This document shows, piece by piece, positions 1-64,000 of a stretch of 64,000 bases of DNA. The translations under genes and the position numbers were made by a program. The notes under the pieces are model-generated. The model searched no databases. It saw only the letters and a program-made list of their open reading frames with translations, and was not told the DNA's origin. Position 1 is the stretch's first letter; each line of letters opens with the position of its first letter. Origin of the DNA: Caldisericaceae bacterium. Lineage in GTDB: Bacteria > Caldisericota > Caldisericia > Caldisericales > Caldisericaceae. Location: contig JALVXB010000001.1 in assembly GCA_027023025.1 (NCBI GenBank), forward strand, positions 3,645 to 67,644, in the 5' to 3' direction.

Positions 1-8
1 CGGACAGG

Positions 9-545
9 ATGCCAAAGGAATACAAAATTGCCCTGTATGCAATTTTTATAGGGATAACATACTTCTTTTTGTATTCTCTGGTGTTTTACGGAAAGTTTAA
101 GTATGTGCCGTTCTTTTTGATTTCGCTTGGAGTGGTGCTTTTGTTTGGGGTGCCGGCACTGTTTCTTTTGAAAAAAGCAAACTGGGCGCGCATACTTTTA
201 GGGATAACTTCTGCATTTTTTGCACTGCTCTTTGCAGGCATTTCCGTGCTGCTTATATTTTTTAAGCAAAGTACTATTATTCTTGCAAAAGCGCTCCACA
301 CGGGAGTGTTTACCTTTTATGTACTGCTAGGACAATTAAGGACGACGCCTGACAAAGGGGCGGTTGCGGCAATTCTCATTGCAGTGTGGAACGGGCTCGT
401 TGCGTATTTGCTGTTTCACAAAGAAACGCGCAGGTACACGGTTGAGAAAACTTACCCTGAGGTAGATACCCGCAAAGAAACGACCGCTGCAATTATCGTA
501 ATGTTTATCGTAATTGCCGCACTGTACACGCTGGTGCGTTTTTAA
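9..545 (+). CDS. hypothetical polytopic membrane protein
   Basis: 178-aa ORF made almost entirely of hydrophobic helical segments (ALYAIFIGITYFFLYSLVFY, FFLISLGVVLLFGVPALFLL, ILLGITSAFFALLFAGISVLLIFF). No family motif recognised. Upstream context is cut by the window edge. Confidence 0.5.
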   Translation: MPKEYKIALYAIFIGITYFFLYSLVFYGKFKYVPFFLISLGVVLLFGVPALFLLKKANWARILLGITSAFFALLFAGISVLLIFFKQSTIILAKALHTGVFTFYVLLGQLRTTPDKGAVAAILIAVWNGLVAYLLFHKETRRYTVEKTYPEVDTRKETTAAIIVMFIVIAALYTLVRF

Positions 546-1143
546 CTTTGGGCCTTGCCTAACAGAAGTTAAGGCTATTTTATAGCTGATTTGTAACCGT
601 CCGCTGGCTAATTCCTTTTTGAGTTTTCACCAGGATTTAATTACGGAGAGCATTATGTTGCTATTTTTTAGGCTGGGGCAAAAATCCTCCGCAAGGTGTT
701 ACACTTTACTTATGAATGAATAATTTCCTCCTTATAATATATATTACCTCCGTAAGTACACGGCATAAAGTGCATTGTAACTACGGACAAAATAGTTGGA
801 CACTGTGAAAATCTTACTCTACTATTTTTAAATCACAAAATTATAAGATTTCGGGTTTATATGCGGGTTGAGGGCAAAAGTTCAAAAATCTATGTCGTCT
901 TACTTTAGTTTTTGCCGAGAGTTTTTTTGTATAGTTTAATCAGGACAAATAAAAAATGAGTTTATTTGGGGGTTGTGATTCTTGCAGGTAGTTTGTAAAT
1001 TTAACAAACGGTGCAAAGCAAAACCGTTTTAAAGTTACTTTACATTCCGACAGAGAATAATTGATTATGGAAAGGGGAGTTTGTGGTGAAAGGTTGCCCT
1101 GCAAATTTTTGTTATCGTTTTAACAATATACATCTTCTAGTAG

Positions 1144-1409
1144 GTCCCTCTGAGCGCGGCGAAGAGTCTCTGCCTTAACGGCAAACCTTTTTGGTGGGTC
1201 ATGCTGAACTCAGCGAAGCATCTCTGCCTTAACAACCATACCTTTTGAAAAGTGTAACTAACAAGTCCCTCTGAGCGCAGCGAAGCATCTCTGCCTTAAC
1301 GGCAAACCTTTTTGGTGGGTCATGCTGAACTCAGTGAAGCATCTCTGCCTTAACGACGAACATCCCTCAGTGTGTCACTCTGAGTGCAGCGAAGCATCTC
1401 TGCCTTAAC
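1144..1409 (+). repeat. cluster of five 36-bp family-A repeats (about GTCNNNCTGAGYGMAGCGAAGMRTCTCTGCCTTAAC; positions 4-6 vary)
   Basis: Copies read directly at 1144-1179, 1198-1233, 1265-1300, 1319-1354 and 1374-1409. Segment 1144-1233 recurs almost perfectly at 1265-1354 (121-bp period), indicating a local tandem duplication. Confidence 0.9.
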
Positions 1410-1538
1410 AACTTTCCCTATAAATCCCTATTCCTATAGGTTTTCTATTCTTTCTCAAAACTTTTTTAAAAATTCTGCAAAATTCTTCCAAAATCGCGGA
1501 ACTTTTTCCTTTGAAATCCGTCTAATGTATAGAGGTGC
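1410..1538 (+). repeat. family-B repeat module (promoter-bearing), copy 1
   Basis: AACTTTCCCTATAAATCCCTATTCCTATAGGTTTTCTATTCTTTCTCAAAACTTTTTTAAAAATTCTGCAAAATTCTTCCAAAATCGCGGAACTTTTT..CCGTCTAATGTATAGAGGTGC. It is collinear with 3005-3117, 8719-8844 and the reverse complement of 55854-55940. Confidence 0.9.
1498..1522 (+). promoter_or_regulatory. ECF-sigma-type promoter candidate GGAAC-N16-CGTC
   Basis: GGAAC at 1498-1502, a 16-nt spacer at 1503-1518, CGTC at 1519-1522 followed by TAATGTATAG. It lies 110 nt upstream of ATG 1632. The same -35/-10 geometry occurs in all copies of the module. Confidence 0.6.
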
Positions 1539-1631
1539 GAAATTCTGCAGATGAAAATGAAGATTGTGCCGTTAAGTTGCACGAGTTTTTGCAGAGCAAA
1601 GTTTCAAAACAAACTTAATAGGAGGAAAATT

Positions 1632-2651
1632 ATGAAAAAGACTTCAAAAGTTCTTTTGCTGGCGCTATTGGTAAGTATATTTATTCTTCCCCTTGCAGGT
1701 TGCAGAGAAGTTAAGCAAAGCACAGGTAACGGGAATACACCTTTTACGAGCCCTCCAAAAGTAGAAGTGGAGAAGGTAGCGCTTCCTGAAAATGTTCTGC
1801 CTTTGTACATAAACGAGCAAAAGCACATTATTATCGCAGCAAAGCACCTTCCCGACACGGGGAAAAGCGACATCCTCAGAGGAAGCAGCATCCAGAACCT
1901 TAAAATAGTGCTAAAGGGAGTTGACTTTCCAGTATACGAACTTTTCGTAAGCTCGTTTAACGAAAGCGAAATGTGTTTGTTAGGCCTGAATAAAATTTAC
2001 TTCAGCAAAGACTTCGGGAAAAGCTGGAACTCAACGAACAACTCGTTTAACTTTTCAACTATGGGGTTTTCTCCTGAGCGGACGATGTACTTTGCAGGAC
2101 CTGGCGCAAGGAGGCCGTGCTACATCTACAAATCAACTGACGGCACACACTTTACGGAAGTTTACAAACCGCATCCGTACCACGATGTCGTATTCTTTAC
2201 ATTCAACCCTCGCGACGCGCACACTATCTGGACATTTGGGGAGTACGGAGTTTTTGTAAGCAAAGATTCTGGCAGGACATTCAAAAACTTAAACGCACCT
2301 GACAGGGCATACACTCCCGGCACACTCAACCCGTATAACTATAGTGAAGCGTATGTAGGGCTGGGTAACTACGGTTTATACAAAGTAAGTGAAAGTGGAA
2401 CAATAACGCCCGTTTATGTAGTAAAGCAGCCTCTGGAGCGTTTCGTATCCGTAGTAACGGACTTTCAGCGCAAGATTACTTATGCAATAGACGATAACGG
2501 CAATCTTTTCTGCATTTTGAAAGATAAAGCCTACAAACTCTACACGATGAAGAACATACATTCTATAAAACTGCTTCTGGAAAAAGATTCGGGCAATTTA
2601 TACATACTTTGCTATTCTGCTTACTACAAGGTAAAGGTTCAGCAACACTGA
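1632..2651 (+). CDS. BNR/Asp-box repeat lipoprotein (Ycf48-like beta-propeller)
   Basis: RBS TAGGAGGA precedes ATG 1632, which is the internal Met28 of track ORF 1551-2651. Signal peptide MKKTSKVLLLALLVSIFILPLAGC has a lipobox. Asp-box-like motifs are FSKDFGKSW, YKSTDGTHF and VSKDSGRTF. Confidence 0.7.
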   Translation: MKKTSKVLLLALLVSIFILPLAGCREVKQSTGNGNTPFTSPPKVEVEKVALPENVLPLYINEQKHIIIAAKHLPDTGKSDILRGSSIQNLKIVLKGVDFPVYELFVSSFNESEMCLLGLNKIYFSKDFGKSWNSTNNSFNFSTMGFSPERTMYFAGPGARRPCYIYKSTDGTHFTEVYKPHPYHDVVFFTFNPRDAHTIWTFGEYGVFVSKDSGRTFKNLNAPDRAYTPGTLNPYNYSEAYVGLGNYGLYKVSESGTITPVYVVKQPLERFVSVVTDFQRKITYAIDDNGNLFCILKDKAYKLYTMKNIHSIKLLLEKDSGNLYILCYSAYYKVKVQQH

Positions 2652-2756
2652 CGAAGTAATTTTGCTTGTTTATTTATAAGCAGTGTAGTATTGTTTCTCA
2701 AATTTACGGGAAGAAATAAACTTCGTGTGCTTTCCATTGGAAGTTACTTTGAGGAC

Positions 2757-3004
2757 GGAGAAGTATTTTGCCTTAACAACGATGTATTTAGGAAAGCGCA
2801 GCCAACAGATCTTTTATATTTTATTCTTTGTAAACCTGTTTTTCTTAGTCTTCTCTCGTTTTGTTTTCTACTTCCTGAGGAAGAAAAGTTAGAAAGGAAA
2901 CCTCGTGTCCGCTCTAACGATTAAGGTCCTTCGCTCGCTAACGCTCGCTCGAGGACGACCACCCCGCTGTCACTCTGAGTGCAGCGAAGAGTCTCTGCCT
3001 TAAC
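2757..3004 (+). repeat. composite repeat (degenerate A copy, T-rich module, module C, family-A copy)
   Basis: Module C (GGAAACCTCGTGTCCGCTCTAA..AGGTCCTTCGCTCGCTAACGCTCGCTCGAGGACGAC) is at 2896-2960 and a family-A copy at 2969-3004. The whole stretch is collinear with 8333-8718. Confidence 0.7.
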
Positions 3005-3117
3005 AACTTTCCCTATAAATCCTCGTTCTGACAGGTTTTCTGCCATCTTCCAAAAACTTTTTAAAAATTCTTATAAAATTGCGGAACTTTTTCCTTTGAA
3101 ATCCGTCTAATGTATAG
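3005..3117 (+). repeat. family-B repeat module, copy 2
   Basis: AACTTTCCCTATAAATCC...AAAACTTTTTAAAAATTCTTATAAAATTGCGGAACTTTTTCCTTTGAAATCCGTCTAATGTATAG. Confidence 0.9.
3083..3107 (+). promoter_or_regulatory. ECF-sigma-type promoter candidate GGAAC-N16-CGTC
   Basis: GGAAC at 3083-3087, a 16-nt spacer, CGTC at 3104-3107. The spacer is identical to the copy at 1498-1522. Confidence 0.55.
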
Positions 3118-3156
3118 TTAGGGAAAAGTTTAAGATGAAAATTGTGAATGTTTGAC

Positions 3157-3207
3157 AAAAAATCGTGAAACTTTTTGTTGAGTTTTCCGTCTATTGTATA
3201 GAGGTGC
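3157..3207 (+). repeat. family-B repeat, 3' (promoter) half only
   Basis: AAAAAATCGTGAAACTTTTTGTTGAGTTTTCCGTCTATTGTATAGAGGTGC is nearly identical to the 3' end of the 8719-8844 copy. Confidence 0.85.
3167..3191 (+). promoter_or_regulatory. ECF-sigma-type promoter candidate GAAAC-N16-CGTC
   Basis: GAAAC at 3167-3171, a 16-nt spacer, CGTC at 3188-3191. It lies 174 nt upstream of ATG 3365. Confidence 0.55.
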
Positions 3208-3364
3208 AAAAGTATGGACAGGAATTTTATGGGTAGAGCGATGTGCAAAAATGGCGTAAGGACAAGAAACGACCGTTTAAAGACGATATATGCGTACAAT
3301 TTATATTTTTGCGAAATCTATTGACGAGAGAGAGTATAAAATATAGATAAGGAGGCGAGCTGTT

Positions 3365-4171
3365 ATGAAAGGAAAGAAAATTGTTATTGCAGTGGTGATT
3401 GTCGTGGCTGTAGTTTCGCTTTCGTATTTTGCAGTGAAAGGCTTTGGCAGTGGATTTAGCAATTACGGAAGGGAATTGGGTGAAGTGATTGCTTCAAAGG
3501 ACAACCCGGTTGTTGCAACCGTAAACGGAATGCCCATATATCTGAGTGATGTTGCACTTCCGTACTTTTCGCAGGCTGTTTCCTATACGAGAAGCAAACC
3601 CGAATTAATGGATTACATTAACAGTCCAGGTACGAGCGAAGCAGAAAAAGAACAGGCAAAAGAGGCACTCTCCGATGTGCCAGATCCTGAAAGTGTAATG
3701 AACAGAGTGATAAACATAGCCCTGATAGACCAATATATGCTGAAAAAAGGCGTAAGAATTCCTGCTTCAGATATTACAGAGCAGGCCAAAAAAGCAGAAG
3801 CAGCAGTTAATAACTCAGGCGGTATGTGGAAAAAGTATCAGAGCGAACTGATAAAATCACTTGGGATAAGCGAGAGCGAATACTATTCAAAGTACTACAC
3901 GAGAATGTTAAAACAACTCTACCTGTGGAATATGTTTGAAAAGTCATTAAAGGTGCCACAGTTTACTGAAAGCGAGATAAAAAAAGAAATGACACAAACT
4001 CACGGAAATAGGGATATGGCAATTGCAATTCTAAGAAGTATCTATCTCGAAAAACAGACAGAACTCAAAGCAGAGACTCTCAGAAAAACGGCAAATATAA
4101 AAATCGTTAATAGAGATGTCGTTAAGGATCTTAAATCTTACTTCAGCAACTTATACGCGGCAAAACCGTAA
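3365..4171 (+). CDS. membrane-anchored SurA_N/PrsA-like chaperone-domain protein (no PPIase domain seen)
   Basis: RBS AAGGAGG. N-terminal TM anchor is KIVIAVVIVVAVVSLSYFAV. VATVNGMPIYLSDV resembles the SurA N-terminal domain opening. The rest is helical and charged. Confidence 0.5.
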   Translation: MKGKKIVIAVVIVVAVVSLSYFAVKGFGSGFSNYGRELGEVIASKDNPVVATVNGMPIYLSDVALPYFSQAVSYTRSKPELMDYINSPGTSEAEKEQAKEALSDVPDPESVMNRVINIALIDQYMLKKGVRIPASDITEQAKKAEAAVNNSGGMWKKYQSELIKSLGISESEYYSKYYTRMLKQLYLWNMFEKSLKVPQFTESEIKKEMTQTHGNRDMAIAILRSIYLEKQTELKAETLRKTANIKIVNRDVVKDLKSYFSNLYAAKP

Positions 4172-4187
4172 ATTTAAATTGCATGCA

Positions 4188-4209
4188 GGGGGGTGAAGAG
4201 CCCCTTTTT
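4188..4209 (+). terminator. rho-independent terminator candidate
   Basis: GGGG-GGTGAAGAG-CCCC followed by TTTTTA, 17 nt after the stop at 4171. The stem is short. Confidence 0.45.
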
Positions 4210-4456
4210 ATAAAGTCGAGTGAGCCCGTACATAAATTTATCATAGAGTGTAATTATCCTCCAGGCAAAAATTGCTACTTGCTCTGCAAATGTGCACCAA
4301 AACATACGATTAAATTGGCGCGTATCTGCAAAAAGTTCTCACCCACATAAAGTACATCGTTCTCAAAATTGCATAAATTCCACCACAGTTACTCGTGGAA
4401 CCCTTTTCAAAAAGCGAACTTACGGCAAAACTGCAAAATCTACAGAGAACATATAT

Positions 4457-4485
4457 TTGACAGCGGTTGAAATATCTGTTAAAAT
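4457..4485 (+). promoter_or_regulatory. sigma-70-type promoter TTGACA-N17-TAAAAT
   Basis: TTGACA at 4457-4462, a 17-nt spacer, TAAAAT at 4480-4485. It lies 47 nt upstream of ATG 4532. Confidence 0.7.
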
Positions 4486-4531
4486 CTTATGATGCCATAT
4501 GAGTAAAATTAATCAAAAGGAGGGGTATAAG

Positions 4532-5155
4532 ATGAACAACGCACTACTGTGGGTGCTCGGAGCGGTAGCAGTCGTAATTATCGTCCTGTTGCTCGTTCCA
4601 GGTAAAGAGTCTAAAGAAAAGAGGGAAGAGATTTACCATAGCGAGGGAGAAGAATCCGCACTAAGCAAGAAGATAGCATCTCTGCTCAAAAAGGCAAGAC
4701 AGGAATTTATTTTGCTGAATAACTTCACGCTAAAAGGGTGGATAAAGCACACAGCAACGATTCAGCACTTGCTTATTACTAAGAAAGGTCTTTACATATT
4801 CCACACATTTACTGGTGAGGGCACGAAGTCGCTTCGCGTTAAAGACGGCGAGTGGTTCGAACAGACTGAGAGCGGCGAAAAGAAAATCAAAAATCCGATC
4901 AACATGAACAACTACCGCATCAATGTGATCAGAAATATTTTGAAAAAGAAACTGGGCGCTCTTTACGACAAATTAGACTTCCGTTCCGTAATCGTGGTGA
5001 AGGACGACGCAGAGCTGCCCGTTTCGTCCGAAGAAAAAGGAAACACTATGCTCATAAAAGAGCAATTTATCCCGGACTTCGTCGACATGATCGCTCAGAT
5101 GGAAGACAAAATCACGATCGAGGAGATGCAAAAAGTTAAAGAAGCACTTACTTAA
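4532..5155 (+). CDS. membrane-anchored NERD-domain protein (catalytic residues apparently substituted)
   Basis: RBS AAAGGAGGGG lies 7 nt before ATG 4532 (Met12 of the track ORF). N-terminal TM is ALLWVLGAVAVVIIVLLLV. The NERD-like core is FILLNNFTLKGWIKHTATIQHLLITKKGLYIFHTFTGEG...NPINMNNYRINVIRNIL. Confidence 0.6.
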   Translation: MNNALLWVLGAVAVVIIVLLLVPGKESKEKREEIYHSEGEESALSKKIASLLKKARQEFILLNNFTLKGWIKHTATIQHLLITKKGLYIFHTFTGEGTKSLRVKDGEWFEQTESGEKKIKNPINMNNYRINVIRNILKKKLGALYDKLDFRSVIVVKDDAELPVSSEEKGNTMLIKEQFIPDFVDMIAQMEDKITIEEMQKVKEALT

Positions 5156-5625
5156 GCGTTCTGCAGTTCTTTCAGTTTTTCCAGTACGGCATCAACATGC
5201 CCCTTCACTCTTACTTTTCTCCAGACTGCCGCAACCTTTCCTCTGGGGTCGACGAGGAATGTGCTTCTCACGACGCCCATATATTCTCTGCCGTAAAGTT
5301 TTTTCTTCTGCCACACTCCGTACTTCGTCAGCACTTTGTGTTCGGGGTCGCTGAGCAGTAAAATTTCTAGGTCCTTTTTCTCTATAAAGCGTGCGTGCGA
5401 CGCGGGCGAATCCGGGCTTACACCGATAATCACGGCGCCTAACTTTTCAAATTCTGCTTTTTTCTCAGTGAAGCCTATTGCCTCTTTCGTGCACCCGGAT
5501 GTGTTGTCCTTCGGGTAGAAGTAAAGCACCACCCACTTTCCTGCAAAGTCCTTCAAACAGTGTTTCTTTTCGTCTTTGTCTTTCAGGCAAAAAGCAGGCG
5601 CCTTTTTTCCAACTTCGACTTCCAT
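5152..5625 (-). CDS. bcp: thiol peroxidase / peroxiredoxin Bcp (PrxQ type)
   Basis: Active-site context is VVLYFYPKDNTSGCTKEA. Length is 157 aa. RBS AAAGGAGG. Confidence 0.9.
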   Translation of the reverse strand: MEVEVGKKAPAFCLKDKDEKKHCLKDFAGKWVVLYFYPKDNTSGCTKEAIGFTEKKAEFEKLGAVIIGVSPDSPASHARFIEKKDLEILLLSDPEHKVLTKYGVWQKKKLYGREYMGVVRSTFLVDPRGKVAAVWRKVRVKGHVDAVLEKLKELQNA

Positions 5626-5628
5626 AAC

Positions 5629-5940
5629 TTACCTCCTTTGGTAGTTTTTAAACTTTACGATCTCGTCTATTTTATGATACAGATTTTTCAGCGAGGGGTA
5701 AACACTTTTGTAAACTTCCTCGTAAAGCGCATCTTGAGGAGCGCCTTTTACCACTTCCCTCATCGCTTTCTTTGCAAGGGCAAGATAAGATTCTGCGTCC
5801 TGCTCTGCAAAGTCCACTTTGCTTGAAGTGTACGGCACTGCGGGATAAATTTTCTCTGCACGCACGAAGCCGTTTGCATCAATTAAAAATGCTTTGACAT
5901 TCTGCGTGCCGCCGTCAAGCACGGCAAAAAGTTTGTCCAT
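5629..5940 (-). pseudogene. FGGY carbohydrate kinase remnant (N- and C-termini fused, core deleted)
   Basis: The 103-aa ORF starts like an FGGY kinase (LFAVLDGGTQNVKAFLIDANGFV...AEQDAESYLALAKKAMREV). It then jumps to the family's C-terminal tail (ALYEEVYKSVYPSLKNLY). About 350-400 aa of a normal roughly 500-aa enzyme are missing. Confidence 0.55.
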
Positions 5941-5969
5941 AGAAAAAGTATAGGCTCAATGTGAAAAAA

Positions 5970-6716
5970 TCAAAACTCTTTGCGCAGTAAGAGCACCAGG
6001 GAAAGAAGGACGAATATTAATGAGTAAACAATCGAAAGGGAAATTGCAGGCAAAAACTTGCCAAGGTAAAGGTACATAACGGAAACCCACTTCAGTGCGG
6101 AAACTTTCCCTATAAGAACCGTTGCAATGAGTGCGATAAGTGCAATGAGGCCGCCTTTTACGCGGTCGTTTATCACCACGGAGAACAAAAACGAAACGGA
6201 TACTACGGCGGCAGTTGCAAGTAGCGATTGAACGGCGAGCCTGTTAAAAACTGCCATATTTATCTTTTGAGGGATGGAGCGTGCAAGGAGCGGAATCGTG
6301 TAGGTGGATATTAAAATTGGTATTAAAGTTCCTAAGAGAATTACGGCGTACTTTACGAATAAAACCCGTGCGCGCGAAACGGGGCGCGAGAACAGGAATA
6401 TTGCGGTTTTCCTTTCCGTTTCTCCTGCAACTGCACCGATGCTGTTTATCACGCCAAAGAAAATTGCAAACTCAAAAAGGTTTTTTCCGAACCACTGCGA
6501 AACGACGAAAAAGTTCAGGTCGTTCAGTTTTGGAAGGAGTGCCTTTGCTTCTCCGTTAAGCCCTCCGCCTGGCAGGTTGCTGAGGAGCGGTGCAAGGTTT
6601 TTCATCATTCTGAACCCGTAAGGCACGAGGAATACTGCAACGGCCACTAAAATAGCAAACTCCACGACGAACTTTAAAAAGTTTTCCTTTAGTTCTTTTT
6701 TAAGCAGTGCGTCCAT
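5970..6716 (-). CDS. ABC-2 type transporter permease
   Basis: 248-aa protein with 6 TM helices. It overlaps the upstream ATPase gene by 17 nt. Confidence 0.7.
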   Translation of the reverse strand: MDALLKKELKENFLKFVVEFAILVAVAVFLVPYGFRMMKNLAPLLSNLPGGGLNGEAKALLPKLNDLNFFVVSQWFGKNLFEFAIFFGVINSIGAVAGETERKTAIFLFSRPVSRARVLFVKYAVILLGTLIPILISTYTIPLLARSIPQKINMAVFNRLAVQSLLATAAVVSVSFLFSVVINDRVKGGLIALIALIATVLIGKVSALKWVSVMYLYLGKFLPAISLSIVYSLIFVLLSLVLLLRKEF

Positions 6717-7605
6717 TTTCGCCTCCAGTTTCTCCGTTTATTGCATTCATAAATATCTCCTCAAAGGAAAGCGCGCGTTTTTCAAGAATTGTGCACCCGA
6801 GAGATTTAAGGCGCTCCAGCACCTCTTCAGCACCGCTTACGACGCTCAATGCGTAAAGCATCTTTTCTTTATTTAGAAGCTCTGCTCCGGGTACTTTTAC
6901 GGGCGCGTTCTTGCAGGTAAATGTAACGAAAAGTGAGTTTTCTTTCAGGGAGTCTATGTCGCCCTGTAAAACGAGTTTCCCTTTGTTTATCAAAATTGCG
7001 TAGTCTGCAACCTTTTCCACTTCGCTCAAAATGTGGGAAGAGAACAGCACCGTCGTTCCGTGTTCGCTCACGAAGTTAACCAGGAAGGAGAGGAAGCGGT
7101 CTCTAAAAATCGGGTCCAGTCCGTCCGTTGGCTCGTCCAAAATGAGAAGCTCTGGGTTTACGGAAACTGCAAGGTAAAGCGAAAGAAGTTTTTTCATACC
7201 CTTAGAGTACGAAGAGATTTTCCTATTCAAAGGCAAAGAAAATAGCCTCTGCAGTTCTGCAATCGTCCTGGTGTCAAATGCGCGGTAGATGGATGCGTTA
7301 AAGCTGAGGAGTTCTTCGCCGCTCATATACTCGTAAAGAGAAAATTCTTCAGGGACGAAACCGATTTTCTTCCGCACGGAAACTGCGTCGTAGTTGCTCG
7401 TTCCAAACAGCTTTACTGAGCCTTCGTCTTTGAACAAAAGCCCCAGCAAAATTTTTATCGTCGTCGTTTTTCCCGCACCGTTTGGCCCGACGAACCCGCC
7501 GATGTGCCCTTTCTCCAGCACGAACGAAAGGCCGTTCAGCGCTTTTACGCTTTTGTGCCTGTCTTTGTAAGACTTGCTGAGGCGCAAAACTTCTATAGCG
7601 TTCAT
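6700..7605 (-). CDS. ABC transporter ATP-binding protein
   Basis: Walker A is GPNGAGKTTT, the signature is YSKGMKK, and Walker B is LLILDEPTDGLD. Confidence 0.9.
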   Translation of the reverse strand: MNAIEVLRLSKSYKDRHKSVKALNGLSFVLEKGHIGGFVGPNGAGKTTTIKILLGLLFKDEGSVKLFGTSNYDAVSVRKKIGFVPEEFSLYEYMSGEELLSFNASIYRAFDTRTIAELQRLFSLPLNRKISSYSKGMKKLLSLYLAVSVNPELLILDEPTDGLDPIFRDRFLSFLVNFVSEHGTTVLFSSHILSEVEKVADYAILINKGKLVLQGDIDSLKENSLFVTFTCKNAPVKVPGAELLNKEKMLYALSVVSGAEEVLERLKSLGCTILEKRALSFEEIFMNAINGETGGENGRTA

Positions 7606-7925
7606 TTTTCCTCGGAAAGTTTTACTGCGGTGCCGTATGCAAAGAGTTCTGCTGCGCCCTGCATAACTGACGAAGTTGCAAAGCGCACATTAATCACGGC
7701 GTCTGCGCCGAGGCTTTCAGCGCTCTTTATCATACGGGCGATTGCTTCTTCCCGCGCGTCTTTCAAAAGTTCCGTGTACTCTTTGATTTCTCCGCCTGCA
7801 AGGTTTCTCAGCCCTGCAAGGATGTCTTTTCCGATGTTTTTAGCACGCACCACATTGCCCGTTGCAACGCCTAAAACTTTTTCTACCTTTTTGCCGGGCA
7901 CGAAGTCCGTAGTCGTGATAATCAT
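7602..7925 (-). CDS. YbjQ/UPF0145 family protein
   Basis: A 107-aa full-length match to the YbjQ pattern (TTTDFVPGKKVEKVLGVATGNVVRAKNIGKDI...GADAVINVRF). Confidence 0.8.
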   Translation of the reverse strand: MIITTTDFVPGKKVEKVLGVATGNVVRAKNIGKDILAGLRNLAGGEIKEYTELLKDAREEAIARMIKSAESLGADAVINVRFATSSVMQGAAELFAYGTAVKLSEEK

Positions 7926-8287
7926 CTTTTACCACCCCTTTCCTTTATTTTTTTAATAATTTCGTCAATGCTTAGATGTGCGCGTTCTGCTTCTATCAGG
8001 ATTGCGTCTATCAGTTTGTCTATGCGGGAGAGCGAAACTTCGCTTCTTTCCTTTGCAACGAATGTTCCTCTTCCAACAAATGTTTCTATTACGCCTTCTC
8101 TTTCTAATTCTCTGTACGCACGCGCAACGGTGTTCGGATTCACCGAGAGCATCTTAGCAACCTCGCGTACGGTGGGGAGTTTTTCTCCCTTTTCCAGTTC
8201 TCCAAGTGCTATCTGCTCTTTTATTCCTTCCATAATCTGCACATATATCGGAACGCCGCTGTGCACATTTATATATATCTTTAACAT
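7922..8287 (-). CDS. GntR-family transcriptional regulator, YtrA subfamily (short effector domain)
   Basis: wHTH region is PIYVQIMEGIKEQIALGELEKGEKLPTVREVAKMLSVNPNTVARAYRELEREGVIETFVGRGTFV. It is only 121 aa and is the first gene of an ABC operon. Confidence 0.85.
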   Translation of the reverse strand: MLKIYINVHSGVPIYVQIMEGIKEQIALGELEKGEKLPTVREVAKMLSVNPNTVARAYRELEREGVIETFVGRGTFVAKERSEVSLSRIDKLIDAILIEAERAHLSIDEIIKKIKERGGKR

Positions 8288-8324
8288 TGTATTAATACAA
8301 TACTACGATTTGGAAATTTGTCAA
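8286..8324 (-). promoter_or_regulatory. promoter (TTGACA-N17-ATTGTA) overlapped by a perfect 16-bp palindrome ATTGTATTAATACAAT (GntR-type operator candidate)
   Basis: The palindrome is at 8286-8301 and overlaps the ATG (8285-8287). The -35 TTGACA is the reverse complement of 8319-8324. There is no SD sequence between the -10 and the ATG. Confidence 0.55.
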
Positions 8325-8332
8325 GGGGAAGA

Positions 8333-8718
8333 GGGGAAGAGTTTCTGCCTTAATAACGAACTTTTAAGGTTGTCATTCTGAAGGAGCTTGCAAGTGAAGC
8401 ATCTCTGCCTTAAAAACGAAACATTAGGAAAAGTGCAGCCAGCGGCTTTTATCTTTTACCTTCTACCCCAATAGGAAGAAAAATTGGAAAGGAAACTCCG
8501 TGTCCGCTCTAAAGGGATGAGGTCCTTCGCTCGCTTGCGCTTGCTCGAGGACGACGGGGAGGGAGAAATCCTTCGCAAAGACGGCTCAGGACGACGGGAA
8601 GAGTAAGTACTCGTTAGCCCGACATATTGGGAGAAAACACTTCCAGAGTAAAAAAATAATTGAAAAAGGACGACCGCCACCCGTCACTCTGAGCGAAGCG
8701 AAGCATCTCTGCCTTAAC
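8333..8718 (+). repeat. composite repeat (partial A, A variant with insertion, T-rich module, module C, module D, A copy)
   Basis: The A variant is at 8372-8413 (GTCATTCTGAAGGAGCTTGCAAGTGAAGCATCTCTGCCTTAA). Module C is at 8491-8556. Module D is TCCTTCGCAAAGACGGCTCAGGACGAC. An A copy is at 8683-8718. Confidence 0.8.
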
Positions 8719-8844
8719 AACCTTCCCTATAAATCCCTATTCCTGTAGGTTTTCTATTCTTTTTCAAAACTTTTTTAAAAATTCTCGCAAAATTCTTTCA
8801 AAATCGTGAAACTTTTTGTTGAGTTTTCCGTCTAATGTATAGAG
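8719..8844 (+). repeat. family-B repeat module, copy 3
   Basis: AACCTTCCCTATAAATCCCTATTCCTGTAGGTTTTCTATTCTTTTTCAAAACTTTTTTAAAAATTCTCGCAAAATTCTTTCAAAATCGTGAAACTTTTTGTTGAGTTTTCCGTCTAATGTATAGAG. Confidence 0.9.
8808..8832 (+). promoter_or_regulatory. ECF-sigma-type promoter candidate GAAAC-N16-CGTC
   Basis: GAAAC at 8808-8812, a 16-nt spacer, CGTC at 8829-8832. Confidence 0.5.
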
Positions 8845-8960
8845 AGAAGGCACGGCAATCTGTGCTAAAGGCACTATAACGGGTGTAGGTTGTGCAAAGA
8901 AAAGTCCTTGATCTAAAAAAGGCAACGCTGCACCTGAAAAAAGCAAGGAGGTATGCGAAG

Positions 8961-9335
8961 GTGAATTTGAATGCGTATGTTGGAAAAGACAGTTTTAATG
9001 CTTTTACGCCTGATACACCGTCAGGCAGAAGCATTCTTTTAAGGAGCCTGCAGAGTGCACGAGTTGCACCTGTACTTTGGCGAAAGAGTAAGCGCTTTCT
9101 GAGCAAAAAGCAGTGTATCGTTACGCACCACATCCAATATAAACTGCACTGCTTGCAAAAAGAAAACTCTGGCAAAGTTTTTACGCAGGCTCTTTACAAG
9201 AGGGACATACGCACACCTGAAAATGCCGTTATTATTCGTCCACAACGAACTCCGTGCCTTCTCTCGAATCAGGCTTTCGCATATAAAAGCGTTTACAAAA
9301 GTAAAGCCGGCTTCGTCGCACTTTACCTGCAATAA
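8961..9335 (+). CDS. candidate very basic 124-aa protein of unknown function (weak call)
   Basis: AAGGAGG at 8945-8951 lies 9 nt before GTG 8961, in frame with track ORF 8892-9335. It is downstream of the ECF-type promoter. No family was recognised, and overlapping antisense ORFs of similar length exist. Confidence 0.25.
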   Translation: MNLNAYVGKDSFNAFTPDTPSGRSILLRSLQSARVAPVLWRKSKRFLSKKQCIVTHHIQYKLHCLQKENSGKVFTQALYKRDIRTPENAVIIRPQRTPCLLSNQAFAYKSVYKSKAGFVALYLQ

Positions 9336-9460
9336 CGGAAACGATAAGTTTGTGACGGACGGCAGTTAAAAGGCAGTTAAAAGCGTGAGTTGTGGCAACC
9401 ACGCCTGCACGGAATACAATTTTTATTGTAAGTAGTTGGCTGCCAAAAAGCACCCGTGAG

Positions 9461-10222
9461 TTATTCTTCCTCTATGCCTGCTTCCTTTCTAAGCCTTTCA
9501 AGAATTTCTGAAACATTGCCAAAGCGTGCGTTCTTTGCCTCTACCCGTTCAAGGTACTCGATTGCACCCTGCAAGTTGCCAAGTTTTGCAAGAGCAATTC
9601 CTATTCCAAACTGAATGGCAAGCTCGTCCTGCGTAAGTGCGAAACGCAAGGGGTCAAACTCTTTCAGCACATCGATTGACTCTTTGTATCTACCCAGGTC
9701 AAACAGGCAGGAACCAAGCAGACGCACCGTTTTAATGTCCCGTTTCTCCTCGGGAATTTTGCTGAGTATCTCCACAGCCTTTTTTACATTGCCTACATAG
9801 TAATACATCGCACCAACAATCAGGCGAAAGTAAGGCGTATCGAGTTGCGGGATTTTCTTCTCCAGAATTACGGCTGCCTTTTTATAGCTTGCAGGGTTCT
9901 TGCAGCGCCCACCAAAAAGTTTGGAAAGGTTATCCCTGTCCTGATTAAGTTTTGCAGATTCAAACAGAGCCTCTGCACCTTCTTTGCTCTTGCCCCTGTC
10001 CAGGTATGCTTTTGCCCGGGAAAGAAGCCGCGCACCTTTTTGTTCAGGTGAGAAAAGGTAAAGTATGTGGCCCGCAAATGTAACTACGAAAAGTATTATG
10101 CCAAGCTTTCGTTTGTCTGGAATAAGCGTCCCAAACACGGCAAAAATGTATCCTAAAATAATTAGCGTTGACGGAGAAACCGGTAAACTAAAACTTTTTA
10201 ACTTCTCTTTTAAATTTTCCAT
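9461..10222 (-). CDS. membrane-anchored TPR-repeat protein
   Basis: Two N-terminal TM helices (LIILGYIFAVFGTLI, LGIILFVVTFAGHILYLF) are followed by TPR-like helical repeats. RBS GGGAGGGAAG. Confidence 0.6.
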   Translation of the reverse strand: MENLKEKLKSFSLPVSPSTLIILGYIFAVFGTLIPDKRKLGIILFVVTFAGHILYLFSPEQKGARLLSRAKAYLDRGKSKEGAEALFESAKLNQDRDNLSKLFGGRCKNPASYKKAAVILEKKIPQLDTPYFRLIVGAMYYYVGNVKKAVEILSKIPEEKRDIKTVRLLGSCLFDLGRYKESIDVLKEFDPLRFALTQDELAIQFGIGIALAKLGNLQGAIEYLERVEAKNARFGNVSEILERLRKEAGIEEE

Positions 10223-10332
10223 TCTTCCCTCCCGTTTAAAGTTCGTTACTTTTTATTATAGCAAAACGCTCTGCATAAAAAACTTTCCTCGGAAGGTCGT
10301 CTCACCTGCATCCTTACGCTGAGAATTTCGTT

Positions 10333-10360
10333 TTGAAAATTCATTGCAAAATCGTAAAAT
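10333..10360 (+). promoter_or_regulatory. sigma-70-type promoter TTGAAA-N16-TAAAAT
   Basis: TTGAAA at 10333-10338 and TAAAAT at 10355-10360. The -10 ends 7 nt before ATG 10368 and overlaps the longer track start at 10344. Confidence 0.5.
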
Positions 10361-10367
10361 ACTTTTA

Positions 10368-13349
10368 ATGGATAAAAAGGAGATTGTGCTCAGTAAAAAA
10401 CCGCTACTTCCCGTGTACTTCGTGGACAGAGAAGCATTAAGGAGAAAAATCCTCTCTGCCGAACGCTTTGCCTTCATACAGGGAGGTGCTGGTTCTGGAA
10501 AGACGGTCCTTGCAGTTTCAGCCGTGCCCGACGATGCGATATATGTAAAAGTGGAAGAAGGGGCAAACGATACTGCACTGATCAAAACGGCAATTTCGAT
10601 CTCACGAATTCCGTTTTCCATAAGTGGCGCGTCACTTTCGCCTGACGAAAAACTCAGGGTGCTGCTTAAGTACTTCTTACAGAATGTAAAGAAAAGAAAA
10701 CGAAAGTTCTACCTCGTAGTTGACGACTTCCACAACTTAAAAAAGGGAAGCGAATCTTTGAAGTTCGTTAAACTTCTCGTTCAATATATGCCAGAAAATA
10801 TGAGGCTTATAATCATTTCCAGAAAAATGCCGCCCGTATTTATTATCAGGCACGGTGAAAGTGGTGTGATAATAACGGAAAGATCTTTAAGCTTCACTTT
10901 AAACGACACCGTAAAACTTGCAGAAAAAATGGACATAAACAATGCAAAAAACATTGCAGAAAAAGTTTTTGCGCTAACAAAAGGCTGGGCAGTTGGAACG
11001 GCACTTCTGCTCCGCACATACAGGGAAGAAGGCATCCTTAAAAAGGAATACCTGTTCGACTTTTTAATGGAGGAGGTATTCGAAAAACTTAGCCCCGGCG
11101 TACAGGACTTTCTTTTAAAAACAGTCCTCTTTAGTGAAATTTCACTGGACATTCTGCGAAACTATCAAAAGAGGATGCGCAAAGTTCTCGAGCAACTTTA
11201 CAAAAACGGCGTGTTCGTCTCAAAAACGGAAAACGGATTTATTTATCACGACCTGTTCAAAGAGTTCCTCATACGCAAATTGAAAGAAAACGGAACTTAC
11301 GAAAAAACGGTAAAGCGCACTGTCCTTACTTACCTGAAACTTGGCCGCAAGGAAGAAGCACTTGCCCTCTCTGGTGCGATAAACGACGCAAAAAGAATAA
11401 ACGAAATCCTTTCTCAGTTTCAAGAAAGAGAAGTTATTCTGTTTGCAGACACCGTTCTCAACGCAACCGAAAACCTTACGCAGGACACATTGAACGAATT
11501 TCCCAGAATTGCAATTGTGCGGGCGCGGGCGCTCCTCATAAAAAACAAACTGAATAGAGCACTCGCCCTTGCTTCTTCCGTTAAGTCCGACGAGAAAACA
11601 CTTGCAGACGCAGAGTTTTTGCTGCTGCAGATTTTAAACCGCACGGGCAGGTATAAAGAAGCAGTAAAAGAATTTATTCGTAGTAAGCCTCGTATTGACA
11701 AACTGAAAGAGGAAGGTAAGTATAAAGTTTACTACATGGGCTCTGAGGCTCTGTTTTACACGGGCAATTACGAAGAAGCACAGAAACTCGTAAGCGAAGC
11801 GTACAGACACAGAGAAAGCGTCTCTGACCCATTTTTAAAAACGCGTTTTATGAACGCTTACGCCGTGCTGATGTTCCACAACAAAGGAAAGTATAAAGAG
11901 GCAATAAACATTTACAGACAGATCATAGGAATAGCAAGAGAACGGAAAATTATTATTGACCCAATTATATTTACGAACATTGCATACTGTGAAATGGGTA
12001 TAGGGGACTACGAAAGTGCCGAGAAACACATAAAGCTTGCAATGGAGACATGCGAAAAGTTTGGGTGGAGCAAACGATTTACTTCCTCACAAATTGCATA
12101 CGGATACTTCCTTATAGAAAAACGCAACCTTGAAAAGGCGGAGTCGATCTTCAGTACGCTTGAAAAAGAAGAAGACATTTATGTGAAGTCTGCTGCACTT
12201 CTGGGTCTCTCTGAAACGCACAGAAAACAGGGAAAGTTTGACGAGGCCCTGACATACGAAGAAAAAGACTACAAAATATCAAAAGCACTGAAGAACGCGA
12301 TGTTCATTGCACAGTCTCTGATAGAAATCGGGCTAATTTACTGCGGAAAGAAGGAGTACAAAAAAGCAGAAGATGCACTTCGCAAAGCCGTCGAGTTTGC
12401 AAAAAAAGGCGAGAACATTTTTGAAGAGGCACGGGCACGGTTGTTTCTTGCGTGTACACTGTTTAAGAGGAAAAAGCGCTTTAAACGGGCGTTAAAAGAG
12501 GCAGAAAAACTCGTAAAAGAGAACGACTTCTACGGAATTTTGCACACTGAAAGGGAATACCTGGAGCAGTTTTTGAAAAAGGCATCTCCTTCGCTCAGCA
12601 CCCACATCGAAACGATGTTAAAGGAGCCTGTATACATAGAAACGCTCGGTACATTCTCCGTGAAGGTCAGCGGCACAGACGCTACGAAAACGCTTTTCAA
12701 AAGAGGAATGGAAAGAAAAATTTTTCAGTTTCTGCTGGTGAACTTTCCGCACCCCGTAAGTTACGACACTTTGATAGACACATTTTACAGAAGCGCAGAC
12801 TTCAAAAAGGCAAAGCACAACCTTAGCGTAATCGTGTCAAACATAAAAAACGCATTTGCACGCTTCGGCTGCGACATAATCAAGCGTCACGGAAACGGAT
12901 ATGTGCTAAATGTCTCTGCAGAGCAGGTGGACTTTACGGCGTTCGAGAAACTTTCAGAAAAAGGCCTTAAAGAAAAGGACGAAGAATTGCTGAAGAAAGC
13001 AGAGCAGCTGTACAAAGGCGACTTCCTTACGGAGCGCGTTTACGACGACTGGAGCACTGCAAAAAGAGAGATCCTATACACGCAGTACATGAAGGTGCTT
13101 ACAACGCTTTCTGAACTTACAGAAGGTGAGGAAAAGGAAGTTTACCTCACGAAGATTTTGCAAAAGGACAGTGCAAACGAAGAAGCGGCGTACGCACTGA
13201 TGCAGTATTATGTGTCTCAAGGAAAGACTAAAAAAGCACTGGATGTATACGGAAAAGTGAAAGCAGTGCTTAAAGGGGAATACGAGCTTGAGCCAGACGA
13301 AAAACTACAGACACTTTACGGAGAAATTGTAAAGAAAGAAGGCAGGTAA
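10368..13349 (+). CDS. STAND/MalT-like ATPase - TPR - C-terminal SARP (OmpR-type wHTH + BTAD) transcriptional regulator
   Basis: Walker A is GGAGSGKT and Walker B is FYLVVDDFH, followed by a long TPR region. The C-terminus has a wHTH (VYIETLGTFSVKVSG...GNGYVLNV) and a BTAD (LYKGDFLTERVYDDWSTAKREIL...ALMQYYVSQGKTKKALDVYGKVKAVLKGEYELEPDEKLQTLY). The start is uncertain: in-frame options are ATG 10344, ATG 10368 and GTG 10386. Confidence 0.8.
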   Translation: MDKKEIVLSKKPLLPVYFVDREALRRKILSAERFAFIQGGAGSGKTVLAVSAVPDDAIYVKVEEGANDTALIKTAISISRIPFSISGASLSPDEKLRVLLKYFLQNVKKRKRKFYLVVDDFHNLKKGSESLKFVKLLVQYMPENMRLIIISRKMPPVFIIRHGESGVIITERSLSFTLNDTVKLAEKMDINNAKNIAEKVFALTKGWAVGTALLLRTYREEGILKKEYLFDFLMEEVFEKLSPGVQDFLLKTVLFSEISLDILRNYQKRMRKVLEQLYKNGVFVSKTENGFIYHDLFKEFLIRKLKENGTYEKTVKRTVLTYLKLGRKEEALALSGAINDAKRINEILSQFQEREVILFADTVLNATENLTQDTLNEFPRIAIVRARALLIKNKLNRALALASSVKSDEKTLADAEFLLLQILNRTGRYKEAVKEFIRSKPRIDKLKEEGKYKVYYMGSEALFYTGNYEEAQKLVSEAYRHRESVSDPFLKTRFMNAYAVLMFHNKGKYKEAINIYRQIIGIARERKIIIDPIIFTNIAYCEMGIGDYESAEKHIKLAMETCEKFGWSKRFTSSQIAYGYFLIEKRNLEKAESIFSTLEKEEDIYVKSAALLGLSETHRKQGKFDEALTYEEKDYKISKALKNAMFIAQSLIEIGLIYCGKKEYKKAEDALRKAVEFAKKGENIFEEARARLFLACTLFKRKKRFKRALKEAEKLVKENDFYGILHTEREYLEQFLKKASPSLSTHIETMLKEPVYIETLGTFSVKVSGTDATKTLFKRGMERKIFQFLLVNFPHPVSYDTLIDTFYRSADFKKAKHNLSVIVSNIKNAFARFGCDIIKRHGNGYVLNVSAEQVDFTAFEKLSEKGLKEKDEELLKKAEQLYKGDFLTERVYDDWSTAKREILYTQYMKVLTTLSELTEGEEKEVYLTKILQKDSANEEAAYALMQYYVSQGKTKKALDVYGKVKAVLKGEYELEPDEKLQTLYGEIVKKEGR

Positions 13350-13664
13350 AGCATCCATCAAAGGCGAATACTTTTTTATGTCTCCTACTTTGCCTTTTAC
13401 CTTCACTCTGAAGTTTTTATTCCCCCGTTCTATTCTTTTAGTTATTCTGGAGATTTTTTCAATTGCTCTTTACAATCGCTCTGGCATTTTCTGGTACTCT
13501 GGTATTTTTTTCTTGTCCCTATTTTCTTGAGCGCTTCTATCAAACTTTCCATTTTACTTCTGTATTTTATCCAATCGCTTCTACACCTTTCCCGCACAGT
13601 CACATATTTTTTTGTTTCTCTTATTATACTTCGTCATCGAATAGCACAACTAATACTTATGGGA

Positions 13665-13903
13665 TCCTTCTCAAAAACGGCTCAGGACGACGGAGAGGAT
13701 GGTCACTCTTCGCTGCCCTAACGAAAACACATTTTGGCGGGTCATCCTGAACGAAGTGAAGGATCTCTACCTTAACGACCATACTTTTTGAAAAGCGTAA
13801 CTAACGAGTCGCTCTGAGCGAAGCGAAGAGTCTCTGCCTTAACAATCTTTGCTTTGTTTACATTGAAAACTGCATAAAATTTTGAAAAACGGCTCAGTAC
13901 GAC
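13665..13903 (+). repeat. repeat cluster (module D x2, degenerate A, two full family-A copies)
   Basis: Module D is at 13665-13693 (TCCTTCTCAAAAACGGCTCAGGACGACGG) and about 13885-13903. Family-A copies are at 13741-13776 and 13808-13843. The linker CCATACTTTTTGAAAAGCGTAACTAAC matches 1236-1262. Confidence 0.85.
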
Positions 13904-14018
13904 AAAATCACTACAAACAAACCCTGCATTTATCAGTGTTTATTTAAAAATCGCTAATTTAAGGTCCATAGACGCAAATCTTGAGAAAAATCGGGTAATT
14001 ATACCTGCAAAACGCGTT

Positions 14019-14073
14019 AAACGGCCTTATTTTAGGGCAAACGAAAATTGCAATAAAGCCTGTGTTTATCAGC
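14019..14073 (+). repeat. family-E repeat (AACGGCCTTATTTT..AAAATTGCAATAAAGCCTGTRTTTAT)
   Basis: A second copy lies at 56144-56207 on the same strand. A partial related motif CCTGCATTTATCAGTGTTT occurs at about 13923-13942. Confidence 0.7.
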
Positions 14074-14627
14074 ATTTCTCAAAAATTGCTCTGAAATTTT
14101 CAATTTGAATAAAATTAGCAAAAATAGAAACCCGCATAAATAAAGGTTTTTTAAAGGGTCGAAAGTGGGCAAAATCCAGCCGAAAAGCGAAAAATTGTTC
14201 GCATAAGGTAGAAAAACCAGCGAAGCAAGCAATTATAATGGCTAACGGCATTTTACATGCCTCTACATTACTGCACTATCCGGGACAATAGCAGATGCGT
14301 CCTTAATAACGCATTAGAACAATTACGATCTCACCAGGTATGCCACTGCAAGATACGAAATAAAAAATTAACTCACTCCGTAAAAACTTCTCTCTCCACC
14401 TTTTAAAGAAATTTCAGAACATTGCTGTAAAATACTCACACCACTTTGGTGTTCTTAACTGTAAAACTTTTTACGCTAAAGTGTAACTGCAATTTATAGC
14501 CAGGCACAAATCCAATTAACCGATACAATCTCGCTTTCAACGCGTCCAATAAAGAACGGTATTAATAACGGAAGATGCCTTACCTCCTTGGCAAAACACA
14601 GGTCGTCGATCGTATCCTCCACAGAGT

Positions 14628-17219
14628 TTACGGAACGGTAAAACTGTAGAGGATTTTTGAGAATCCTGCCCACGCCTTGCCGAAGTCTTCAGGGGTTGCG
14701 TCAAACTCAAGCGTGTAAATAATGTCGCCTTTTTTGAGAAAGAAAAGCGCAACTTTTAAGTCCATAGGATTGCCCTTTTCGTCTTCACCTTTTCCGCTTA
14801 CGACTAGTTTGTAAAAGTTTTGCCCGTTTATCTCAACGCTCTTTTCTTCCAGCACCTTTTCGTTGTCAAGAAATTGCGTTTTTATGTATTTCAAAAATTC
14901 CTCTTCGTCGATGCCTTCCTTTTTAAGGTCGTCGTGATAGATAAAAACTGATGCAACATATCCGTCTTTAAAGCCAGGGCTGTCTATCCTTATGTCCGTA
15001 TCTTCGTCGGGATTTTCTTCCAGCGTCCAGCCCTCTGGATAGTAAAACGCATATTGGTTATTTTTAAACTTTTTAACGGGGGTGATCTTTTTCAAAACCG
15101 CAGAGATAGTTTTATTGCCCTGCAGAGAGATTTGCTCCGCATAAGTTTCGTATCCCTCCTTTTTTAACTCCACGGTAAACTGCCCAAAAGAAAGCGTAAA
15201 GTCGTGCGGCGTTTTAAACCCCGTGTCCCTCCCGTTTATAAAAATCTCTGCACCCTGCGGGGTGGAATTCACTTTAAGCACATAGGTTGCTTTCTGCAAA
15301 CTCACATCCACGCTGGCCGTTTTGCCAGTGTTTACTTCCACTTTTACAGTTGCGCTTTTGTATCCTGCTTTCTTCAGCGTGATTGTGTGCACTCCGGTAG
15401 GCACGCCCTTAATCATATTTGGAGTTTTTACGCCCTTGTCGCGCCCGTCGACGAAAATCTCCGCACCGCTTGGATGCGAAACTATGCTGAGGTAACCTCC
15501 CAGCGCCTTCAGTTCAAAGTTTACGCTGACCGTTCCGCCGTTTTTCAGGTTTACCGTTTTGGTCGCACTTTCGTACCCTGCCTTTTTTACGGTCACTTCG
15601 TATGTGCCTTTCTGCGTTTCCTTTACTTTGTTCGGAGTTTTCAGCCCCGTGTCCCTCCCGTTTATGAAAATCTCTGCACCCTGCGGAGTGGAGTTTACGC
15701 TTATTACCATTGCCTTTTTAACGACGATTCCGCTGCCCGTGTTTTCGTTTGTGCTACCGCTTTGCGCGCTTTCTCCGCCTGTTGCACTGCCGCTGGTACC
15801 GTTAGAACCTCCGTTTGTTCCTATCTGCGAGGTCTGGGAAGTTCCGTTTCCACGGATTGCCACGCTGTTTCTGCGGTGTGCAGAAGCAAAAACTATAGTT
15901 CCAATAATTGCAACGAGGAGCGCCGCAATTATGCCGAGCACGACTTTGCTGCGGAACAAACTCTGGACGCTTACCTCGGGCAAACTTACCCTGGGAATTT
16001 TTCCGAAAGCGCTCTTTTTTGTTTTTCCGACACCTTCTATTATTTGTGTGCCTCCTTTTACTTCAGCGGGCACTTCCGGTGCACTTTCCTTTGCAATAGA
16101 CTTCTCGTCTTTTAACTTGCTGGCCTTTACATCTGGAGTTGCAGCTTTTCTCTTTGCAGCCGAAGCAGTAGCACCGTTGCCCAGGACGACAGTTTCACCG
16201 GGCTCATCGCTTTTTGCATTTTCCTTTGCTGCTCCAGATTCGCCCGAAGGAGCCACACTCGAAGAAGCCTTACCTTCACTTAAAACGACCGTCCCACTCT
16301 TTTCTGCGCCTTTAGCCTGCGGAACTTCCTCCTTTTTCAAAATTACGGTTTCGCCCTTTTCTACTTTGTGCTCCTTTTGCGGAATTGCTTTGCCCGCAGA
16401 AATTTCTGACAGGTCTTTCAGCAGCTCTTCTGGGTTCTGGTAGCGCTTTTTGGGATCTTTCTCGAGCAATTTAAAAATAACTTTCTTTAACTTTTCAGGC
16501 ACATCGCTTAAATTGATGGGCGGCACTTCTTTTGTAAGGTGCATACTGATAACGGACCACGGCGTTTCCCCGTCAAATGGCACTTTTCCCGTAAGCATCT
16601 GGTACATCGTGATGCCCAGCGCATACAGGTCGCTCCGAATGTCTGCTTTTTGTCCTTTTGCCTGCTCAGGCGACATATAAAAAGGCGTGCCCAGAATGGA
16701 GTCTGCAGCGGTAAGCCCTTCGCCTCCGCTGAGTTTTGCAATACCAAAGTCCATTACCTTTACTTTTCCGTTTGCAGTAAGCATAATGTTCTGCGGCTTG
16801 ATGTCGCGGTGCGCGATAAGCCCTTTGCTGCGGGCATAACCCAGAGCCTTTGCAACTTCCGATGCAATGCGCACCACTTCCTCGTACGGGAGCGAGCCTT
16901 TTTCCTCTAAAATCTGTGAAAGCGTTTTGCCCTGCACGAACTCCATTACGATAAAGTATGTTTCACCGTCTTTTCCAAAGTCGCGCACCCGTGCAATGTT
17001 TCCGTGCTTCATTCTTATTGCAATTTCTGCCTCTTTCAAAAAGCGCTTTACGAAGTTTTCGTTTTCTGCGTATTCTGAGTGCAGAACTTTAATTGCAACG
17101 ATTTCGTTCGTCTTGAGGTCGCGCGCAAGGTAAACGGTTGCCATACCCCCGCTTCCCACTTTGTCGTATATTTTGTACTTGCCGCTTATTACTTTGCCTA
17201 TGTACTTAATGTGTACCAC
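14628..17219 (-). CDS. Hanks-type Ser/Thr protein kinase with TM helix, PEGA-domain ectodomain repeats and C-terminal PsbP/DcrB-like domain
   Basis: Kinase motifs are GSGGMATVY, VAIKVL, HRDIKPQN, DFGIAK and SPEQ. The TM helix is VVLGIIAALLVAIIGTIVFA. At least three PEGA repeats are present (STPQGAEIFINGRDTG.KTP...KKAGYE). The start codon is GTG. Confidence 0.9.
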   Translation of the reverse strand: MVHIKYIGKVISGKYKIYDKVGSGGMATVYLARDLKTNEIVAIKVLHSEYAENENFVKRFLKEAEIAIRMKHGNIARVRDFGKDGETYFIVMEFVQGKTLSQILEEKGSLPYEEVVRIASEVAKALGYARSKGLIAHRDIKPQNIMLTANGKVKVMDFGIAKLSGGEGLTAADSILGTPFYMSPEQAKGQKADIRSDLYALGITMYQMLTGKVPFDGETPWSVISMHLTKEVPPINLSDVPEKLKKVIFKLLEKDPKKRYQNPEELLKDLSEISAGKAIPQKEHKVEKGETVILKKEEVPQAKGAEKSGTVVLSEGKASSSVAPSGESGAAKENAKSDEPGETVVLGNGATASAAKRKAATPDVKASKLKDEKSIAKESAPEVPAEVKGGTQIIEGVGKTKKSAFGKIPRVSLPEVSVQSLFRSKVVLGIIAALLVAIIGTIVFASAHRRNSVAIRGNGTSQTSQIGTNGGSNGTSGSATGGESAQSGSTNENTGSGIVVKKAMVISVNSTPQGAEIFINGRDTGLKTPNKVKETQKGTYEVTVKKAGYESATKTVNLKNGGTVSVNFELKALGGYLSIVSHPSGAEIFVDGRDKGVKTPNMIKGVPTGVHTITLKKAGYKSATVKVEVNTGKTASVDVSLQKATYVLKVNSTPQGAEIFINGRDTGFKTPHDFTLSFGQFTVELKKEGYETYAEQISLQGNKTISAVLKKITPVKKFKNNQYAFYYPEGWTLEENPDEDTDIRIDSPGFKDGYVASVFIYHDDLKKEGIDEEEFLKYIKTQFLDNEKVLEEKSVEINGQNFYKLVVSGKGEDEKGNPMDLKVALFFLKKGDIIYTLEFDATPEDFGKAWAGFSKILYSFTVP

Positions 17220-17245
17220 CTCTCTTTGCCGTGTGCCTTAACCAA

Positions 17246-18166
17246 TTAAAATGCCTTTTTTACGAACTTCAGGTAGTAAAGCGCTAAAAGCGCAAAAGCC
17301 AGCACGAGCACGAGTGTAATGTACATAAACTTCCTGCGTGACTTTTTCCCGCCGTCCTGCAAATTGCCCCGTTCCTTACGCATAGGAACGCTTTCTGCAA
17401 TAATCACTGTGATGTTGTCCTCTCCCCCATTTCTATTTGCACGGTCAATCAGCGCCCGCACCTTTTCCTCAGTTGAGAGCTTACTTTTCAGTACGCTCTC
17501 CATCGTTTTTTCACTGACCATATTGTAGAGCCCGTCGCTACAGAGGAGCACTTTGTTTTTTTCGTTAAGCGCAACTTCCGGATAGGTTTCAACTTCTACG
17601 CCCGCCTTTACCCCCAGGGCGCGCGTCAGCACATTTTTCTGCGTGCTCTCCCTTGCCTCTTTTTCACTGATCATCCCATTTTCCAACTGGTACGCAACGA
17701 GCGTGTGGTCGTGCGTAACTTGCGAAAGTTTACCGTCTTTTAACAGATAAACTCTACTGTCCCCCACATTGCCCGCAGACAAAACGCCGTTTTTTATAAA
17801 AGTAGCCGCTGCAGTCGTTCCCATTTTGCCGCTCAGATTGTGCGCTTCTGCGTACTGAAAAATTTTTTCGTTTGCTTTCTTCAGCACGCTAACGATGAAT
17901 GCCTCAGGGTTTGGAAAATCTGTCTGCTTTTCGAACACTTCTTTTGCAGTTTGTGCAGCAATGGTGCTTGCAACTTCCCCTTTTTCCATGCCCCCCATCC
18001 CGTCAAAAACGGCAAGGAAAACTGTTCCTCCTTTTTTGAGCACTACGAAGTCGTCTTCGTTGTTTGTCCTCTTTCTCCCTACATCTGTAAGTGCAGAGCA
18101 GGAGAGCCCCTCAATCTCTCCTGCATCCTCCTTTTTTGCAAGTTTCAGCGTTTTTGCCTGCTTCAT
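17246..18166 (-). CDS. PP2C-family Ser/Thr phosphatase with C-terminal TM anchor
   Basis: Motifs are RTNNEDDF, VFDGMGG, LLCSDGL and GGEDNITV. The C-terminal helix is FMYITLVLVLAFALLALYYL. Confidence 0.9.
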   Translation of the reverse strand: MKQAKTLKLAKKEDAGEIEGLSCSALTDVGRKRTNNEDDFVVLKKGGTVFLAVFDGMGGMEKGEVASTIAAQTAKEVFEKQTDFPNPEAFIVSVLKKANEKIFQYAEAHNLSGKMGTTAAATFIKNGVLSAGNVGDSRVYLLKDGKLSQVTHDHTLVAYQLENGMISEKEARESTQKNVLTRALGVKAGVEVETYPEVALNEKNKVLLCSDGLYNMVSEKTMESVLKSKLSTEEKVRALIDRANRNGGEDNITVIIAESVPMRKERGNLQDGGKKSRRKFMYITLVLVLAFALLALYYLKFVKKAF

Positions 18167-18173
18167 TACCCGT

Positions 18174-19838
18174 TTATGCCTTCTTGAATGTCATCTGCAC
18201 GCGTGCAAGTGTCACGGTGTCTCCGTCTTTTAACTCTTCACGCGTAATTTTATTACCGTTTACATAGGTGCCGTTCGTGCTTGCAAGGTCGTAAAGCACA
18301 AACTTGCCGTTTTCAAACTTTACCTTTGCGTGTTCCGACGAAACTGAAGGATCGTCCAAAACTATGTCGTTGTCCGCACTTCTTCCTATGTTCGTCGTGT
18401 TCCCTAACTTGAAGCTCTTTCCGTCACTGTTTCTTATAAGGTATGCAAGAGGCACGCTCTTTCCACCTAAAATTACCGTTTCGCCAGATGACGGAGCCTG
18501 TTTTTCGCGCACAGGTGCACCTTTTCTGGGCGTGCTCTTCCCGGGCGCGTTTGCTCTGCCTTTTTTGCTCATTAAAAGGAATGCGGCAAGCACCGCGATT
18601 ACTGCAATAAGCCCTAAAATTATCCAAAGCATTGGAACCTCCTTTTTGTCGTGTCCCTGGTCAATTTCGTAGCGGCACTTCTGAATGAACTGCTGGATGT
18701 ACGGATGGCCCGGATACATCTGCTCGACGATACCAAACTCCTTCAACGCCTTTGAGTAGTACCCGTTCCACATAAGTTCAAGCGCCTTTTTGTAGTGCTC
18801 GTCAAGAGAGCCCTGATGCGGAGTAACTCCCACTTCCTTCAAAAATTCCTTTGCAATGTTAATTGGGACGAGGAAGTTAAACCCCTCAATCGTCTGCCCG
18901 GTATTGTAGTCAATCGAGCCAAAGGTAGATATACCAATTACTTCGCCATTTTCGTTAAGAGCAGGTCCCCCTGAATTCCCGTGATAAATTGCAGCATCCG
19001 TCTGGATGACGCTCCAACCTCCTGGCATCTGCTTTATTGCACTGACGATACCTGAAGTTACAGTAGGAAGCGTAGCGCTTTCTCCCTTGAGGTACGGATG
19101 GAATGTGGCAACGCCCGGATAGCCGATGCAGTAGATTTTCTCGCCAACGACCGCCTTTGAGGAATCTCCCAGCGCAATCGTGGGCAGCTCTTCGTTCGTT
19201 TCAACTTTCAGGATTGCAACATCCTTTCCCGTGCCAACGCCCGACGGGTCGCCCACCTTTTTGATCTCACACTGCAAACCTTTCTCTGCAACGGCAATGC
19301 CCGGAATGGACTTTCCCTGAACTGCAAAAACGGTTTCCGTCACATTTGTAATCTGTGCGTGGTTCAGCAAAAACATAAAGAAGCCGTTCATAAACGCTTT
19401 TGCCTGCGCCTGCGTGATAGAGCCGTCTCCAAGTTGGTTTTCCGTCTCTTTCATCACGACCGTTTTGAGCAGCATAAACTTTTTGAACTGGTCAGTAAAC
19501 TTTACGACATGTGCGTTCGTCACGATGTAGCCGTCTGGCGTAACGATGAAACCGCTTCCTGATACGCCGGTTTTTGCGTGCTCTTTCCAGGTGCCGCCCT
19601 GTTTGTCCACTGTGAAGTGGAAGTTGTCGTCGTAGCTTGCAGACGGTGCAATCACATCGCCTTCAATAATCGTTTCTATGTACACCACTGCAGGCTCTGA
19701 CAACGCAATAATTTTGTCAGGAGACAGCGCCTTTCCGTTTTCCGCGCGGGCAACCTGTCCGTAGGGCAGTGCCGCAAGCGCAAAAAACAGTACGGCAATT
19801 AAAAGCACGACGCCTTTTTTAATGTTCGTTCTCTTCAT
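18174..19838 (-). CDS. secreted trypsin-like (S1/DegP-type) serine protease - TM helix - cytoplasmic FHA domain fusion
   Basis: Signal peptide is MKRTNIKKGVVLLIAVLFFALAALPYGQVARA. The catalytic triad context is TNAHVV, DVAILKV and GNSGGP. The TM helix is MLWIILGLIAVIAVLAAFLLM. The C-terminal FHA is IGRSADNDIVLDDPSVSSEHAKVKFENGKFVLYDLASTNGTYVNG. RBS AAAGGAGG. Confidence 0.85.
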   Translation of the reverse strand: MKRTNIKKGVVLLIAVLFFALAALPYGQVARAENGKALSPDKIIALSEPAVVYIETIIEGDVIAPSASYDDNFHFTVDKQGGTWKEHAKTGVSGSGFIVTPDGYIVTNAHVVKFTDQFKKFMLLKTVVMKETENQLGDGSITQAQAKAFMNGFFMFLLNHAQITNVTETVFAVQGKSIPGIAVAEKGLQCEIKKVGDPSGVGTGKDVAILKVETNEELPTIALGDSSKAVVGEKIYCIGYPGVATFHPYLKGESATLPTVTSGIVSAIKQMPGGWSVIQTDAAIYHGNSGGPALNENGEVIGISTFGSIDYNTGQTIEGFNFLVPINIAKEFLKEVGVTPHQGSLDEHYKKALELMWNGYYSKALKEFGIVEQMYPGHPYIQQFIQKCRYEIDQGHDKKEVPMLWIILGLIAVIAVLAAFLLMSKKGRANAPGKSTPRKGAPVREKQAPSSGETVILGGKSVPLAYLIRNSDGKSFKLGNTTNIGRSADNDIVLDDPSVSSEHAKVKFENGKFVLYDLASTNGTYVNGNKITREELKDGDTVTLARVQMTFKKA

Positions 19839-19998
19839 TTTTATCCTCCTTTAACATTTTTTCAATTGCACTTTGAATTTGTGCAAGCCCTCTTATCGGC
19901 CTTTCCACATTTTTCTGGATGTAGGAAACTGCTCCCACCCATACGCCTTTTTTCCGCTTCAACCTCACTAAAAACGACACAAATTTTTCTTCTTTCAT
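19819..19998 (-). CDS. candidate 59-aa small protein (below the ORF-track cutoff), overlaps the protease-FHA start by 20 nt
   Basis: Hand translation gives MKEEKFVSFLVRLKRKKGVWVGAVSYIQKNVERPIRGLAQIQSAIEKMLKEDKNEENEH. The RBS is weak (CTGAG). No family was recognised. Confidence 0.25.
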   Translation of the reverse strand: MKEEKFVSFLVRLKRKKGVWVGAVSYIQKNVERPIRGLAQIQSAIEKMLKEDKNEENEH

Positions 19999-20417
19999 CT
20001 CAGTTAAATTGTAAACTTGCCTGACAACAAAAAATCAACATTCAGAAAGTGCTGATAAACAGAGGGATGAAATAGAATTTGATTTCGGCTTTTTGAGGGA
20101 ATTAGTTTCTATTTTTTACGGAGCTTAGCAGCAGAAACGCTCAAGCAACTGGTAAAACATTTTGTCCACGCTTACGCATAAAGACGCAATCGAACCTATC
20201 TCGTGAACTTAATAACTCTGCCTCAAAATCTGCAGGGAGCACGGAAGAAAAAAAGGCCCTTCGCAGAAAAAACGCCCTTCGCAGGCGGGCATTGCTTATT
20301 CTCTGGAAACTAACCTAAACTGTAAAAAACAAATGGAATGTAAAAGTAAAGTTCGGTAAAGACTATCCAAAGTACATAAAAATATTCTAACAGCAATTCG
20401 CACAGCGCAGAAAAACT

Positions 20418-20790
20418 TCACTCGCTCTTTATTGCCTCAACGGGGTTTGTTTTAGATGCAAAGAGGGCAGGGAGGTATGAGAAGAGGAAACCTAAGAGAA
20501 GAGAGATCAGGGTAACGAGTATGAGGATGTTAATGGGGATGTAGTAGTTCCATCCTTTGAGTTTTTCTATTATAAGGGATACTGCAATGCCTGTGGGTAT
20601 GCCTATTGTTAGCGCTACGAGTGTCGTGTTTAATCCGTTCATAGTGAACTCTTTCGTTATGTCTTTTGCAGTTGCACCTATTGCTTTCTTTATGCCTATC
20701 TCTCTCGTTCTTCTAATTACTTCTATGAATAGCAGTGCTGATAGGGATAGGAATGCAGATAGTAATGCAAGGAGTATGAAGATGGAGAGG
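20418..20790 (-). repeat. near-identical 3' coding block shared by the three FtsX paralogs (copy 1)
   Basis: The last 123 codons (LSIFILLALLSAFLSLSALLFIEVIRRTREIGIKKAIGATAKDITKEF...NPVEAIKSE) are nearly identical at DNA level to 23056-23428 and 25630-26002. Confidence 0.9.
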
Positions 20791-22937
20791 ATGATGTAAG
20801 TGGAAAGTGCAGCTGACTTTATGTCCTTTATCTCTTCTTTGGGGTTAACGATGCTTCCAGGGTATCTGTCGGAATGTCTTTTGTTAAGAATGGAAAGTGC
20901 TTCTTTTGCAAGTTTAAGCGTATCGGTATAGCTTCCGTCTTTTGCTTTTATAAGGAATGTCCCGCTCCCTACGCCTTCCATTCCTGACACAACTCTGTAG
21001 TTGGGATTTTGTGCTCTTCCACTTACGAATACCGTCCTATCTATCAATGGATTGGTGGGAGATATAATACCCACTACTTTGTATAGAAGAAACATACTCC
21101 CTGTTTTAAGGTGAAGGAGCTGTGCCACTTTGCTACCTACTACACAGGTTCCGCTTTCTTTATCTTTTAAGAACCTTCCTGTTGAAATATTGAAGTTATA
21201 CAGATATGGGAACTGTTCCGTTGCTTCTGAGATCCTTACTGTAAGTTTTTTATCGTTTTTAAGCGGGATGATAGTTTCGTAGGGAAGGTCTTTTCTGAAG
21301 CCTATGTATGCGCTATCTCTAAGTGCATTCTTCAGGTATTCGTAGTCTGAAAGTGTATAATCGGCAAATACATCTGTGTGGACGCTTTTATTCTGAGGAA
21401 TTACTCTTAGCGTTTCTGGGGCAACTTCACTTTCAAGCTGCTTCATAGATTGGGCACGAGTATACCTCAGGGCAGATATAGAGAATGCGCCCATTACTGA
21501 TATGGTGAGTATCACGAGTATTGCCTTTGAGGAGAACCTACTCCTGATATTAGAATCTGAGTGTAACAAAAGGGCAGGAGGTACTTTGAATATACTGTGC
21601 AGGGCAACATACAGGGCAATTGCAACTGCAAGCACTGCAGTAAGGGATACGAAGGTAATCGTGTACTTCCCGACGATAAAGGGAGTACGGAGAGGCGTAA
21701 ATACAGAATTTGCAAATAAGAATGTGTGTATTCCAGCAAGGTTAAAACTTTTAAACAAGGGTATGGTAATGTATAGTACGAGCAAACTGAGCAGCGCAGA
21801 AACAATTGAAATGAAGATGTACTTGCGTAGTTCCTCTGCAAAGATGTGTCTTTTATTTGCTCCTATGCTGCGCTTTATCGAAACTTCCCTTTTCTTCCTC
21901 GTAATGTTTAGAATAATGAACTCTATGCACACGAGTACTGAAATAATAAGCACAAACAGTGCTGCATAGATAATGTTCCTTATGTTTTCCTCTATGCCTT
22001 TCGCACTGAGGGCATACTTAATTCTCTGGATTGTAGAGTCTATGTGGGGATAAAGAGTTTTACCATTCCCTTTGTTTTTCATTACTCTTTCAACGAGTTT
22101 CATCGCCTCGTTGTAGTAGCCTTTGCGGGGGATTATCCAGATAGTGTTGAGCAAATCCGGATGAGGTATTTTATAGTTAGGAAAGTGCATTATGTGCTTT
22201 CCCATCACATAGTCCGCAGGTAGTTTTCCAAATGCCCTGGTGAGGAAAAGATCGCCTGGTAGTGCGGATTGTTCTATGTCCGTATACGGTTTTAAAACAC
22301 CTATTATCGTATATGTGCCGTCACTTCCTTTCAGTGTTTTACCTACCGGATTTACATCTCCAAACAAGGTCTTACTTGCTTCGTAGGTAATAATAATGGA
22401 ATGTGGAGAATCTTTCGAGTTAAAGTAGCGCCCATAAAGAAGCGGGAGATGTAAATCTCTAAAGAACGATGGCGGGAAGCGGGCAATTTGCATTTGCAAG
22501 CCTTTTGCATAAACAAAATCCTGACACACCGTATCAAGCACAGTGCAGGCGAATGCATCTTTTATGTACGGAGAGTGCTTTAATCTGTCTACATCACTCG
22601 TCGTTATGGGGTTATACTTGCCGTAATCACTTCCAGGAGAACCTTTATATTTATACTTTTGTCCAGCAATTCCCTCAATCGAAAGCTCGTGTAGTTTTAT
22701 TAAAGCATTTTCTTCAGGTGTGTGAATCACGCTCGAGTAGTTTTTAATGATGTTTGCAGTGTACGAGTAAAGCAAATTGGCTTCGATAACGGGACTGATC
22801 GGGAGAGTTTTAAAGTAGTTGTTTACTCCAGTAGTTAACCCGTCAAGTGCTGAGAATGCAAAGCCTACTGAAAATAGAGAAAAGCATATTGCAGCAATGA
22901 GCAAGGTAAGAATTATTTTATTTAATTTTTTATTCAT
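20418..22937 (-). CDS. ABC-transporter permease, fused double FtsX/MacB-type (two FtsX TM modules, two large extracytoplasmic domains), paralog 1
   Basis: 839 aa with an N-terminal TM helix and two blocks of the type KREVSIKRSIGANKRHI / TREIGIKKAIGATAKDI, each preceded by an extracytoplasmic domain of roughly 180-310 aa. Confidence 0.85.
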   Translation of the reverse strand: MNKKLNKIILTLLIAAICFSLFSVGFAFSALDGLTTGVNNYFKTLPISPVIEANLLYSYTANIIKNYSSVIHTPEENALIKLHELSIEGIAGQKYKYKGSPGSDYGKYNPITTSDVDRLKHSPYIKDAFACTVLDTVCQDFVYAKGLQMQIARFPPSFFRDLHLPLLYGRYFNSKDSPHSIIITYEASKTLFGDVNPVGKTLKGSDGTYTIIGVLKPYTDIEQSALPGDLFLTRAFGKLPADYVMGKHIMHFPNYKIPHPDLLNTIWIIPRKGYYNEAMKLVERVMKNKGNGKTLYPHIDSTIQRIKYALSAKGIEENIRNIIYAALFVLIISVLVCIEFIILNITRKKREVSIKRSIGANKRHIFAEELRKYIFISIVSALLSLLVLYITIPLFKSFNLAGIHTFLFANSVFTPLRTPFIVGKYTITFVSLTAVLAVAIALYVALHSIFKVPPALLLHSDSNIRSRFSSKAILVILTISVMGAFSISALRYTRAQSMKQLESEVAPETLRVIPQNKSVHTDVFADYTLSDYEYLKNALRDSAYIGFRKDLPYETIIPLKNDKKLTVRISEATEQFPYLYNFNISTGRFLKDKESGTCVVGSKVAQLLHLKTGSMFLLYKVVGIISPTNPLIDRTVFVSGRAQNPNYRVVSGMEGVGSGTFLIKAKDGSYTDTLKLAKEALSILNKRHSDRYPGSIVNPKEEIKDIKSAALSTYIILSIFILLALLSAFLSLSALLFIEVIRRTREIGIKKAIGATAKDITKEFTMNGLNTTLVALTIGIPTGIAVSLIIEKLKGWNYYIPINILILVTLISLLLGFLFSYLPALFASKTNPVEAIKSE

Positions 22938-23055
22938 CGTAATAACGCCTTCTTTAACCCCTCGTTTTTATGTATACTTGCTTCTTCCTTACCTATGTTA
23001 TACCAATATAAATCTTTTGCAAGAATCTGTTTTCCGTTGTTCAATAATTTCATCT

Positions 23056-23428
23056 TCACTCGCTCTTTATTGCCTCAACGGGGTTTGTTTTTGATGCAAA
23101 GAGGGCAGGGAGGTATGAGAAGAGAAAGCCTAAGAGAATGGAGATCAGAGTAACGAGTATGAGGATGTTAATGGGGATGTAGTAGTTCCATCCTTTGAGT
23201 TTTTCTATTATAAGGGATACTGCAATGCCTGTGGGTATGCCTATTGTTAGTGCTACGAGTGTCGTGTTTAATCCGTTCATCGTGAACTCTTTCGTTATGT
23301 CTTTTGCCGTTGCACCTATTGCTTTCTTTATGCCTATCTCTCTCGTTCTTCTAATTACTTCTATGAATAGCAGTGCTGATAGGGATAGGAATGCAGATAG
23401 TAATGCAAGGAGTATGAAGATGGAGAGA
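23056..23428 (-). repeat. near-identical 3' coding block (copy 2)
   Basis: See 20418-20790. An extra roughly 85-nt identity tract at 23508-23590 matches 26086-26168. Confidence 0.9.
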
Positions 23429-25617
23429 AGAGTGTAAAGGGAGGTGTATACTCGTATTACTGGTTTTATGATTTTCTCTAAATCAATTATGGAGCCTGGA
23501 GATTTATCAGGATGCCTTTTGTTTAATAAGTCAAGTGCTTCTTTTGCAATGGTAAGTCGTTCGTCAGGATTGTTTGCTTTGATGAGAAATACTCCGTTAC
23601 CAGTAAACTTAGAAAACGCACTGTTAAATTTCTCATAAGGGAAAACGCCATTGGGTATAAAAACTGTATTGTCAATTAGTGAACAACATTGATTTAATAT
23701 TCCAACAACTACATACGGAGTCTTATTACCTCCAATAATTACTGATTTACCTACATCATTAATATTAAGCATCTTTGCAACTTTAGCCCCCACAACACAA
23801 ATGTGTTCGTTATAATCACTATCCTGTACAAATCTACCCTTTTTAATGCTCAATTTAAACATAGGTTTAAATGATGCGGTTGCTTCAGATATACGGACCT
23901 GTTTAAGCACATGCGAAGTAGTATTTCCTATAGTAGCCACGCTAAAGTATTCTGGGAGTTTTTCCCGAAAACCAATCAAGGAAGCCCTGGAAAAACGCCT
24001 TTCAAGCTCGACGTAATCGGCATAGGTATAATTCGCACCGTTAAAAACCGTCTGCATCACTGAAAGCGTATTAGTATAAGGAAACGAAGAAATTCGAACC
24101 ACATCTGGAGCAATACCTCTTATTACATCATTTATATTGCTTTTAATCTCAGCATTCAGTACAGCAGGAAATACCGTGCCTGCTACTGATAATGCAATTA
24201 CGGTGACTACGATGATTTTTGCCGCATTTATTTTACCGTTTTCAGAAGACAATAAACTACTTCTTATCCCTTCTGCAGGAGCTTTGCGTATCGTCATCCT
24301 TAAAGATATGAAGACTGCAATAGCAGGCATTATTAAAATAGCAATAAAGTTGAGTGTCACGCTAATTAACCCAAATTTCATAGAGTGCTCAGCTAAAAAA
24401 GCAGACATAGTAATCGTCTGGGAAGCACTAATTCCAGATATATTTAGCATCTTTAACTTTGGGAAAAGCATTATCAGTACAATGTCACCAATAACTGCTG
24501 AAATAGCAAATGAAAACATAGTTTTAAAATAATATTCGGTGAAAATCTTCCTTATACTCTCTCCAAGTGCGCGTTTAATTGCAATCTCTCTGCTTTTTTG
24601 AGAAAGATCAAATACGATAAGTCCTATCACTCCAAACAAAGCGATGAACAACATAAACAAAGCAGCAATAAGAATAAACTTTATCTTATCTTTTCGCGAA
24701 TTAATAGTTAATAAATCACCAATCCTTTTATAAGTAGATACGATAACGGGTTTTGCATTTTCCTCTGGGTTTCCCTTGTTCTTTATTTCTTTCTTCAACA
24801 ATGATAAAGCCTGATTGTAATAACCCTTTTTAGGTATAACAAGCATTACGAGAGACCTGTTAACAGAATCAGTTTTACCGGAAGGAATGTATCCGCCTCC
24901 GTAGAGAGGGCTCTGTAATAAAACAAGCATATCGGAACTAAGCGGCTTTAACACTCCTACTATTTTGTAATAAGTACCTTTTGATGAATCATTTTTGTCT
25001 GTACCAAACACACCATTAACACATAGAATTTTCTTTCCAACTGGATTAATGTTACCAAACATTTTCCTGCTCAGGTTATCAGTAATAACGACTGTATAAG
25101 GATCATTACCCGAAAAGTATCGTCCGTATTTTAATGGTAAATGAAGGTCTCTGAAAAACTTCGGAGGAACTTTCTTTAAAATCACATTAGTACCTTTGAA
25201 TTTAACAAAAGTATCAGAGGGGTAGGGTACGAGAAACGCATCTTTTATAAAAGGAGAGCGTAATAGGGCCTCTACATCTTTCTGAGTTATAAACTTTATA
25301 CTATTCCAATCCACTTGCGCTGGATACTTCAGAGTCTTTTTAGTGATTATTGTAGCAAAATCTACTTCCTTACTAATTTCCAGAAGTACCGCATCCGGAT
25401 TTTGAAATGTATTCTTAGTTAGCTCTCGTGCATATGCCTCAAATGGCGTTTCTATGTGAACGACGAAAAACGGAGTAAATGGAATGTTGTTAATTTCTTT
25501 TTTTAATTCGTTTCTGTTCCCATCGAGTACAGATGAAGAGAAACTCAACGAAAAGAAGAAACAACTTACGACGAGTAATACCATTATTCTCTTTATTTTA
25601 CCAGATTTTTTGTCCAT
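23056..25617 (-). CDS. ABC-transporter permease, fused double FtsX/MacB-type, paralog 2
   Basis: 853 aa with the same architecture. FFRDLHLPLKYGRYF and VGVLKP motifs are shared with paralog 1. Confidence 0.85.
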   Translation of the reverse strand: MDKKSGKIKRIMVLLVVSCFFFSLSFSSSVLDGNRNELKKEINNIPFTPFFVVHIETPFEAYARELTKNTFQNPDAVLLEISKEVDFATIITKKTLKYPAQVDWNSIKFITQKDVEALLRSPFIKDAFLVPYPSDTFVKFKGTNVILKKVPPKFFRDLHLPLKYGRYFSGNDPYTVVITDNLSRKMFGNINPVGKKILCVNGVFGTDKNDSSKGTYYKIVGVLKPLSSDMLVLLQSPLYGGGYIPSGKTDSVNRSLVMLVIPKKGYYNQALSLLKKEIKNKGNPEENAKPVIVSTYKRIGDLLTINSRKDKIKFILIAALFMLFIALFGVIGLIVFDLSQKSREIAIKRALGESIRKIFTEYYFKTMFSFAISAVIGDIVLIMLFPKLKMLNISGISASQTITMSAFLAEHSMKFGLISVTLNFIAILIMPAIAVFISLRMTIRKAPAEGIRSSLLSSENGKINAAKIIVVTVIALSVAGTVFPAVLNAEIKSNINDVIRGIAPDVVRISSFPYTNTLSVMQTVFNGANYTYADYVELERRFSRASLIGFREKLPEYFSVATIGNTTSHVLKQVRISEATASFKPMFKLSIKKGRFVQDSDYNEHICVVGAKVAKMLNINDVGKSVIIGGNKTPYVVVGILNQCCSLIDNTVFIPNGVFPYEKFNSAFSKFTGNGVFLIKANNPDERLTIAKEALDLLNKRHPDKSPGSIIDLEKIIKPVIRVYTSLYTLLSIFILLALLSAFLSLSALLFIEVIRRTREIGIKKAIGATAKDITKEFTMNGLNTTLVALTIGIPTGIAVSLIIEKLKGWNYYIPINILILVTLISILLGFLFSYLPALFASKTNPVEAIKSE

Positions 25618-25629
25618 TATCTTTTCCCT

Positions 25630-26002
25630 TCACTCGCTTTTTATTGCCTCAACGGGGTTTGTTTTTGATGCAAAGAGTGCAGGGAAATATGAGAAGAGGA
25701 AGCCTAAGAGAAGGGAGATCAGGGTAACGAGTATGAGGATGTTAATGGGGATGTAGTAGTTCCATCCTTTGAGTTTTTCTATTATGAGGGATACTGCAAT
25801 GCCTGTGGGTATGCCTATTGTTAGTGCTATAAGTGTCGTGGTTAATCCGTTCATCGTGAACTCTTTCGTTATGTCTTTTGCCGTTGCACCTATTGCTTTC
25901 TTTATACCTATCTCTCTCGTTCTTCTAATTACTTCTATGAATAGTAGTGCTGATAGGGATAGGAATGCAGATAGTAATGCAAGGAGTATGAAGATGGAGA
26001 GA
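25630..26002 (-). repeat. near-identical 3' coding block (copy 3)
   Basis: See 20418-20790. Confidence 0.9.
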
Positions 26003-28179
26003 AGAGTGTAAAGGGAGGTTGCGCTTCTCAGTATAATGTTTGCATACTTTTCAATGTCGTACATCACTCCCGGGTTTTTATCAGGATGTCTTTTGTTTAA
26101 TAAGTCAAGTGCTTCTTTTGCAAGGGTAAGCCGTTCGTCAGGATTGTTTGCTTTGATGAGGAAGATGCCGCTGCCCGTATACCTCTTCGTCGCGGAAAAC
26201 CATTCATTTGTAAGTTCTCTTTCTGACACTGCATAAAAAACCGTATTATCTACAAGTGAATTGGATTTGCCTGCTATGCCTATTATCCTGTAAAGGTTAT
26301 TAGAGGAACCGTACATGTGAATAGCGATAAAGCTGCCTACTTTAAGATGTTCTTTTTTTGCAACTTCTGCACCTATCACGCAAACTTTTTCTCCTATGTC
26401 CTTATCTTCTATAAAGCGCCCTTCTGACACCGTGAAATTATAGATTTTATCCGTATCAGGCGTTGCTTCTGCATAACGCACTCCTGACATTGGGTCAGAC
26501 ACGGGAACGCTATGTCTGAAGCCGATAAGCGCTCTTCCTTTTAGCGCATTCCTCAGTACAAAGTAGTCTTTAAGTGTATACTCAGGCGCGCTAATTGCAA
26601 CGGAAATTGTTTTTCCTTCGCTGAGAAATGTTTTTGCAGGAAGAATTCTCACGACCTGCGGCACGGTCTCTTTTTCGGAAAGTTCTATTTTCCTCTCAGT
26701 GTAGTACTTAATTGCATAAGAAGACATAAGTACGGATACGGATATTGCAATAAGTAATATCACAATGGCTTTATTAAGGTGTTTCTTTGCATTTTCTTTT
26801 CTAAAGTGAGGCGACATAGGCGGGAACCGAGAAAGCGCAGCAAAAGGAATTTTTACGGAAAAGGCGAATGTTGCAATAATAATGAGAAAAGCAGCAAGGA
26901 CACCTGATAATCCTATGTAAAGGGGATGTGCTCTTAAAGAATAACCAACAGGGACGAGGAAGCGGAAACTTCCGCCGATGTTTAAGGCAGAAAGTTTATG
27001 TCTGAGCAATACGAGAAGCAGAAAACTTACGAAAAAAGCAAGTACTGCATACACACCGTTTTGCAGTAAAAACTCGTAGAACAATTGCCTAACAGATGCG
27101 CCTATTGCACGCTTTATGGCAATTTCTCTTTGCCTCAACTTAATTAGAAGGTTTGCAAAAACTGCTGAATCAAATATCGAAAGCAGCAAAAGAAAGATAC
27201 CAACGAGAATAATGAACTTCAGTTTGTTTCTAATTGCATCGGTGGACATTATCGTTTCAAGCGAGCGGTATGTCGGAAGAATTTTTGGATATACTTCTTC
27301 CTGCTGAAGGTTGAACTTCTGCAAAAATGTGTTTATTACTTTAAGTGCTTCTTTGCTTTGCCCTTTTTCTGGAAGAACAAACAGCTCCTCTTCAGGGAAA
27401 AACGACTTATTATTTACCGCACCGAAAGACGGCCTCTCAGGAAGTGGAATGTAGTTTTCCGGTAATATACTGAACCCACCGCTTTCTCCAAATGTCACAT
27501 AAAAGAATTCGTCGGGGAGCGGTTTTAATACGCCGCACACGCGGTACTTCTTAGTGAAGTGGGCATTCTGGAACGGAGTAGTTTTCGCAGGATTCGTTCC
27601 GTAAACAAACTTTCCGACTGCAGAGTTACTGCCAAACAGGGCTTTTGCACCTCGGTATGTAAGAACGATTTCGTTAGAAGTTTTCGGTAGCCTTCCAGAA
27701 TAAAGAGGCAGATTAAGCCCCTTAAGAAAATTGTAAGGAAGCGGTGTGAACGGCACAATTACATCTTTACTCACTTTTATGTATTGAGAAGAAAGAATGA
27801 TGTCACTGAGGTATGTACTCTTTATGCACCGTTGCGCGGCCAAACTCTTTACATCTTTTGAGGTAATAATGCGAGGAGGGATGATGTACTTCGGAGCAAT
27901 GCGAGAGATGTTTACGAAACTGTCCACAGTTCTTTCTCTACTGACTACGAGGAGCATCCTGTCCGGGTCATTCAAAACGGAGTCGTACTTATGGAGCAAC
28001 TCCTGTTCGGACTTATCTGTAAACTGCACTTTTATGAGCCTGGATGCATATATGCGGGATTCAGCACTTTTAAGCTCCGCTTCAGTGCCCTGATAGACAG
28101 CACTCGTGAACAGAACAACGAACGAAGAGATAAGAAACACGAGTGCTACAAGAACCGCTAAAACACTTTTCCTTTGCAT
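25630..28179 (-). CDS. ABC-transporter permease, fused double FtsX/MacB-type, paralog 3
   Basis: 849 aa with the same architecture. Its stop lies 12 nt upstream of the paralog 2 start. Confidence 0.85.
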   Translation of the reverse strand: MQRKSVLAVLVALVFLISSFVVLFTSAVYQGTEAELKSAESRIYASRLIKVQFTDKSEQELLHKYDSVLNDPDRMLLVVSRERTVDSFVNISRIAPKYIIPPRIITSKDVKSLAAQRCIKSTYLSDIILSSQYIKVSKDVIVPFTPLPYNFLKGLNLPLYSGRLPKTSNEIVLTYRGAKALFGSNSAVGKFVYGTNPAKTTPFQNAHFTKKYRVCGVLKPLPDEFFYVTFGESGGFSILPENYIPLPERPSFGAVNNKSFFPEEELFVLPEKGQSKEALKVINTFLQKFNLQQEEVYPKILPTYRSLETIMSTDAIRNKLKFIILVGIFLLLLSIFDSAVFANLLIKLRQREIAIKRAIGASVRQLFYEFLLQNGVYAVLAFFVSFLLLVLLRHKLSALNIGGSFRFLVPVGYSLRAHPLYIGLSGVLAAFLIIIATFAFSVKIPFAALSRFPPMSPHFRKENAKKHLNKAIVILLIAISVSVLMSSYAIKYYTERKIELSEKETVPQVVRILPAKTFLSEGKTISVAISAPEYTLKDYFVLRNALKGRALIGFRHSVPVSDPMSGVRYAEATPDTDKIYNFTVSEGRFIEDKDIGEKVCVIGAEVAKKEHLKVGSFIAIHMYGSSNNLYRIIGIAGKSNSLVDNTVFYAVSERELTNEWFSATKRYTGSGIFLIKANNPDERLTLAKEALDLLNKRHPDKNPGVMYDIEKYANIILRSATSLYTLLSIFILLALLSAFLSLSALLFIEVIRRTREIGIKKAIGATAKDITKEFTMNGLTTTLIALTIGIPTGIAVSLIIEKLKGWNYYIPINILILVTLISLLLGFLFSYFPALFASKTNPVEAIKSE

Positions 28180-28212
28180 CGCTTTGCCCCTCTATTCGTA
28201 ATTTACTAAACT

Positions 28213-28233
28213 GGCGGGGATTGCCTCCCCGCC
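28213..28233 (-). terminator. stem-loop GGCGGGGA-GGCAA-TCCCCGCC after the BNR gene
   Basis: An 8-bp GC-rich stem lies 8 nt after the stop at 28241. The trailing AGTTTAGT on the transcribed strand is only a weak U-tract. Confidence 0.45.
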
Positions 28234-28240
28234 CAACAAT

Positions 28241-31063
28241 TTACGGTGCGTATGTAATCGTTATCGTCCGCGTTGACGCATCCCACTCCACAGTGCAGCC
28301 AAGATTTTCTGCAACAAAGCGAAGCGGCAGCATAGTTCTGGAATTTACAATAATCGGTTTTACATCGTGGTTACTCGGGTCTATCCACTTCATTTCGCCG
28401 TTTACCTTTGCCTGGGGTTTACCTATCCACAGTTCAATCGTCGTTCCGTTGAAGTTTATAGTAACTTTTCTTTCAGCCCCGTCCCACTCTATCGTCCCGT
28501 CAAGCGCTTCTACTATTGCACGGATTGGAACGACCGTTCTGCCCCACTTTGGAATGATAACGGGTTTTGTGCCTCTGCCAGGGTCTATTTCCTGCTGGAC
28601 ACCGTTTACAGTCATCGTCGAGTTGTCAGGCTGAAGTGTGATAACAGTTTCAGGATTGTAAGTTACGGTAATGCTCTTCGTCGTGGTATTGCCTGCTCTG
28701 TCCACTGCAACGAAAGTAATCACATTAGAAACACCGTTTAAAGCAATATTAACGGAGAAAGATCCGTCGGGCTGCACACTTACGGGAATTCCGTCCACAG
28801 TTAGGGAATCAATACCCGTTCCTTCGTCTTTTACGATACCTGAAACAGTAATAACTTTAGTGCGAACGACTTCAAAGTTCTTGGGAGAATTAACGGTAAG
28901 TTCTGGCGGCGTCGTATCTACCACATAACCAACCTTGACTTCGTTTGATGCCTGTGAATATTCTGGCTCGTTCTCGTTATCGAACGCTTTCACCACATAG
29001 TAGTATACATCCCCGCTTTTAACGGTATTATCCACATAGGTAAGTGTATCAGCGCTTACGGTTGCAATGGGTGTAGCACTTTCTTTGCTCTGCGCAGAAC
29101 TTCTGTACACCGCGTAACCCGCTATCGGGTATGTGCCCTGTTTTGCAGCATCCCAGTTAAGCACAATACTTTTGCCGCTGTAGTCGACTTTAGCGGTAAG
29201 ATTTTCAGGCGCAGAAGGCGGTAAAATGTCAAATTCCGTTTTTAGTATGCCATTTCCGTCTGTGCCAATGTAAATGGATTCTTTTCCTTTTTCTTTTGCA
29301 ATTTCTATACAACTTATAGGATTATAAAGTTTCGTCCCTTTGAGAAGATGCCAGTTCTTTCCTCCGTCAACAGATTTATAAATGCCGTCTCTAATAGTTC
29401 CCACATACATAACATTAGAATCGTAGGGATCAAGCGTAAAGGAGCTCGCAAAGAAATAAGGCCCGTTATAGGGACTCAGTATGCTTCCTTTCAGCTTCCA
29501 CTGTTTCCCCGAATCAGACGACTCGTATAAATTATTCTTTGAAATTGCATACAGGATGTTCGTATGCAACGGGTTGATCGTCATTAATACTATGTACTTA
29601 TCCTTAAATCCAATTAAATTCCAGTTTTTGCCCCCGTCAGTAGACTTGTAAAGGCCGTTGTCCGTTGTTGCGTAAAGCGTATCCGGATTATCTGGATCCA
29701 GAACGAGTGAGCCGAAAAACGATACGTCTGGCAGGCCGTTTCCGAGTTTTTCCCAGTTTTTGCCCCAGTCAGTAGACTTGTAAAGGCCTTTCCAGCACAG
29801 CATTGCATAAACTATCTGAGGGTTGGCTTGAGAGACGGCAACCGATAATGCATAATGGCCTCCGTTCGAAACTAAATGCCATGTACTTCCTGAATCTGAC
29901 GACTTAAAAACGCCCGCATTCGTTCCTATGTAAATATTCTCCGTTTTATCACGGTTAAATGCGATACTCGCTATTGAGATATTTGGCGGAATGCCGTTTG
30001 AAACGCGAACCCAACTTTTCCCGCCATTTACGGACTTAAGCAGTCCCATGTAGTTTGTGCCTGCATAAATTTCCTGCGGATTTTCTGGGTTAACTGCAAT
30101 AGTTTGAACACTTAAACTGGAAAGCCCGTTATTTATTGCCTTGCAGTCCTCGCCACTTTTAACTGACCTGAACACCCCCATATTGGCTGAACCAATGTAA
30201 ACAACATCGGGATTCTGCGAATCAATACTGATTGATTCAATCAAAATTGACTTATCAAGCCCGGCATTTACAGGATCCCAGCTTTTACCTCCGTCTGTAG
30301 ATCTGTAGAGTCCTTCTTCGTTAACGCTTGCATAAACTACACTTGAATTTTGCGGGTTTATCGCAAGAGCAGTTACTATCTTGCCGTCAAAACCACACGC
30401 TTTCCAGTTTTCGCCACCATCAGTGGACTTATAAAGGCCTTCTGAACCCATATTCGAGTACATTAACTCAGGATTGCGATCGTTAATTGTAATAAAATCA
30501 GTAATAAATAGGCGCTTATCTGTGCTATACTTTAGATTCCAATGAAGGCCGCCGTCTGTAGACTTGTACAATTTATAATTAGTTATTGCAAATAAGGTGT
30601 CAGGGTCTTTGGGGCTAATAGCAAGGGTCCGTATCCATTCTTTATTTGGAGAAGAACCTACATTATTCCAGCTTTCTCCTCCGTCAGTAGACTTATAGAT
30701 AGCTATTCCGTTACTTGCATAGAGGGTCTGTGGATTCTGAGGACTTAATACGAGAGTATTTACATAGAATTCGCCTTCTAATAATCCTTTACTTGCCGAA
30801 ACCCAGTTTTCGGCGCCGTTAGTTGTTTTGTATACATTATCCCGCGTAGCTGCGTAAATAACTTTTGTGTTTGATGGGTCAAAGACGAGGCAATAAACGG
30901 GGAGAAACTTCGGCAGTCCTTTACTTACCGAAACCCAGTGGTTCCCCTTATCAACGGACTTGAAAACTCCATTGTTCGTTGCAGCGTAAATCGTTGAAGG
31001 GTCGCCCGGGTCAATTGTAACCATATTCACCATTCCGCCGTAAAGCCCGTTATTTATGTCCAC
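28241..31063 (-). CDS. giant surface protein: BNR/Asp-box beta-propellers - FN3 - Ig-like - copper amine oxidase N-terminal-like domain (5' end disrupted, see 31102-31182)
   Basis: More than ten repeats of the YKSTDGGKNW / FKSVDKGNHW type. The FN3 region is PSAPENLTAKVDYSGKSIVLNWDA...YAVYRS. The C-terminal domain is PIRAIVEALDGTIEWDGAERKVTI...LPLRFVAENLGCTVEWDASTRTITI. The frame stays open upstream to 31147 without a start codon, and no signal peptide is in frame. Confidence 0.8.
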   Translation of the reverse strand: MDINNGLYGGMVNMVTIDPGDPSTIYAATNNGVFKSVDKGNHWVSVSKGLPKFLPVYCLVFDPSNTKVIYAATRDNVYKTTNGAENWVSASKGLLEGEFYVNTLVLSPQNPQTLYASNGIAIYKSTDGGESWNNVGSSPNKEWIRTLAISPKDPDTLFAITNYKLYKSTDGGLHWNLKYSTDKRLFITDFITINDRNPELMYSNMGSEGLYKSTDGGENWKACGFDGKIVTALAINPQNSSVVYASVNEEGLYRSTDGGKSWDPVNAGLDKSILIESISIDSQNPDVVYIGSANMGVFRSVKSGEDCKAINNGLSSLSVQTIAVNPENPQEIYAGTNYMGLLKSVNGGKSWVRVSNGIPPNISIASIAFNRDKTENIYIGTNAGVFKSSDSGSTWHLVSNGGHYALSVAVSQANPQIVYAMLCWKGLYKSTDWGKNWEKLGNGLPDVSFFGSLVLDPDNPDTLYATTDNGLYKSTDGGKNWNLIGFKDKYIVLMTINPLHTNILYAISKNNLYESSDSGKQWKLKGSILSPYNGPYFFASSFTLDPYDSNVMYVGTIRDGIYKSVDGGKNWHLLKGTKLYNPISCIEIAKEKGKESIYIGTDGNGILKTEFDILPPSAPENLTAKVDYSGKSIVLNWDAAKQGTYPIAGYAVYRSSAQSKESATPIATVSADTLTYVDNTVKSGDVYYYVVKAFDNENEPEYSQASNEVKVGYVVDTTPPELTVNSPKNFEVVRTKVITVSGIVKDEGTGIDSLTVDGIPVSVQPDGSFSVNIALNGVSNVITFVAVDRAGNTTTKSITVTYNPETVITLQPDNSTMTVNGVQQEIDPGRGTKPVIIPKWGRTVVPIRAIVEALDGTIEWDGAERKVTINFNGTTIELWIGKPQAKVNGEMKWIDPSNHDVKPIIVNSRTMLPLRFVAENLGCTVEWDASTRTITITYAP

Positions 31064-31101
31064 CCACTGGTAGCCGTCGTCTGCTTTTACGACTTTTGTG
31101 T

Positions 31102-31182
31102 TTACGGGAAAAGATAAAACGAGATAACGGAGAGTACAATCAACATACTAAGTAACATTGTTACTGCTTTTTTAATTTTCAT
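31102..31182 (-). other. orphaned signal-peptide mini-ORF, out of frame with the BNR protein
   Basis: GGAGGTAGGTGA precedes ATG 31182. Translation is MKIKKAVTMLLSMLIVLSVISFYLFP then stop. Adding one T in either T4 run (plus-strand A4 runs at 31109-31112 and 31116-31119) fuses it to ...FPVNTKVVKADDGYQWVDINNG of the main ORF. Confidence 0.75.
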
Positions 31183-31460
31183 TCACCTACCTCCTGTATA
31201 CTATTTTTTTCATTTTAACACTGATGTAAAAAATTTCCAGAAATGTAAAGAAGTTTTTGGAAAACGCGTCCACTTCGGCCTCTGAATTTTCGAGCACAAA
31301 TAATACGAATGTTTTTAATTTTAAGTTTCGTACCTTGCAGCAGGCTCAAAGTAGTTTTCGTAAATCGTCGCAAGATGTGATAAAAATACTTTGGTTTTTA
31401 CTACAACAACATTAATCCATTAAATCGTTCTAATCGTAAGAGGTAATTCATCTATAAATG

Positions 31461-31501
31461 AAAAAGCCGCCCGTGGCGTCTGGAATACTTACAGGGCGGC
31501 T
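31461..31501 (-). terminator. rho-independent terminator after the SBBP/SLH gene
   Basis: On the transcribed strand: AGCCGCCC, a 21-nt loop, GGGCGGCT, then TTTTT. It lies 31 nt after the stop at 31532. Confidence 0.6.
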
Positions 31502-31531
31502 TCTGCAAATCTTACAAGGCGGCTTTTATTT

Positions 31532-34500
31532 TTACGGCGTTCCGGTGTTTATTATCCTGACGATCACTTTTCGAGGTGTCGGGTCTTTTCCGTCCTGCAA
31601 ACCGTCGACGGGCACGATTACCTTTTCGGGAACTCCAATCTTTGGGAATTTAATTTCTGACTTCGTGGACGCAAGGTAAACAGGTATCGTTTTTGTAGGC
31701 AGTATAAGATTTATCGGTGCACGCAGTGCATTCGTTACGATGTGCGGGACTGCCGCTTCAATGATGTACCTGTACGCCCAATAACTCGCACTCACATCAG
31801 TAAATGGAACTTTAGGAAGGTTCTTTAAGTTCTCTGCCTGAGGTACATCTTCCCTGTAAAGTGCCCTGCTAAGCAATGTAACAAATTCTGCACGCGTAAC
31901 GGGTTTGTTCGGGCGAAATGTGTGGTCTTTGTATCCCTGGAGCAAGCCTGCTTTAACTGCCGTATAAATGTATCCGTTAAACCAATCAGTGGGTTTTACA
32001 TCCGTAAAGAGTTGCTCCTGCGGCTCCTCAGGCTTTAACCCCCTGATACGCACGAGTATTGCAGCAACTTCAGCACGCGTTGCAGGCGCATTGGGGTAGA
32101 AGTCGTATTGTGAGCGCCCTTTCATAAGTTTTTCGATATTGATCGTTTTTACGAAACGGAAGTACCACTTACCTGCACTCACATCCTTAAACGGTGAGAT
32201 GTGGTTCAGCACATTCGCATTGAAGCCGAGCGCGCGTGAAAGCATCGTTGCAACTTCTGCACGGGTGACCATTTTTTCAGGGCGGAATAAACCGTCCGGG
32301 TATCCAATGATAAAGTTCTGATGATACACGAGCAGCACGACTCTGCAATCTTTTGCCTCCACGGAGCGGGTAAGCACAGAAGTCGTACCTTTGCTGTCAG
32401 TAACCTCTATGCTCACTGTGTAGAGTCCCGCTTTTGCAAATGTGTGGAGCAGCGTTATAAACTTTCCGCTTTCTTTTCCAGTTATCTCATCTGTTCCGTC
32501 GCCAAAGCTTATTTTATAGTCATACGGAGGGACGCCGCCAGTAAATGTGAACACGAATTTTGATTCAGAGTTTATACAGATTTTCTCAGGCGGGTTAATC
32601 GTAATGTTAATTGGATTTGGTTTCGGCGGGTTTGGCTTAGGTGGAGGATTCGTCGCACAGACGAGCGTACTGAAAGAAGTCTCTGCTTTATCCGCATTGT
32701 CGGCCGTTAAAACAGCTCTATTTGTGAAACTCATACAGCCACTCATTACCAGCGGTACAGACACTTTATAGGTAAAAACGAGTGTTTTGTCCGGGTCAAA
32801 ACTTCCTACATTCCAGACGACTTTAGTGCCGTAAGCATTCACGGTTACCGAGTCCGGTGCAGGCGTTCCCGATATAAAGTGTTCCCCAGCAGGAAGGTAA
32901 TCCGTGAGGATGGTATTGTACGCCGTGCCGTTTCCCGTATTTTTAATCGTTATTTTATACATTGCAACGCTTCCAGATGTAGCATTACCAGGGCCAGTTT
33001 TCGAAATCCTTAAAATAGGCTGAGGTTCTGTAAGCAAGTCCGTTAACTTTAATACGAATGCATCACCCCCACCCCACGCATTCGGTGTAGTTGCACCGCC
33101 ATTATAATCAGTATCGTAGGCACCGTTAGTCACGGGAAAGTCAGTAGAGTATGTATTACCTGCAACATAAACATAAGAATCTTTAATAAATATTGCACCA
33201 GAATTATCCTGTTTTGTTCCACCAAAGTAAGTGGATAGTTCCAGATTTGATAGGTCGTTAGATACTACGGCTATAAACCCGTCACCTTCACCATTATATG
33301 TCTTATCAAAAGTATCTCCATTAATGGGAAAGTTGCCTGACTTCGTGTCGCCTGCAGCAAAAACTTTATTGCCTTCAACTTTTATGGCACTTACGGAGTC
33401 GTCTGCACTCCCTCCAAGATATGTAGAATTTTTCAAAGTGTTCAGGCCGAAACTCAACTCAGAAATAAAACCGTCACCGCCGTAGCTCCAGGACGAACTT
33501 GCTCCTCCGTAGGTCTTCTGCAGTGCGTTAGAAGTTACCGGGAAGTTGCCTGAAAAAGTGCCGCCCGCTACATAAACTCCGTCAGAGCCAAATGCAAGGT
33601 CGTAGGCAAATTCGTAACTACTGCCTCCAAGATAGGTAGACGCTTCGAGTTGAGTAAGATTTAAATTTAGTTTTGAAACAAATGCGTCAAATGCTCCGTT
33701 ATTTGACGGCTGATAGGCATTTACTACGGGAAAGTTAGAAGAGTAAGTATACCCTGCAACATACACAGAGTTATCGTAAATTCCAAGCGCATAAATTACA
33801 TCATAACTTGAACCTTCCAAGAATGTGGACGCTTCCAGGGTTGAAAGGTCTTCACTCAACTTCGAGACAAAACCGTCTAACTTATACTGGTTCGTACTTA
33901 CGGCCTCGCTCGTGCGGTCGTACGCACCGTTAGTCGTAGGAAAATCAGCAGAATATGTTCCACCCGCAATGTATACTGAGTTATTATAAACCGCTATTGC
34001 GTACGGACGATCGTTTGCAGAACCGCCAAGATATGTTGCGTACTTAAGCTCACTTAGGTCACTGCTCAGTTCCGCTACGAAAACATCTTCTCCTCCTCTA
34101 TTTTGAGCCTGGTACGCGTTAGAAGTTACAGGAAAACTCTGAGGCGTCGACTTCGTGTATCCTGCAATGTAAACCGTGCCATTTGAAACTGTAATTTTAT
34201 TTACACCGTCTTCTCCACTTCCACCAATAAAAGTTGATGCTATAAGCGTGGATAAATCACTGCTTAGTAAAGAAACGAATCCATCCTGGTTTCCACCGTA
34301 GTTTTCGTCGTAAGAGCCGGGAACCGTTGGGAAGTGCGGCGAATTCGTATAGCCTCCAACATATACGCCTTTGTCAGTTACGAACTCCGTGTAGGCAACA
34401 TCTTCGCCTTCACCGCCCAGATATGTCGCAGGGTCAATCAAAACGGATTTTGCCGCGCTCTCAAAAGTAACGACATTACCGTCTAAAACTTTATAATTCA

Positions 34501-35095
34501 CGGAAACTTTCCTGCCGTACGAAAACGAACTGGCTGTTTTTTCTGTAATACTTCCGTCAGGCCAGCTTATTTTTAGCACATTCCCGTAAGCCTTTAATCG
34601 TCCATTTTTGCCAGGGTCGTACCTCAGTTTTACGCTTGAGATATTTTTTGATACTATATTCCACTCAAGTTTTCCGTCTTTGCTGAAAAATGCAAGACTG
34701 TAGTTCCCGCAGTCGTAAAATATCTTTCCAAATGCTGGTGCACGCAGATACTTTGACCTATTGATCATATAACTTATCTGCGTTTTCAAAGGTATACTGC
34801 TTTCCGGTTTCCCGTCCACATAAACTCTGTAAACAAATCTCTTTCCGTTCTTTCGTGTGGAGAACCCAAAGAAGCCTTTTCCAAAGAACGCGATGCCGTC
34901 TTTTAAGTATGCGTAGTATTCAACTGACTTATCTGCCTGTCCTACATTCTTCACGAAGTAAACGGAGTTTGCTTTTGCAAAGGTCTGGCTCGCAAGCGTC
35001 TTCGCAGAAGTGTGAGGCACACTACCCGAAAGGTAAGAAGCACTCAAACCAAGTATCAAAACCAACGACAAAAATATGGTAAATATTTTCTTCAT
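31532..35095 (-). CDS. S-layer-homology anchored surface protein: SBBP beta-propeller repeats - DUF11-like - PKD - SLH domains
   Basis: Signal peptide is MKKIFTIFLSLVLILGLSA. About 8 repeats match the pattern YLGGS..D.......VYVAG.T.S.NFP.T..A.....G..DGFVSKL. The PKD region is PPYDYKISFGDGTDE...YTVSIEVTDSKG. The C-terminal SLH motifs are GYPDGLFRPEKMVTRAEVATML, FKDVSAGKWY and FTDVKPTDWF...FRPNKPVTRAEFVTLL. Confidence 0.85.
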   Translation of the reverse strand: MKKIFTIFLSLVLILGLSASYLSGSVPHTSAKTLASQTFAKANSVYFVKNVGQADKSVEYYAYLKDGIAFFGKGFFGFSTRKNGKRFVYRVYVDGKPESSIPLKTQISYMINRSKYLRAPAFGKIFYDCGNYSLAFFSKDGKLEWNIVSKNISSVKLRYDPGKNGRLKAYGNVLKISWPDGSITEKTASSFSYGRKVSVNYKVLDGNVVTFESAAKSVLIDPATYLGGEGEDVAYTEFVTDKGVYVGGYTNSPHFPTVPGSYDENYGGNQDGFVSLLSSDLSTLIASTFIGGSGEDGVNKITVSNGTVYIAGYTKSTPQSFPVTSNAYQAQNRGGEDVFVAELSSDLSELKYATYLGGSANDRPYAIAVYNNSVYIAGGTYSADFPTTNGAYDRTSEAVSTNQYKLDGFVSKLSEDLSTLEASTFLEGSSYDVIYALGIYDNSVYVAGYTYSSNFPVVNAYQPSNNGAFDAFVSKLNLNLTQLEASTYLGGSSYEFAYDLAFGSDGVYVAGGTFSGNFPVTSNALQKTYGGASSSWSYGGDGFISELSFGLNTLKNSTYLGGSADDSVSAIKVEGNKVFAAGDTKSGNFPINGDTFDKTYNGEGDGFIAVVSNDLSNLELSTYFGGTKQDNSGAIFIKDSYVYVAGNTYSTDFPVTNGAYDTDYNGGATTPNAWGGGDAFVLKLTDLLTEPQPILRISKTGPGNATSGSVAMYKITIKNTGNGTAYNTILTDYLPAGEHFISGTPAPDSVTVNAYGTKVVWNVGSFDPDKTLVFTYKVSVPLVMSGCMSFTNRAVLTADNADKAETSFSTLVCATNPPPKPNPPKPNPINITINPPEKICINSESKFVFTFTGGVPPYDYKISFGDGTDEITGKESGKFITLLHTFAKAGLYTVSIEVTDSKGTTSVLTRSVEAKDCRVVLLVYHQNFIIGYPDGLFRPEKMVTRAEVATMLSRALGFNANVLNHISPFKDVSAGKWYFRFVKTINIEKLMKGRSQYDFYPNAPATRAEVAAILVRIRGLKPEEPQEQLFTDVKPTDWFNGYIYTAVKAGLLQGYKDHTFRPNKPVTRAEFVTLLSRALYREDVPQAENLKNLPKVPFTDVSASYWAYRYIIEAAVPHIVTNALRAPINLILPTKTIPVYLASTKSEIKFPKIGVPEKVIVPVDGLQDGKDPTPRKVIVRIINTGTP

Positions 35096-35123
35096 ATCGC
35101 CTCCTCTATGTAAATTATCTTAT

Positions 35124-35153
35124 ATTATAATACATCTCAAAAAAATAGTCCAA
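35124..35153 (-). promoter_or_regulatory. sigma-70-type promoter TTGGAC-N18-TATAAT
   Basis: TTGGAC is the reverse complement of 35148-35153 and TATAAT of 35124-35129. It lies about 29 nt upstream of ATG 35095, which has RBS GAGGAGG. Confidence 0.6.
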
Positions 35154-35545
35154 CTTGTCCAGATTTAAGAATCCAAAATTAACGGCATTTTCGTAAAAGA
35201 CTTTTTGCTTTTTATGTGTGGCAGGTAGTAAACAAATTTATAAGATCAGGCAAATTAATCCGTATTGTTCTTAAAAATCACTTAAAAATACCTATTTTTT
35301 CATAATACACACGCAGTTTGCTCCCTGCAAGGATTGTCGAAATTCTTGTCAGCAGAATAAATTTAAGGAATAATAGAATCACATGCCCATCACTCAAGAA
35401 AAATGTAATTACTACTCACTCCACTAACATCGTGTCCATAGGTAAATCCAGAACATTAGGAATTACATAGTACTTTATGCACATTTTGAATTCTTGTACG
35501 ATCAGTGTTCAAAAACAAACGCTGCGGAGCAATATTTTAATTAAC

Positions 35546-36628
35546 TTATAACTTTCTTACAAAGCGCCTGTCCAGGCTGCTTACGCCAAGGCCGTTACCC
35601 TTGCTTACGAACAAACGCCCATCTTTTAGATATGCGCCACCCGTAACGGGGCTTCCGTCAAATGTTAAGAATCCGTCGAGGTCTGCAAAGTCAAAGCCGC
35701 CTGCATTAAACACGGAGAATGCAGCAGAGATGAGCAAAGGGCTGGAAAGCATACACCCCAGCATCGCCTTTCGGTTAAATGTGTGCACAAGGTTTACGAG
35801 TTTCAGGGATTCCTCGATGCTGCCCTCTTTGGTCATCTTTACATTTATAAAGTCCGCTGCATCTGCCCGTAAAATCGTAAGCGCATCCTTACTGCTTTTC
35901 ACCGCTTCGTCTGCCATAATGGGAACGGGCGAGCGTTCCTTTACATACCTCAGCACAAGAATGTCGTTTGCACTGACGGGCTGCTCGATAAACGAAATGC
36001 GGTAATTCTTCACGGCGTTTGCAAATTTTACTGCTTCTTCCTTTGAATACCCCTGGTTTGCGTCGAGATATATCTTTACAACACTTGAAAGGGCGCGCAC
36101 TTCCTTTACGCGTTTTTCGTCCTTTTCAAGGTCCAGCCCAACCTTCATTTTCAGTGCTTTGAAGCCTGCATTTATAAGTTTCTCTGCGCTTTCAATCGTG
36201 TGCTTTTCGCTGCCTATGCTAATCGTCGCAGAGGTAAAAATCGGTTTTCCTTTTGCGCCAAGCAGGTCAGCAAGCGGAAGGTTTGCGTGCTTTCCCAGTA
36301 CATCCCAGAGCGCCATACTTACGGCAAGTTTTGCAGAGTGCGGAGCAGAAATTTGCTCCATCTTTTTCAGAATTTCTAACCGCAAAAACGGGTTTTTCCC
36401 GAGCAGGAACTCTCTAAACTCCAGCAAAAAAGTAGAAACGCCTTCAATTGTTTCCCCAAGCACATACGGAACGGGCACCGCTTCTCCGTAGCCCGTAATT
36501 CCGCTTTTCGTTTTTACTTCTATTATTAAACCCCTGTATGCGTCCCTTTTGCCCGTTGCAATTGCAAATGTTTCCTTCAGGGGCACTTCTGCATAATACA
36601 CATTAACTGCGTCTATTCTATCTTGCAT
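35546..36628 (-). CDS. L-Ala-D/L-Glu (dipeptide) epimerase, enolase superfamily (YkfB/YcjG-like)
   Basis: MR/MLE-type TIM barrel layout: ...LKMKVG..., YLDANQGY, FIEQP, IMADE and ADFINVKMTK. I chose ATG 36628 (RBS AAGGAAGGG) rather than the track's TTG 36637. Confidence 0.75.
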   Translation of the reverse strand: MQDRIDAVNVYYAEVPLKETFAIATGKRDAYRGLIIEVKTKSGITGYGEAVPVPYVLGETIEGVSTFLLEFREFLLGKNPFLRLEILKKMEQISAPHSAKLAVSMALWDVLGKHANLPLADLLGAKGKPIFTSATISIGSEKHTIESAEKLINAGFKALKMKVGLDLEKDEKRVKEVRALSSVVKIYLDANQGYSKEEAVKFANAVKNYRISFIEQPVSANDILVLRYVKERSPVPIMADEAVKSSKDALTILRADAADFINVKMTKEGSIEESLKLVNLVHTFNRKAMLGCMLSSPLLISAAFSVFNAGGFDFADLDGFLTFDGSPVTGGAYLKDGRLFVSKGNGLGVSSLDRRFVRKL

Positions 36629-37736
36629 CGTACACAACCCTTCCTTTTACGATCGTTAACTTCACATTAAAGCCTTCGTCTAAAAGCACGAAGTCCGCAT
36701 ACGCACCGCTTTTTATTACTCCCATACGAGTTTCGCCAACGCTCAGTGCGGGAATTTCCGTTGCAGAGCGGATTGCTTCTTCTCTGGAAAACCCGCCGTA
36801 GCGGATCAGGTTGCGCACGCCCCTGTCCATCGTAAGCACGGACCCTGCAAGCGTCCCGTCCTTTAAGCGGGCAGAAATTCCGTCGCTGTAAATTTCAAAG
36901 TCGCCTAACATATAGTGCCCCTCTGGCATACCGCCTGCTTCAGTGCAGTCCGTAATAAGCGCGAGGCGTTCCTTTGCAAGGTGCACCATCTTAATCACTT
37001 CCTTTGAGGTGTGCACGCCGTCCCCTATAAACTGCAAAAAGAAAGGAAGTGCAAACGCTGCGCCGATGAGCCCCGTGTTTCTGTGGTGGAAGTGCGGCAT
37101 TGCGTTGAATAGGTGCGTGACGGATGAAGCACCGCTGTAAAACGCTTTTTGCGCAGTTTCAAAGTCCGTTTTCGTGTGTCCAAGGGAAACGAACACACTT
37201 CGCTCTGAAAGGTACCTTATCACTTCCATTGCACCTGGAAGCTCGGGGGCAACGGTAAACATCCGTATGTTTCCAGAAGAAGTTAATTCTTCTGCCTTCG
37301 AGAGCGAGGGGGCGATAAAGTACTCTGGATTCATCGCCCCGCATACCTCTTTGTTTACAAAGCCGCCCTCTATGTGAAAGCCGAAAGGAGTTGCCCCTTT
37401 TGCCTGATTAAGCAGGTGAGTCAAAGAAGAAACTACACGCTTGAGTTCGTCAAAAGGCATTGAAACAAATGTCGGAAGGAAGTTTGCAGTGCCCGTTTTT
37501 ACAAGGTGCTCAGATATTTTAAAAAGTGCTTCTTTCGTCCCTTCTGAAATGTCTGAGCCTGCAAACCCGTGTATGTGCACATCAACGAACCCCGGTGCAA
37601 CGAAATAGTTTTTTGCGTTGAGCGCATCGCTGCAAAATCCGTTTTTCACTTCTTTTATAACGCCTTTTTCTGTTTCAATGCAAAATTTGCCTTCTGAAAA
37701 TGCCGGTGCAAAAATTTGCTCTGCGTTTATCCTCAT
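36618..37736 (-). CDS. nagA: N-acetylglucosamine-6-phosphate deacetylase
   Basis: Motifs are GFVDVHIHGFAG, SLGHT and THLFNAM. Confidence 0.9.
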   Translation of the reverse strand: MRINAEQIFAPAFSEGKFCIETEKGVIKEVKNGFCSDALNAKNYFVAPGFVDVHIHGFAGSDISEGTKEALFKISEHLVKTGTANFLPTFVSMPFDELKRVVSSLTHLLNQAKGATPFGFHIEGGFVNKEVCGAMNPEYFIAPSLSKAEELTSSGNIRMFTVAPELPGAMEVIRYLSERSVFVSLGHTKTDFETAQKAFYSGASSVTHLFNAMPHFHHRNTGLIGAAFALPFFLQFIGDGVHTSKEVIKMVHLAKERLALITDCTEAGGMPEGHYMLGDFEIYSDGISARLKDGTLAGSVLTMDRGVRNLIRYGGFSREEAIRSATEIPALSVGETRMGVIKSGAYADFVLLDEGFNVKLTIVKGRVVYDAR

Positions 37737-37737
37737 A

Positions 37738-38766
37738 TCATACTCCCCTCGTTATTTTGTGTAAAAACTGCGGTTTGTCCGGATTTTTCTTTTTCGTTAC
37801 GGCAATGCCGTATGCAAGAAGCTGCGCAAACACGATGTTTACGAGCGGATAGTAAAGCGTATCCTGATGCGGAATTTCAAAAGACACATCGCCCATTTCG
37901 AGTGCACTCTTTTCGTCTGAAACGACGAGTACATCGCCGCCTTTCTCCTTTATCTTTTTAAGCACTTCCACATTGGAGCGGAATGTTTCGTCACCGGGGA
38001 TAAAAAACACGACGGGTATAAGCGGGGTGAGGCTTGCAAGCGGCCCGTGCAGAAAGTCGATTGCAGAAAAACTCACCGCATTGATCTGAGAGGTTTCCCG
38101 CATCTTCAGCGCCGTTTCGTCGGAAGTTGCGTAGTTAAAGCCTCTGCCTATCGATATAAAGTCGTTTGCAAACCTGTATCGCTCTGCAATTTCGTAGATC
38201 GCTTTTTCGCGTTTCAAGACGCTTTCCACGCCGCGGATTAGTTTGCCAAAGTCCGCCTTTACGCCGAAGAGCACTGCTAGTTCCGAAAGCACCATAAGCG
38301 TTGCGCTGTAAGTTTTCGTTGCAGCAATGCTCCGCTCTTCCCCTGCGTTAAGCAGAAGGGCAAGTTTGCTTCCCCTGTGGAGCGTGCTTCCCTCTGTGTT
38401 CGTTATCCCGAGCGTTAGCGCGCCTTCCTTGTTTGCAATGCGCACCACTTTGCAGACATCTTCCGTTTCCCCTGACTGCGATATCCCTATAACGAGCGTG
38501 TTTTTCAGGTTTGGATAGCGCCCGTACCAGGTGTACAAAGAAAATGCGGCAAGAGAAACGGGCAAACCCGCTGCGTATTCGATCGCGTACCTTCCAAATG
38601 TCGCGGCGTTGTCCGATGTGCCTCTTGAAACGGCCATAACGGAGAGAGGGCTGAACTGTGCAATCTGCTCAAACACTTTTTCCGTGCGTTTCCCGTTTCT
38701 GTGTATGCGCTCCAACACCTCTGGAGTTTCAAATATTTCTTTGTGCATAAAGTATTCACTTTGCAT
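37738..38766 (-). CDS. SIS-domain sugar-phosphate deaminase/isomerase (GlmS isomerase-domain-like, NagB-II/AgaS type)
   Basis: Two SIS modules are present (VSRGTSDNAA, GISQSGETEDV). The N-terminus MHKEIFETPEVL is typical of GlmS-like isomerase-only proteins. Confidence 0.75.
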   Translation of the reverse strand: MQSEYFMHKEIFETPEVLERIHRNGKRTEKVFEQIAQFSPLSVMAVSRGTSDNAATFGRYAIEYAAGLPVSLAAFSLYTWYGRYPNLKNTLVIGISQSGETEDVCKVVRIANKEGALTLGITNTEGSTLHRGSKLALLLNAGEERSIAATKTYSATLMVLSELAVLFGVKADFGKLIRGVESVLKREKAIYEIAERYRFANDFISIGRGFNYATSDETALKMRETSQINAVSFSAIDFLHGPLASLTPLIPVVFFIPGDETFRSNVEVLKKIKEKGGDVLVVSDEKSALEMGDVSFEIPHQDTLYYPLVNIVFAQLLAYGIAVTKKKNPDKPQFLHKITRGV

Positions 38767-39877
38767 AGGTGATAACCCCCAGGACAGTTTCTTTCGATGC
38801 GCCTGTTGCTTTTTTCACATTGGAGGGCAGTTTGTAAAGCGTCCTCAGTGCGTAAAGCGCAAATGCAGCGGACTCCTTTGCTTCGGCAGGAATGTTAAAT
38901 TTATCGGAGAGGTACACGGGAACTTCGATATACTCCTTTATGTTGTCTACGAGCGTTTTGTTAAATACGCCACCACCTGAAAGCACGGCGTAGTCCAATT
39001 TCCCGACGAAGCGTTTGTATGCATCAAATATAGTAAAAGCAACGAACTTATTCAGCGTTGCAATAATGTCTTTTTTGCGTGCGTTTTCAAAGCCTTTAAG
39101 CGTCTCTTTCAAAAACGCATCTCCAAACTCTGCGCGGCCTGCGCTCTTTGGCGGCCGTTTTTTCAAATACGGCGTTTTTGCAAGTTTGTTAAACAACTCG
39201 TCTATCACCTTCCCGGAGTGCGCAATCGCGCCGTTCCTGTCGTAACTTTTCCCGTACAAAAGCCTCGTTGCGCCGTCTAAAACCATATTGCACGGGCCCG
39301 TGTCGAACGCAAACACGCTGCCAATGTCCGTTCCGCTGAGCACTGTGACATTCCCTATGCCTCCTAAGTTCTGCACTGCGATGCGCTTATTCTTGCGCGC
39401 AAACACAAGAAAGTCGAACATCGGGATGAGCGGCGCACCCTGCCCTGAAAAAGCAATGTCCTTTGCACGGAAGTTGGATACCACGGTAACGCCCGTTTCT
39501 GCTGCAACGAACGCAGGCTCCCCTATCTGGAGTGTGTGGCTTAAAGAAAACTGCCCAAAACGCTTTTTATCCGCAGTGTGGAAAACCGTCTGCCCGTGCA
39601 TTCCGATTACTTTTACATCACTCGGACTTATGGAAAATTCTTTCAAAAACTTTTTTGCAGTTTCTGCGTAGAGTTTCCCGATAAAGAAGTTGAGGAACGA
39701 AACTTCCCGCACCCCACCGCTTGCAATCGTGTCTAAAATAAGTTTCTGCACGCGCTTTGTGTAGGGGTAGGTTTTGTATGCGAGTACTTTCAAGTTTTTC
39801 CCGCTCACGCCCGTTTCAACGAGTGCTGCCGTTATTCCGTCAAGCGAAGTGCCGCTCATCATCCCGATTGCTTTCAT
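38756..39877 (-). CDS. anmK: anhydro-N-acetylmuramic acid kinase
   Basis: The N-terminus is GMMSGTSLDGI. Length is 373 aa. NLGGIGNVT is also present. Confidence 0.9.
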   Translation of the reverse strand: MKAIGMMSGTSLDGITAALVETGVSGKNLKVLAYKTYPYTKRVQKLILDTIASGGVREVSFLNFFIGKLYAETAKKFLKEFSISPSDVKVIGMHGQTVFHTADKKRFGQFSLSHTLQIGEPAFVAAETGVTVVSNFRAKDIAFSGQGAPLIPMFDFLVFARKNKRIAVQNLGGIGNVTVLSGTDIGSVFAFDTGPCNMVLDGATRLLYGKSYDRNGAIAHSGKVIDELFNKLAKTPYLKKRPPKSAGRAEFGDAFLKETLKGFENARKKDIIATLNKFVAFTIFDAYKRFVGKLDYAVLSGGGVFNKTLVDNIKEYIEVPVYLSDKFNIPAEAKESAAFALYALRTLYKLPSNVKKATGASKETVLGVITYAK

Positions 39878-40929
39878 AGAAACTCCCCGTAAATTGCGTT
39901 GCTCAGGGTGCGGCGCAAACGGATGTGTTTTTTGTTGTCCCGTCCGTAGTACACTCTGTTGGTAAGTATTACGATTGCGGCATCCGCGTCAAAGTCTATA
40001 AAAATTGATGTCCCGGTAAATCCGGAATGCCCTATGGAATTTTGCGAGGCAAAGTCTGGCGCCCCGCTAAAGTCCAAACCAGAAATCCACCCCACCGTCC
40101 TTCCTGGCGAGAGGTTTCCCGTGCGCGCAGAACGCATAAGCGAAATTGAGTGCCTTGAAAGTATGCGCCTTCCCGAAAGCGTGCCTTCGCTCAGCAACAT
40201 TTTCGCAAAGAGCGATGCATCTTTCAGCGAAGAAAATAGCCCTGCATTCGTGCTTACACCGCCGAGCGCGCGCGCGTTTTCGTCGTGCACGAGGCCCTTT
40301 ATGTTTTCCGTCGCAGCAATGCTTTTTGCAGAACCTTTTAACGGGTTAAACATCGTCTCTCTCATCCCCGCTTCTGCGAAAAACTCTGATGCGATTTGCT
40401 CTAATTTTTTTCCAGAAACTTTTTCCATCACTGCGCCGAGCAAAATGTAGTTCATACAGCTGTATTCCACCTTTTCAAACGGTTTCCGCACGATGCCAAA
40501 TTCCCGTATTTTCCGGACCGCTTCACTCAGCGTAATGCGGGGCACCTTATCGAGGTGCTGCGGCACGCCGACGGGCGGGTTTTTGTAAAGAGGAAGCCAT
40601 GCCGTTATGCCTGATGTGTGCGTAAGGAGCACTTCGAGCGTAATTTCAGGAGGGAAGTTTTCAAGGTATAGGTTCAGCGGGTCTCTTATGGAGAGCAGTC
40701 CTCTTTCTGCAAAGCGCAGAACGATTGGTGTAGTGAACACCACTTTCGTAAGGGAGGCAAGGTCGAAAAGCGTATGTGTGGTAATATTTTTTCCGCCCTC
40801 TTCCTCTTTTCCTTCGGCAATCTCAAATACCGTGCCGTCTTTTTTAACGAGCGAAACGGCAACTGCAGTTGCAACTTTTTCTTTTATCGCACTCTGGACG
40901 AGCGCTTTTATTCCTTTTATTCTGTCCAT
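39874..40929 (-). CDS. beta-lactamase-fold serine hydrolase, likely MurNAc-L-Ala amidase (AmiE/YbbE-like)
   Basis: Motifs are SxxK (ASLTKV), YxN (YSCMNY) and HSGFTG. There is no signal peptide. It sits next to nagZ, as amiE does in the B. subtilis murQ-amiE-nagZ-ybbC locus. Confidence 0.6.
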   Translation of the reverse strand: MDRIKGIKALVQSAIKEKVATAVAVSLVKKDGTVFEIAEGKEEEGGKNITTHTLFDLASLTKVVFTTPIVLRFAERGLLSIRDPLNLYLENFPPEITLEVLLTHTSGITAWLPLYKNPPVGVPQHLDKVPRITLSEAVRKIREFGIVRKPFEKVEYSCMNYILLGAVMEKVSGKKLEQIASEFFAEAGMRETMFNPLKGSAKSIAATENIKGLVHDENARALGGVSTNAGLFSSLKDASLFAKMLLSEGTLSGRRILSRHSISLMRSARTGNLSPGRTVGWISGLDFSGAPDFASQNSIGHSGFTGTSIFIDFDADAAIVILTNRVYYGRDNKKHIRLRRTLSNAIYGEFL

Positions 40930-42329
40930 AAAATCTCCTCTGAAACGGGCAAACGCCCTTTTGCCTCTGCTTTTCCCTGAATAACGCGCAGCGCAAAACG
41001 GATAACTTCCTTTAACGGGGAGAGCGTAAGGACGATGCAGTCAGCAAAGCCAAACAAAGGAATGTCCGCAGGGTCGCCTGCAACTATCACGCAGACGCGT
41101 TTGCCGTTTTCCTTCATCTGTTTTGCAAGGGCAACCTGCCCCCTGTGCCTGAACGCGTTGTAAGAAACAAACACGGCACTTTTTTGAGGGAATGCGGCGA
41201 GGCGCTGAATATCCGTACCTTTTACATCAAGCGGGTAGTCGCCCTGCTGAGCTTCCGTTTCCTCAACCTGCACTTCCTGCACGATTTGCGGGAAGAGGAA
41301 GCGAAACTCCCTTTCTTTTAGCGGGATAAAACCGCTGTTTTTAAAAACTGAAACGAACTTTTCCGTAACTTCCTTTTCGGCACTTTCTGCTTTGCGTATT
41401 TTTTCTTTTGCTTTTTCTATGCGGGCAATTTTATCAGAAAGGTCCACGCCGCTTTTGTTAAGGCTGCTCTTTTCCACAGACTGAAGCATCGCCTTTTGAA
41501 TCTCAAGTGTGTGCGAAACGATGAGCAGGTCGTTCCCAGCGCTCAAAGCCTTTAATGCAATTTCCTCTTTCGGGAAAATCATCGCACCGCCCATTTCCAG
41601 GCAGTCCGTAATAATTGGCCCGTTGAAAGAAACGGCTCCCCTTAAAAACTGCAGGGCGTCTTTTGAAAAAGTGACGGGCAGTTTTTCGTCCAGAAACGGC
41701 ACTATAATGTGGGCGCTCATTACGAAGTCCGCACTTTTTGCAGTGTGCTTAAAAGGCAAAACTGCTTTCTCGAGCGCACCCTTAGAACCTTCAAAAACTG
41801 GCAGCCCTTTATGAGGGTCTTTTGCCGCTGCGCCGTATCCTATAAAGTGTTTCACTGCGGACAATACGCCCGCTTCGTGCAAACCGGAAATTGCTGCATC
41901 GCTGAAGCGCGCAACCGAAAGCGGGTCGCTTCCAAAACTCCTTATTCCGATTGAATTGCCTTTTTTGAGGTATACATCTACAACAGGCGCAAGGTTCAGG
42001 TTTACGCCGTTTTCCCTTAGCACATCTCCGATTTTTCTGTATAGATCCTTTATGTAATTTTCATCTCCGCTCATTGCGGCGTTCATATTCCCAAAGAAAA
42101 ACGCATCCGTCTGCGGAAACCTGCGGACGATCCCCCCTTCCTGGTCCACTGCAATAAGGGGATCCTCAAACTCGTTTTTCAGGATTTCGACATTTTCCTT
42201 TATGCGTGCAATGTTTTTCCTGAACAGGATAAAACTGTTTACTCCAGAAGACTTGAAAAATTCCAGGCGCTCTTTTGAAATAACTTCTTCAGTAAAGCCG
42301 AACATAAAAACTTTTCCCGCTTCACTCAT
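40917..42329 (-). CDS. nagZ: beta-N-acetylhexosaminidase, GH3
   Basis: Motifs are VDQEGGIVRRF and KHFIGYG. No signal peptide. Confidence 0.85.
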   Translation of the reverse strand: MSEAGKVFMFGFTEEVISKERLEFFKSSGVNSFILFRKNIARIKENVEILKNEFEDPLIAVDQEGGIVRRFPQTDAFFFGNMNAAMSGDENYIKDLYRKIGDVLRENGVNLNLAPVVDVYLKKGNSIGIRSFGSDPLSVARFSDAAISGLHEAGVLSAVKHFIGYGAAAKDPHKGLPVFEGSKGALEKAVLPFKHTAKSADFVMSAHIIVPFLDEKLPVTFSKDALQFLRGAVSFNGPIITDCLEMGGAMIFPKEEIALKALSAGNDLLIVSHTLEIQKAMLQSVEKSSLNKSGVDLSDKIARIEKAKEKIRKAESAEKEVTEKFVSVFKNSGFIPLKEREFRFLFPQIVQEVQVEETEAQQGDYPLDVKGTDIQRLAAFPQKSAVFVSYNAFRHRGQVALAKQMKENGKRVCVIVAGDPADIPLFGFADCIVLTLSPLKEVIRFALRVIQGKAEAKGRLPVSEEILWTE

Positions 42330-43053
42330 ACAGTTCCCTCGTTTTTTCTACTTCGTTTTTAAAAAAAACAGTAAAGTCGCTTATGTTTCTTGGCACCGCT
42401 TCGTTAATGAGCGGCACGCTAAACTCTTTCAAAAAAGCAGAAATTTCTGAAAGGGGTAAAACGCCTTCGTGAAGCGGAAGGTGCAGGTCCTTTCCGTCCG
42501 TCGTGTCGCTGATGTGGATTTTTGCAATTTTTTCTTTGAAGCGGTCCTTTAGGGAGAAAAGATTTTTAAGATTTCCCTCGTTTGCAAATATGTGTGCAAT
42601 GTCCAGACACACGAAAAGGTCGTCAAAGCGCATTACGAAGTCAAAAAATGCGTTTATGTCGGGAAAGTAAGAAGAGGGCGTGACATTTTCGAGAAGAATC
42701 GTCCCTTTACTGGACAAACGATGCAAGAGTTTTTCCATTCTGCCAAAAGAAACACTTTTCCAATCGTCAAATCCCGTAATGCTCCGTCCCTCGTGCACCA
42801 CGATAGAAAGGTGAAACTTAAAGAGTTTTTCCACTTCGCTCTCTGTAAAGGAAAGTGCAGAATCGTTTAGCGCCGCAATGTTTGTGTAGTGGTGAGACGC
42901 GTGGAGCGATTTTTCAAAATTGCCTTCTATGGGGCCTTTTTCGTTAAACTCCATAACGAATTCCACCTCGTCAGGTGCAATGTCCCGCACGATACTTACA
43001 CTTTTGTGGTGTAGCAGAATGCCGATCGTGGAAATTCCTACCCTTTTGTTCAT
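42322..43053 (-). CDS. xylose-isomerase-like TIM-barrel protein (sugar phosphate isomerase/epimerase family)
   Basis: Family hallmarks are ILLEN, CLDIAHIF and IHISD...HLPLHEG. Confidence 0.55.
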   Translation of the reverse strand: MNKRVGISTIGILLHHKSVSIVRDIAPDEVEFVMEFNEKGPIEGNFEKSLHASHHYTNIAALNDSALSFTESEVEKLFKFHLSIVVHEGRSITGFDDWKSVSFGRMEKLLHRLSSKGTILLENVTPSSYFPDINAFFDFVMRFDDLFVCLDIAHIFANEGNLKNLFSLKDRFKEKIAKIHISDTTDGKDLHLPLHEGVLPLSEISAFLKEFSVPLINEAVPRNISDFTVFFKNEVEKTRELYE

Positions 43054-43065
43054 CTATCACGCATC

Positions 43066-43974
43066 TCACATAAACATTTTCGGGTCCATTGCGTCGCGCA
43101 GGCCGTCTCCGAGAAAGTTAAAGAGAAGCGTAACGAGTAGAATGGAGAGCCCCGGCCACCACACGAGCCACTGAGAAGTCCAAATGTAGGTTTGAGCGCC
43201 GAGCAGCATATTGCCCCAGCTTGGCGTGGGCGGCTGAACACCCAGCCCGAAGAAGGAAAGCGTTGCCTCTGCGATGATCACCCTTCCTATCCTCAAAGTT
43301 GCCCACACGATACTTACCGCCATCGTGTTTGGCAGGAGGTGTTTCCACACGACCGTCCTATCTCGCATTCCGATTGCCTTCGTCGCCTCGACATACTCCT
43401 CTTCCCTTATGGAGAGCGTTTCTCCACGAATCAGCCTTGCAATGCCCACCCATCCAAAGGCAGACATAATTACGATAAGTTTTACGACGCTGTTTGGTAT
43501 AAAACGCATCTTTGCTGCAACGATAAGCAGCGGAAGTTCGGGAATCGTCATCATCATTTCGTCTACGCGCATCAGGAAGTTATCCCAGAAGCCGCGTTTG
43601 TAGCCTGCCCAGATACCCATCAAGATTCCGAGCAAACCGCTGAAGAATGTCACTGCAAACCCAACGAGCAGAGAAATACGCCCGCCGTAAAGAAGCCGTG
43701 CAAATTCGTCTCTGCCGTTGTCGTCTGTGCCCATTAAGTGGTGGATGGAAGGCGGCTGAAGCGCCTGCGCAAGGTCCACCTTGTCCGGGTCAATGTGCAT
43801 AAACATCGGAACGAACACCACGATAAGGATAATTGCAATAAGTATAAATAAACTTACCATTGCGAGTTTGTGCCTGCGAAGTCTTCTAAAAACTTTTCCC
43901 CAGTAAGAAAACGATTCCTGGTTCTCTAAAGCTGCATCTTTATCTTTTTTTGAAATAGTCGTATCTTTTACCAT
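43066..43974 (-). CDS. ABC peptide-type transporter permease (OppC/DppC-like)
   Basis: Six TM helices with an EAA-like loop (YVEATKAIGMRDRTVVWKHLLPN). I chose ATG 43974 (GAGG 6 nt upstream) rather than the track's GTG 43986. Confidence 0.85.
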   Translation of the reverse strand: MVKDTTISKKDKDAALENQESFSYWGKVFRRLRRHKLAMVSLFILIAIILIVVFVPMFMHIDPDKVDLAQALQPPSIHHLMGTDDNGRDEFARLLYGGRISLLVGFAVTFFSGLLGILMGIWAGYKRGFWDNFLMRVDEMMMTIPELPLLIVAAKMRFIPNSVVKLIVIMSAFGWVGIARLIRGETLSIREEEYVEATKAIGMRDRTVVWKHLLPNTMAVSIVWATLRIGRVIIAEATLSFFGLGVQPPTPSWGNMLLGAQTYIWTSQWLVWWPGLSILLVTLLFNFLGDGLRDAMDPKMFM

Positions 43975-43982
43975 ATTTAACC

Positions 43983-44948
43983 TCACGAATACTTAATTCT
44001 CGGGTCTATGTAGGCATACATTACGTCTGCAATAACTAAACTCAACAAAAGTATAAACGAGTACATAATGATACCACCCATTGCAACCATGTAGTCGTTG
44101 TTCATAACGGCCTGAATGAGTAAACGACCCATTCCAGGAATGGAAAAGACCTGTTCGACTACTGCAGAGCCGCCTAAAAGTCCCGGCAGAGAAAGGAAAA
44201 ACAGCGTGATAATGGGGTTTAAAGAATTCCTGAATACATGTTTTTTCAGGACATCTTTTTCTTTAAGCCCCTTTGCACGGGCAGTGCGCACATAATCCTT
44301 TCTCAGCATCTCTAAGACGGACGAGCGAGTGTAGCGTGCCCACACGGCAATGCTACCCAGACTGATCACGATGATCGGCATTATGAGGTATTTTGCCCTG
44401 TCCAGTATCCGCGCAAGGAGCGGAGCTGTGTCCATTCCCGGCGTCATTATCCCACCCGGTGGTAGAAGGTGCAGTTTTACAGAAAAAAGAATCATCAGCA
44501 TAAGGCCGAACCAGAAGTGTGGCATCGCAATGCCGAAGTATGAAATTCCGGTAAAGAAGTGGTCAAAAAAAGAATACTGCTTTACCGCAGACTTAAACCC
44601 GATCCAGATGCCGACGAAAAGGGAAATTGTGAATGTAAAAATGTTAATTGAAAGCGTAATTGGGAGCGCGCGGCCAATCATCTTCAATACGGGTTCGCCC
44701 GTTACCGCCGACAAACCGAAGTTCCCCCTAAGTAGAGAAAAAAACCAGTAGAAGTACCTCAGCACGACGGGTTTGTCGAAACCGTACATGTGCTTTAGCG
44801 CTGCAATGTCAGCAGGACTTATAAACGGGTTTGTCTGTAGTTCAGCAAACGGATCTCCGAGCAAACTGAACAGAAAAAACGCAATAATCGTTATACCGAT
44901 AAACTCAGGAATAATTATTAAAAGCCTTCTCAGTATGTAGTTTCTCAT
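43983..44948 (-). CDS. ABC peptide-type transporter permease (OppB/DppB-like)
   Basis: The loop YVRTARAKGLKEKDVLKKHVFRNSL is present. RBS GGAGGAAAG. Confidence 0.85.
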   Translation of the reverse strand: MRNYILRRLLIIIPEFIGITIIAFFLFSLLGDPFAELQTNPFISPADIAALKHMYGFDKPVVLRYFYWFFSLLRGNFGLSAVTGEPVLKMIGRALPITLSINIFTFTISLFVGIWIGFKSAVKQYSFFDHFFTGISYFGIAMPHFWFGLMLMILFSVKLHLLPPGGIMTPGMDTAPLLARILDRAKYLIMPIIVISLGSIAVWARYTRSSVLEMLRKDYVRTARAKGLKEKDVLKKHVFRNSLNPIITLFFLSLPGLLGGSAVVEQVFSIPGMGRLLIQAVMNNDYMVAMGGIIMYSFILLLSLVIADVMYAYIDPRIKYS

Positions 44949-44962
44949 CTTTCCTCCAAAAC

Positions 44963-44985
44963 AGGGGAGGGGAATTCCCCTCCCT
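44963..44985 (-). terminator. intra-operon stem-loop (attenuator/partial terminator) between the binding-protein and permease genes
   Basis: GGGAGGGG-AATT-CCCCTCCC gives an 8-bp perfect stem. On the transcribed strand it is followed by GTTTTGG and then the RBS of the next gene. Confidence 0.55.
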
Positions 44986-44994
44986 CTTCAGTTT

Positions 44995-47199
44995 CTACTT
45001 CTTTTCAAAGTACCAGTAGGAAGCGTTCCAGGCGTATCTGTTTACTCCGCCCTTCGTGCCTACATAGTTCACGAGGTTTGCTTTCTTTGCAGTAATCCTG
45101 ATTCTCTCAAGCCACGGAATTTCAGGGATTTCGTCTGCAAAGATCTGCTGGAATCTCCAGTAGTGTTTCCTTCTTTCTGCACGGCTCAAAGAAGCGTTTG
45201 CAAGGATCGTTTCTTTCGTTGCTTCTTCGTTTCTCCACCTGCTCCAGTTCAGTCCTTTCCAACCGTTTTCTGCCGTGGGGATCTGGTCGATTCTGTAGGA
45301 AAGCAGAGTGCCAGGGAACAACGGGTCTTCGATCCATCCTGCACGGTACAGGTCAACCTGTCCGCGTGGAACGATCCTCGTGTAGTATGTAACGAGCGGA
45401 TACGCTTTGATTATTGCTTTAATACCGATCTGCTTCAAATTTGCCTGCACGAATGTGACGATCTTCATTGAAGAGCTGCCCGTCGTGGAGCCAAGCGTCA
45501 CGATGAACTTCTTCCCTTCTTTGTTTACGAGTATTCCGTCAGGGCCCATTGTCCAGCCTGCTTCTTTAAGAAGCTGCCTTGCTTTGTCGGGCTGATATGT
45601 GTAAACTTTCATCTTTGGGTAGAATGCCCAGCTGCTCTTCATAATCGGGCCTCTGCAGAGCCCTGCTTTTCCGTCGTAAACTTCTTTGGAGTATTCTTCT
45701 CTGTTGATTGCGTATGCAATTGCCTGCCTCACGCGTTTGTCTGCAAGGAACGGATTGCTGCAGTTTACTCCGATGTATGTCATACCTTTTTCTGTTTCCT
45801 GCCAGGTAACGACGAAGTTCTTGTTCTTTGAGAGGACTTTTGCCTGTTCAGGGTTCAGGTCGCCTACATCTACCGTTCCTGCAATGAGGTTTGCAAGACG
45901 CGTGTTTGCGTCAGGAATGTACTTCACGACGACGCTCTTAATGAGCGGTTTGCCCCACGGGTAGTAAGGATTTGCAACGAGCCTTACATAGGAGCCCCTT
46001 ACCCACTTGTCCACCATGTACGGACCGTCTGTTACCGGCTTTTCGTTGAAGCTGCAGCTGTTCAAAGCAGCAGGGTCTTTATCGTAAATAGGTTTTAAAA
46101 TGTGCGCCGGGAGAAGCCCTCTTCCAAGGACGAACTTCGGGTCAATTTTCTTGTAGTAGTAAACGATCGTGTACTTATCCGGAGTTTCAACTTTGGCAAT
46201 AACGGTTGACGCAGTTCTGTTAACGACTCTCACCTTCGGGTCTGCAAGCATCTTTTCGGTAAATACGGCGTCTGCAGATGTAACGGGCGTTCCGTCAGAC
46301 CACTTGAGCCCTTTTCTAAGGTGCACGGTTACCTTTAATCTCTTCTCTCCGTTAATCGTGTAAACTTCAGCAGTACCGTTGTCAACGGACGGAACTTCAG
46401 TAATTGCATACGGGAACACTTCTTCTTTGTTGTTTAAACCCACCATTGGCGCGTTGGTAAATGTCAGGATGTCAACAGATGCGCCGACCGTTGCAAGCGG
46501 CTGGAACAGTGTATCCGGTTCTGCGCCAGATGCAAGGTTAATAACTGCTGATTCAGTAGGAGGAACGAGTATCATGTAGATCGCTTTTGCAACTTCTGCT
46601 CTCGTTGCAGTATCCATAGGAGCAGCCATTCTGCCCGTTCTGTAGTTAAGTAGCTGGTAGTGGTTGTTGTATGCAAGCGTCATTGCGCCAACTGCATAGC
46701 TCGGAATCTTGTTTTCGTCGTTTGCAAAGCACACGGGTTCAGTAATTTTTGCTGCTTCTGCCTGTTTTCCTAAGACTCTGATTAAAAGAACTGCAAGGTC
46801 GCACCTTCTAATTCCAAGCGTCGGGCCAAACTTTCCTCCACCAATACCCTTAATGTAGCCTGCTTTTGCTGCTGCTTCTACATAAGGATAAGACCACCTT
46901 GACGGGCTCACATCGCTGAATGTTGGAGTAGCAGGTTTAACGAGAGGTAACTTCTTTGCTACCACCACGAGTTTTGCAAACTGTTCCCTCGTAACGCCCT
47001 GTTCTGGTTTGAATGTGCCATCCGGGAATCCGTTGATAATACCTTTTGCTGCAAGGTAATTGATCTGTTTTGCTGCCCAATAATTGGACGGCACGTCTTT
47101 AAAACCGTTTCCTGCGTATGCAACTGGCTTTACTGCAAACAGCATAACCAGAAGCATAGCGGCAAGTACTACTGAGAGTACTCTTGTTTTTGCTTTCAT
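44995..47199 (-). CDS. SLH-domain-anchored ABC substrate-binding protein, family 5 (OppA/DppA/MppA-like)
   Basis: RBS AAAGGAGG precedes ATG 47199 (Met16 of the track ORF). The signal peptide is followed by SLH motifs FKDVPSNYWAAKQINYLAAKGIINGFPDGTFKPEQGVTREQFAKL and FSDVSPSRWSYPYVEAAAKAGYIKG. A roughly 500-aa SBP_bac_5-like body follows. Confidence 0.8.
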   Translation of the reverse strand: MKAKTRVLSVVLAAMLLVMLFAVKPVAYAGNGFKDVPSNYWAAKQINYLAAKGIINGFPDGTFKPEQGVTREQFAKLVVVAKKLPLVKPATPTFSDVSPSRWSYPYVEAAAKAGYIKGIGGGKFGPTLGIRRCDLAVLLIRVLGKQAEAAKITEPVCFANDENKIPSYAVGAMTLAYNNHYQLLNYRTGRMAAPMDTATRAEVAKAIYMILVPPTESAVINLASGAEPDTLFQPLATVGASVDILTFTNAPMVGLNNKEEVFPYAITEVPSVDNGTAEVYTINGEKRLKVTVHLRKGLKWSDGTPVTSADAVFTEKMLADPKVRVVNRTASTVIAKVETPDKYTIVYYYKKIDPKFVLGRGLLPAHILKPIYDKDPAALNSCSFNEKPVTDGPYMVDKWVRGSYVRLVANPYYPWGKPLIKSVVVKYIPDANTRLANLIAGTVDVGDLNPEQAKVLSKNKNFVVTWQETEKGMTYIGVNCSNPFLADKRVRQAIAYAINREEYSKEVYDGKAGLCRGPIMKSSWAFYPKMKVYTYQPDKARQLLKEAGWTMGPDGILVNKEGKKFIVTLGSTTGSSSMKIVTFVQANLKQIGIKAIIKAYPLVTYYTRIVPRGQVDLYRAGWIEDPLFPGTLLSYRIDQIPTAENGWKGLNWSRWRNEEATKETILANASLSRAERRKHYWRFQQIFADEIPEIPWLERIRITAKKANLVNYVGTKGGVNRYAWNASYWYFEKK

Positions 47200-47218
47200 A
47201 GTAACCTCCTTTGATTTT

Positions 47219-48319
47219 TTAGTATATAAAATATTTTGAAGCATCGTTTAAAAACGCCTTTCCTTTTTTGCGTTCTTCCTCGTAAAATTTCTCGACTCCC
47301 TCGCTTCTTATTCTTGATAAAATTTTTTCATTATACAGCAGTTCAATAAAATTTCCACTTCCTCGTGTATTAGCAAGTGTAATAAGTGGCGCACTTACTC
47401 TTGCAAAGAAGTCCACGAGGTAAAAAGCGAGTTTCGTAAAAGGAAACCTCCTTACATCGCCCACAAAAAGTTCCACACCGTAACAGCGCTCCCCTTTAAA
47501 GAAGTTATCAGTCGGTATGAAAACGGCAGGTTTAACGAGCAGTCCGTCGAGACGGAGAGACTTAACGAATGTGTAGAGTTCCGTTTCTCCAAGGTACGGC
47601 GCACCTATTAACCTGAACGGTTTTTGCGTTCCCCTGCCTATTGAAACTTTAAAACCTTCGAGTAGCACGAGTGCAGGATACAGGTAAATGGATTGCTCAG
47701 TGCTCAGGTTGGGCGAGGGTGAGGAAAACGGCAAACCTGTGTCTTCGTAGTACAGATTCCGTGAGTAATTGCTCATCTTTACTACTTCCACTTCCGTGTT
47801 TAACCTGTCACCGTAGTAAAGCGCAAGTTCTCCTATCGTAAACGGATAGACGAACGGCAAAAACGGTGCAAGCACATCCACTTCACTTTCAGCAGAAACT
47901 GAGCCAAAACTGTTACTTCCTGAAAGAGGGTTCGGCCTGTCCAGTACGATCACTTTATAACTGTTTTTCACGGATTCTTTTATTAAGCGGAACAGGTTGC
48001 TCAAGTAGGTAAATGTCCGCACGCCTGCATCCTGGATGTCTACATACAGCAGTGAAATTTTAGATAGTTCTTCCACATCTGCTTTTCTGTACACGGTAAC
48101 TACCGGAACACTTAAAAAGGCATCCCTGTAGTCGTAGTACTTTTCACCGGGCTGGTATTCTTCGTAGTAACCGTGTTCGCCAGTAAAAATAACATCAGGC
48201 TTTATGATGTCCACGCTCCTATCCCACTGGGAAGTCACCCCTGAGATGTTCGTGTAGATTCCTATTGTACCTTCTCTCTTTACTTCTTTTAAGTTGTCTA
48301 TTCCAAATTTAACTTTCAT
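47219..48319 (-). CDS. namZ: DUF1343 family exo-beta-N-acetylmuramidase (NamZ/YbbC-like)
   Basis: The family-typical N-terminus is FGIDNL....GTIGIYTNISGV. Length is 366 aa. It is adjacent to murQ. No signal peptide. Confidence 0.7.
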   Translation of the reverse strand: MKVKFGIDNLKEVKREGTIGIYTNISGVTSQWDRSVDIIKPDVIFTGEHGYYEEYQPGEKYYDYRDAFLSVPVVTVYRKADVEELSKISLLYVDIQDAGVRTFTYLSNLFRLIKESVKNSYKVIVLDRPNPLSGSNSFGSVSAESEVDVLAPFLPFVYPFTIGELALYYGDRLNTEVEVVKMSNYSRNLYYEDTGLPFSSPSPNLSTEQSIYLYPALVLLEGFKVSIGRGTQKPFRLIGAPYLGETELYTFVKSLRLDGLLVKPAVFIPTDNFFKGERCYGVELFVGDVRRFPFTKLAFYLVDFFARVSAPLITLANTRGSGNFIELLYNEKILSRIRSEGVEKFYEEERKKGKAFLNDASKYFIY

Positions 48320-49151
48320 ATGCCTCCACGAAGTTAAACTCTTTTTCTTTTAATAGTCTAAACGCTTCTTCCGCTGATAGATTTTTCTTTATCATAAGGC
48401 AGGCAACCCGCGCATCCTTCGTTTCCACAACGAGCGCCTCTGCCCTGCCAATTGGCACACCCGTTATTTTAGAAACGATTTCAGCCGCTCTTTTTACGAG
48501 TTTTTTGTTCGTCGGGACGACCGCAACCATTAAGTTATCGTAGGTCCTCCCGAGCTTCACCATTGAGATCGTAGAAACGATGTTAAGTATGAGTTTTTCT
48601 GCCGTTCCTGCGTTGAGGCGCGTGGAACCTTTTATAAACTCTTCGCCTGTCTCTGCTACGGCAATCGTGTCAACGAATGCGTAATTTACCTTTCTGCAGG
48701 CAACGAGTGCAGTTTTTGCGCCGATTTTATTTGCGTACTTCAGTGCGCCCAGTACATAAGGCGTTTTCCCGCTTGCAGATACGCCAATTGCAATGTCGGA
48801 AGCAGTAAATCCTGCCTTTTTCAAGTCGGCTTCGCCCATGTCAGAGAAGTCCTCCACCTGCTCTTTTGCCTTTATAAGCGCGTCTTTTCCACCCGCAATA
48901 ATTCCGTTAAACAGAGCTTCTTCGTGGAATGTCGGGAAGATTTCGGATGCATCGAGCACGCCTATCCTTCCGCTCGTTCCTGCACCTATGTAGAACACCT
49001 TTCCTCTGCCCTTTATCGTGTTTATCACCGCTTCGGTGAGCGCTAAAACTTCTGGCAGTGCGCTTTCTACCGCATCAAATGCACTTTTCCCGTGCTGAAA
49101 CATTAAGTACACGAGTTTTTTCGTGTCAAAGTGGTTAATGAGTTTTTTCAA
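48309..49151 (-). CDS. murQ: N-acetylmuramic acid 6-phosphate etherase
   Basis: The SIS motif is YIGAGTSGRIGVLDASE. The tail is the MurQ-typical LSAEEAFRLLKE. The start codon is TTG, with GGAGG 6 nt upstream. Confidence 0.9.
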   Translation of the reverse strand: MKKLINHFDTKKLVYLMFQHGKSAFDAVESALPEVLALTEAVINTIKGRGKVFYIGAGTSGRIGVLDASEIFPTFHEEALFNGIIAGGKDALIKAKEQVEDFSDMGEADLKKAGFTASDIAIGVSASGKTPYVLGALKYANKIGAKTALVACRKVNYAFVDTIAVAETGEEFIKGSTRLNAGTAEKLILNIVSTISMVKLGRTYDNLMVAVVPTNKKLVKRAAEIVSKITGVPIGRAEALVVETKDARVACLMIKKNLSAEEAFRLLKEKEFNFVEAYES

Positions 49152-50013
49152 TTGTTTCCTCCGCTATTTTTCTTTCTGCTAACTTTATCAGTGCTTCTCC
49201 AAAACTCGTTTTTTGAGGAACGAACTCAGTATTTTTTAAAAGATCGTTCAAGTGTCTTTCGAACGCATCTTTGAAAAAGTGCGAGTGCTGGAACATTCCG
49301 CCAAAGAGCCCCACTTTCACAGGCATTTCTTCGCGTATTCCTGCTGCCTTTACCGCCGTATAAACGCTGCGCGAAAGCAGTTTTGCGCCTTCTTCGAGGA
49401 TCTGTTTTGCACTTTCCGTTTTAATAACCGTTTTTCCGAAGTCTGCAATAAGCTTTGACGGCAAAGAGGCAGTGTAAATCTTTTGCAGCACTTCTGCGAA
49501 GTCACTCTCTTTGAAAAAGTCTGCTACCGCTTCTGAAAACTCCGTCTTTTTTCCTGTTTGCAGATCGGAAAGTCCGCGCCTGAGGAACTCTTTTCCAAAC
49601 CAGAAACCGCTGCCTTCGTCGCCCAGAAGGTATCCAAGCCCTCCGAAGTGCACCGCCTTCCCGTTAAACTTCGCAAGGATGTTTGAGCCCGTTCCTGCAA
49701 TTACGAGGACGCCGTCCTCATCTTCAAAGAATGCGTAGTGCACTGCATCAATGTCAGAAAAAACTTCGACGAAGCGTGCGACTTTGCTTAACCCGTCTTT
49801 CACGAGTTTTTTCACGGTTTCCGAACTGCCGCCCGAAACTGCACAGCCCAGAATGTCCACTTTTTTTGCGCTGAGTTTTTCTTTTACGAAGTCCAGCACG
49901 ATTTTATTTACGAGTGGGTTTCCGCTGACTTTATATTCGTCCGTTGAAAGGGTACCACTTGTTTCGTAAAAGATCCTTACCGTGCTTCCGCCGAGGTCTA
50001 TTCCTGCATTCAT
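49135..50013 (-). CDS. BadF/BadG/BcrA/BcrD-type sugar kinase (GlcNAc/MurNAc kinase, MurK-like)
   Basis: Motifs are GIDLGGSTVRI, VIAGTGSN and LGDEGSGFWFG. The start is either ATG 50013 or GTG 50028. Confidence 0.7.
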   Translation of the reverse strand: MNAGIDLGGSTVRIFYETSGTLSTDEYKVSGNPLVNKIVLDFVKEKLSAKKVDILGCAVSGGSSETVKKLVKDGLSKVARFVEVFSDIDAVHYAFFEDEDGVLVIAGTGSNILAKFNGKAVHFGGLGYLLGDEGSGFWFGKEFLRRGLSDLQTGKKTEFSEAVADFFKESDFAEVLQKIYTASLPSKLIADFGKTVIKTESAKQILEEGAKLLSRSVYTAVKAAGIREEMPVKVGLFGGMFQHSHFFKDAFERHLNDLLKNTEFVPQKTSFGEALIKLAERKIAEETIEKTH

Positions 50014-50020
50014 TTTACGC

Positions 50021-50761
50021 TCACACACGCCTCAAGTTTAGTGTAATTCTGTAAATGTCTGCCCTGTAAACTGCGTGGACGAACTCAATCAGTTCTCCGC
50101 TTTTTATAAAAGTCCTTCTCTCAATTCTGAAAATTGGCTGGCTTTTCGATATTTGGAGGAGTTCTGCTTCTTCTTTCGTGGGAAGCGCAGCTTCTATCGT
50201 TTCAGTTGCGTAGTACGGCACCAGGCCAAACTTCCTTTTCAGGGTTTCGTATAAGGAGCTTTTGTCTGTGAAATTTTCGAAAAGGTTAGGAAATTTATCA
50301 AACGGAAGGTAAGCATCTTCTATTGCAATGGGTTTTTCCCCCGTAAAACGGAGCCGCTTTAGTCTATAAACCGTGTCTGTTTTAAGCGCTTCCTGCACGC
50401 ATTCTGGTGGTTTTAAAACGGTTTTCTCAAGAATTTTCGAAGACGGGCGCGCGCTTTTACGCTTCATTTCTTCAGTAAAGCCGAAGAGCCGCTCTGACGG
50501 ATGGTTGAACATTTTTTGCGAAACAAATGTGCCTTTGCCGTGTTCGATGTACAGGACACCTTCTTCTATGAGGTCACTGATTGCTTTCCTTATCGTGTTT
50601 CTACTGACATCGAACATTTTACAGAGTTCAGCTTCTGATGGAATTTTCTCTCCGTTTTTTAGCGCTCCTTTTTCAATACTTTTCTTTATCAGGTTCTCTA
50701 CCTGAAAGTACAACGGTACTGCACTGTCCTTATCTACCGATACATCACTAAGTAATGACAT
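50021..50761 (-). CDS. GntR-family regulator, HutC subfamily (wHTH + UTRA), probable locus repressor
   Basis: The wHTH region is VPLYFQVENLIKKSIEKGALKNGEKIPSEAELCKMFDVSRNTIRKAISDLIEEGVLYIEHGKGTFV. I chose ATG 50761 (RBS GGGAGG), which lies downstream of the promoter at 50782-50809. The track start 50878 lies upstream of that promoter. Confidence 0.85.
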   Translation of the reverse strand: MSLLSDVSVDKDSAVPLYFQVENLIKKSIEKGALKNGEKIPSEAELCKMFDVSRNTIRKAISDLIEEGVLYIEHGKGTFVSQKMFNHPSERLFGFTEEMKRKSARPSSKILEKTVLKPPECVQEALKTDTVYRLKRLRFTGEKPIAIEDAYLPFDKFPNLFENFTDKSSLYETLKRKFGLVPYYATETIEAALPTKEEAELLQISKSQPIFRIERRTFIKSGELIEFVHAVYRADIYRITLNLRRV

Positions 50762-50781
50762 ACCAACCTCCCTATGTTTGG

Positions 50782-50809
50782 AGTATAATACGAATATTTT
50801 CTCTGTCAA
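50782..50809 (-). promoter_or_regulatory. sigma-70-type promoter TTGACA-N16-TATACT
   Basis: TTGACA is the reverse complement of 50804-50809 and TATACT of 50782-50787. Confidence 0.65.
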
Positions 50810-50941
50810 GTAAAAGTCGTCTTCGTTTTGCGGGATGTTACTTCCACGCGCTTGCTTTGCCTCAATTTCTTTATTCAAACTTCACACCTTTTACAGGGAA
50901 TTTCTCACGCCGTTTCGCAGTTTGTCCGCTCGTTTTCCGTT

Positions 50942-50970
50942 GTTTCTTAAAAGTGCACAATCAATATAAT
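50942..50970 (+). promoter_or_regulatory. promoter with perfect -10 TATAAT placed 7 nt before ATG 50978 (leaderless transcript candidate)
   Basis: TATAAT is at 50965-50970. The -35 region is weak (GTTTCT at 50942-50947). There is no SD sequence before the ATG. Confidence 0.45.
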
Positions 50971-50977
50971 AGATAAA

Positions 50978-52156
50978 ATGGACATAACGGATAAAAAAGT
51001 CTGGCTTAAAACGATTAAAAGTGCGGATAAAGTGCTCTTTTCAAAAGATAGGATAGAGCAATTTAACGGCACGGTAAACAAAAATATCTTTGCTACTTCA
51101 AAAGAAAACATCCCTGACTTTGACATGCTTATCTCTTCTTTAAGAACGCTTACTGCTCGCTATAAAAAGGTGGACATTTCAAGTGTGGAATCCGAAATAA
51201 GAAACGCCTCTTATGCAGACGAGTTTGCACTTACGATAAACCGCACGGCGATGCGTGCCCTCCCAATAAAAAACTTTCTTTTTTCTGGGGAAGAAAGGGA
51301 CATTGACAGAATGCAGGAAACGGGCCTTGAAATCGGCGAGGCACTTCGTATCCTGCTGAAAGGAAAGCGCTGGGCATATACAGAGTCGCCCTTTTACGGT
51401 GGTTGGGTAAAACTCGCTGACATTGCAATTGGAGATAAGGAAACAGTTAAGCAATTTGCAGGTGCAAAGGAATTTTTCGTCGTAACTGGCAACTATGTTT
51501 ACACGATCCCATCGATTAACAAAAAGATCTCTATGCGTATGTTCGGTATGGGCGCAAAACTCGTAAAAGCAGAGGGCAGAATTGCAGTTTCAGGGGAAGT
51601 GCAAACTGTGCAGCGTGTAGTAAAACTGCCCGTTAAAAAGCACGGGAAACTTGCCTTTGAAAGTGCACTTGTTTCGCACAACGCAGATGTTTCTGACGGA
51701 TACCTTGCACCCACGCGGAGAAACATTTTAGAAGAGGCGCTAAAACTCGTGGGGGAGCGGTACGGATGGGGCGACAGCTTCGGCGCAAGGGACTGCTCGA
51801 GCACGATAAGGAGTATTTACGAAACGATGGGCATTCTCCTTCCAAGGGACGCAAAAGAACAGGAGAAAATCATGCTCGGAAAAAGGTTTGACTTTTCTCA
51901 AATGAGCCTTAAAGAAAAACTCAAAGCGCTGGATAAGTTTCAGCTTGGAGACCTGCTGTTTATGAAAGGGCATGTGATGATGTACTTTGGTAAGGTAAAT
52001 GGGACGCACTACATATTTCACAACTTCCACAGGACTTACGCAAACGGCAGGAGTATTCCCGTAAATTCTGCACTTATCACGCCGATAAGCGTACCGTTTT
52101 CAGCTGAAAAAACGGCACGCTCAGAAATCAGGACGGGGATCGTAATGGAGGAGTAA
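50978..52156 (+). CDS. SH3b + NlpC/P60 gamma-D-glutamyl-L-diamino acid endopeptidase (YkfC-like), cytoplasmic
   Basis: The NlpC/P60 core is GERYGWGDSFGARDCSSTIRSIYETMGILLPRDAKEQ...GDLLFMKGHVMMYFG. No signal peptide. Confidence 0.75.
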   Translation: MDITDKKVWLKTIKSADKVLFSKDRIEQFNGTVNKNIFATSKENIPDFDMLISSLRTLTARYKKVDISSVESEIRNASYADEFALTINRTAMRALPIKNFLFSGEERDIDRMQETGLEIGEALRILLKGKRWAYTESPFYGGWVKLADIAIGDKETVKQFAGAKEFFVVTGNYVYTIPSINKKISMRMFGMGAKLVKAEGRIAVSGEVQTVQRVVKLPVKKHGKLAFESALVSHNADVSDGYLAPTRRNILEEALKLVGERYGWGDSFGARDCSSTIRSIYETMGILLPRDAKEQEKIMLGKRFDFSQMSLKEKLKALDKFQLGDLLFMKGHVMMYFGKVNGTHYIFHNFHRTYANGRSIPVNSALITPISVPFSAEKTARSEIRTGIVMEE

Positions 52157-52264
52157 TTTTACTTCTACGGCAAATTCTTAAAGTTTGCACCCGCAAAACG
52201 CACAGCGGCATTCCGCAGGTGCACTTGAAGTTCAAACAAGAAACGCTTTTGCAGTTTTAGTTTT

Positions 52265-53608
52265 CTACTCAGGCTTAACTAAAAGCAGCGTCCAGAAACC
52301 TTTTAGCCTTTCTGCTTTTCCGGGGTAGTCAAATTTCGGGATAGGGAAGAAGAGGTCGTATTCGTACTTCGGCACGAGGAAAGTGCCAGAGTGGTAGAAG
52401 TCGTTACTTACGATAGGCCCGGTGCTTATCGCTCTGCCTTCCTTATAACTGTAAAAGTAGTGCGCTTCTGTGCCTTTCCCCGTTATGTAGTATGCAAAGC
52501 CTTCGTTAGCCGCAAGCGCAACGCCTACATATTCGTCGGATTCTGTAAACTTTTTAATGTGGACGAAGCAGCGCAGAGTTTTCTTTTTTGTATCCAGAAT
52601 CCAGATGTCGTAAGAACCGTCTTCCGGGTAAGCAATCAGCGCAACCTTTCCGTTTACTGCATCTGCGATACTGAAGTTAAACTCTTCTGGAACGAGCACC
52701 GTTTCTGAGTGGCTGCTGAGGTTTACCTCTACCACTTCGCCTGGGCCTTTACCGTCGGGTTTCTTTTTATTTGTGTACACCACGCCGTCGTACTCGGATG
52801 CGCCGTAGTATTGATGTGTGCTGCTCGAAACAACGGGCAAAAGCGTCCTGCTTTTCAGGTCGTACACTGATATGCCACTTTCCGTATTGCCGTTTTTCTC
52901 TCTGGTGTACCACAAACAGAGTTCGTCGGGGTCGTCAGGGAAGAAACGAGAAGCAGGCTCCTCAGCACCGTAGTCTGTATAGGAGAGTACTTTGAAGGTG
53001 TTTCCTGTGCGTATGTCGTACGCCCAGAGCGTCCAGTCAGTACAGGCAGAGCTGGAAGAAGCATTCCACACGACGAAGTCTTTCGACACTTTTCCTTCCT
53101 GGTTTTGAGGCATAGGCCCGCTTCTGGGTGCTTTGTCCAGAGTAGCAACGAGGGTATAGTCAGAAGGTGTTAACTCTTTTGGAAGTTTGCCGTTTGCATT
53201 TTTCCGCTCGTAGAGTTTCAGCACACCTACTTTGCCGTCCACATCCTGCTGGAGTATGTAGTTTTTCGTAAAGCAGTAAGGCCCAGAAGTATACCACTTG
53301 AGTGAGCCAATAATCCAATTGTTCGGGATGTTCCTCTCCACGGGAAAGGTGTACGGCTTTTTAGGCTGGGGCATATTGGCAAAGGTTACGGCAGGTGCAT
53401 ACTCCACCGTGATGCCTTTTTTTGCGAAGTACTCCGAAAGGCTTTTTACATAAGCGGGCGCACTCTGCGTGCTTTTGCCGTTCTGCATGCTTTTACCGCT
53501 GGGCTGAGAAACATTGCACCCTGCTGAAAGGACGAGTGCAAGCAAGAGCAGCACAACCGTTAAAAGTTTGTACTTTTCTTTTGTAATTTTTAAATACGCG
53601 TTTTTCAC
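52265..53608 (-). CDS. hypothetical lipoprotein, beta-propeller-like
   Basis: GTG start with AAGGAGG 6 nt upstream. The signal peptide ends LALVLSAGC. The rest is beta-rich with no motif recognised. Confidence 0.55.
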   Translation of the reverse strand: MKNAYLKITKEKYKLLTVVLLLLALVLSAGCNVSQPSGKSMQNGKSTQSAPAYVKSLSEYFAKKGITVEYAPAVTFANMPQPKKPYTFPVERNIPNNWIIGSLKWYTSGPYCFTKNYILQQDVDGKVGVLKLYERKNANGKLPKELTPSDYTLVATLDKAPRSGPMPQNQEGKVSKDFVVWNASSSSACTDWTLWAYDIRTGNTFKVLSYTDYGAEEPASRFFPDDPDELCLWYTREKNGNTESGISVYDLKSRTLLPVVSSSTHQYYGASEYDGVVYTNKKKPDGKGPGEVVEVNLSSHSETVLVPEEFNFSIADAVNGKVALIAYPEDGSYDIWILDTKKKTLRCFVHIKKFTESDEYVGVALAANEGFAYYITGKGTEAHYFYSYKEGRAISTGPIVSNDFYHSGTFLVPKYEYDLFFPIPKFDYPGKAERLKGFWTLLLVKPE

Positions 53609-53642
53609 TTTTTGCCTCCTTGCGTTATGCGTAAATTTTTAA

Positions 53643-54509
53643 TTATCCGCTGTGAGCCCTGAGAATTGCGCCGTCAAAGATAAAAAGCAGCAGCACCGTA
53701 AAAACTACTACATCAGTTATCCCCGAAATTCTCACCTGAAATGCAAGCGAGTTGTTGTCTCCTATGCTTACGGCGTACCTGTTCCAACCTCTGAGCAGCA
53801 AAATATAAGTTAGGGATAAAAGCGCTGGAATCAGAGAAATCAGCAGAGAATAAGCAAAGTGCCGTGCGGAGAAAACGGCGCTTTTCAGAAACCCGCTCAA
53901 AAATTTTTCTTTTGTAACAAAGTAAGGTGAATACATAAACAGTACAAAAAACAAAAACACAGCAATGTCTACAAAGTCTTCCACATAAAACAGGAAAGCG
54001 GGCATAGGGCCTGTGCCCTTCATCACTCTGATAAAGAAGTCGTTTGCCGCTGTTAATGTAAGCGTAGCTATAAACACCAGCAGGACGACGGCAAAGAATG
54101 GCTTGCCCTTTGCTTTCGTAATCCTGTTTGCCTCACTTCCTGCTATAAAGAGCGGCACATCCGTCAGCGTAAAAAGGAGAAAAGAAAATAACTCCGTCCG
54201 CCTGAAAGAAGTTTGTTTTCCAAACAGCATAAACGGCAAAAGTAAAATGATAAAAACGGCATAAGGCGCAAGCGTATTATTTTTTCTTAGCGCATCAAAA
54301 GCAGCAAGCGCAAGTAGGGTAATAACGGCCAATGCGATTGAACTTTTTATGCCGTAGTAAATCCCGATAGGAATAAACGAGATGCAAGAAATAGCAACGG
54401 CGATTAAAAGTTTAGCTACTGCATCAATACTAAAAACTCCTTTCAAAAGCGCAAGCAGAATTGAGTTTCCAGAGTTTTCGTCCACTACCAACCTCGTGCT
54501 CTTTCTCAA
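53643..54509 (-). CDS. hypothetical polytopic membrane protein
   Basis: 288 aa with about 8 hydrophobic helices. The start codon is uncertain (the track uses TTG directly after the upstream stop). Confidence 0.5.
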   Translation of the reverse strand: MRKSTRLVVDENSGNSILLALLKGVFSIDAVAKLLIAVAISCISFIPIGIYYGIKSSIALAVITLLALAAFDALRKNNTLAPYAVFIILLLPFMLFGKQTSFRRTELFSFLLFTLTDVPLFIAGSEANRITKAKGKPFFAVVLLVFIATLTLTAANDFFIRVMKGTGPMPAFLFYVEDFVDIAVFLFFVLFMYSPYFVTKEKFLSGFLKSAVFSARHFAYSLLISLIPALLSLTYILLLRGWNRYAVSIGDNNSLAFQVRISGITDVVVFTVLLLFIFDGAILRAHSG

Positions 54510-55379
54510 TTAAGGAAACGCAATCCTCTGCGGGGTGCTATGCAATAAGTTGTTTAAAAAGTCCTGTACTAATGCTCCTCGTGCATAAAAAACATCCATA
54601 CCCGTGCCTTTAACGGTTACTTCCTGCACATCGTACAGATAAATCGTGTTATCTGCTACGGTAGGATGCCCTTCAAAGAGTGTTGCAAGGCCTACATTGT
54701 TGATATTGAGGGACTTTTTGCGCACCGTAATTGGAGGTGCAACGCTTGCTTCAACTTCAGCCTTTGCAAATAAACCGGTCGGCATAACGAGCGCGCCGCA
54801 GTAGTAATTACCTCCTGCTTTACCTGTGCCTTTGTAAGGAATCTCAGTAAACACGAATTTTACTTTTTGCGCCTTTCCTTTTGTCTGAATAATACTTGAA
54901 TAGCATACCACGCTCCCGTTGGCAAACCTCAATGGTTTTATCGTTACCTCGCTCCTTCCTTTTGATGCACTTTGCAGTATTTTCTCTGCAACGCTCTTTG
55001 CCAGTTCCTCCTCGTTAACGGTGCCGTTTGTGTGTAAAACGAGTTCTATCGCACTTCCGCTAAATGCTTTCCCAATTGAATAAACTTTTATAATTCTGTT
55101 TTCGAGTAACTGCTTTGCAAGAGCTTCGTCCTTTGCCTGTTCAGACGAAAAGTATGCGTTCCCACTATTGCCTGACGGAAGCACGGTAACTGCAGGATTT
55201 TCTGCAACAAAGCTCCAGAAAACCCAGAAAGCAATTACAGCGATGATAATAAAAATCACCGTAAAGAAAATCACCTTTGACTTTTTGCTCCACTTCTTAA
55301 AGTGCTTTGCAGTAAAAGAAAGAAATGCAAGGTACTTAAATTCGTCCATTCTCTGGTCAGAACCTGGTATTGGATACAT
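54510..55379 (-). CDS. hypothetical single-pass membrane protein with extracytoplasmic domain
   Basis: RBS GGAGG lies 5 nt before ATG 55379. The TM helix is VIFFTVIFIIIAVIAFWVFWSFV. Confidence 0.5.
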   Translation of the reverse strand: MYPIPGSDQRMDEFKYLAFLSFTAKHFKKWSKKSKVIFFTVIFIIIAVIAFWVFWSFVAENPAVTVLPSGNSGNAYFSSEQAKDEALAKQLLENRIIKVYSIGKAFSGSAIELVLHTNGTVNEEELAKSVAEKILQSASKGRSEVTIKPLRFANGSVVCYSSIIQTKGKAQKVKFVFTEIPYKGTGKAGGNYYCGALVMPTGLFAKAEVEASVAPPITVRKKSLNINNVGLATLFEGHPTVADNTIYLYDVQEVTVKGTGMDVFYARGALVQDFLNNLLHSTPQRIAFP

Positions 55380-55461
55380 ACTTACCTCCTTTCAACTTTA
55401 CTTTATTTTTCAATTTTGCCGTAGCCCAAATTTATCGATGTAGTTTTTACCTACACAAAAG

Positions 55462-55776
55462 TCACAGCGGAAACAGAAGCGAAGTCAATATAACGGCAAG
55501 GTCAAGCACGAGTGGTGTAGTTGCGAGTAGTGTAGTTTTTACTTTTTCGTTATTTTTGTTAATCAGGAACAGTACCACTTTTATCAGGAATACGCCGAGA
55601 TATAGAAGTGCGGATACCTTTAAAACGGAAGATGCAGTGTACACAAAGGGCTGGTTCAACTTTGTAACCCTTAAGAAGTGGCCGAACAGAAAGTACAGAA
55701 TAATTGAAACCATAACAGAAACGCACAAACCTGCAAGAATCCAGTCAATCTTTAGTTTTTCTATACTTTTTTCCAT
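55462..55776 (-). CDS. hypothetical small membrane protein (3 TM)
   Basis: GGAGG lies 5 nt before ATG 55776 (Met5 of the track ORF, whose first codon is GTG and contains the SD). Confidence 0.5.
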   Translation of the reverse strand: MEKSIEKLKIDWILAGLCVSVMVSIILYFLFGHFLRVTKLNQPFVYTASSVLKVSALLYLGVFLIKVVLFLINKNNEKVKTTLLATTPLVLDLAVILTSLLFPL

Positions 55777-55853
55777 TTTCGCCTCCACTATTTGTACTTA
55801 CATCCTAACATATTCTTAAATTAAGTCCAGCAAAAATTTGTCAAAAATTTTTC

Positions 55854-55940
55854 TCTACTATACAATAGACGGAAAACTCGACAAAAAGTTCCGCGATTTT
55901 GGAAGAATTTTGCAAGATTTTTTAAAAAAGTTTACAAAAG
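55854..55940 (-). repeat. family-B repeat module, copy 4 (reverse orientation)
   Basis: The reverse complement reads CTTTTGTAAACTTTTTTAAAAAATCTTGCAAAATTCTTCCAAAATCGCGGAACTTTTTGTCGAGTTTTCCGTCTATTGTATAGTAGA. Confidence 0.85.
55868..55892 (-). promoter_or_regulatory. ECF-sigma-type promoter candidate GGAAC-N16-CGTC
   Basis: GGAAC is the reverse complement of 55888-55892, followed by a 16-nt spacer. CGTC is the reverse complement of 55868-55871. It lies 92 nt upstream of ATG 55776. Confidence 0.55.
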
Positions 55941-56059
55941 GGTGTAACACAGATAAAGAAACTTATTTATAGCAGGGTTTTTCCCGTGTAAAAAACTTCC
56001 CAGTGAATTGCGTTCTGGATCGCAAAAAGTTCTCGTAAAGAAAGACTTAATGCGGAGCA

Positions 56060-56094
56060 TTTAAGGCAGAGATTCTGCGCTGTGCTCAGAGTGA
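56060..56094 (-). repeat. family-A repeat, reverse orientation
   Basis: TTAAGGCAGAGATTCTGCGCTGTGCTCAGAGTGAC. Confidence 0.85.
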
Positions 56095-56143
56095 CTTGCA
56101 TAGTGAGGATCGTGTAGATAGAGATGCTCCTACAAAATGTATT

Positions 56144-56207
56144 GAACGGCCTTATTTTTAATTATTTTAAGGGATGTAAAAATTGCAATAAAGCCTGTAT
56201 TTATAAG
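56144..56207 (+). repeat. family-E repeat, second copy
   Basis: AACGGCCTTATTTTTAATTATTTTAAGGGATGTAAAAATTGCAATAAAGCCTGTATTTATAAGG matches 14019-14073. Confidence 0.7.
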
Positions 56208-56268
56208 GTATTATTAAATATAGTTTAATGATTGTGGAAAGGTCCTGGAGCTACTTGCAGGGCTTATT

Positions 56269-56549
56269 TTATTTATAGATATCACCTCTACTACCAATTT
56301 TTACGATAAGGATTAAAAGTTTTTCCTGTTCGAAAAGGTATATTATTCTTATACTTCCTACTCTTATCCTGCGTAACTCTTTAAGTTCTCCCGAAAGGGG
56401 TTTTCCTGCAAGAGGATTCTCTACGAGCGATTCTACTGCTTTAATAGTATTCATAATATTCTTTCTAATATTTTTTGGTATGATTTAGCGGTTTTGACGG
56501 CACTCTTTTTCCACTCAATCTGATAAGATTTCTTTCTTTGCTTCTTCAT
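56269..56549 (-). pseudogene. RelE/ParE-family toxin interrupted by a -1 shift in an A6 run
   Basis: Frame A from ATG 56549 gives [32 protein letters not shown] then stop. Frame B (the track ORF) gives [61 protein letters not shown]. One extra A in the run (plus-strand T6 at 56471-56476) yields a canonical 93-aa RelE. Confidence 0.75.
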
Positions 56550-56739
56550 GGCTGATTACGGCATCTCTTTTATCAACGAGAATTCTTTTTGCTTCTTCGA
56601 TGTCGTAAAGTTCCTCCAGATAGTTTTCAAGAACTTCTCTAATTACCCAGTTCTTCGAACGCTTCAACTTTTTGGATACTGTTTCTATTTCTTTAATTAA
56701 TTTTTCATCGAACCTTACTGTTAGCACTTTGCTTCCCAT
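56515..56739 (-). CDS. ribbon-helix-helix (CopG/RelB-like) antitoxin
   Basis: RBS GGAGGTGG precedes ATG 56739 (Met13 of the track ORF). The RHH opening is KVLTVRFDEKLIKEIETVSKKLKRSKNWVIREVLENYL. Confidence 0.75.
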   Translation of the reverse strand: MGSKVLTVRFDEKLIKEIETVSKKLKRSKNWVIREVLENYLEELYDIEEAKRILVDKRDAVISHEEAKKEILSD

Positions 56740-56837
56740 TAAAACCACCTCCATTTGTATTATATTATAATACAAAGTAATCTAAATGGAAAATATAACT
56801 TCATTGTTTGATTTTCGGATGTTATTTCCGCTAAACT

Positions 56838-58037
56838 TTATATAACTCCGAGTTTTTTGCCTGCCTTTTCGAAGATTTCCAGCGCGCGGTCGATTTGCTC
56901 TTCCGTGTGGGTTGCAATGTAACTCGTCCTGAGCAGCGACTCCGTCGGTGGCACGGCAGGCGGCAGCACGGGGTTGCAGTAAACACCGTTATCAAACAGC
57001 TCTTTCCACATCAGAACGGTTTTCATCCTGTCGCGTATGTAAACGGGGATAATCGGCGTGTTGCTCGTGCCCACATCAAAACCTAACTGCTTCAGCCCGT
57101 TCCTCATTCTGTCTGCGATTTTCCAGAGGTGCTCTATGCGTTCGGGCTCGCTTTTTATAACTTCCAGAGCGGCAATTGCAGCACCCGTGTTTGCTGGTGA
57201 CATACTTGCGCTGAAAATAAACGAGCGCGCAGTATGCTTTACATAAAAGATTACATCTTCGTTGCCAGCGATAAATCCGCCCAGACTTGCAAACGACTTG
57301 CTGAATGTGCCCATAATGATGTCCGTCTCTTTGTCCATGTGGAAGTAGTTAGAAGTGCCGCGTCCATTTTCCCCGAGCACGCCAATTGAGTGCGCATCGT
57401 CCACCATAACGCGCACGCCAAATTCCTTTGCGATTTTCATAATTTCAGGTAGAGGCGCAATGTCGCCCGCCATTGAGTAAACGCCGTCGATTATTAGGAG
57501 CTTGCCCGCATCTTTTGGTGCACTTTCCAGCACGCGGCGGAGGTCTGCCATATCGTTGTGCTTGAAGCGGAGCATTCGTCCGTAGGACATCCGCACTCCG
57601 TCAATGATTGATGCGTGGTCTTCTCTGTCTGTTATTGCGATGTCGTTTCGCCCTATCAATGAGGAAATCGTCCCGACATTTGCCTGATATCCTGTGGAGA
57701 AAACGATGCACGCCTCTCTGTGGAGGAATTCTGCAAGTTTGTCCTCTAATTCTCTGTGGATTTTCAGAGTGCCGTTCATAAAACGCGAACCGGTTGAACT
57801 CGTGCCGTATTTTTTAACTGCTTCTATTGCAGCTTCTTTTACCTTTGGGTGGGTGGTGAGCCCTAAATAGTTGTTAGAGCCCAGCATAATGAGCTTTCGC
57901 CCGTTTATTTTTACTTCCGTCCCTTCCGTCTCTTCAAGCGGCAGGAAAAATGGGTATATGCCTGCTTTTATTGCTTCGCGCGCTTCCACTACAAGGCGCG
58001 CCTTGCTTAAATCTCTAAATTTATCGAAAATATCCAT
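56838..58037 (-). CDS. PLP-dependent alpha-oxoamine synthase (BioF/Kbl/serine palmitoyltransferase family)
   Basis: Motifs are GSNNYLGL, GSRFMNGT, DDAHS and the PLP-lysine context GTFSKSFASLGG. I chose ATG 58037, with GAGG 5 nt upstream. Confidence 0.8.
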   Translation of the reverse strand: MDIFDKFRDLSKARLVVEAREAIKAGIYPFFLPLEETEGTEVKINGRKLIMLGSNNYLGLTTHPKVKEAAIEAVKKYGTSSTGSRFMNGTLKIHRELEDKLAEFLHREACIVFSTGYQANVGTISSLIGRNDIAITDREDHASIIDGVRMSYGRMLRFKHNDMADLRRVLESAPKDAGKLLIIDGVYSMAGDIAPLPEIMKIAKEFGVRVMVDDAHSIGVLGENGRGTSNYFHMDKETDIIMGTFSKSFASLGGFIAGNEDVIFYVKHTARSFIFSASMSPANTGAAIAALEVIKSEPERIEHLWKIADRMRNGLKQLGFDVGTSNTPIIPVYIRDRMKTVLMWKELFDNGVYCNPVLPPAVPPTESLLRTSYIATHTEEQIDRALEIFEKAGKKLGVI

Positions 58038-58205
58038 ACACACCTCTTTTCACTAAATCTTTCACATTTTACTATTTTACAGTTTATTTCCAAGCAGTTT
58101 TGCAACTTTTAGGGAGAAGGGTGAGGGTTGGCAGGTGAGAGGAAAAGTTTTAGGGATAGCAAAATCAATTTTAGTTCCAACTTTTTATAGAATAAAGGTA
58201 AGTTC

Positions 58206-58526
58206 TTAAGGCAGAGGCGTTTCGCTTCGCTCAACACGACACACCTAGGAGGGAAAGGTGGTTAAGGCAGAGATTCTTCACTCGCAAGCTCCTTCAGAAG
58301 GACGGGTTTTCTGTCGTCCTCGAGCGAGCGTCAGCGAGCGAAGGACCTTACCTTGGAAAGGACACGAAGTTTCCTTTCTAGCTTTTCTTTCTGTGGAGTT
58401 GGAAAATGAATTGGCAGGTAAGTTACAAAAATACCTTTCTGCACACTAAAGGGTAAAATTTCTGCTGCACTTTTTCAAAGGTAAGATAGTTAGGGCAGAG
58501 ACTCTTCGCTCCGCTCAGAGTGGCAC
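58206..58526 (-). repeat. composite repeat in reverse orientation (A, A variant with insertion, module C, T-rich module, A)
   Basis: An A copy is at 58206-58240. The A variant at 58261-58303 is the reverse complement of the 8372-8413 subtype. Module C is at 58313-58374. Another A copy is at 58489-58526. Confidence 0.85.
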
Positions 58527-59179
58527 AAAAAGCACAGGCATCGTTAAGCAATGAATCTTTTAGTATATCTAAAATACCTGAAAAGGTAAAAGCAATACAA
58601 AAGCACCCTTCGTGAGGCAAGAGGCAGGAAACTTTTAGGCGAGCCCGTTAAAGCAGTGTAAAGGTGTCCGTTACTTCCCTTAAAATACAAGCAAAAACAA
58701 ATTAGCAGGGAGTGAGGTAAAAGATACACTTTAGCAAAACGACTAAAAACTGTAAGGCAAATGCACATTAACAGACATCAGGGCAAAACCTCATCAGCCA
58801 TTGCGCACAAAAAGCCGTTGGGAAGCCTCAGTAGGCGCTTTCCTTAAACCTTTGAAATTTCCGTTTTTGTGATAAACTTATTGTGTATGCATATTAGAGG
58901 GCAACTTTACTTTGTGAATTTTTCCAGTGCCTCTTGCCGTTTCGCGGAGGGCGGGTTTTTTAGTATCCGCCGCAAAACATTCACTTCTTTTACGCCTTTC
59001 GGAGGCATCTATGTTTGAGTACTTTAAAAAGCGTCTGCGTCAAAGTTCATTTTCAGGACAATTAAATACGCAGGTAGCCTGTCACGAAGGTACTTCATAC
59101 GAGTTTTTAAAGATAACGGAAAGCTCAGGAACGCTGGAAAATAAAAACGACTTTTCTAAGGAGGAAACAAAAAGGAAAT

Positions 59180-60253
59180 ATGGAAAAAATTCTGGTAATT
59201 AACCCTGGCTCAACTTCCACGAAAATTGCAATTTTTGACGGAGAAAAGCCTATTTTCGAAAAAACGGTGCGGCACACGAGCGAAGAGCTCAAACAGTTTC
59301 CGCACATTGCAGACCAGTACGAATTTAGAATGAAGAAAATCCTCGAGGCCTTACAAGAGGCGCACTTCTCTCTTGAAGACTTCGATGCATTTGGTGCGCG
59401 TGGAGGATTGCTGCATCCACTTCCCTCGGGCACTTACATCGTAAACGACGACATGCTGAAAGATTTAAAAGAAGCACGCTACGGAGAGCATGCCTCTGCG
59501 CTCGGAGCAATTATCGCAAAGGTTTTTGCAGACAAAACAGGAAAGAAGGCGTACATCGTAGACCCGGTAATCGTAGACGAAATGATTCCCATAGCAAAAA
59601 TTTCCGGGCTGAAAGGCGTCGAGCGAAAGGCAATCTGGCACGCGCTGAACCAGAAAGCAACGGCAAGAAAACTTGCAAAAGACCTGGGCAAAAAGTACGA
59701 AGAAGTAAATCTCGTCATTGCGCACCTCGGAGGTGGAATTTCAGTTGCAGCGCACAGAAAAGGTAAAACAATTGATGTAAATAACGCGCTGAACGGCGAC
59801 GGCCCGTTTTCGCCTGAGCGTGCAGGGGAATTGCCCACCGTGAGCCTTGCAAAGCTCTGCTATTCTGGGAAGTACACATTTGAAGAAATGAAAAAGAACC
59901 TTGCAGGAAGAGGCGGGCTCGTTTCGCACCTTGGCACAAACTCTGCAATTGAGGTGGAAAAACGCATTGCAGAGGGAGACGCGCATGCAAAACTCATATA
60001 CGAGGCGATGGCATACCAGATTGCAAAGTACATCGGGCAGATGGCAGCTGTCCTCGAAGGAAAGGTAGACGCAATCGGCATTACCGGCGGAGTTGCCCAC
60101 TCTGAAATGCTCGTTGACTGGATAAAGGAACGCGTGTCATTCATTGCGCCCGTAAAGGTATATCCCGGTGAAAACGAAATGGAAGCAATCGCGCAGGGCG
60201 TTTTAAGAGTATTGAGAGGAGAAGAAACAGAAAAAGTATATGAAAGAGTTTAA
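59180..60253 (+). CDS. buk: butyrate kinase
   Basis: The N-terminus is KILVINPGSTSTKIAIFDG. Length is 357 aa. HLGGGISV is also present. Confidence 0.9.
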   Translation: MEKILVINPGSTSTKIAIFDGEKPIFEKTVRHTSEELKQFPHIADQYEFRMKKILEALQEAHFSLEDFDAFGARGGLLHPLPSGTYIVNDDMLKDLKEARYGEHASALGAIIAKVFADKTGKKAYIVDPVIVDEMIPIAKISGLKGVERKAIWHALNQKATARKLAKDLGKKYEEVNLVIAHLGGGISVAAHRKGKTIDVNNALNGDGPFSPERAGELPTVSLAKLCYSGKYTFEEMKKNLAGRGGLVSHLGTNSAIEVEKRIAEGDAHAKLIYEAMAYQIAKYIGQMAAVLEGKVDAIGITGGVAHSEMLVDWIKERVSFIAPVKVYPGENEMEAIAQGVLRVLRGEETEKVYERV

Positions 60254-60944
60254 TGTAAAAGAGTTGCTGGACGAAGAATTCCAGATTTTTGTGGGGCGCA
60301 TCGGTTCTGGAAAAACGGAAATTTCAATAAATGTTGCGCTTAAAATGAACGAGCAGGGGATAAAGAACACCCTGTTTGATATGGATATCGTAAAACCTTA
60401 TGTAAGAATCAGGGACATTAAAGGCACTTTGATTGGAAAGTACCACCTTAACATCGTGTCGCCCCCTGATGTAACGCGTATGCTGGACCTTCCGATATTT
60501 CCGAAGTTCATCATCGGTAAACTGATGGAGAAGAATGTGCAGAAAATTTTAGATGTTGGAGGCGACGCGTACGGTGCAGGCTCTATTGCACAGTTCAGGC
60601 CGTACATACCTGAAGGGTCGTACAATCTGTTTTTCATCGTGAATACTTTCAGGCCAGAAACATCCACAAAGGACGAAATTTTGAAGGCAATGGCCGTCGT
60701 GCAGAATGCATCAAAGATGAAAATCACGGGCCTTGTTTTTAACTCAAACCTGCGCTGGGAAACGACAGAAGACGATGTAAAGAAAGGCTTTGAAATCGTA
60801 AAGAGCGTGTCCGAATACACGAAACTTCCCATTGTGTTCGGGTGCGTTGACGAAAAAAATGCGTCTATTGCAGAATCTCTTAACATACCTGTTTTGCCGT
60901 TAAAACTATTTGTGAATCCGCTCCCTCCGCTGGGGGCAAGATAA
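60240..60944 (+). CDS. P-loop NTPase of unknown function (MinD/CooC-like SIMIBI fold suspected)
   Basis: Walker A is GRIGSGKTE. A DVGGDAYGA motif is present. It overlaps the buk stop by 14 nt. Confidence 0.5.
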   Translation: MKEFNVKELLDEEFQIFVGRIGSGKTEISINVALKMNEQGIKNTLFDMDIVKPYVRIRDIKGTLIGKYHLNIVSPPDVTRMLDLPIFPKFIIGKLMEKNVQKILDVGGDAYGAGSIAQFRPYIPEGSYNLFFIVNTFRPETSTKDEILKAMAVVQNASKMKITGLVFNSNLRWETTEDDVKKGFEIVKSVSEYTKLPIVFGCVDEKNASIAESLNIPVLPLKLFVNPLPPLGAR

Positions 60945-60953
60945 GGAGGCGTT

Positions 60954-61181
60954 ATGGAGAAAAAAGTAATTATCAACGAGGAGAGGTGTAAAAGCTGCGG
61001 ACTCTGCGTAAGCGTGTGTCCAAAGCATGTGTTGAGAATCTCTGACAGGATTAACTCAAAAGGTTACCATCCTGCTGAACTGTTTGACAACGAGAACTGT
61101 ATTTCTTGCGGGTTCTGTTACCTGATCTGCCCTGACATGGCAATTGAAGAGGTCAGGCGTCCTGAACCCGTGAAAAAGTAA
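60954..61181 (+). CDS. 2-oxoacid:ferredoxin oxidoreductase delta subunit (2x[4Fe-4S] ferredoxin)
   Basis: Cluster motifs are CKSCGLCVSVCP and CISCGFCYLICP. RBS AAGGAGG. Confidence 0.85.
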   Translation: MEKKVIINEERCKSCGLCVSVCPKHVLRISDRINSKGYHPAELFDNENCISCGFCYLICPDMAIEEVRRPEPVKK

Positions 61182-61192
61182 GGAGGTCGGTT

Positions 61193-62257
61193 ATGGGTGA
61201 AAAAGTATTGATGAAAGGTGCAGAGGCAATTGCGGAGGCTGCAATCCGCGCGGGATGTATGGCGTTTTTCGGTTATCCAATTACTCCGCAGAACGAAACG
61301 CCAGAATACTTCTCAAGAAGGATGCCTGAACTTGGCAGGGTGTTCCTTCAGGCAGAAAGCGAAGTTGCAGCGATTAACATGGTTTACGGTGCGGCCTGCA
61401 CGGGCACGCGCGTTATCACGACTTCTTCCAGCCCGGGAATCAGTTTGATGCAGGAAGGCTTCAGTTACATTGCAAACTCCAATGTGGGCTGCGTCGTCGT
61501 AAACGCAATGCGTGGCGGCCCGGGACTTGGAGACATTGCACCTGCACAGGCAGACTACTTCCAGGCGACGAAGGGCGGCGGGCACGGAGACTACCACTCC
61601 ATCGTGCTTGCACCGCACACGATCCAGGAAACGGTGGACCTGATGTACGACGCATTTGACCTTGCCGACAAGTACAGAATTATGGTGGTAATGCTCGTTG
61701 ACGGTTTAATGGGGCAGATGATGGAGCCTGTCGAGTTCAAGGAATGGGTGGATGTGAAGAAGTTCAAAACTCCCGAATGGGCAACGGTCGGACAGGGTGA
61801 CAGAGACCACAGGAATATCATTACATCGCTCGAAATTCTACCTGAGGGCCTCGAGAAGATGAACCTTGCCCTGCAGGCAAAGTACAAAAAGATAAAGGAA
61901 AACGAAGTGCGCCTTGAAGAGTACGAAATGGACGATGCAGAATACGCACTCACCGCGTTTGGGACGGTTGCCCGTATTGCAAAAACCGTCGTTGAAATGG
62001 CGCGTAAAGACGGCATAAAATTGGGACTTATCCGTCCGATAACCGTGTGGCCTTTCCCTGAAAAAGAAGTTGCAAAGCGTGCAGACCAGGTGAAGTTCTT
62101 CTTTGATGTAGAGATGAACGAAGGACAGATGCTTGAGGATGTAAAGCTTGCAGTTAACGGAAAGAAACCCGTCCATTACTACGGAAGGCTGGGCGGCGTT
62201 GTGCCGACTGCCGAAGAAATTTACGGAGAGTTCAAAAAATTGGTGGGAGGTAAATAA
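61193..62257 (+). CDS. 2-oxoacid:ferredoxin oxidoreductase alpha subunit (VorB/KorA-like)
   Basis: Motifs are GYPITPQNE, ESEVAAINMVYGAA and GGGHGDY. RBS AAGGAGG. Confidence 0.85.
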   Translation: MGEKVLMKGAEAIAEAAIRAGCMAFFGYPITPQNETPEYFSRRMPELGRVFLQAESEVAAINMVYGAACTGTRVITTSSSPGISLMQEGFSYIANSNVGCVVVNAMRGGPGLGDIAPAQADYFQATKGGGHGDYHSIVLAPHTIQETVDLMYDAFDLADKYRIMVVMLVDGLMGQMMEPVEFKEWVDVKKFKTPEWATVGQGDRDHRNIITSLEILPEGLEKMNLALQAKYKKIKENEVRLEEYEMDDAEYALTAFGTVARIAKTVVEMARKDGIKLGLIRPITVWPFPEKEVAKRADQVKFFFDVEMNEGQMLEDVKLAVNGKKPVHYYGRLGGVVPTAEEIYGEFKKLVGGK

Positions 62258-63003
62258 TGAAACTTATATATAAGAAACCGGATACAATTACAGAAAGAGA
62301 CACGACATACTGCCCGGGCTGCCCGCACGGTATTGCGCACAGGCTTATTGCAGAGCTTCTTGAAGAAATGGACCTCGTGAAAAAGACGGTAATCGTCTGG
62401 CCTGTCGGATGCTCTGTATTTGGGTACTACTTCATTGCAACCGACGCAGTGGAGGCAGCACACGGCCGCGCGTGTGCAATGGCAACCGGAATAAAAAGGG
62501 CACATCCTGAGTCGTTCGTAATTTCTTATCAGGGTGACGGAGACCTTGCGTCTATCGGTATTGCAGAAGCGGTGCACGCAGCGGCAAGAGGCGAGCGCAT
62601 TTCCGTCGTTTACATCAACAACGGAAACTACGGTATGACGGGCGGACAGATGGCGCCCACCACGCTGATTGGACAGGTTACCACGACTACACCTTACGGA
62701 AGAAAGCCCGAACTCAACGGATTCCCTATGCATGTTCCTGAAATGTTTGCAGCACTGGACGGCCCTGCATACATTGCAAGGGCAGCGCTGGACAGCCCTC
62801 AGCACATTATTCAGGCAAAGAAGTTCCTGAGAAAGGCATTTACTGCACAGAAGAACAACCTGGGATTCTCTCTCGTCGAATTGATTTCTGCCTGCCCTAC
62901 GAACTGGAAGATGACGCCGGTTGAAGCAATGGAACGCATCAGGAAACAGGTTCTTCCCGTGTTCCCAATTGGTGAGTTCAAGGTTGCAAAGGGGGTAGAG
63001 TAG
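62257..63003 (+). CDS. 2-oxoacid:ferredoxin oxidoreductase beta subunit (TPP-binding)
   Basis: Motifs are YCPGCPHG and the TPP motif GDGD...NNGNYGMTGGQ. Confidence 0.85.
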   Translation: MKLIYKKPDTITERDTTYCPGCPHGIAHRLIAELLEEMDLVKKTVIVWPVGCSVFGYYFIATDAVEAAHGRACAMATGIKRAHPESFVISYQGDGDLASIGIAEAVHAAARGERISVVYINNGNYGMTGGQMAPTTLIGQVTTTTPYGRKPELNGFPMHVPEMFAALDGPAYIARAALDSPQHIIQAKKFLRKAFTAQKNNLGFSLVELISACPTNWKMTPVEAMERIRKQVLPVFPIGEFKVAKGVE

Positions 63004-63005
63004 TT

Positions 63006-63560
63006 ATGGAAAAGAAATTGGTTATTGCAGGGTTTGGCGGACAGGGCGTAATGCTTGCAGGCGAACTACTTGCAGAGGCGGCAAAGGACGAAGGAAAGTT
63101 CGTTACATTCCTTCCCTCTTACGGCCCTGAAATGAGAGGCGGAACGGCAAACTGCGATGTGATCGTTTCTGACAAACCCATTGCATCGCCCGTTATCGCG
63201 CACCCGCAGGCAGCAATTATTATGAACCTGCCCTCTCTTGACAAGTTTGAGCCGCTTATGGAAAAAGACGGCCTGCTTATCCTCAACAAAACGCTTATCC
63301 CAAGGGAAGTTAAAAGGACTGATCTGAGAGTTTTGCAGATAGACGCGCAGACGGTTGCGCGAGAACTTGGAAACGAAAAAGCAACGAATATGATTCTGCT
63401 CGGCGCGTATGCAGAGATAGAAAAACCTGTGAAGTTAGAATCTCTGAAAAATGCGCTGAAGCACTTCCTTACCGGTAAAAAAGAGGTGCTAATTCCTCTT
63501 AACGAAAAGGCACTTGAGAAGGGTGCTGAAATTGCGCGCGAGTTTTTAGGAGGAAAGTAA
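63006..63560 (+). CDS. 2-oxoacid:ferredoxin oxidoreductase gamma subunit
   Basis: The N-terminus is IAGFGGQGVMLAGELLA. YGPEMRGGTANC is also present. Confidence 0.85.
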   Translation: MEKKLVIAGFGGQGVMLAGELLAEAAKDEGKFVTFLPSYGPEMRGGTANCDVIVSDKPIASPVIAHPQAAIIMNLPSLDKFEPLMEKDGLLILNKTLIPREVKRTDLRVLQIDAQTVARELGNEKATNMILLGAYAEIEKPVKLESLKNALKHFLTGKKEVLIPLNEKALEKGAEIAREFLGGK

Positions 63561-63908
63561 ATGAAAGTCGTAAAGCCGCTGGACCTTAAACCAGAGCCGG
63601 TTGAATTTAACGGCAGTATAATACCGGGCGTTACGATCAGGTGGCTGATTAAAAAGGAAGACGGTGCCCCAAACTACGCGATGCGGTACTTTGAAATGGA
63701 GAAAGGGGCAAGCATTCCTGAGCACCACCATCCGTGGGAGCACGAGATTTACTTTTTGCAGGGGCGGTGCCTGCTTACAGAAGACGACGAAGAGCGCGTT
63801 GTAGATGCAGGCACGGCGGTTTTCATTAAACCGAACGCACGCCACTCCTACAAAAATGTTGGGGACGAAAAGTGCGTTTTCCTCTGCATTATTCCTCACC
63901 ACGGCTGA
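63561..63908 (+). CDS. cupin-domain protein
   Basis: Cupin motifs are IPEHHHPWEHEIYFLQG and the second motif AVFIKPNARHSYKN. Its start abuts the gamma-subunit stop. Confidence 0.75.
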   Translation: MKVVKPLDLKPEPVEFNGSIIPGVTIRWLIKKEDGAPNYAMRYFEMEKGASIPEHHHPWEHEIYFLQGRCLLTEDDEERVVDAGTAVFIKPNARHSYKNVGDEKCVFLCIIPHHG

Positions 63909-63952
63909 GGTTTTTGCGACGCTTTTGATGGCTTAATGGCGTTTTTGCATAA

Positions 63953-64000
63953 ATGGCGGACTTTGACGGAAAAATAGTCGTAATTACAGGGGGCTCTTCC
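63953..64000 (+). CDS. short-chain dehydrogenase/reductase, 5' fragment (runs off the window)
   Basis: MADFDGKIVVITGGSS carries the SDR Rossmann motif TGGSS. Only 16 codons are visible. Confidence 0.5.
   Translation, partial: MADFDGKIVVITGGSS

Follow-up and report, generated by a model that had tools for sequence, protein, structure and literature searches.

Near-identical C-terminal modules in three tandem double-FtsX permease paralogs of a Caldisericaceae bacterium point to recurrent gene conversion

How do three neighboring permease genes that have diverged over most of their length come to end in almost the same nucleotides, and which ATPase would such permeases use? These questions were raised by a locus in a 64-kb stretch of DNA from a Caldisericaceae bacterium (here called the window), in which the genes g3, g2, and g1 lie in tandem on the minus strand. 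The array begins with g3 (25630..28179; 849 aa); g2 (23056..25617; 853 aa) starts 12 nt past the g3 stop codon, and g1 (20418..22937; 839 aa) is the last gene. Open reading frames (ORFs) and Pfam searches identified all three as fused double-FtsX (type VII ABC) permeases, each with two MacB_PCD and two FtsX matches, which bears out the initial annotation's description of three tandem double-module paralogs of 839 to 853 aa. Upstream of their shared 3' end, the body of g3 had 30 to 34% amino acid identity to those of g1 and g2. Distant database relatives were mostly Bacteroidota proteins of the same architecture, and an exact sequence look-up of g3 returned no database record. A terminator-like hairpin and T-run after g1 (20273..20287, minus strand; CGCCTGCGAAGGGCG then TTTTTT) probably marks the end of the transcription unit. 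Genes for BNR and SLH surface proteins lie upstream of the array, and a contig reached via the neighboring BNR protein ended 18 nt short of g3.

An AlphaFold model of g2 (pLDDT, 83.5; pTM, 0.79) had 8 transmembrane (TM) helices and two extracytoplasmic domains (ECDs) in the order TM1-ECD-TM2-4, twice over, which is the topology of type VII units, each with four TM helices, a large ECD after TM1, and a C-terminal three-helix bundle of FtsX type. TM4 (residues 417-443) was joined to TM5 (460-502) via a short helix, and helices 342-350 and 758-767 were at the positions of coupling helices. Foldseek matched the model to YbbAP, MacB, Spr0694-0695, LolCDE, BceAB, and HrtBA; the top structural match was Escherichia coli YbbAP (9ge7), with MacB second. 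The major coupling helix, defined as lying in the cytoplasmic TM2-TM3 loop (PMC5985334), was present: RTREIGIKKAIGATAKDI aligned with ERTKEIGVRMAIGARQINI of MacB 5lil. The g2 ortholog L002_a had 95% amino acid identity and an omega of 0.17, and the g1-like ortholog in the related contig L094 had an omega of 0.08. Judged by these ortholog omega values of 0.08 to 0.17 and by the confident predicted 8-TM MacB-like fold, the array genes are functional.

The sequence shared by the three genes is a 3' block located at 25628..26002 in g3, 23054..23428 in g2, and 20416..20790 in g1 (all minus strand). It encodes the membrane part of TM6, the coupling helix, TM7, TM8, and the C-terminal helix and includes the stop codon plus 2 nt. 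The g2 copy aligned to TM2-TM4 of MacB, including ERTKEIGVRMAIGA, and the constant part, originally described as the C-terminal FtsX module with its cytoplasmic loop, is that module; its loop aligns with the MacB major coupling helix. In 30-codon windows of a codon-based alignment, nucleotide identity was ∼0.3 to 0.55 in most windows of the body (local windows, up to ∼0.67) and jumped to 0.93 to 0.99 over the last ∼124 codons. The profile was therefore far from uniform, and the 3' rise was sharp, with its onset at ∼20790, 23428, and 26002 and its end 2 nt past the stop codon, beyond which the flanks were unrelated. Amino acid identity has fallen to ∼30 to 35% in both ECDs, the N-terminal TM module, and TM5. 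The near identity of the last 123 codons on diverged bodies, which had been noticed from the letters, was thus confirmed and slightly extended: mismatches numbered 11, 18, and 13 of 372 nt in the block versus a rate of 0.53 to 0.56 in the body (binomial P, ∼1e-100).

Synonymous sites carried the same contrast. Block dS was 0.09 to 0.15 and dN was 0.004 to 0.015, whereas synonymous sites in the body were saturated (pS, 0.74 to 0.81; Fisher P for block versus body, 1e-30 to 1e-42); the g1 copy, for instance, had 95 to 97% nucleotide identity to the other two. In a GENECONV-like test that permuted runs at polymorphic sites, g2-g3 was the sole significant pair (P ≤ 1e-4); all copies have been homogenized together, and the few polymorphic sites left give this test little power, whereas the binomial and Fisher tests of mismatch density are decisive. 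Across ten block copies from the species complex, variants formed a mosaic, and the block copies occurred as direct repeats only. A word-index protein search with the 123-aa block found no match, and a 26-mer and a 38-mer from the block had 0 exact matches in JGI metagenome contigs. Each block also contains an 80-aa antisense ORF (20557-20799 and its repeats), and the antisense frame has few stops in all lineages. We rejected this ORF as the cause of conservation, as substitutions were overwhelmingly synonymous in the sense frame (Sd, 8 to 13; Nd, 1 to 4).

Comparison with related Caldisericota loci, all of them on MAG or metagenome contigs, placed the block in a wider pattern. For a fixed 375-nt block, identity within genomes was 95 to 97% in the window, 91% between permeases a and b of L003, and 97% between those of L007, in which the last ∼100 codons were 100% identical; the bodies of within-genome paralogs had merely 29 to 38% amino acid identity. 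Between genomes, body orthologs had block identities of 73 to 78% (L003_b/L007_b, L007_a/L084_a, and g2/L003_a, with body amino acid identities of 53, 62, and 50%, respectively). Blocks grouped by genome, not by body orthology, in three lineages. The nucleotide difference of the block between lineages was 22 to 27%, and its 5' boundary was at the same place in three lineages, 109 to 124 codons from the C terminus. The dS between window genes and the L002 ortholog (0.15 to 0.21) was similar to the within-window block dS, and therefore conversion in the window lineage has not been very recent or frequent.

The identity tracts extend beyond the block in some pairs. A tract in g2 (23503..23608, minus strand), encoding FLIKANNPDERLT.AKEALDLLNKRHPDK, is common to g3 and to a further paralog of a related genome (Y, in L094). 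Its counterpart in g3 (26077..26182, minus strand) is 106 nt long and 90% identical, so the second g2/g3 identity tract proposed beyond a diverged patch does exist; identity in the corresponding windows of the codon-based alignment was 0.82 to 0.83. Y had an identity of 0.89 to g2 in this extended tract and of 0.90 to 0.99 to g3 upstream of the block, where the Y/g3 tract reaches ∼60 codons further upstream; the 3' end of g3 from ∼26175 was 93% identical to Y over 548 nt. Putative conversion tracts thus vary in length between pairs, that of Y and g3 being longer and in part common to g2. The spacer between g2 and g1 (22938..23055, minus strand) is the same as that between Y and the g1-like gene in L094, and its first ∼20 nt match the start of the spacer between block and ATPase gene in relatives.

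Gene order also changes at the block. In L094, the order is a g2-like block, Y, and the g1-like gene, whereas in the window g2 is followed by g1 and joined to it by the Y-g1 spacer; L094 2291-3736 was 91% identical to window 23589-22144. Homology of L002 to g2 stops 8 nt past the stop codon. L004 was 98% identical to the window from the start of the block into the FHA-protease/kinase operon but has a different body (X), and body X (96%) precedes an ATPase gene in L086. Across these alignments, the block is a breakpoint for gain, loss, and re-flanking of whole units between related assemblies. It is important to note that single rearrangements are less certain than the overall pattern, as joins across a 375-nt repeat in MAG or metagenome contigs can be chimeric; the least certain is the placement of body X, which precedes the FHA operon in L004 but the ATPase in L086. 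Direct repeats of ∼375 nt would be substrates for unequal or ectopic homologous recombination, which could delete, add, or re-flank units of spacer, body, and block and so make array content differ between close genomes. Pfam scans, which covered all but a few of the window ORFs of at least 150 aa, found no recombinase, integrase, or transposase domain. An origin by site-specific recombination or a mobile element was rejected on the same grounds, namely, no recombinase or transposase domain in the scanned ORFs and direct repeats only. Integron- and shufflon-type cassette systems have an integrase or invertase and inverted or att-type sites, features that were seen neither in the scanned ORFs nor among the block copies.

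Because of the synonymous contrast, the clustering of blocks by genome in three lineages, and the breakpoints at the block, the sequence comparisons strongly support recurrent gene conversion or recombination, that is, concerted evolution, as the source of block identity, and the initial annotation's proposal to this effect stands. A literature search on gene conversion in FtsX permeases found no paper, and this instance of concerted evolution confined to one domain of type VII ABC permeases is apparently unreported.

The ATPase question has a different answer for the window than for the family. No MacB/LolD/FtsE-type ATPase was found within the 64-kb window. Its sole ABC Walker A motif is in ORF 6700-7605, a DrrA/PmtA-type ATPase whose operon mates are a GntR (YtrA-like) regulator, YbjQ, and an ABC-2 membrane protein, as expected from the earlier assignment of the only ABC ATPase to a YtrA operon. 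In tblastn searches of the window, the relatives' MacB-type ATPase had a single weak match (23%), to this DrrA-type ATPase, and the relatives' thioredoxin-like protein, Cys-rich peptides, and DUF4352 lipoprotein had no match. The claim that no cognate ATPase is encoded beside the permeases thus holds for the window but fails for the family: in six related loci (L003, L006, L007, L084/L085, L086, and L091), a LolD/MacB/FtsE-type ATPase of 232 to 235 aa directly follows the last of one or two permeases, and in the relatives' core locus a DUF4352 lipoprotein gene comes after the ATPase. Block copies 93 to 95% identical to those of the window lie just upstream of the ATPase gene in L086 and L091, and L003 and L007 have two permeases and one ATPase each. 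One such ATPase (P0123) was found in JOHN19-1 metagenomes, the project that also yielded a scaffold 99.96% identical to the window.

The permeases would need a dimer of a LolD/MacB-type ATPase. In the arrangement that we propose, this would come from a core locus in which the ATPase gene directly follows the last permease and is itself followed by the DUF4352 lipoprotein gene, often with genes for a thioredoxin-like membrane protein and for a small secreted peptide rich in Cys lying upstream. The window array would be a satellite without an ATPase of its own and would most likely use the ATPase beside another block-bearing permease elsewhere in the genome. We infer the presence, number, and location of the ATPase in this genome, and its sharing, from relatives and from sister metagenome samples. 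Several permeases served by one engine is plausible and fits the two-permease, one-ATPase operons of L003 and L007; the initial annotation's "three specificities" on one engine agrees with those operons and, for the window genome, is extrapolated from relatives. For annotation, the lesson is that a duplicated FtsX permease that looks orphan can belong, as a satellite, to a core locus encoding the ATPase. Taken as a whole, we consider it probable that the three array genes are ancient paralogs encoding a fused MacB/FtsX-type permease with 8 TM helices and that this family is restricted to a small Caldisericota clade, with conversion of the block, block-mediated rearrangement of units, and a satellite array whose ATPase is encoded elsewhere.

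Whether this homogenization is adaptive, in that all paralogs have to fit one partner, or a self-reinforcing neutral by-product is a matter of inference. It is possible, though we hold it only tentatively, that identity is kept since every paralog must fit one shared ATPase or membrane partner, with conversion as the means and selection setting the boundaries. The block holds the homolog of the MacB major-coupling-helix loop and a C-terminal helix matching the MacB minor coupling helix, its boundary has been kept in three lineages across ∼25% nucleotide divergence, and operons with two permeases and one ATPase exist. However, the N-terminal FtsX half, which must dock to the second nucleotide-binding domain (NBD) of the same homodimer, is not homogenized (nucleotide identity, 0.4 to 0.55), and of its coupling loop only the motif RE(I/V)x(I/V)K(R/K)(A/S)(I/L)G is kept. 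ATPase docking is therefore not established as the cause of the identity. Moreover, the coupling-helix motif REIGIKKAIGA is invariant even between lineages with ∼25% nucleotide difference in the block, and therefore ordinary purifying selection is enough for docking. A neutral model accounts for the boundaries just as well: conversion would last where paralogs are similar enough for RecA pairing and would stop where homology runs out, which is at the divergent exterior domain on the 5' side and at the unrelated flank on the 3' side. Selection for a constant docking module cannot alone yield identity at synonymous sites. Thus, the idea of a constant ATPase-docking module survives as to the coupling loop, which is inside the block, and not as an account of the whole pattern, given the diverged N-terminal loop and the conversion that synonymous identity requires.

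A functional reading that we regard as doubtful is that the arrays provide interchangeable transporters that export, or give immunity to, small bacteriocin-type, disulfide-rich secreted peptides, with the exterior domains picking the peptide; by analogy, the window array would hold extra orphan specificities, like orphan immunity cassettes. Directly upstream of a permease in L003, L084/L085, and L002/L005 are genes for a membrane-anchored protein that has two CxxC domains of thioredoxin type and for a Cys-rich peptide of 85 to 103 aa with a Sec signal; the relatives' ATPase had good scores, though below the cutoffs, against bacteriocin-export, DevA, and LolD models, and array content differs between strains. 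On the other hand, tblastn found the peptide and thioredoxin genes absent from the window, the small peptides matched no known family, and selection on orthologous bodies is purifying rather than diversifying (omega, 0.08 to 0.17). Giant surface proteins of the CLIPPER/DUF11, SLH, and BNR types are recurrent neighbors as well, and a role in envelope assembly would be equally apt. An unlikely, more speculative form makes the constant C-terminal TM module a recombination handle: strains would acquire, lose, or exchange entire exterior-domain specificities through homologous recombination at the block, all variants would plug into one ATPase, and the cassettes would be peptide exporters or immunity pumps for the disulfide-rich peptides of the core locus. 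Its nearest analogy is the orphan immunity and toxin cassette arrays of polymorphic toxin systems, here with ABC permeases as the units.

The remaining alternatives concern the block itself. A single recent replacement of the 3' end, or a segmental duplication, that hit all three genes would be compatible with the 3 to 5% difference among window copies, a sign that the last homogenization was not very recent. It is improbable in view of the independent homogenization with the same boundary in L003 and L007, the mosaic variants within the block in the species complex, and the extended tracts of differing length in differing pairs. It is highly improbable that the assembler collapsed or copied the repeat or made chimeric joins. 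Many related MAG contigs do end in or beside the block (L001, L004, and L089-L093), and therefore assemblers struggle with the repeat; indeed, repeats of ∼375 nt systematically break MAG assemblies. But the three copies have 11 to 18 copy-specific differences, unrelated assemblies of three lineages have the same pattern, and the region from the end of g3 through g2 and g1, with its copy-specific variants (among them a g3-specific one giving FSYFPALF), recurs in L001, an independent scaffold of metagenome origin that matches window 18455-25745 at 99.96% identity; this answers the early concern about collapsed repeats. Purifying selection or codon bias without recombination is hardly credible, even with the C-terminal FtsX domain being the most conserved part of the superfamily, and is already contradicted by the dS contrast and by blocks that are 91 to 100% identical within genomes and 22 to 27% different between lineages, besides identity that runs 2 nt past the stop codon and, in g2, into ∼20 nt of spacer.

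Among known systems, the closest in structure is YbbAP, described in PMC12646458 and reviewed in PMC5985334. Like the array permeases, it has two MacB-type units and two extracytoplasmic domains in one polypeptide; it is served by a separate LolD-like ATPase, as the array permeases would be, and 9ge7_A matched the g2 model with an E value of 3.8e-18. YbbP has two extra linking TM helices and thus 10 TM helices (PMC5985334), whereas the g2 model has 8. Its sequence identity to g2 was ∼13%, and the TM-score was just 0.43 to 0.45. In addition, ybbA adjoins ybbP, whereas the window array has no ATPase gene, and we know of no paralog array or homogenized module for YbbP. MacB, which also has a MacB_PCD exterior domain, aligned with the C-terminal half of the permease (5lil, 5nik, and 5gko; E values, 1e-15 to 1e-18), including the TM2-TM3 coupling helix and the C-terminal helix. 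It is a homodimer with an N-terminally fused NBD, whereas the array permeases are two fused units whose NBD would be a distinct protein from another locus; none of the examined loci had a gene for a MacA/HlyD-type adaptor beside it.

ADOP (TIGR03434) was the best NCBIfam match, at 106 to 148 bits, far under the cutoff of 622.3, and therefore g1-g3 are not ADOP members. ADOP of Acidobacteria is a multi-paralog family of duplicated permeases, typically without an adjacent ATPase gene. Both ADOP and the ∼800-aa duplicated FtsX permeases of Bacteroidota have the same duplicated MacB_PCD-FtsX architecture as the array. The window shares the ADOP trait of no neighboring ATPase, but the Caldisericota clade cannot be called orphan in the strict sense, since an ATPase gene comes directly after the terminal permease of its core locus (L003, L006, L007, L084, L086, and L091). 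To our knowledge, there is no description of block homogenization in ADOP.

Among prokaryotic paralogs, domain-restricted concerted evolution has been described for mtrA duplicates in methanogens (PMC4632066) and for RF1/RF2 conversions (PMC4530459). The pair tufA/tufB is a further example. In such cases, persistent gene conversion within one portion of the gene keeps old duplicates in a genome closer to each other than orthologs from different genomes are. The array differs from all three cases in that the converted piece is one TM module and the rest is near-unalignable at the DNA level; its block is also common to up to five or more paralogs and marks the breakpoints at which units are inserted, deleted, or rearranged. 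The locus is a natural experiment in which TM6-TM8 and their coupling helices have been constant within genomes over the long term while the exterior domains and the other TM module diverged. It thereby marks interchangeable and common parts of type VII mechanotransmission machines, and in the Caldisericota, with almost no experimental biology, any handle on envelope systems is useful. Multitask ABC ATPases are known, and in LolCDE two different permeases sit on one LolD dimer. There, however, the two permeases form one complex, whereas a fused permease of the array is a full pseudo-dimer by itself, and an ATPase shared among such permeases would have to enter alternative complexes. The prediction is that one ATPase dimer can associate with several permeases as alternatives.

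Three fused double-FtsX permease genes, transcribed in the order g3, g2, g1, lie in tandem on the minus strand, where the initial annotation had correctly located them: g3 at 25630-28179 (849 aa), g2 at 23056-25617 (853 aa, starting 12 nt past the g3 stop), and g1 at 20418-22937 (839 aa, starting 118 nt past the g2 stop). A hairpin and T-run follow 3' of g1 (20287-20273, minus strand). Pfam scans placed two MacB_PCD and two FtsX domains in each of the three products. Upstream on the same strand, the scans identified two large surface proteins, one of 940 aa before g3 (BNR/Sortilin, with a Cu_amine_oxidN1 tail) and one of 1187 aa (DUF11(CLIPPER)/PKD/SLH). Downstream of the array is a minus-strand operon (14628-19838) for an FHA-trypsin protease, a PP2C phosphatase, and a PEGA-domain Ser/Thr kinase; the FHA domain of the trypsin-like protease is C-terminal, and the kinase has three PEGA domains and a PsbP-like C-terminus. 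This operon is syntenic in contig L004 of a related MAG (3595-8805), where it is kept at 98% nucleotide identity immediately after the last permease. Related sequences place the organism in Caldisericota, with the nearest contigs belonging to Caldisericales and Caldisericaceae MAGs.

Overall, the three permeases share 39 to 43% protein identity and 52 to 54% nucleotide identity (codon alignment). The initial annotation had described diverged paralogs with near-identical 3' ends, and the sliding-window profile bears this out. In 30-codon windows, nucleotide identity is mostly 0.3 to 0.55 (locally up to about 0.67) over the body of the genes but rises sharply to 0.93 to 0.99 in the last ∼124 codons (∼375 nt), here called the block. 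In the nucleotide alignment, block onset is sharp at about 20790, 23428, and 26002, and identity ceases 2 nt beyond the stop codon, where unrelated flanking sequence begins. The block carries 11, 18, and 13 mismatches per 372 positions in the three comparisons, against a body mismatch rate of 0.53 to 0.56 (binomial P about 1e-100). The further g2/g3 tract noted at the outset is also real (23503-23608 versus 26077-26182; 106 nt, 90% identity), and windows over the extended tract reach 0.82 to 0.83. Assembly artifact had been a concern, but a collapsed or invented repeat is excluded because an independent metagenome scaffold (L001; ENA ERZ23491300) reproduces window positions 18455-25745 at 99.96% identity; it begins within the g3 block and bears g3-specific variants. 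An antisense 80-aa ORF with a TTG start is present in each block (20557-20799, 23195-23437, and 25769-26011, plus strand) and was dismissed as spurious, since substitutions in the block are synonymous when read in the sense frame.

An AlphaFold model of g2 (mean pLDDT, 83.5; pTM, 0.79) predicts two MacB-type four-TM units fused head-to-tail, with eight TM helices in all. The first half comprises TM1, exterior domain 1, TM2, a short cytoplasmic helix (342-350), TM3, and TM4; the second comprises TM5, exterior domain 2, TM6, a short helix (758-767), TM7, TM8, and a C-terminal helix (846-852). The top Foldseek match was Escherichia coli YbbAP (9ge7; E value, 3.8e-18), followed by MacB, Spr0694-0695, LolCDE, BceAB, YtrEF, and HrtBA. 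Each of these systems is a member of the MacB/FtsX-type (type VII) ABC group. By sequence, the C-terminal half aligns to MacB structures 5lil, 5nik, and 5gko, with RTREIGIKKAIGA in the permease opposite ERTKEIGVRMAIGA in MacB. The TM2-TM3 loop of MacB is the major coupling helix and its C-terminal helix the minor one (PMC5985334). Since the block starts at about residue 731 of g2, it corresponds to the membrane part of TM6 and everything C-terminal to it (coupling helix, TM7, TM8, and C-terminal helix); the TM6 stalk and the whole of TM5 vary among the paralogs. When the block was searched exhaustively against 1.84 billion representative proteins, only 11 clusters were returned at E values of ≤1e-30, with scores falling abruptly from 129 to below 90 bits; block-bearing permeases form a small, distinct clade. 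Orthologous bodies are under purifying selection (omega, 0.08 to 0.17), and the permease genes are thus functional.

Nei-Gojobori counts, made separately for block and body, gave a block dS of 0.09 to 0.15 and dN of 0.004 to 0.015, whereas body synonymous sites were saturated (pS, 0.74 to 0.81; dN, 0.71 to 0.84; Fisher P for the synonymous-site contrast, 1e-30 to 1e-42). Protein-level selection cannot remove synonymous differences, so another process is needed. Comparison across genomes gave even stronger evidence. We gathered family members from other Caldisericota assemblies and compared bodies at the amino acid level and blocks at the nucleotide level (suffixes a and b denote permease copies on a contig). 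Bodies group by orthology across genomes (g2/L003_a, 50%; L003_b/L007_b, 53%; L007_a/L084_a, 62% amino acid identity), and blocks group by genome. Within genomes, block identity is 91% for L003_a/L003_b, 95 to 97% for the three window copies, and 97% for L007_a/L007_b over a fixed 375-nt block (100% in the last ∼100 codons); blocks of orthologous bodies from different lineages are only 73 to 78% identical. The homogenized tract starts at nearly the same codon in three lineages, 109 to 124 codons from the C-terminus, and this recurrence rejects a single recent accident. Across ten copies from the species complex to which the window belongs, in-block variants form mosaic patterns, and shared tracts differ in length by pair (that of Y/g3, Y being a further body type, extends ∼60 codons further upstream and is partly common to g2), indicating multiple conversion events with different end points. 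The recurrent gene conversion or recombination proposed initially is thus upheld, and the comparisons show ancient paralogs under persistent, domain-restricted concerted evolution.

Blocks in the species complex are 92 to 97% identical and are attached to at least five body types: g1 (P0241), g2 (P0001), g3 (P0243), X (P0003; L004_b and L086_a), and Y (P0242). Gene order varies between assemblies, with breakpoints at the block. Two concordant MAGs (L002 and L094) have a thioredoxin-like gene, a small ORF, g2, Y, and g1 where the window has g3, g2, and g1; homology of L002 to the window g2 stops 8 nt past the stop codon. The g2-g1 spacer of the window is the Y-g1 spacer of L094 (L094 2291-3736 versus window 23589-22144; 91%), so the two differ by exactly one unit of spacer, body, and block, as would be expected from recombination between the g2 and Y blocks. 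In L004, body X replaces g1, and the sequence is 98% identical to the window from block start through the FHA-protease/kinase operon; in L086, the same body (96%) lies ahead of an ATPase gene. It is important to note that these loci are short-read MAG contigs, many ending at or in the block, and any given join may be chimeric; agreement among several assemblies deserves more weight than one assembly alone. Pfam scans found no recombinase or transposase domain in the larger window ORFs and the block copies are direct repeats only, making general homologous recombination the likely mechanism. Contig L095 (GCA_027082015.1) carries the same BNR and SLH genes and ends at window 28198-28240, 18 nt before the g3 start. 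Several other MAG contigs break off at or within the block. Assembly thus seems to fail systematically at the permease array, perhaps owing to strain heterogeneity. A degenerate block remnant without a gene body (L003 5062-5249; about 72% to block positions 197-384), sited 250 nt upstream of L003_a, is probably the relic of a deleted unit.

The initial annotation was also correct that no cognate ATPase is encoded locally: the single ABC-type Walker A in the 64 kb is in ORF 6700-7605, a DrrA/PmtA-type ATPase whose operon partners are a GntR regulator, YbjQ, and an ABC-2 membrane protein. The family itself is not orphan, as an ATPase gene adjoins the permeases of relatives. An ABC ATPase of 232 to 233 aa directly follows the permease in L006 and L007 and precedes a DUF4352 lipoprotein; the same order holds in L084/L085 and L086, and L003 ends within the N-terminus of such an ATPase immediately after its second permease. 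The DUF4352 lipoprotein always follows the MacB-type ATPase (L006 1590-2456, L007 11147-11659, L084 10715-11200, and L086 2290-2769), separated from it in L006 by a 122-aa multi-TM protein; the lipoprotein and the multi-TM protein may be further transporter subunits or a substrate-handling partner. The ATPase (P0123) has its top scores with LolD, MacB, DarD, and FtsE models. Block copies 93 to 95% identical to the window's lie immediately upstream of it in L086 and L091, and the first ∼20 nt past the g2 stop match the beginning of the block-to-ATPase spacer. P0123 also occurs on short contigs from the JOHN19-1 metagenomes, the project of the scaffold matching the window at 99.96%. These contigs begin shortly before the ATPase start codon or right where the block ends, which suggests, but does not prove, that assembly broke at the block. 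By analogy with relatives, the organism would carry, outside the window, at least one further block-bearing permease followed by the ATPase gene, and g1 to g3 would use that ATPase. Both L003 and L007 combine two complete fused permeases with a single ATPase gene, which makes alternative permease complexes on one ATPase the simplest reading across the family.

Why the module stays constant can be read in two ways. A neutral, self-reinforcing model accounts for the boundaries equally well: conversion would persist where the segment stays similar enough for homologous pairing, its limits being set by the divergent exterior domain at the 5' end and by unrelated flanking sequence at the 3' end. 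The initial annotation proposed instead that the block is held constant for ATPase docking, which we consider possible but less likely than not. The block does hold both NBD-contacting helices of the C-terminal half, and its boundary is kept across lineages. However, the N-terminal half must bind the other subunit of this ATPase homodimer, yet it is unhomogenized (0.4 to 0.55 nucleotide identity), with only the motif RE(I/V)x(I/V)K(R/K)(A/S)(I/L)G kept. Moreover, the core motif of the coupling helix, REIGIKKAIGA, does not vary from one lineage to another in any case, so ordinary purifying selection suffices.

Core loci of relatives offer functional leads. Directly upstream of the permease is a membrane-anchored protein with two thioredoxin-like CxxC domains (split into two ORFs in L084), adjoined by a gene for an 85- to 103-aa peptide with a signal sequence and 8 or 9 cysteines (both genes, L003 8488-9886, L084 5982-7333, and L005 6409-7816, equivalent to L002 8572-9989). 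The peptides match no known families; those of L003 and L005 share the C-terminal motif CDCxxPY...GG..W...SY...C...SGC...C. Together, the two genes may constitute a disulfide-rich secreted peptide system, and they suggest export of, or immunity to, such peptides. Both genes are absent from the 64-kb window. Giant CLIPPER/DUF11, SLH, or BNR surface proteins flank the arrays in the window and L002/L005, neighbors that would suit an envelope-assembly role.

Elsewhere in the window, a long minus-strand operon (35546-50878) looks like a MurNAc/anhydro-MurNAc (cell wall) recycling operon, encoding NamZ, SIS/MurQ-like proteins, AnmK, a GH3 NagZ-like enzyme, a beta-lactamase-fold protein, an amidohydrolase, an MR/MLE-type epimerase, and a GntR/UTRA regulator. 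Within it, on the same strand, are OppB/OppC-type permeases (43066-44948) and an SLH-anchored solute-binding protein (44995-47244). No OppD/F-type ATPase is encoded in the entire 64 kb, and this is the window's second ABC system without its own ATPase genes. Dispersed intergenic repeats of 42 to 100 nt with the core GTCACTCTGAGCGAAGCGAAGCATCTCTGCCTTAACAAC, some in short tandem runs at 54- to 67-nt spacing, occur at 1137-1534, 2969-3203, 8372-8844, and 13680-13864 (plus strand), and further copies lie in inverted orientation at 55839-55972 and 58262-58525. They resemble REP- or MITE-type elements; the window ORFs that were scanned yielded no transposase domain.

We regard the evolutionary pattern as solid and its mechanistic rationale as plausible but unproven. 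Our literature search found no report of permeases of this kind with a homogenized TM module. It is well established that bacterial paralogs undergo gene conversion, in some cases over long periods or in only part of the gene (PMC4632066, PMC4530459), and fused MacB-type permeases (PMC5985334) and orphan duplicated permeases (ADOP) are known as well. ADOP (TIGR03434) is the best NCBIfam model for the permeases described here, yet they score 106 to 148 bits against a cutoff of 622 and are thus not ADOP members. What is new relative to these systems is the combination: a discrete structural module that is constant within genomes across a phylum-level clade, is common to up to five or more paralogs that differ greatly in their other parts, and marks the breakpoints of unit-level rearrangement, the ATPase gene lying apart at a core locus.
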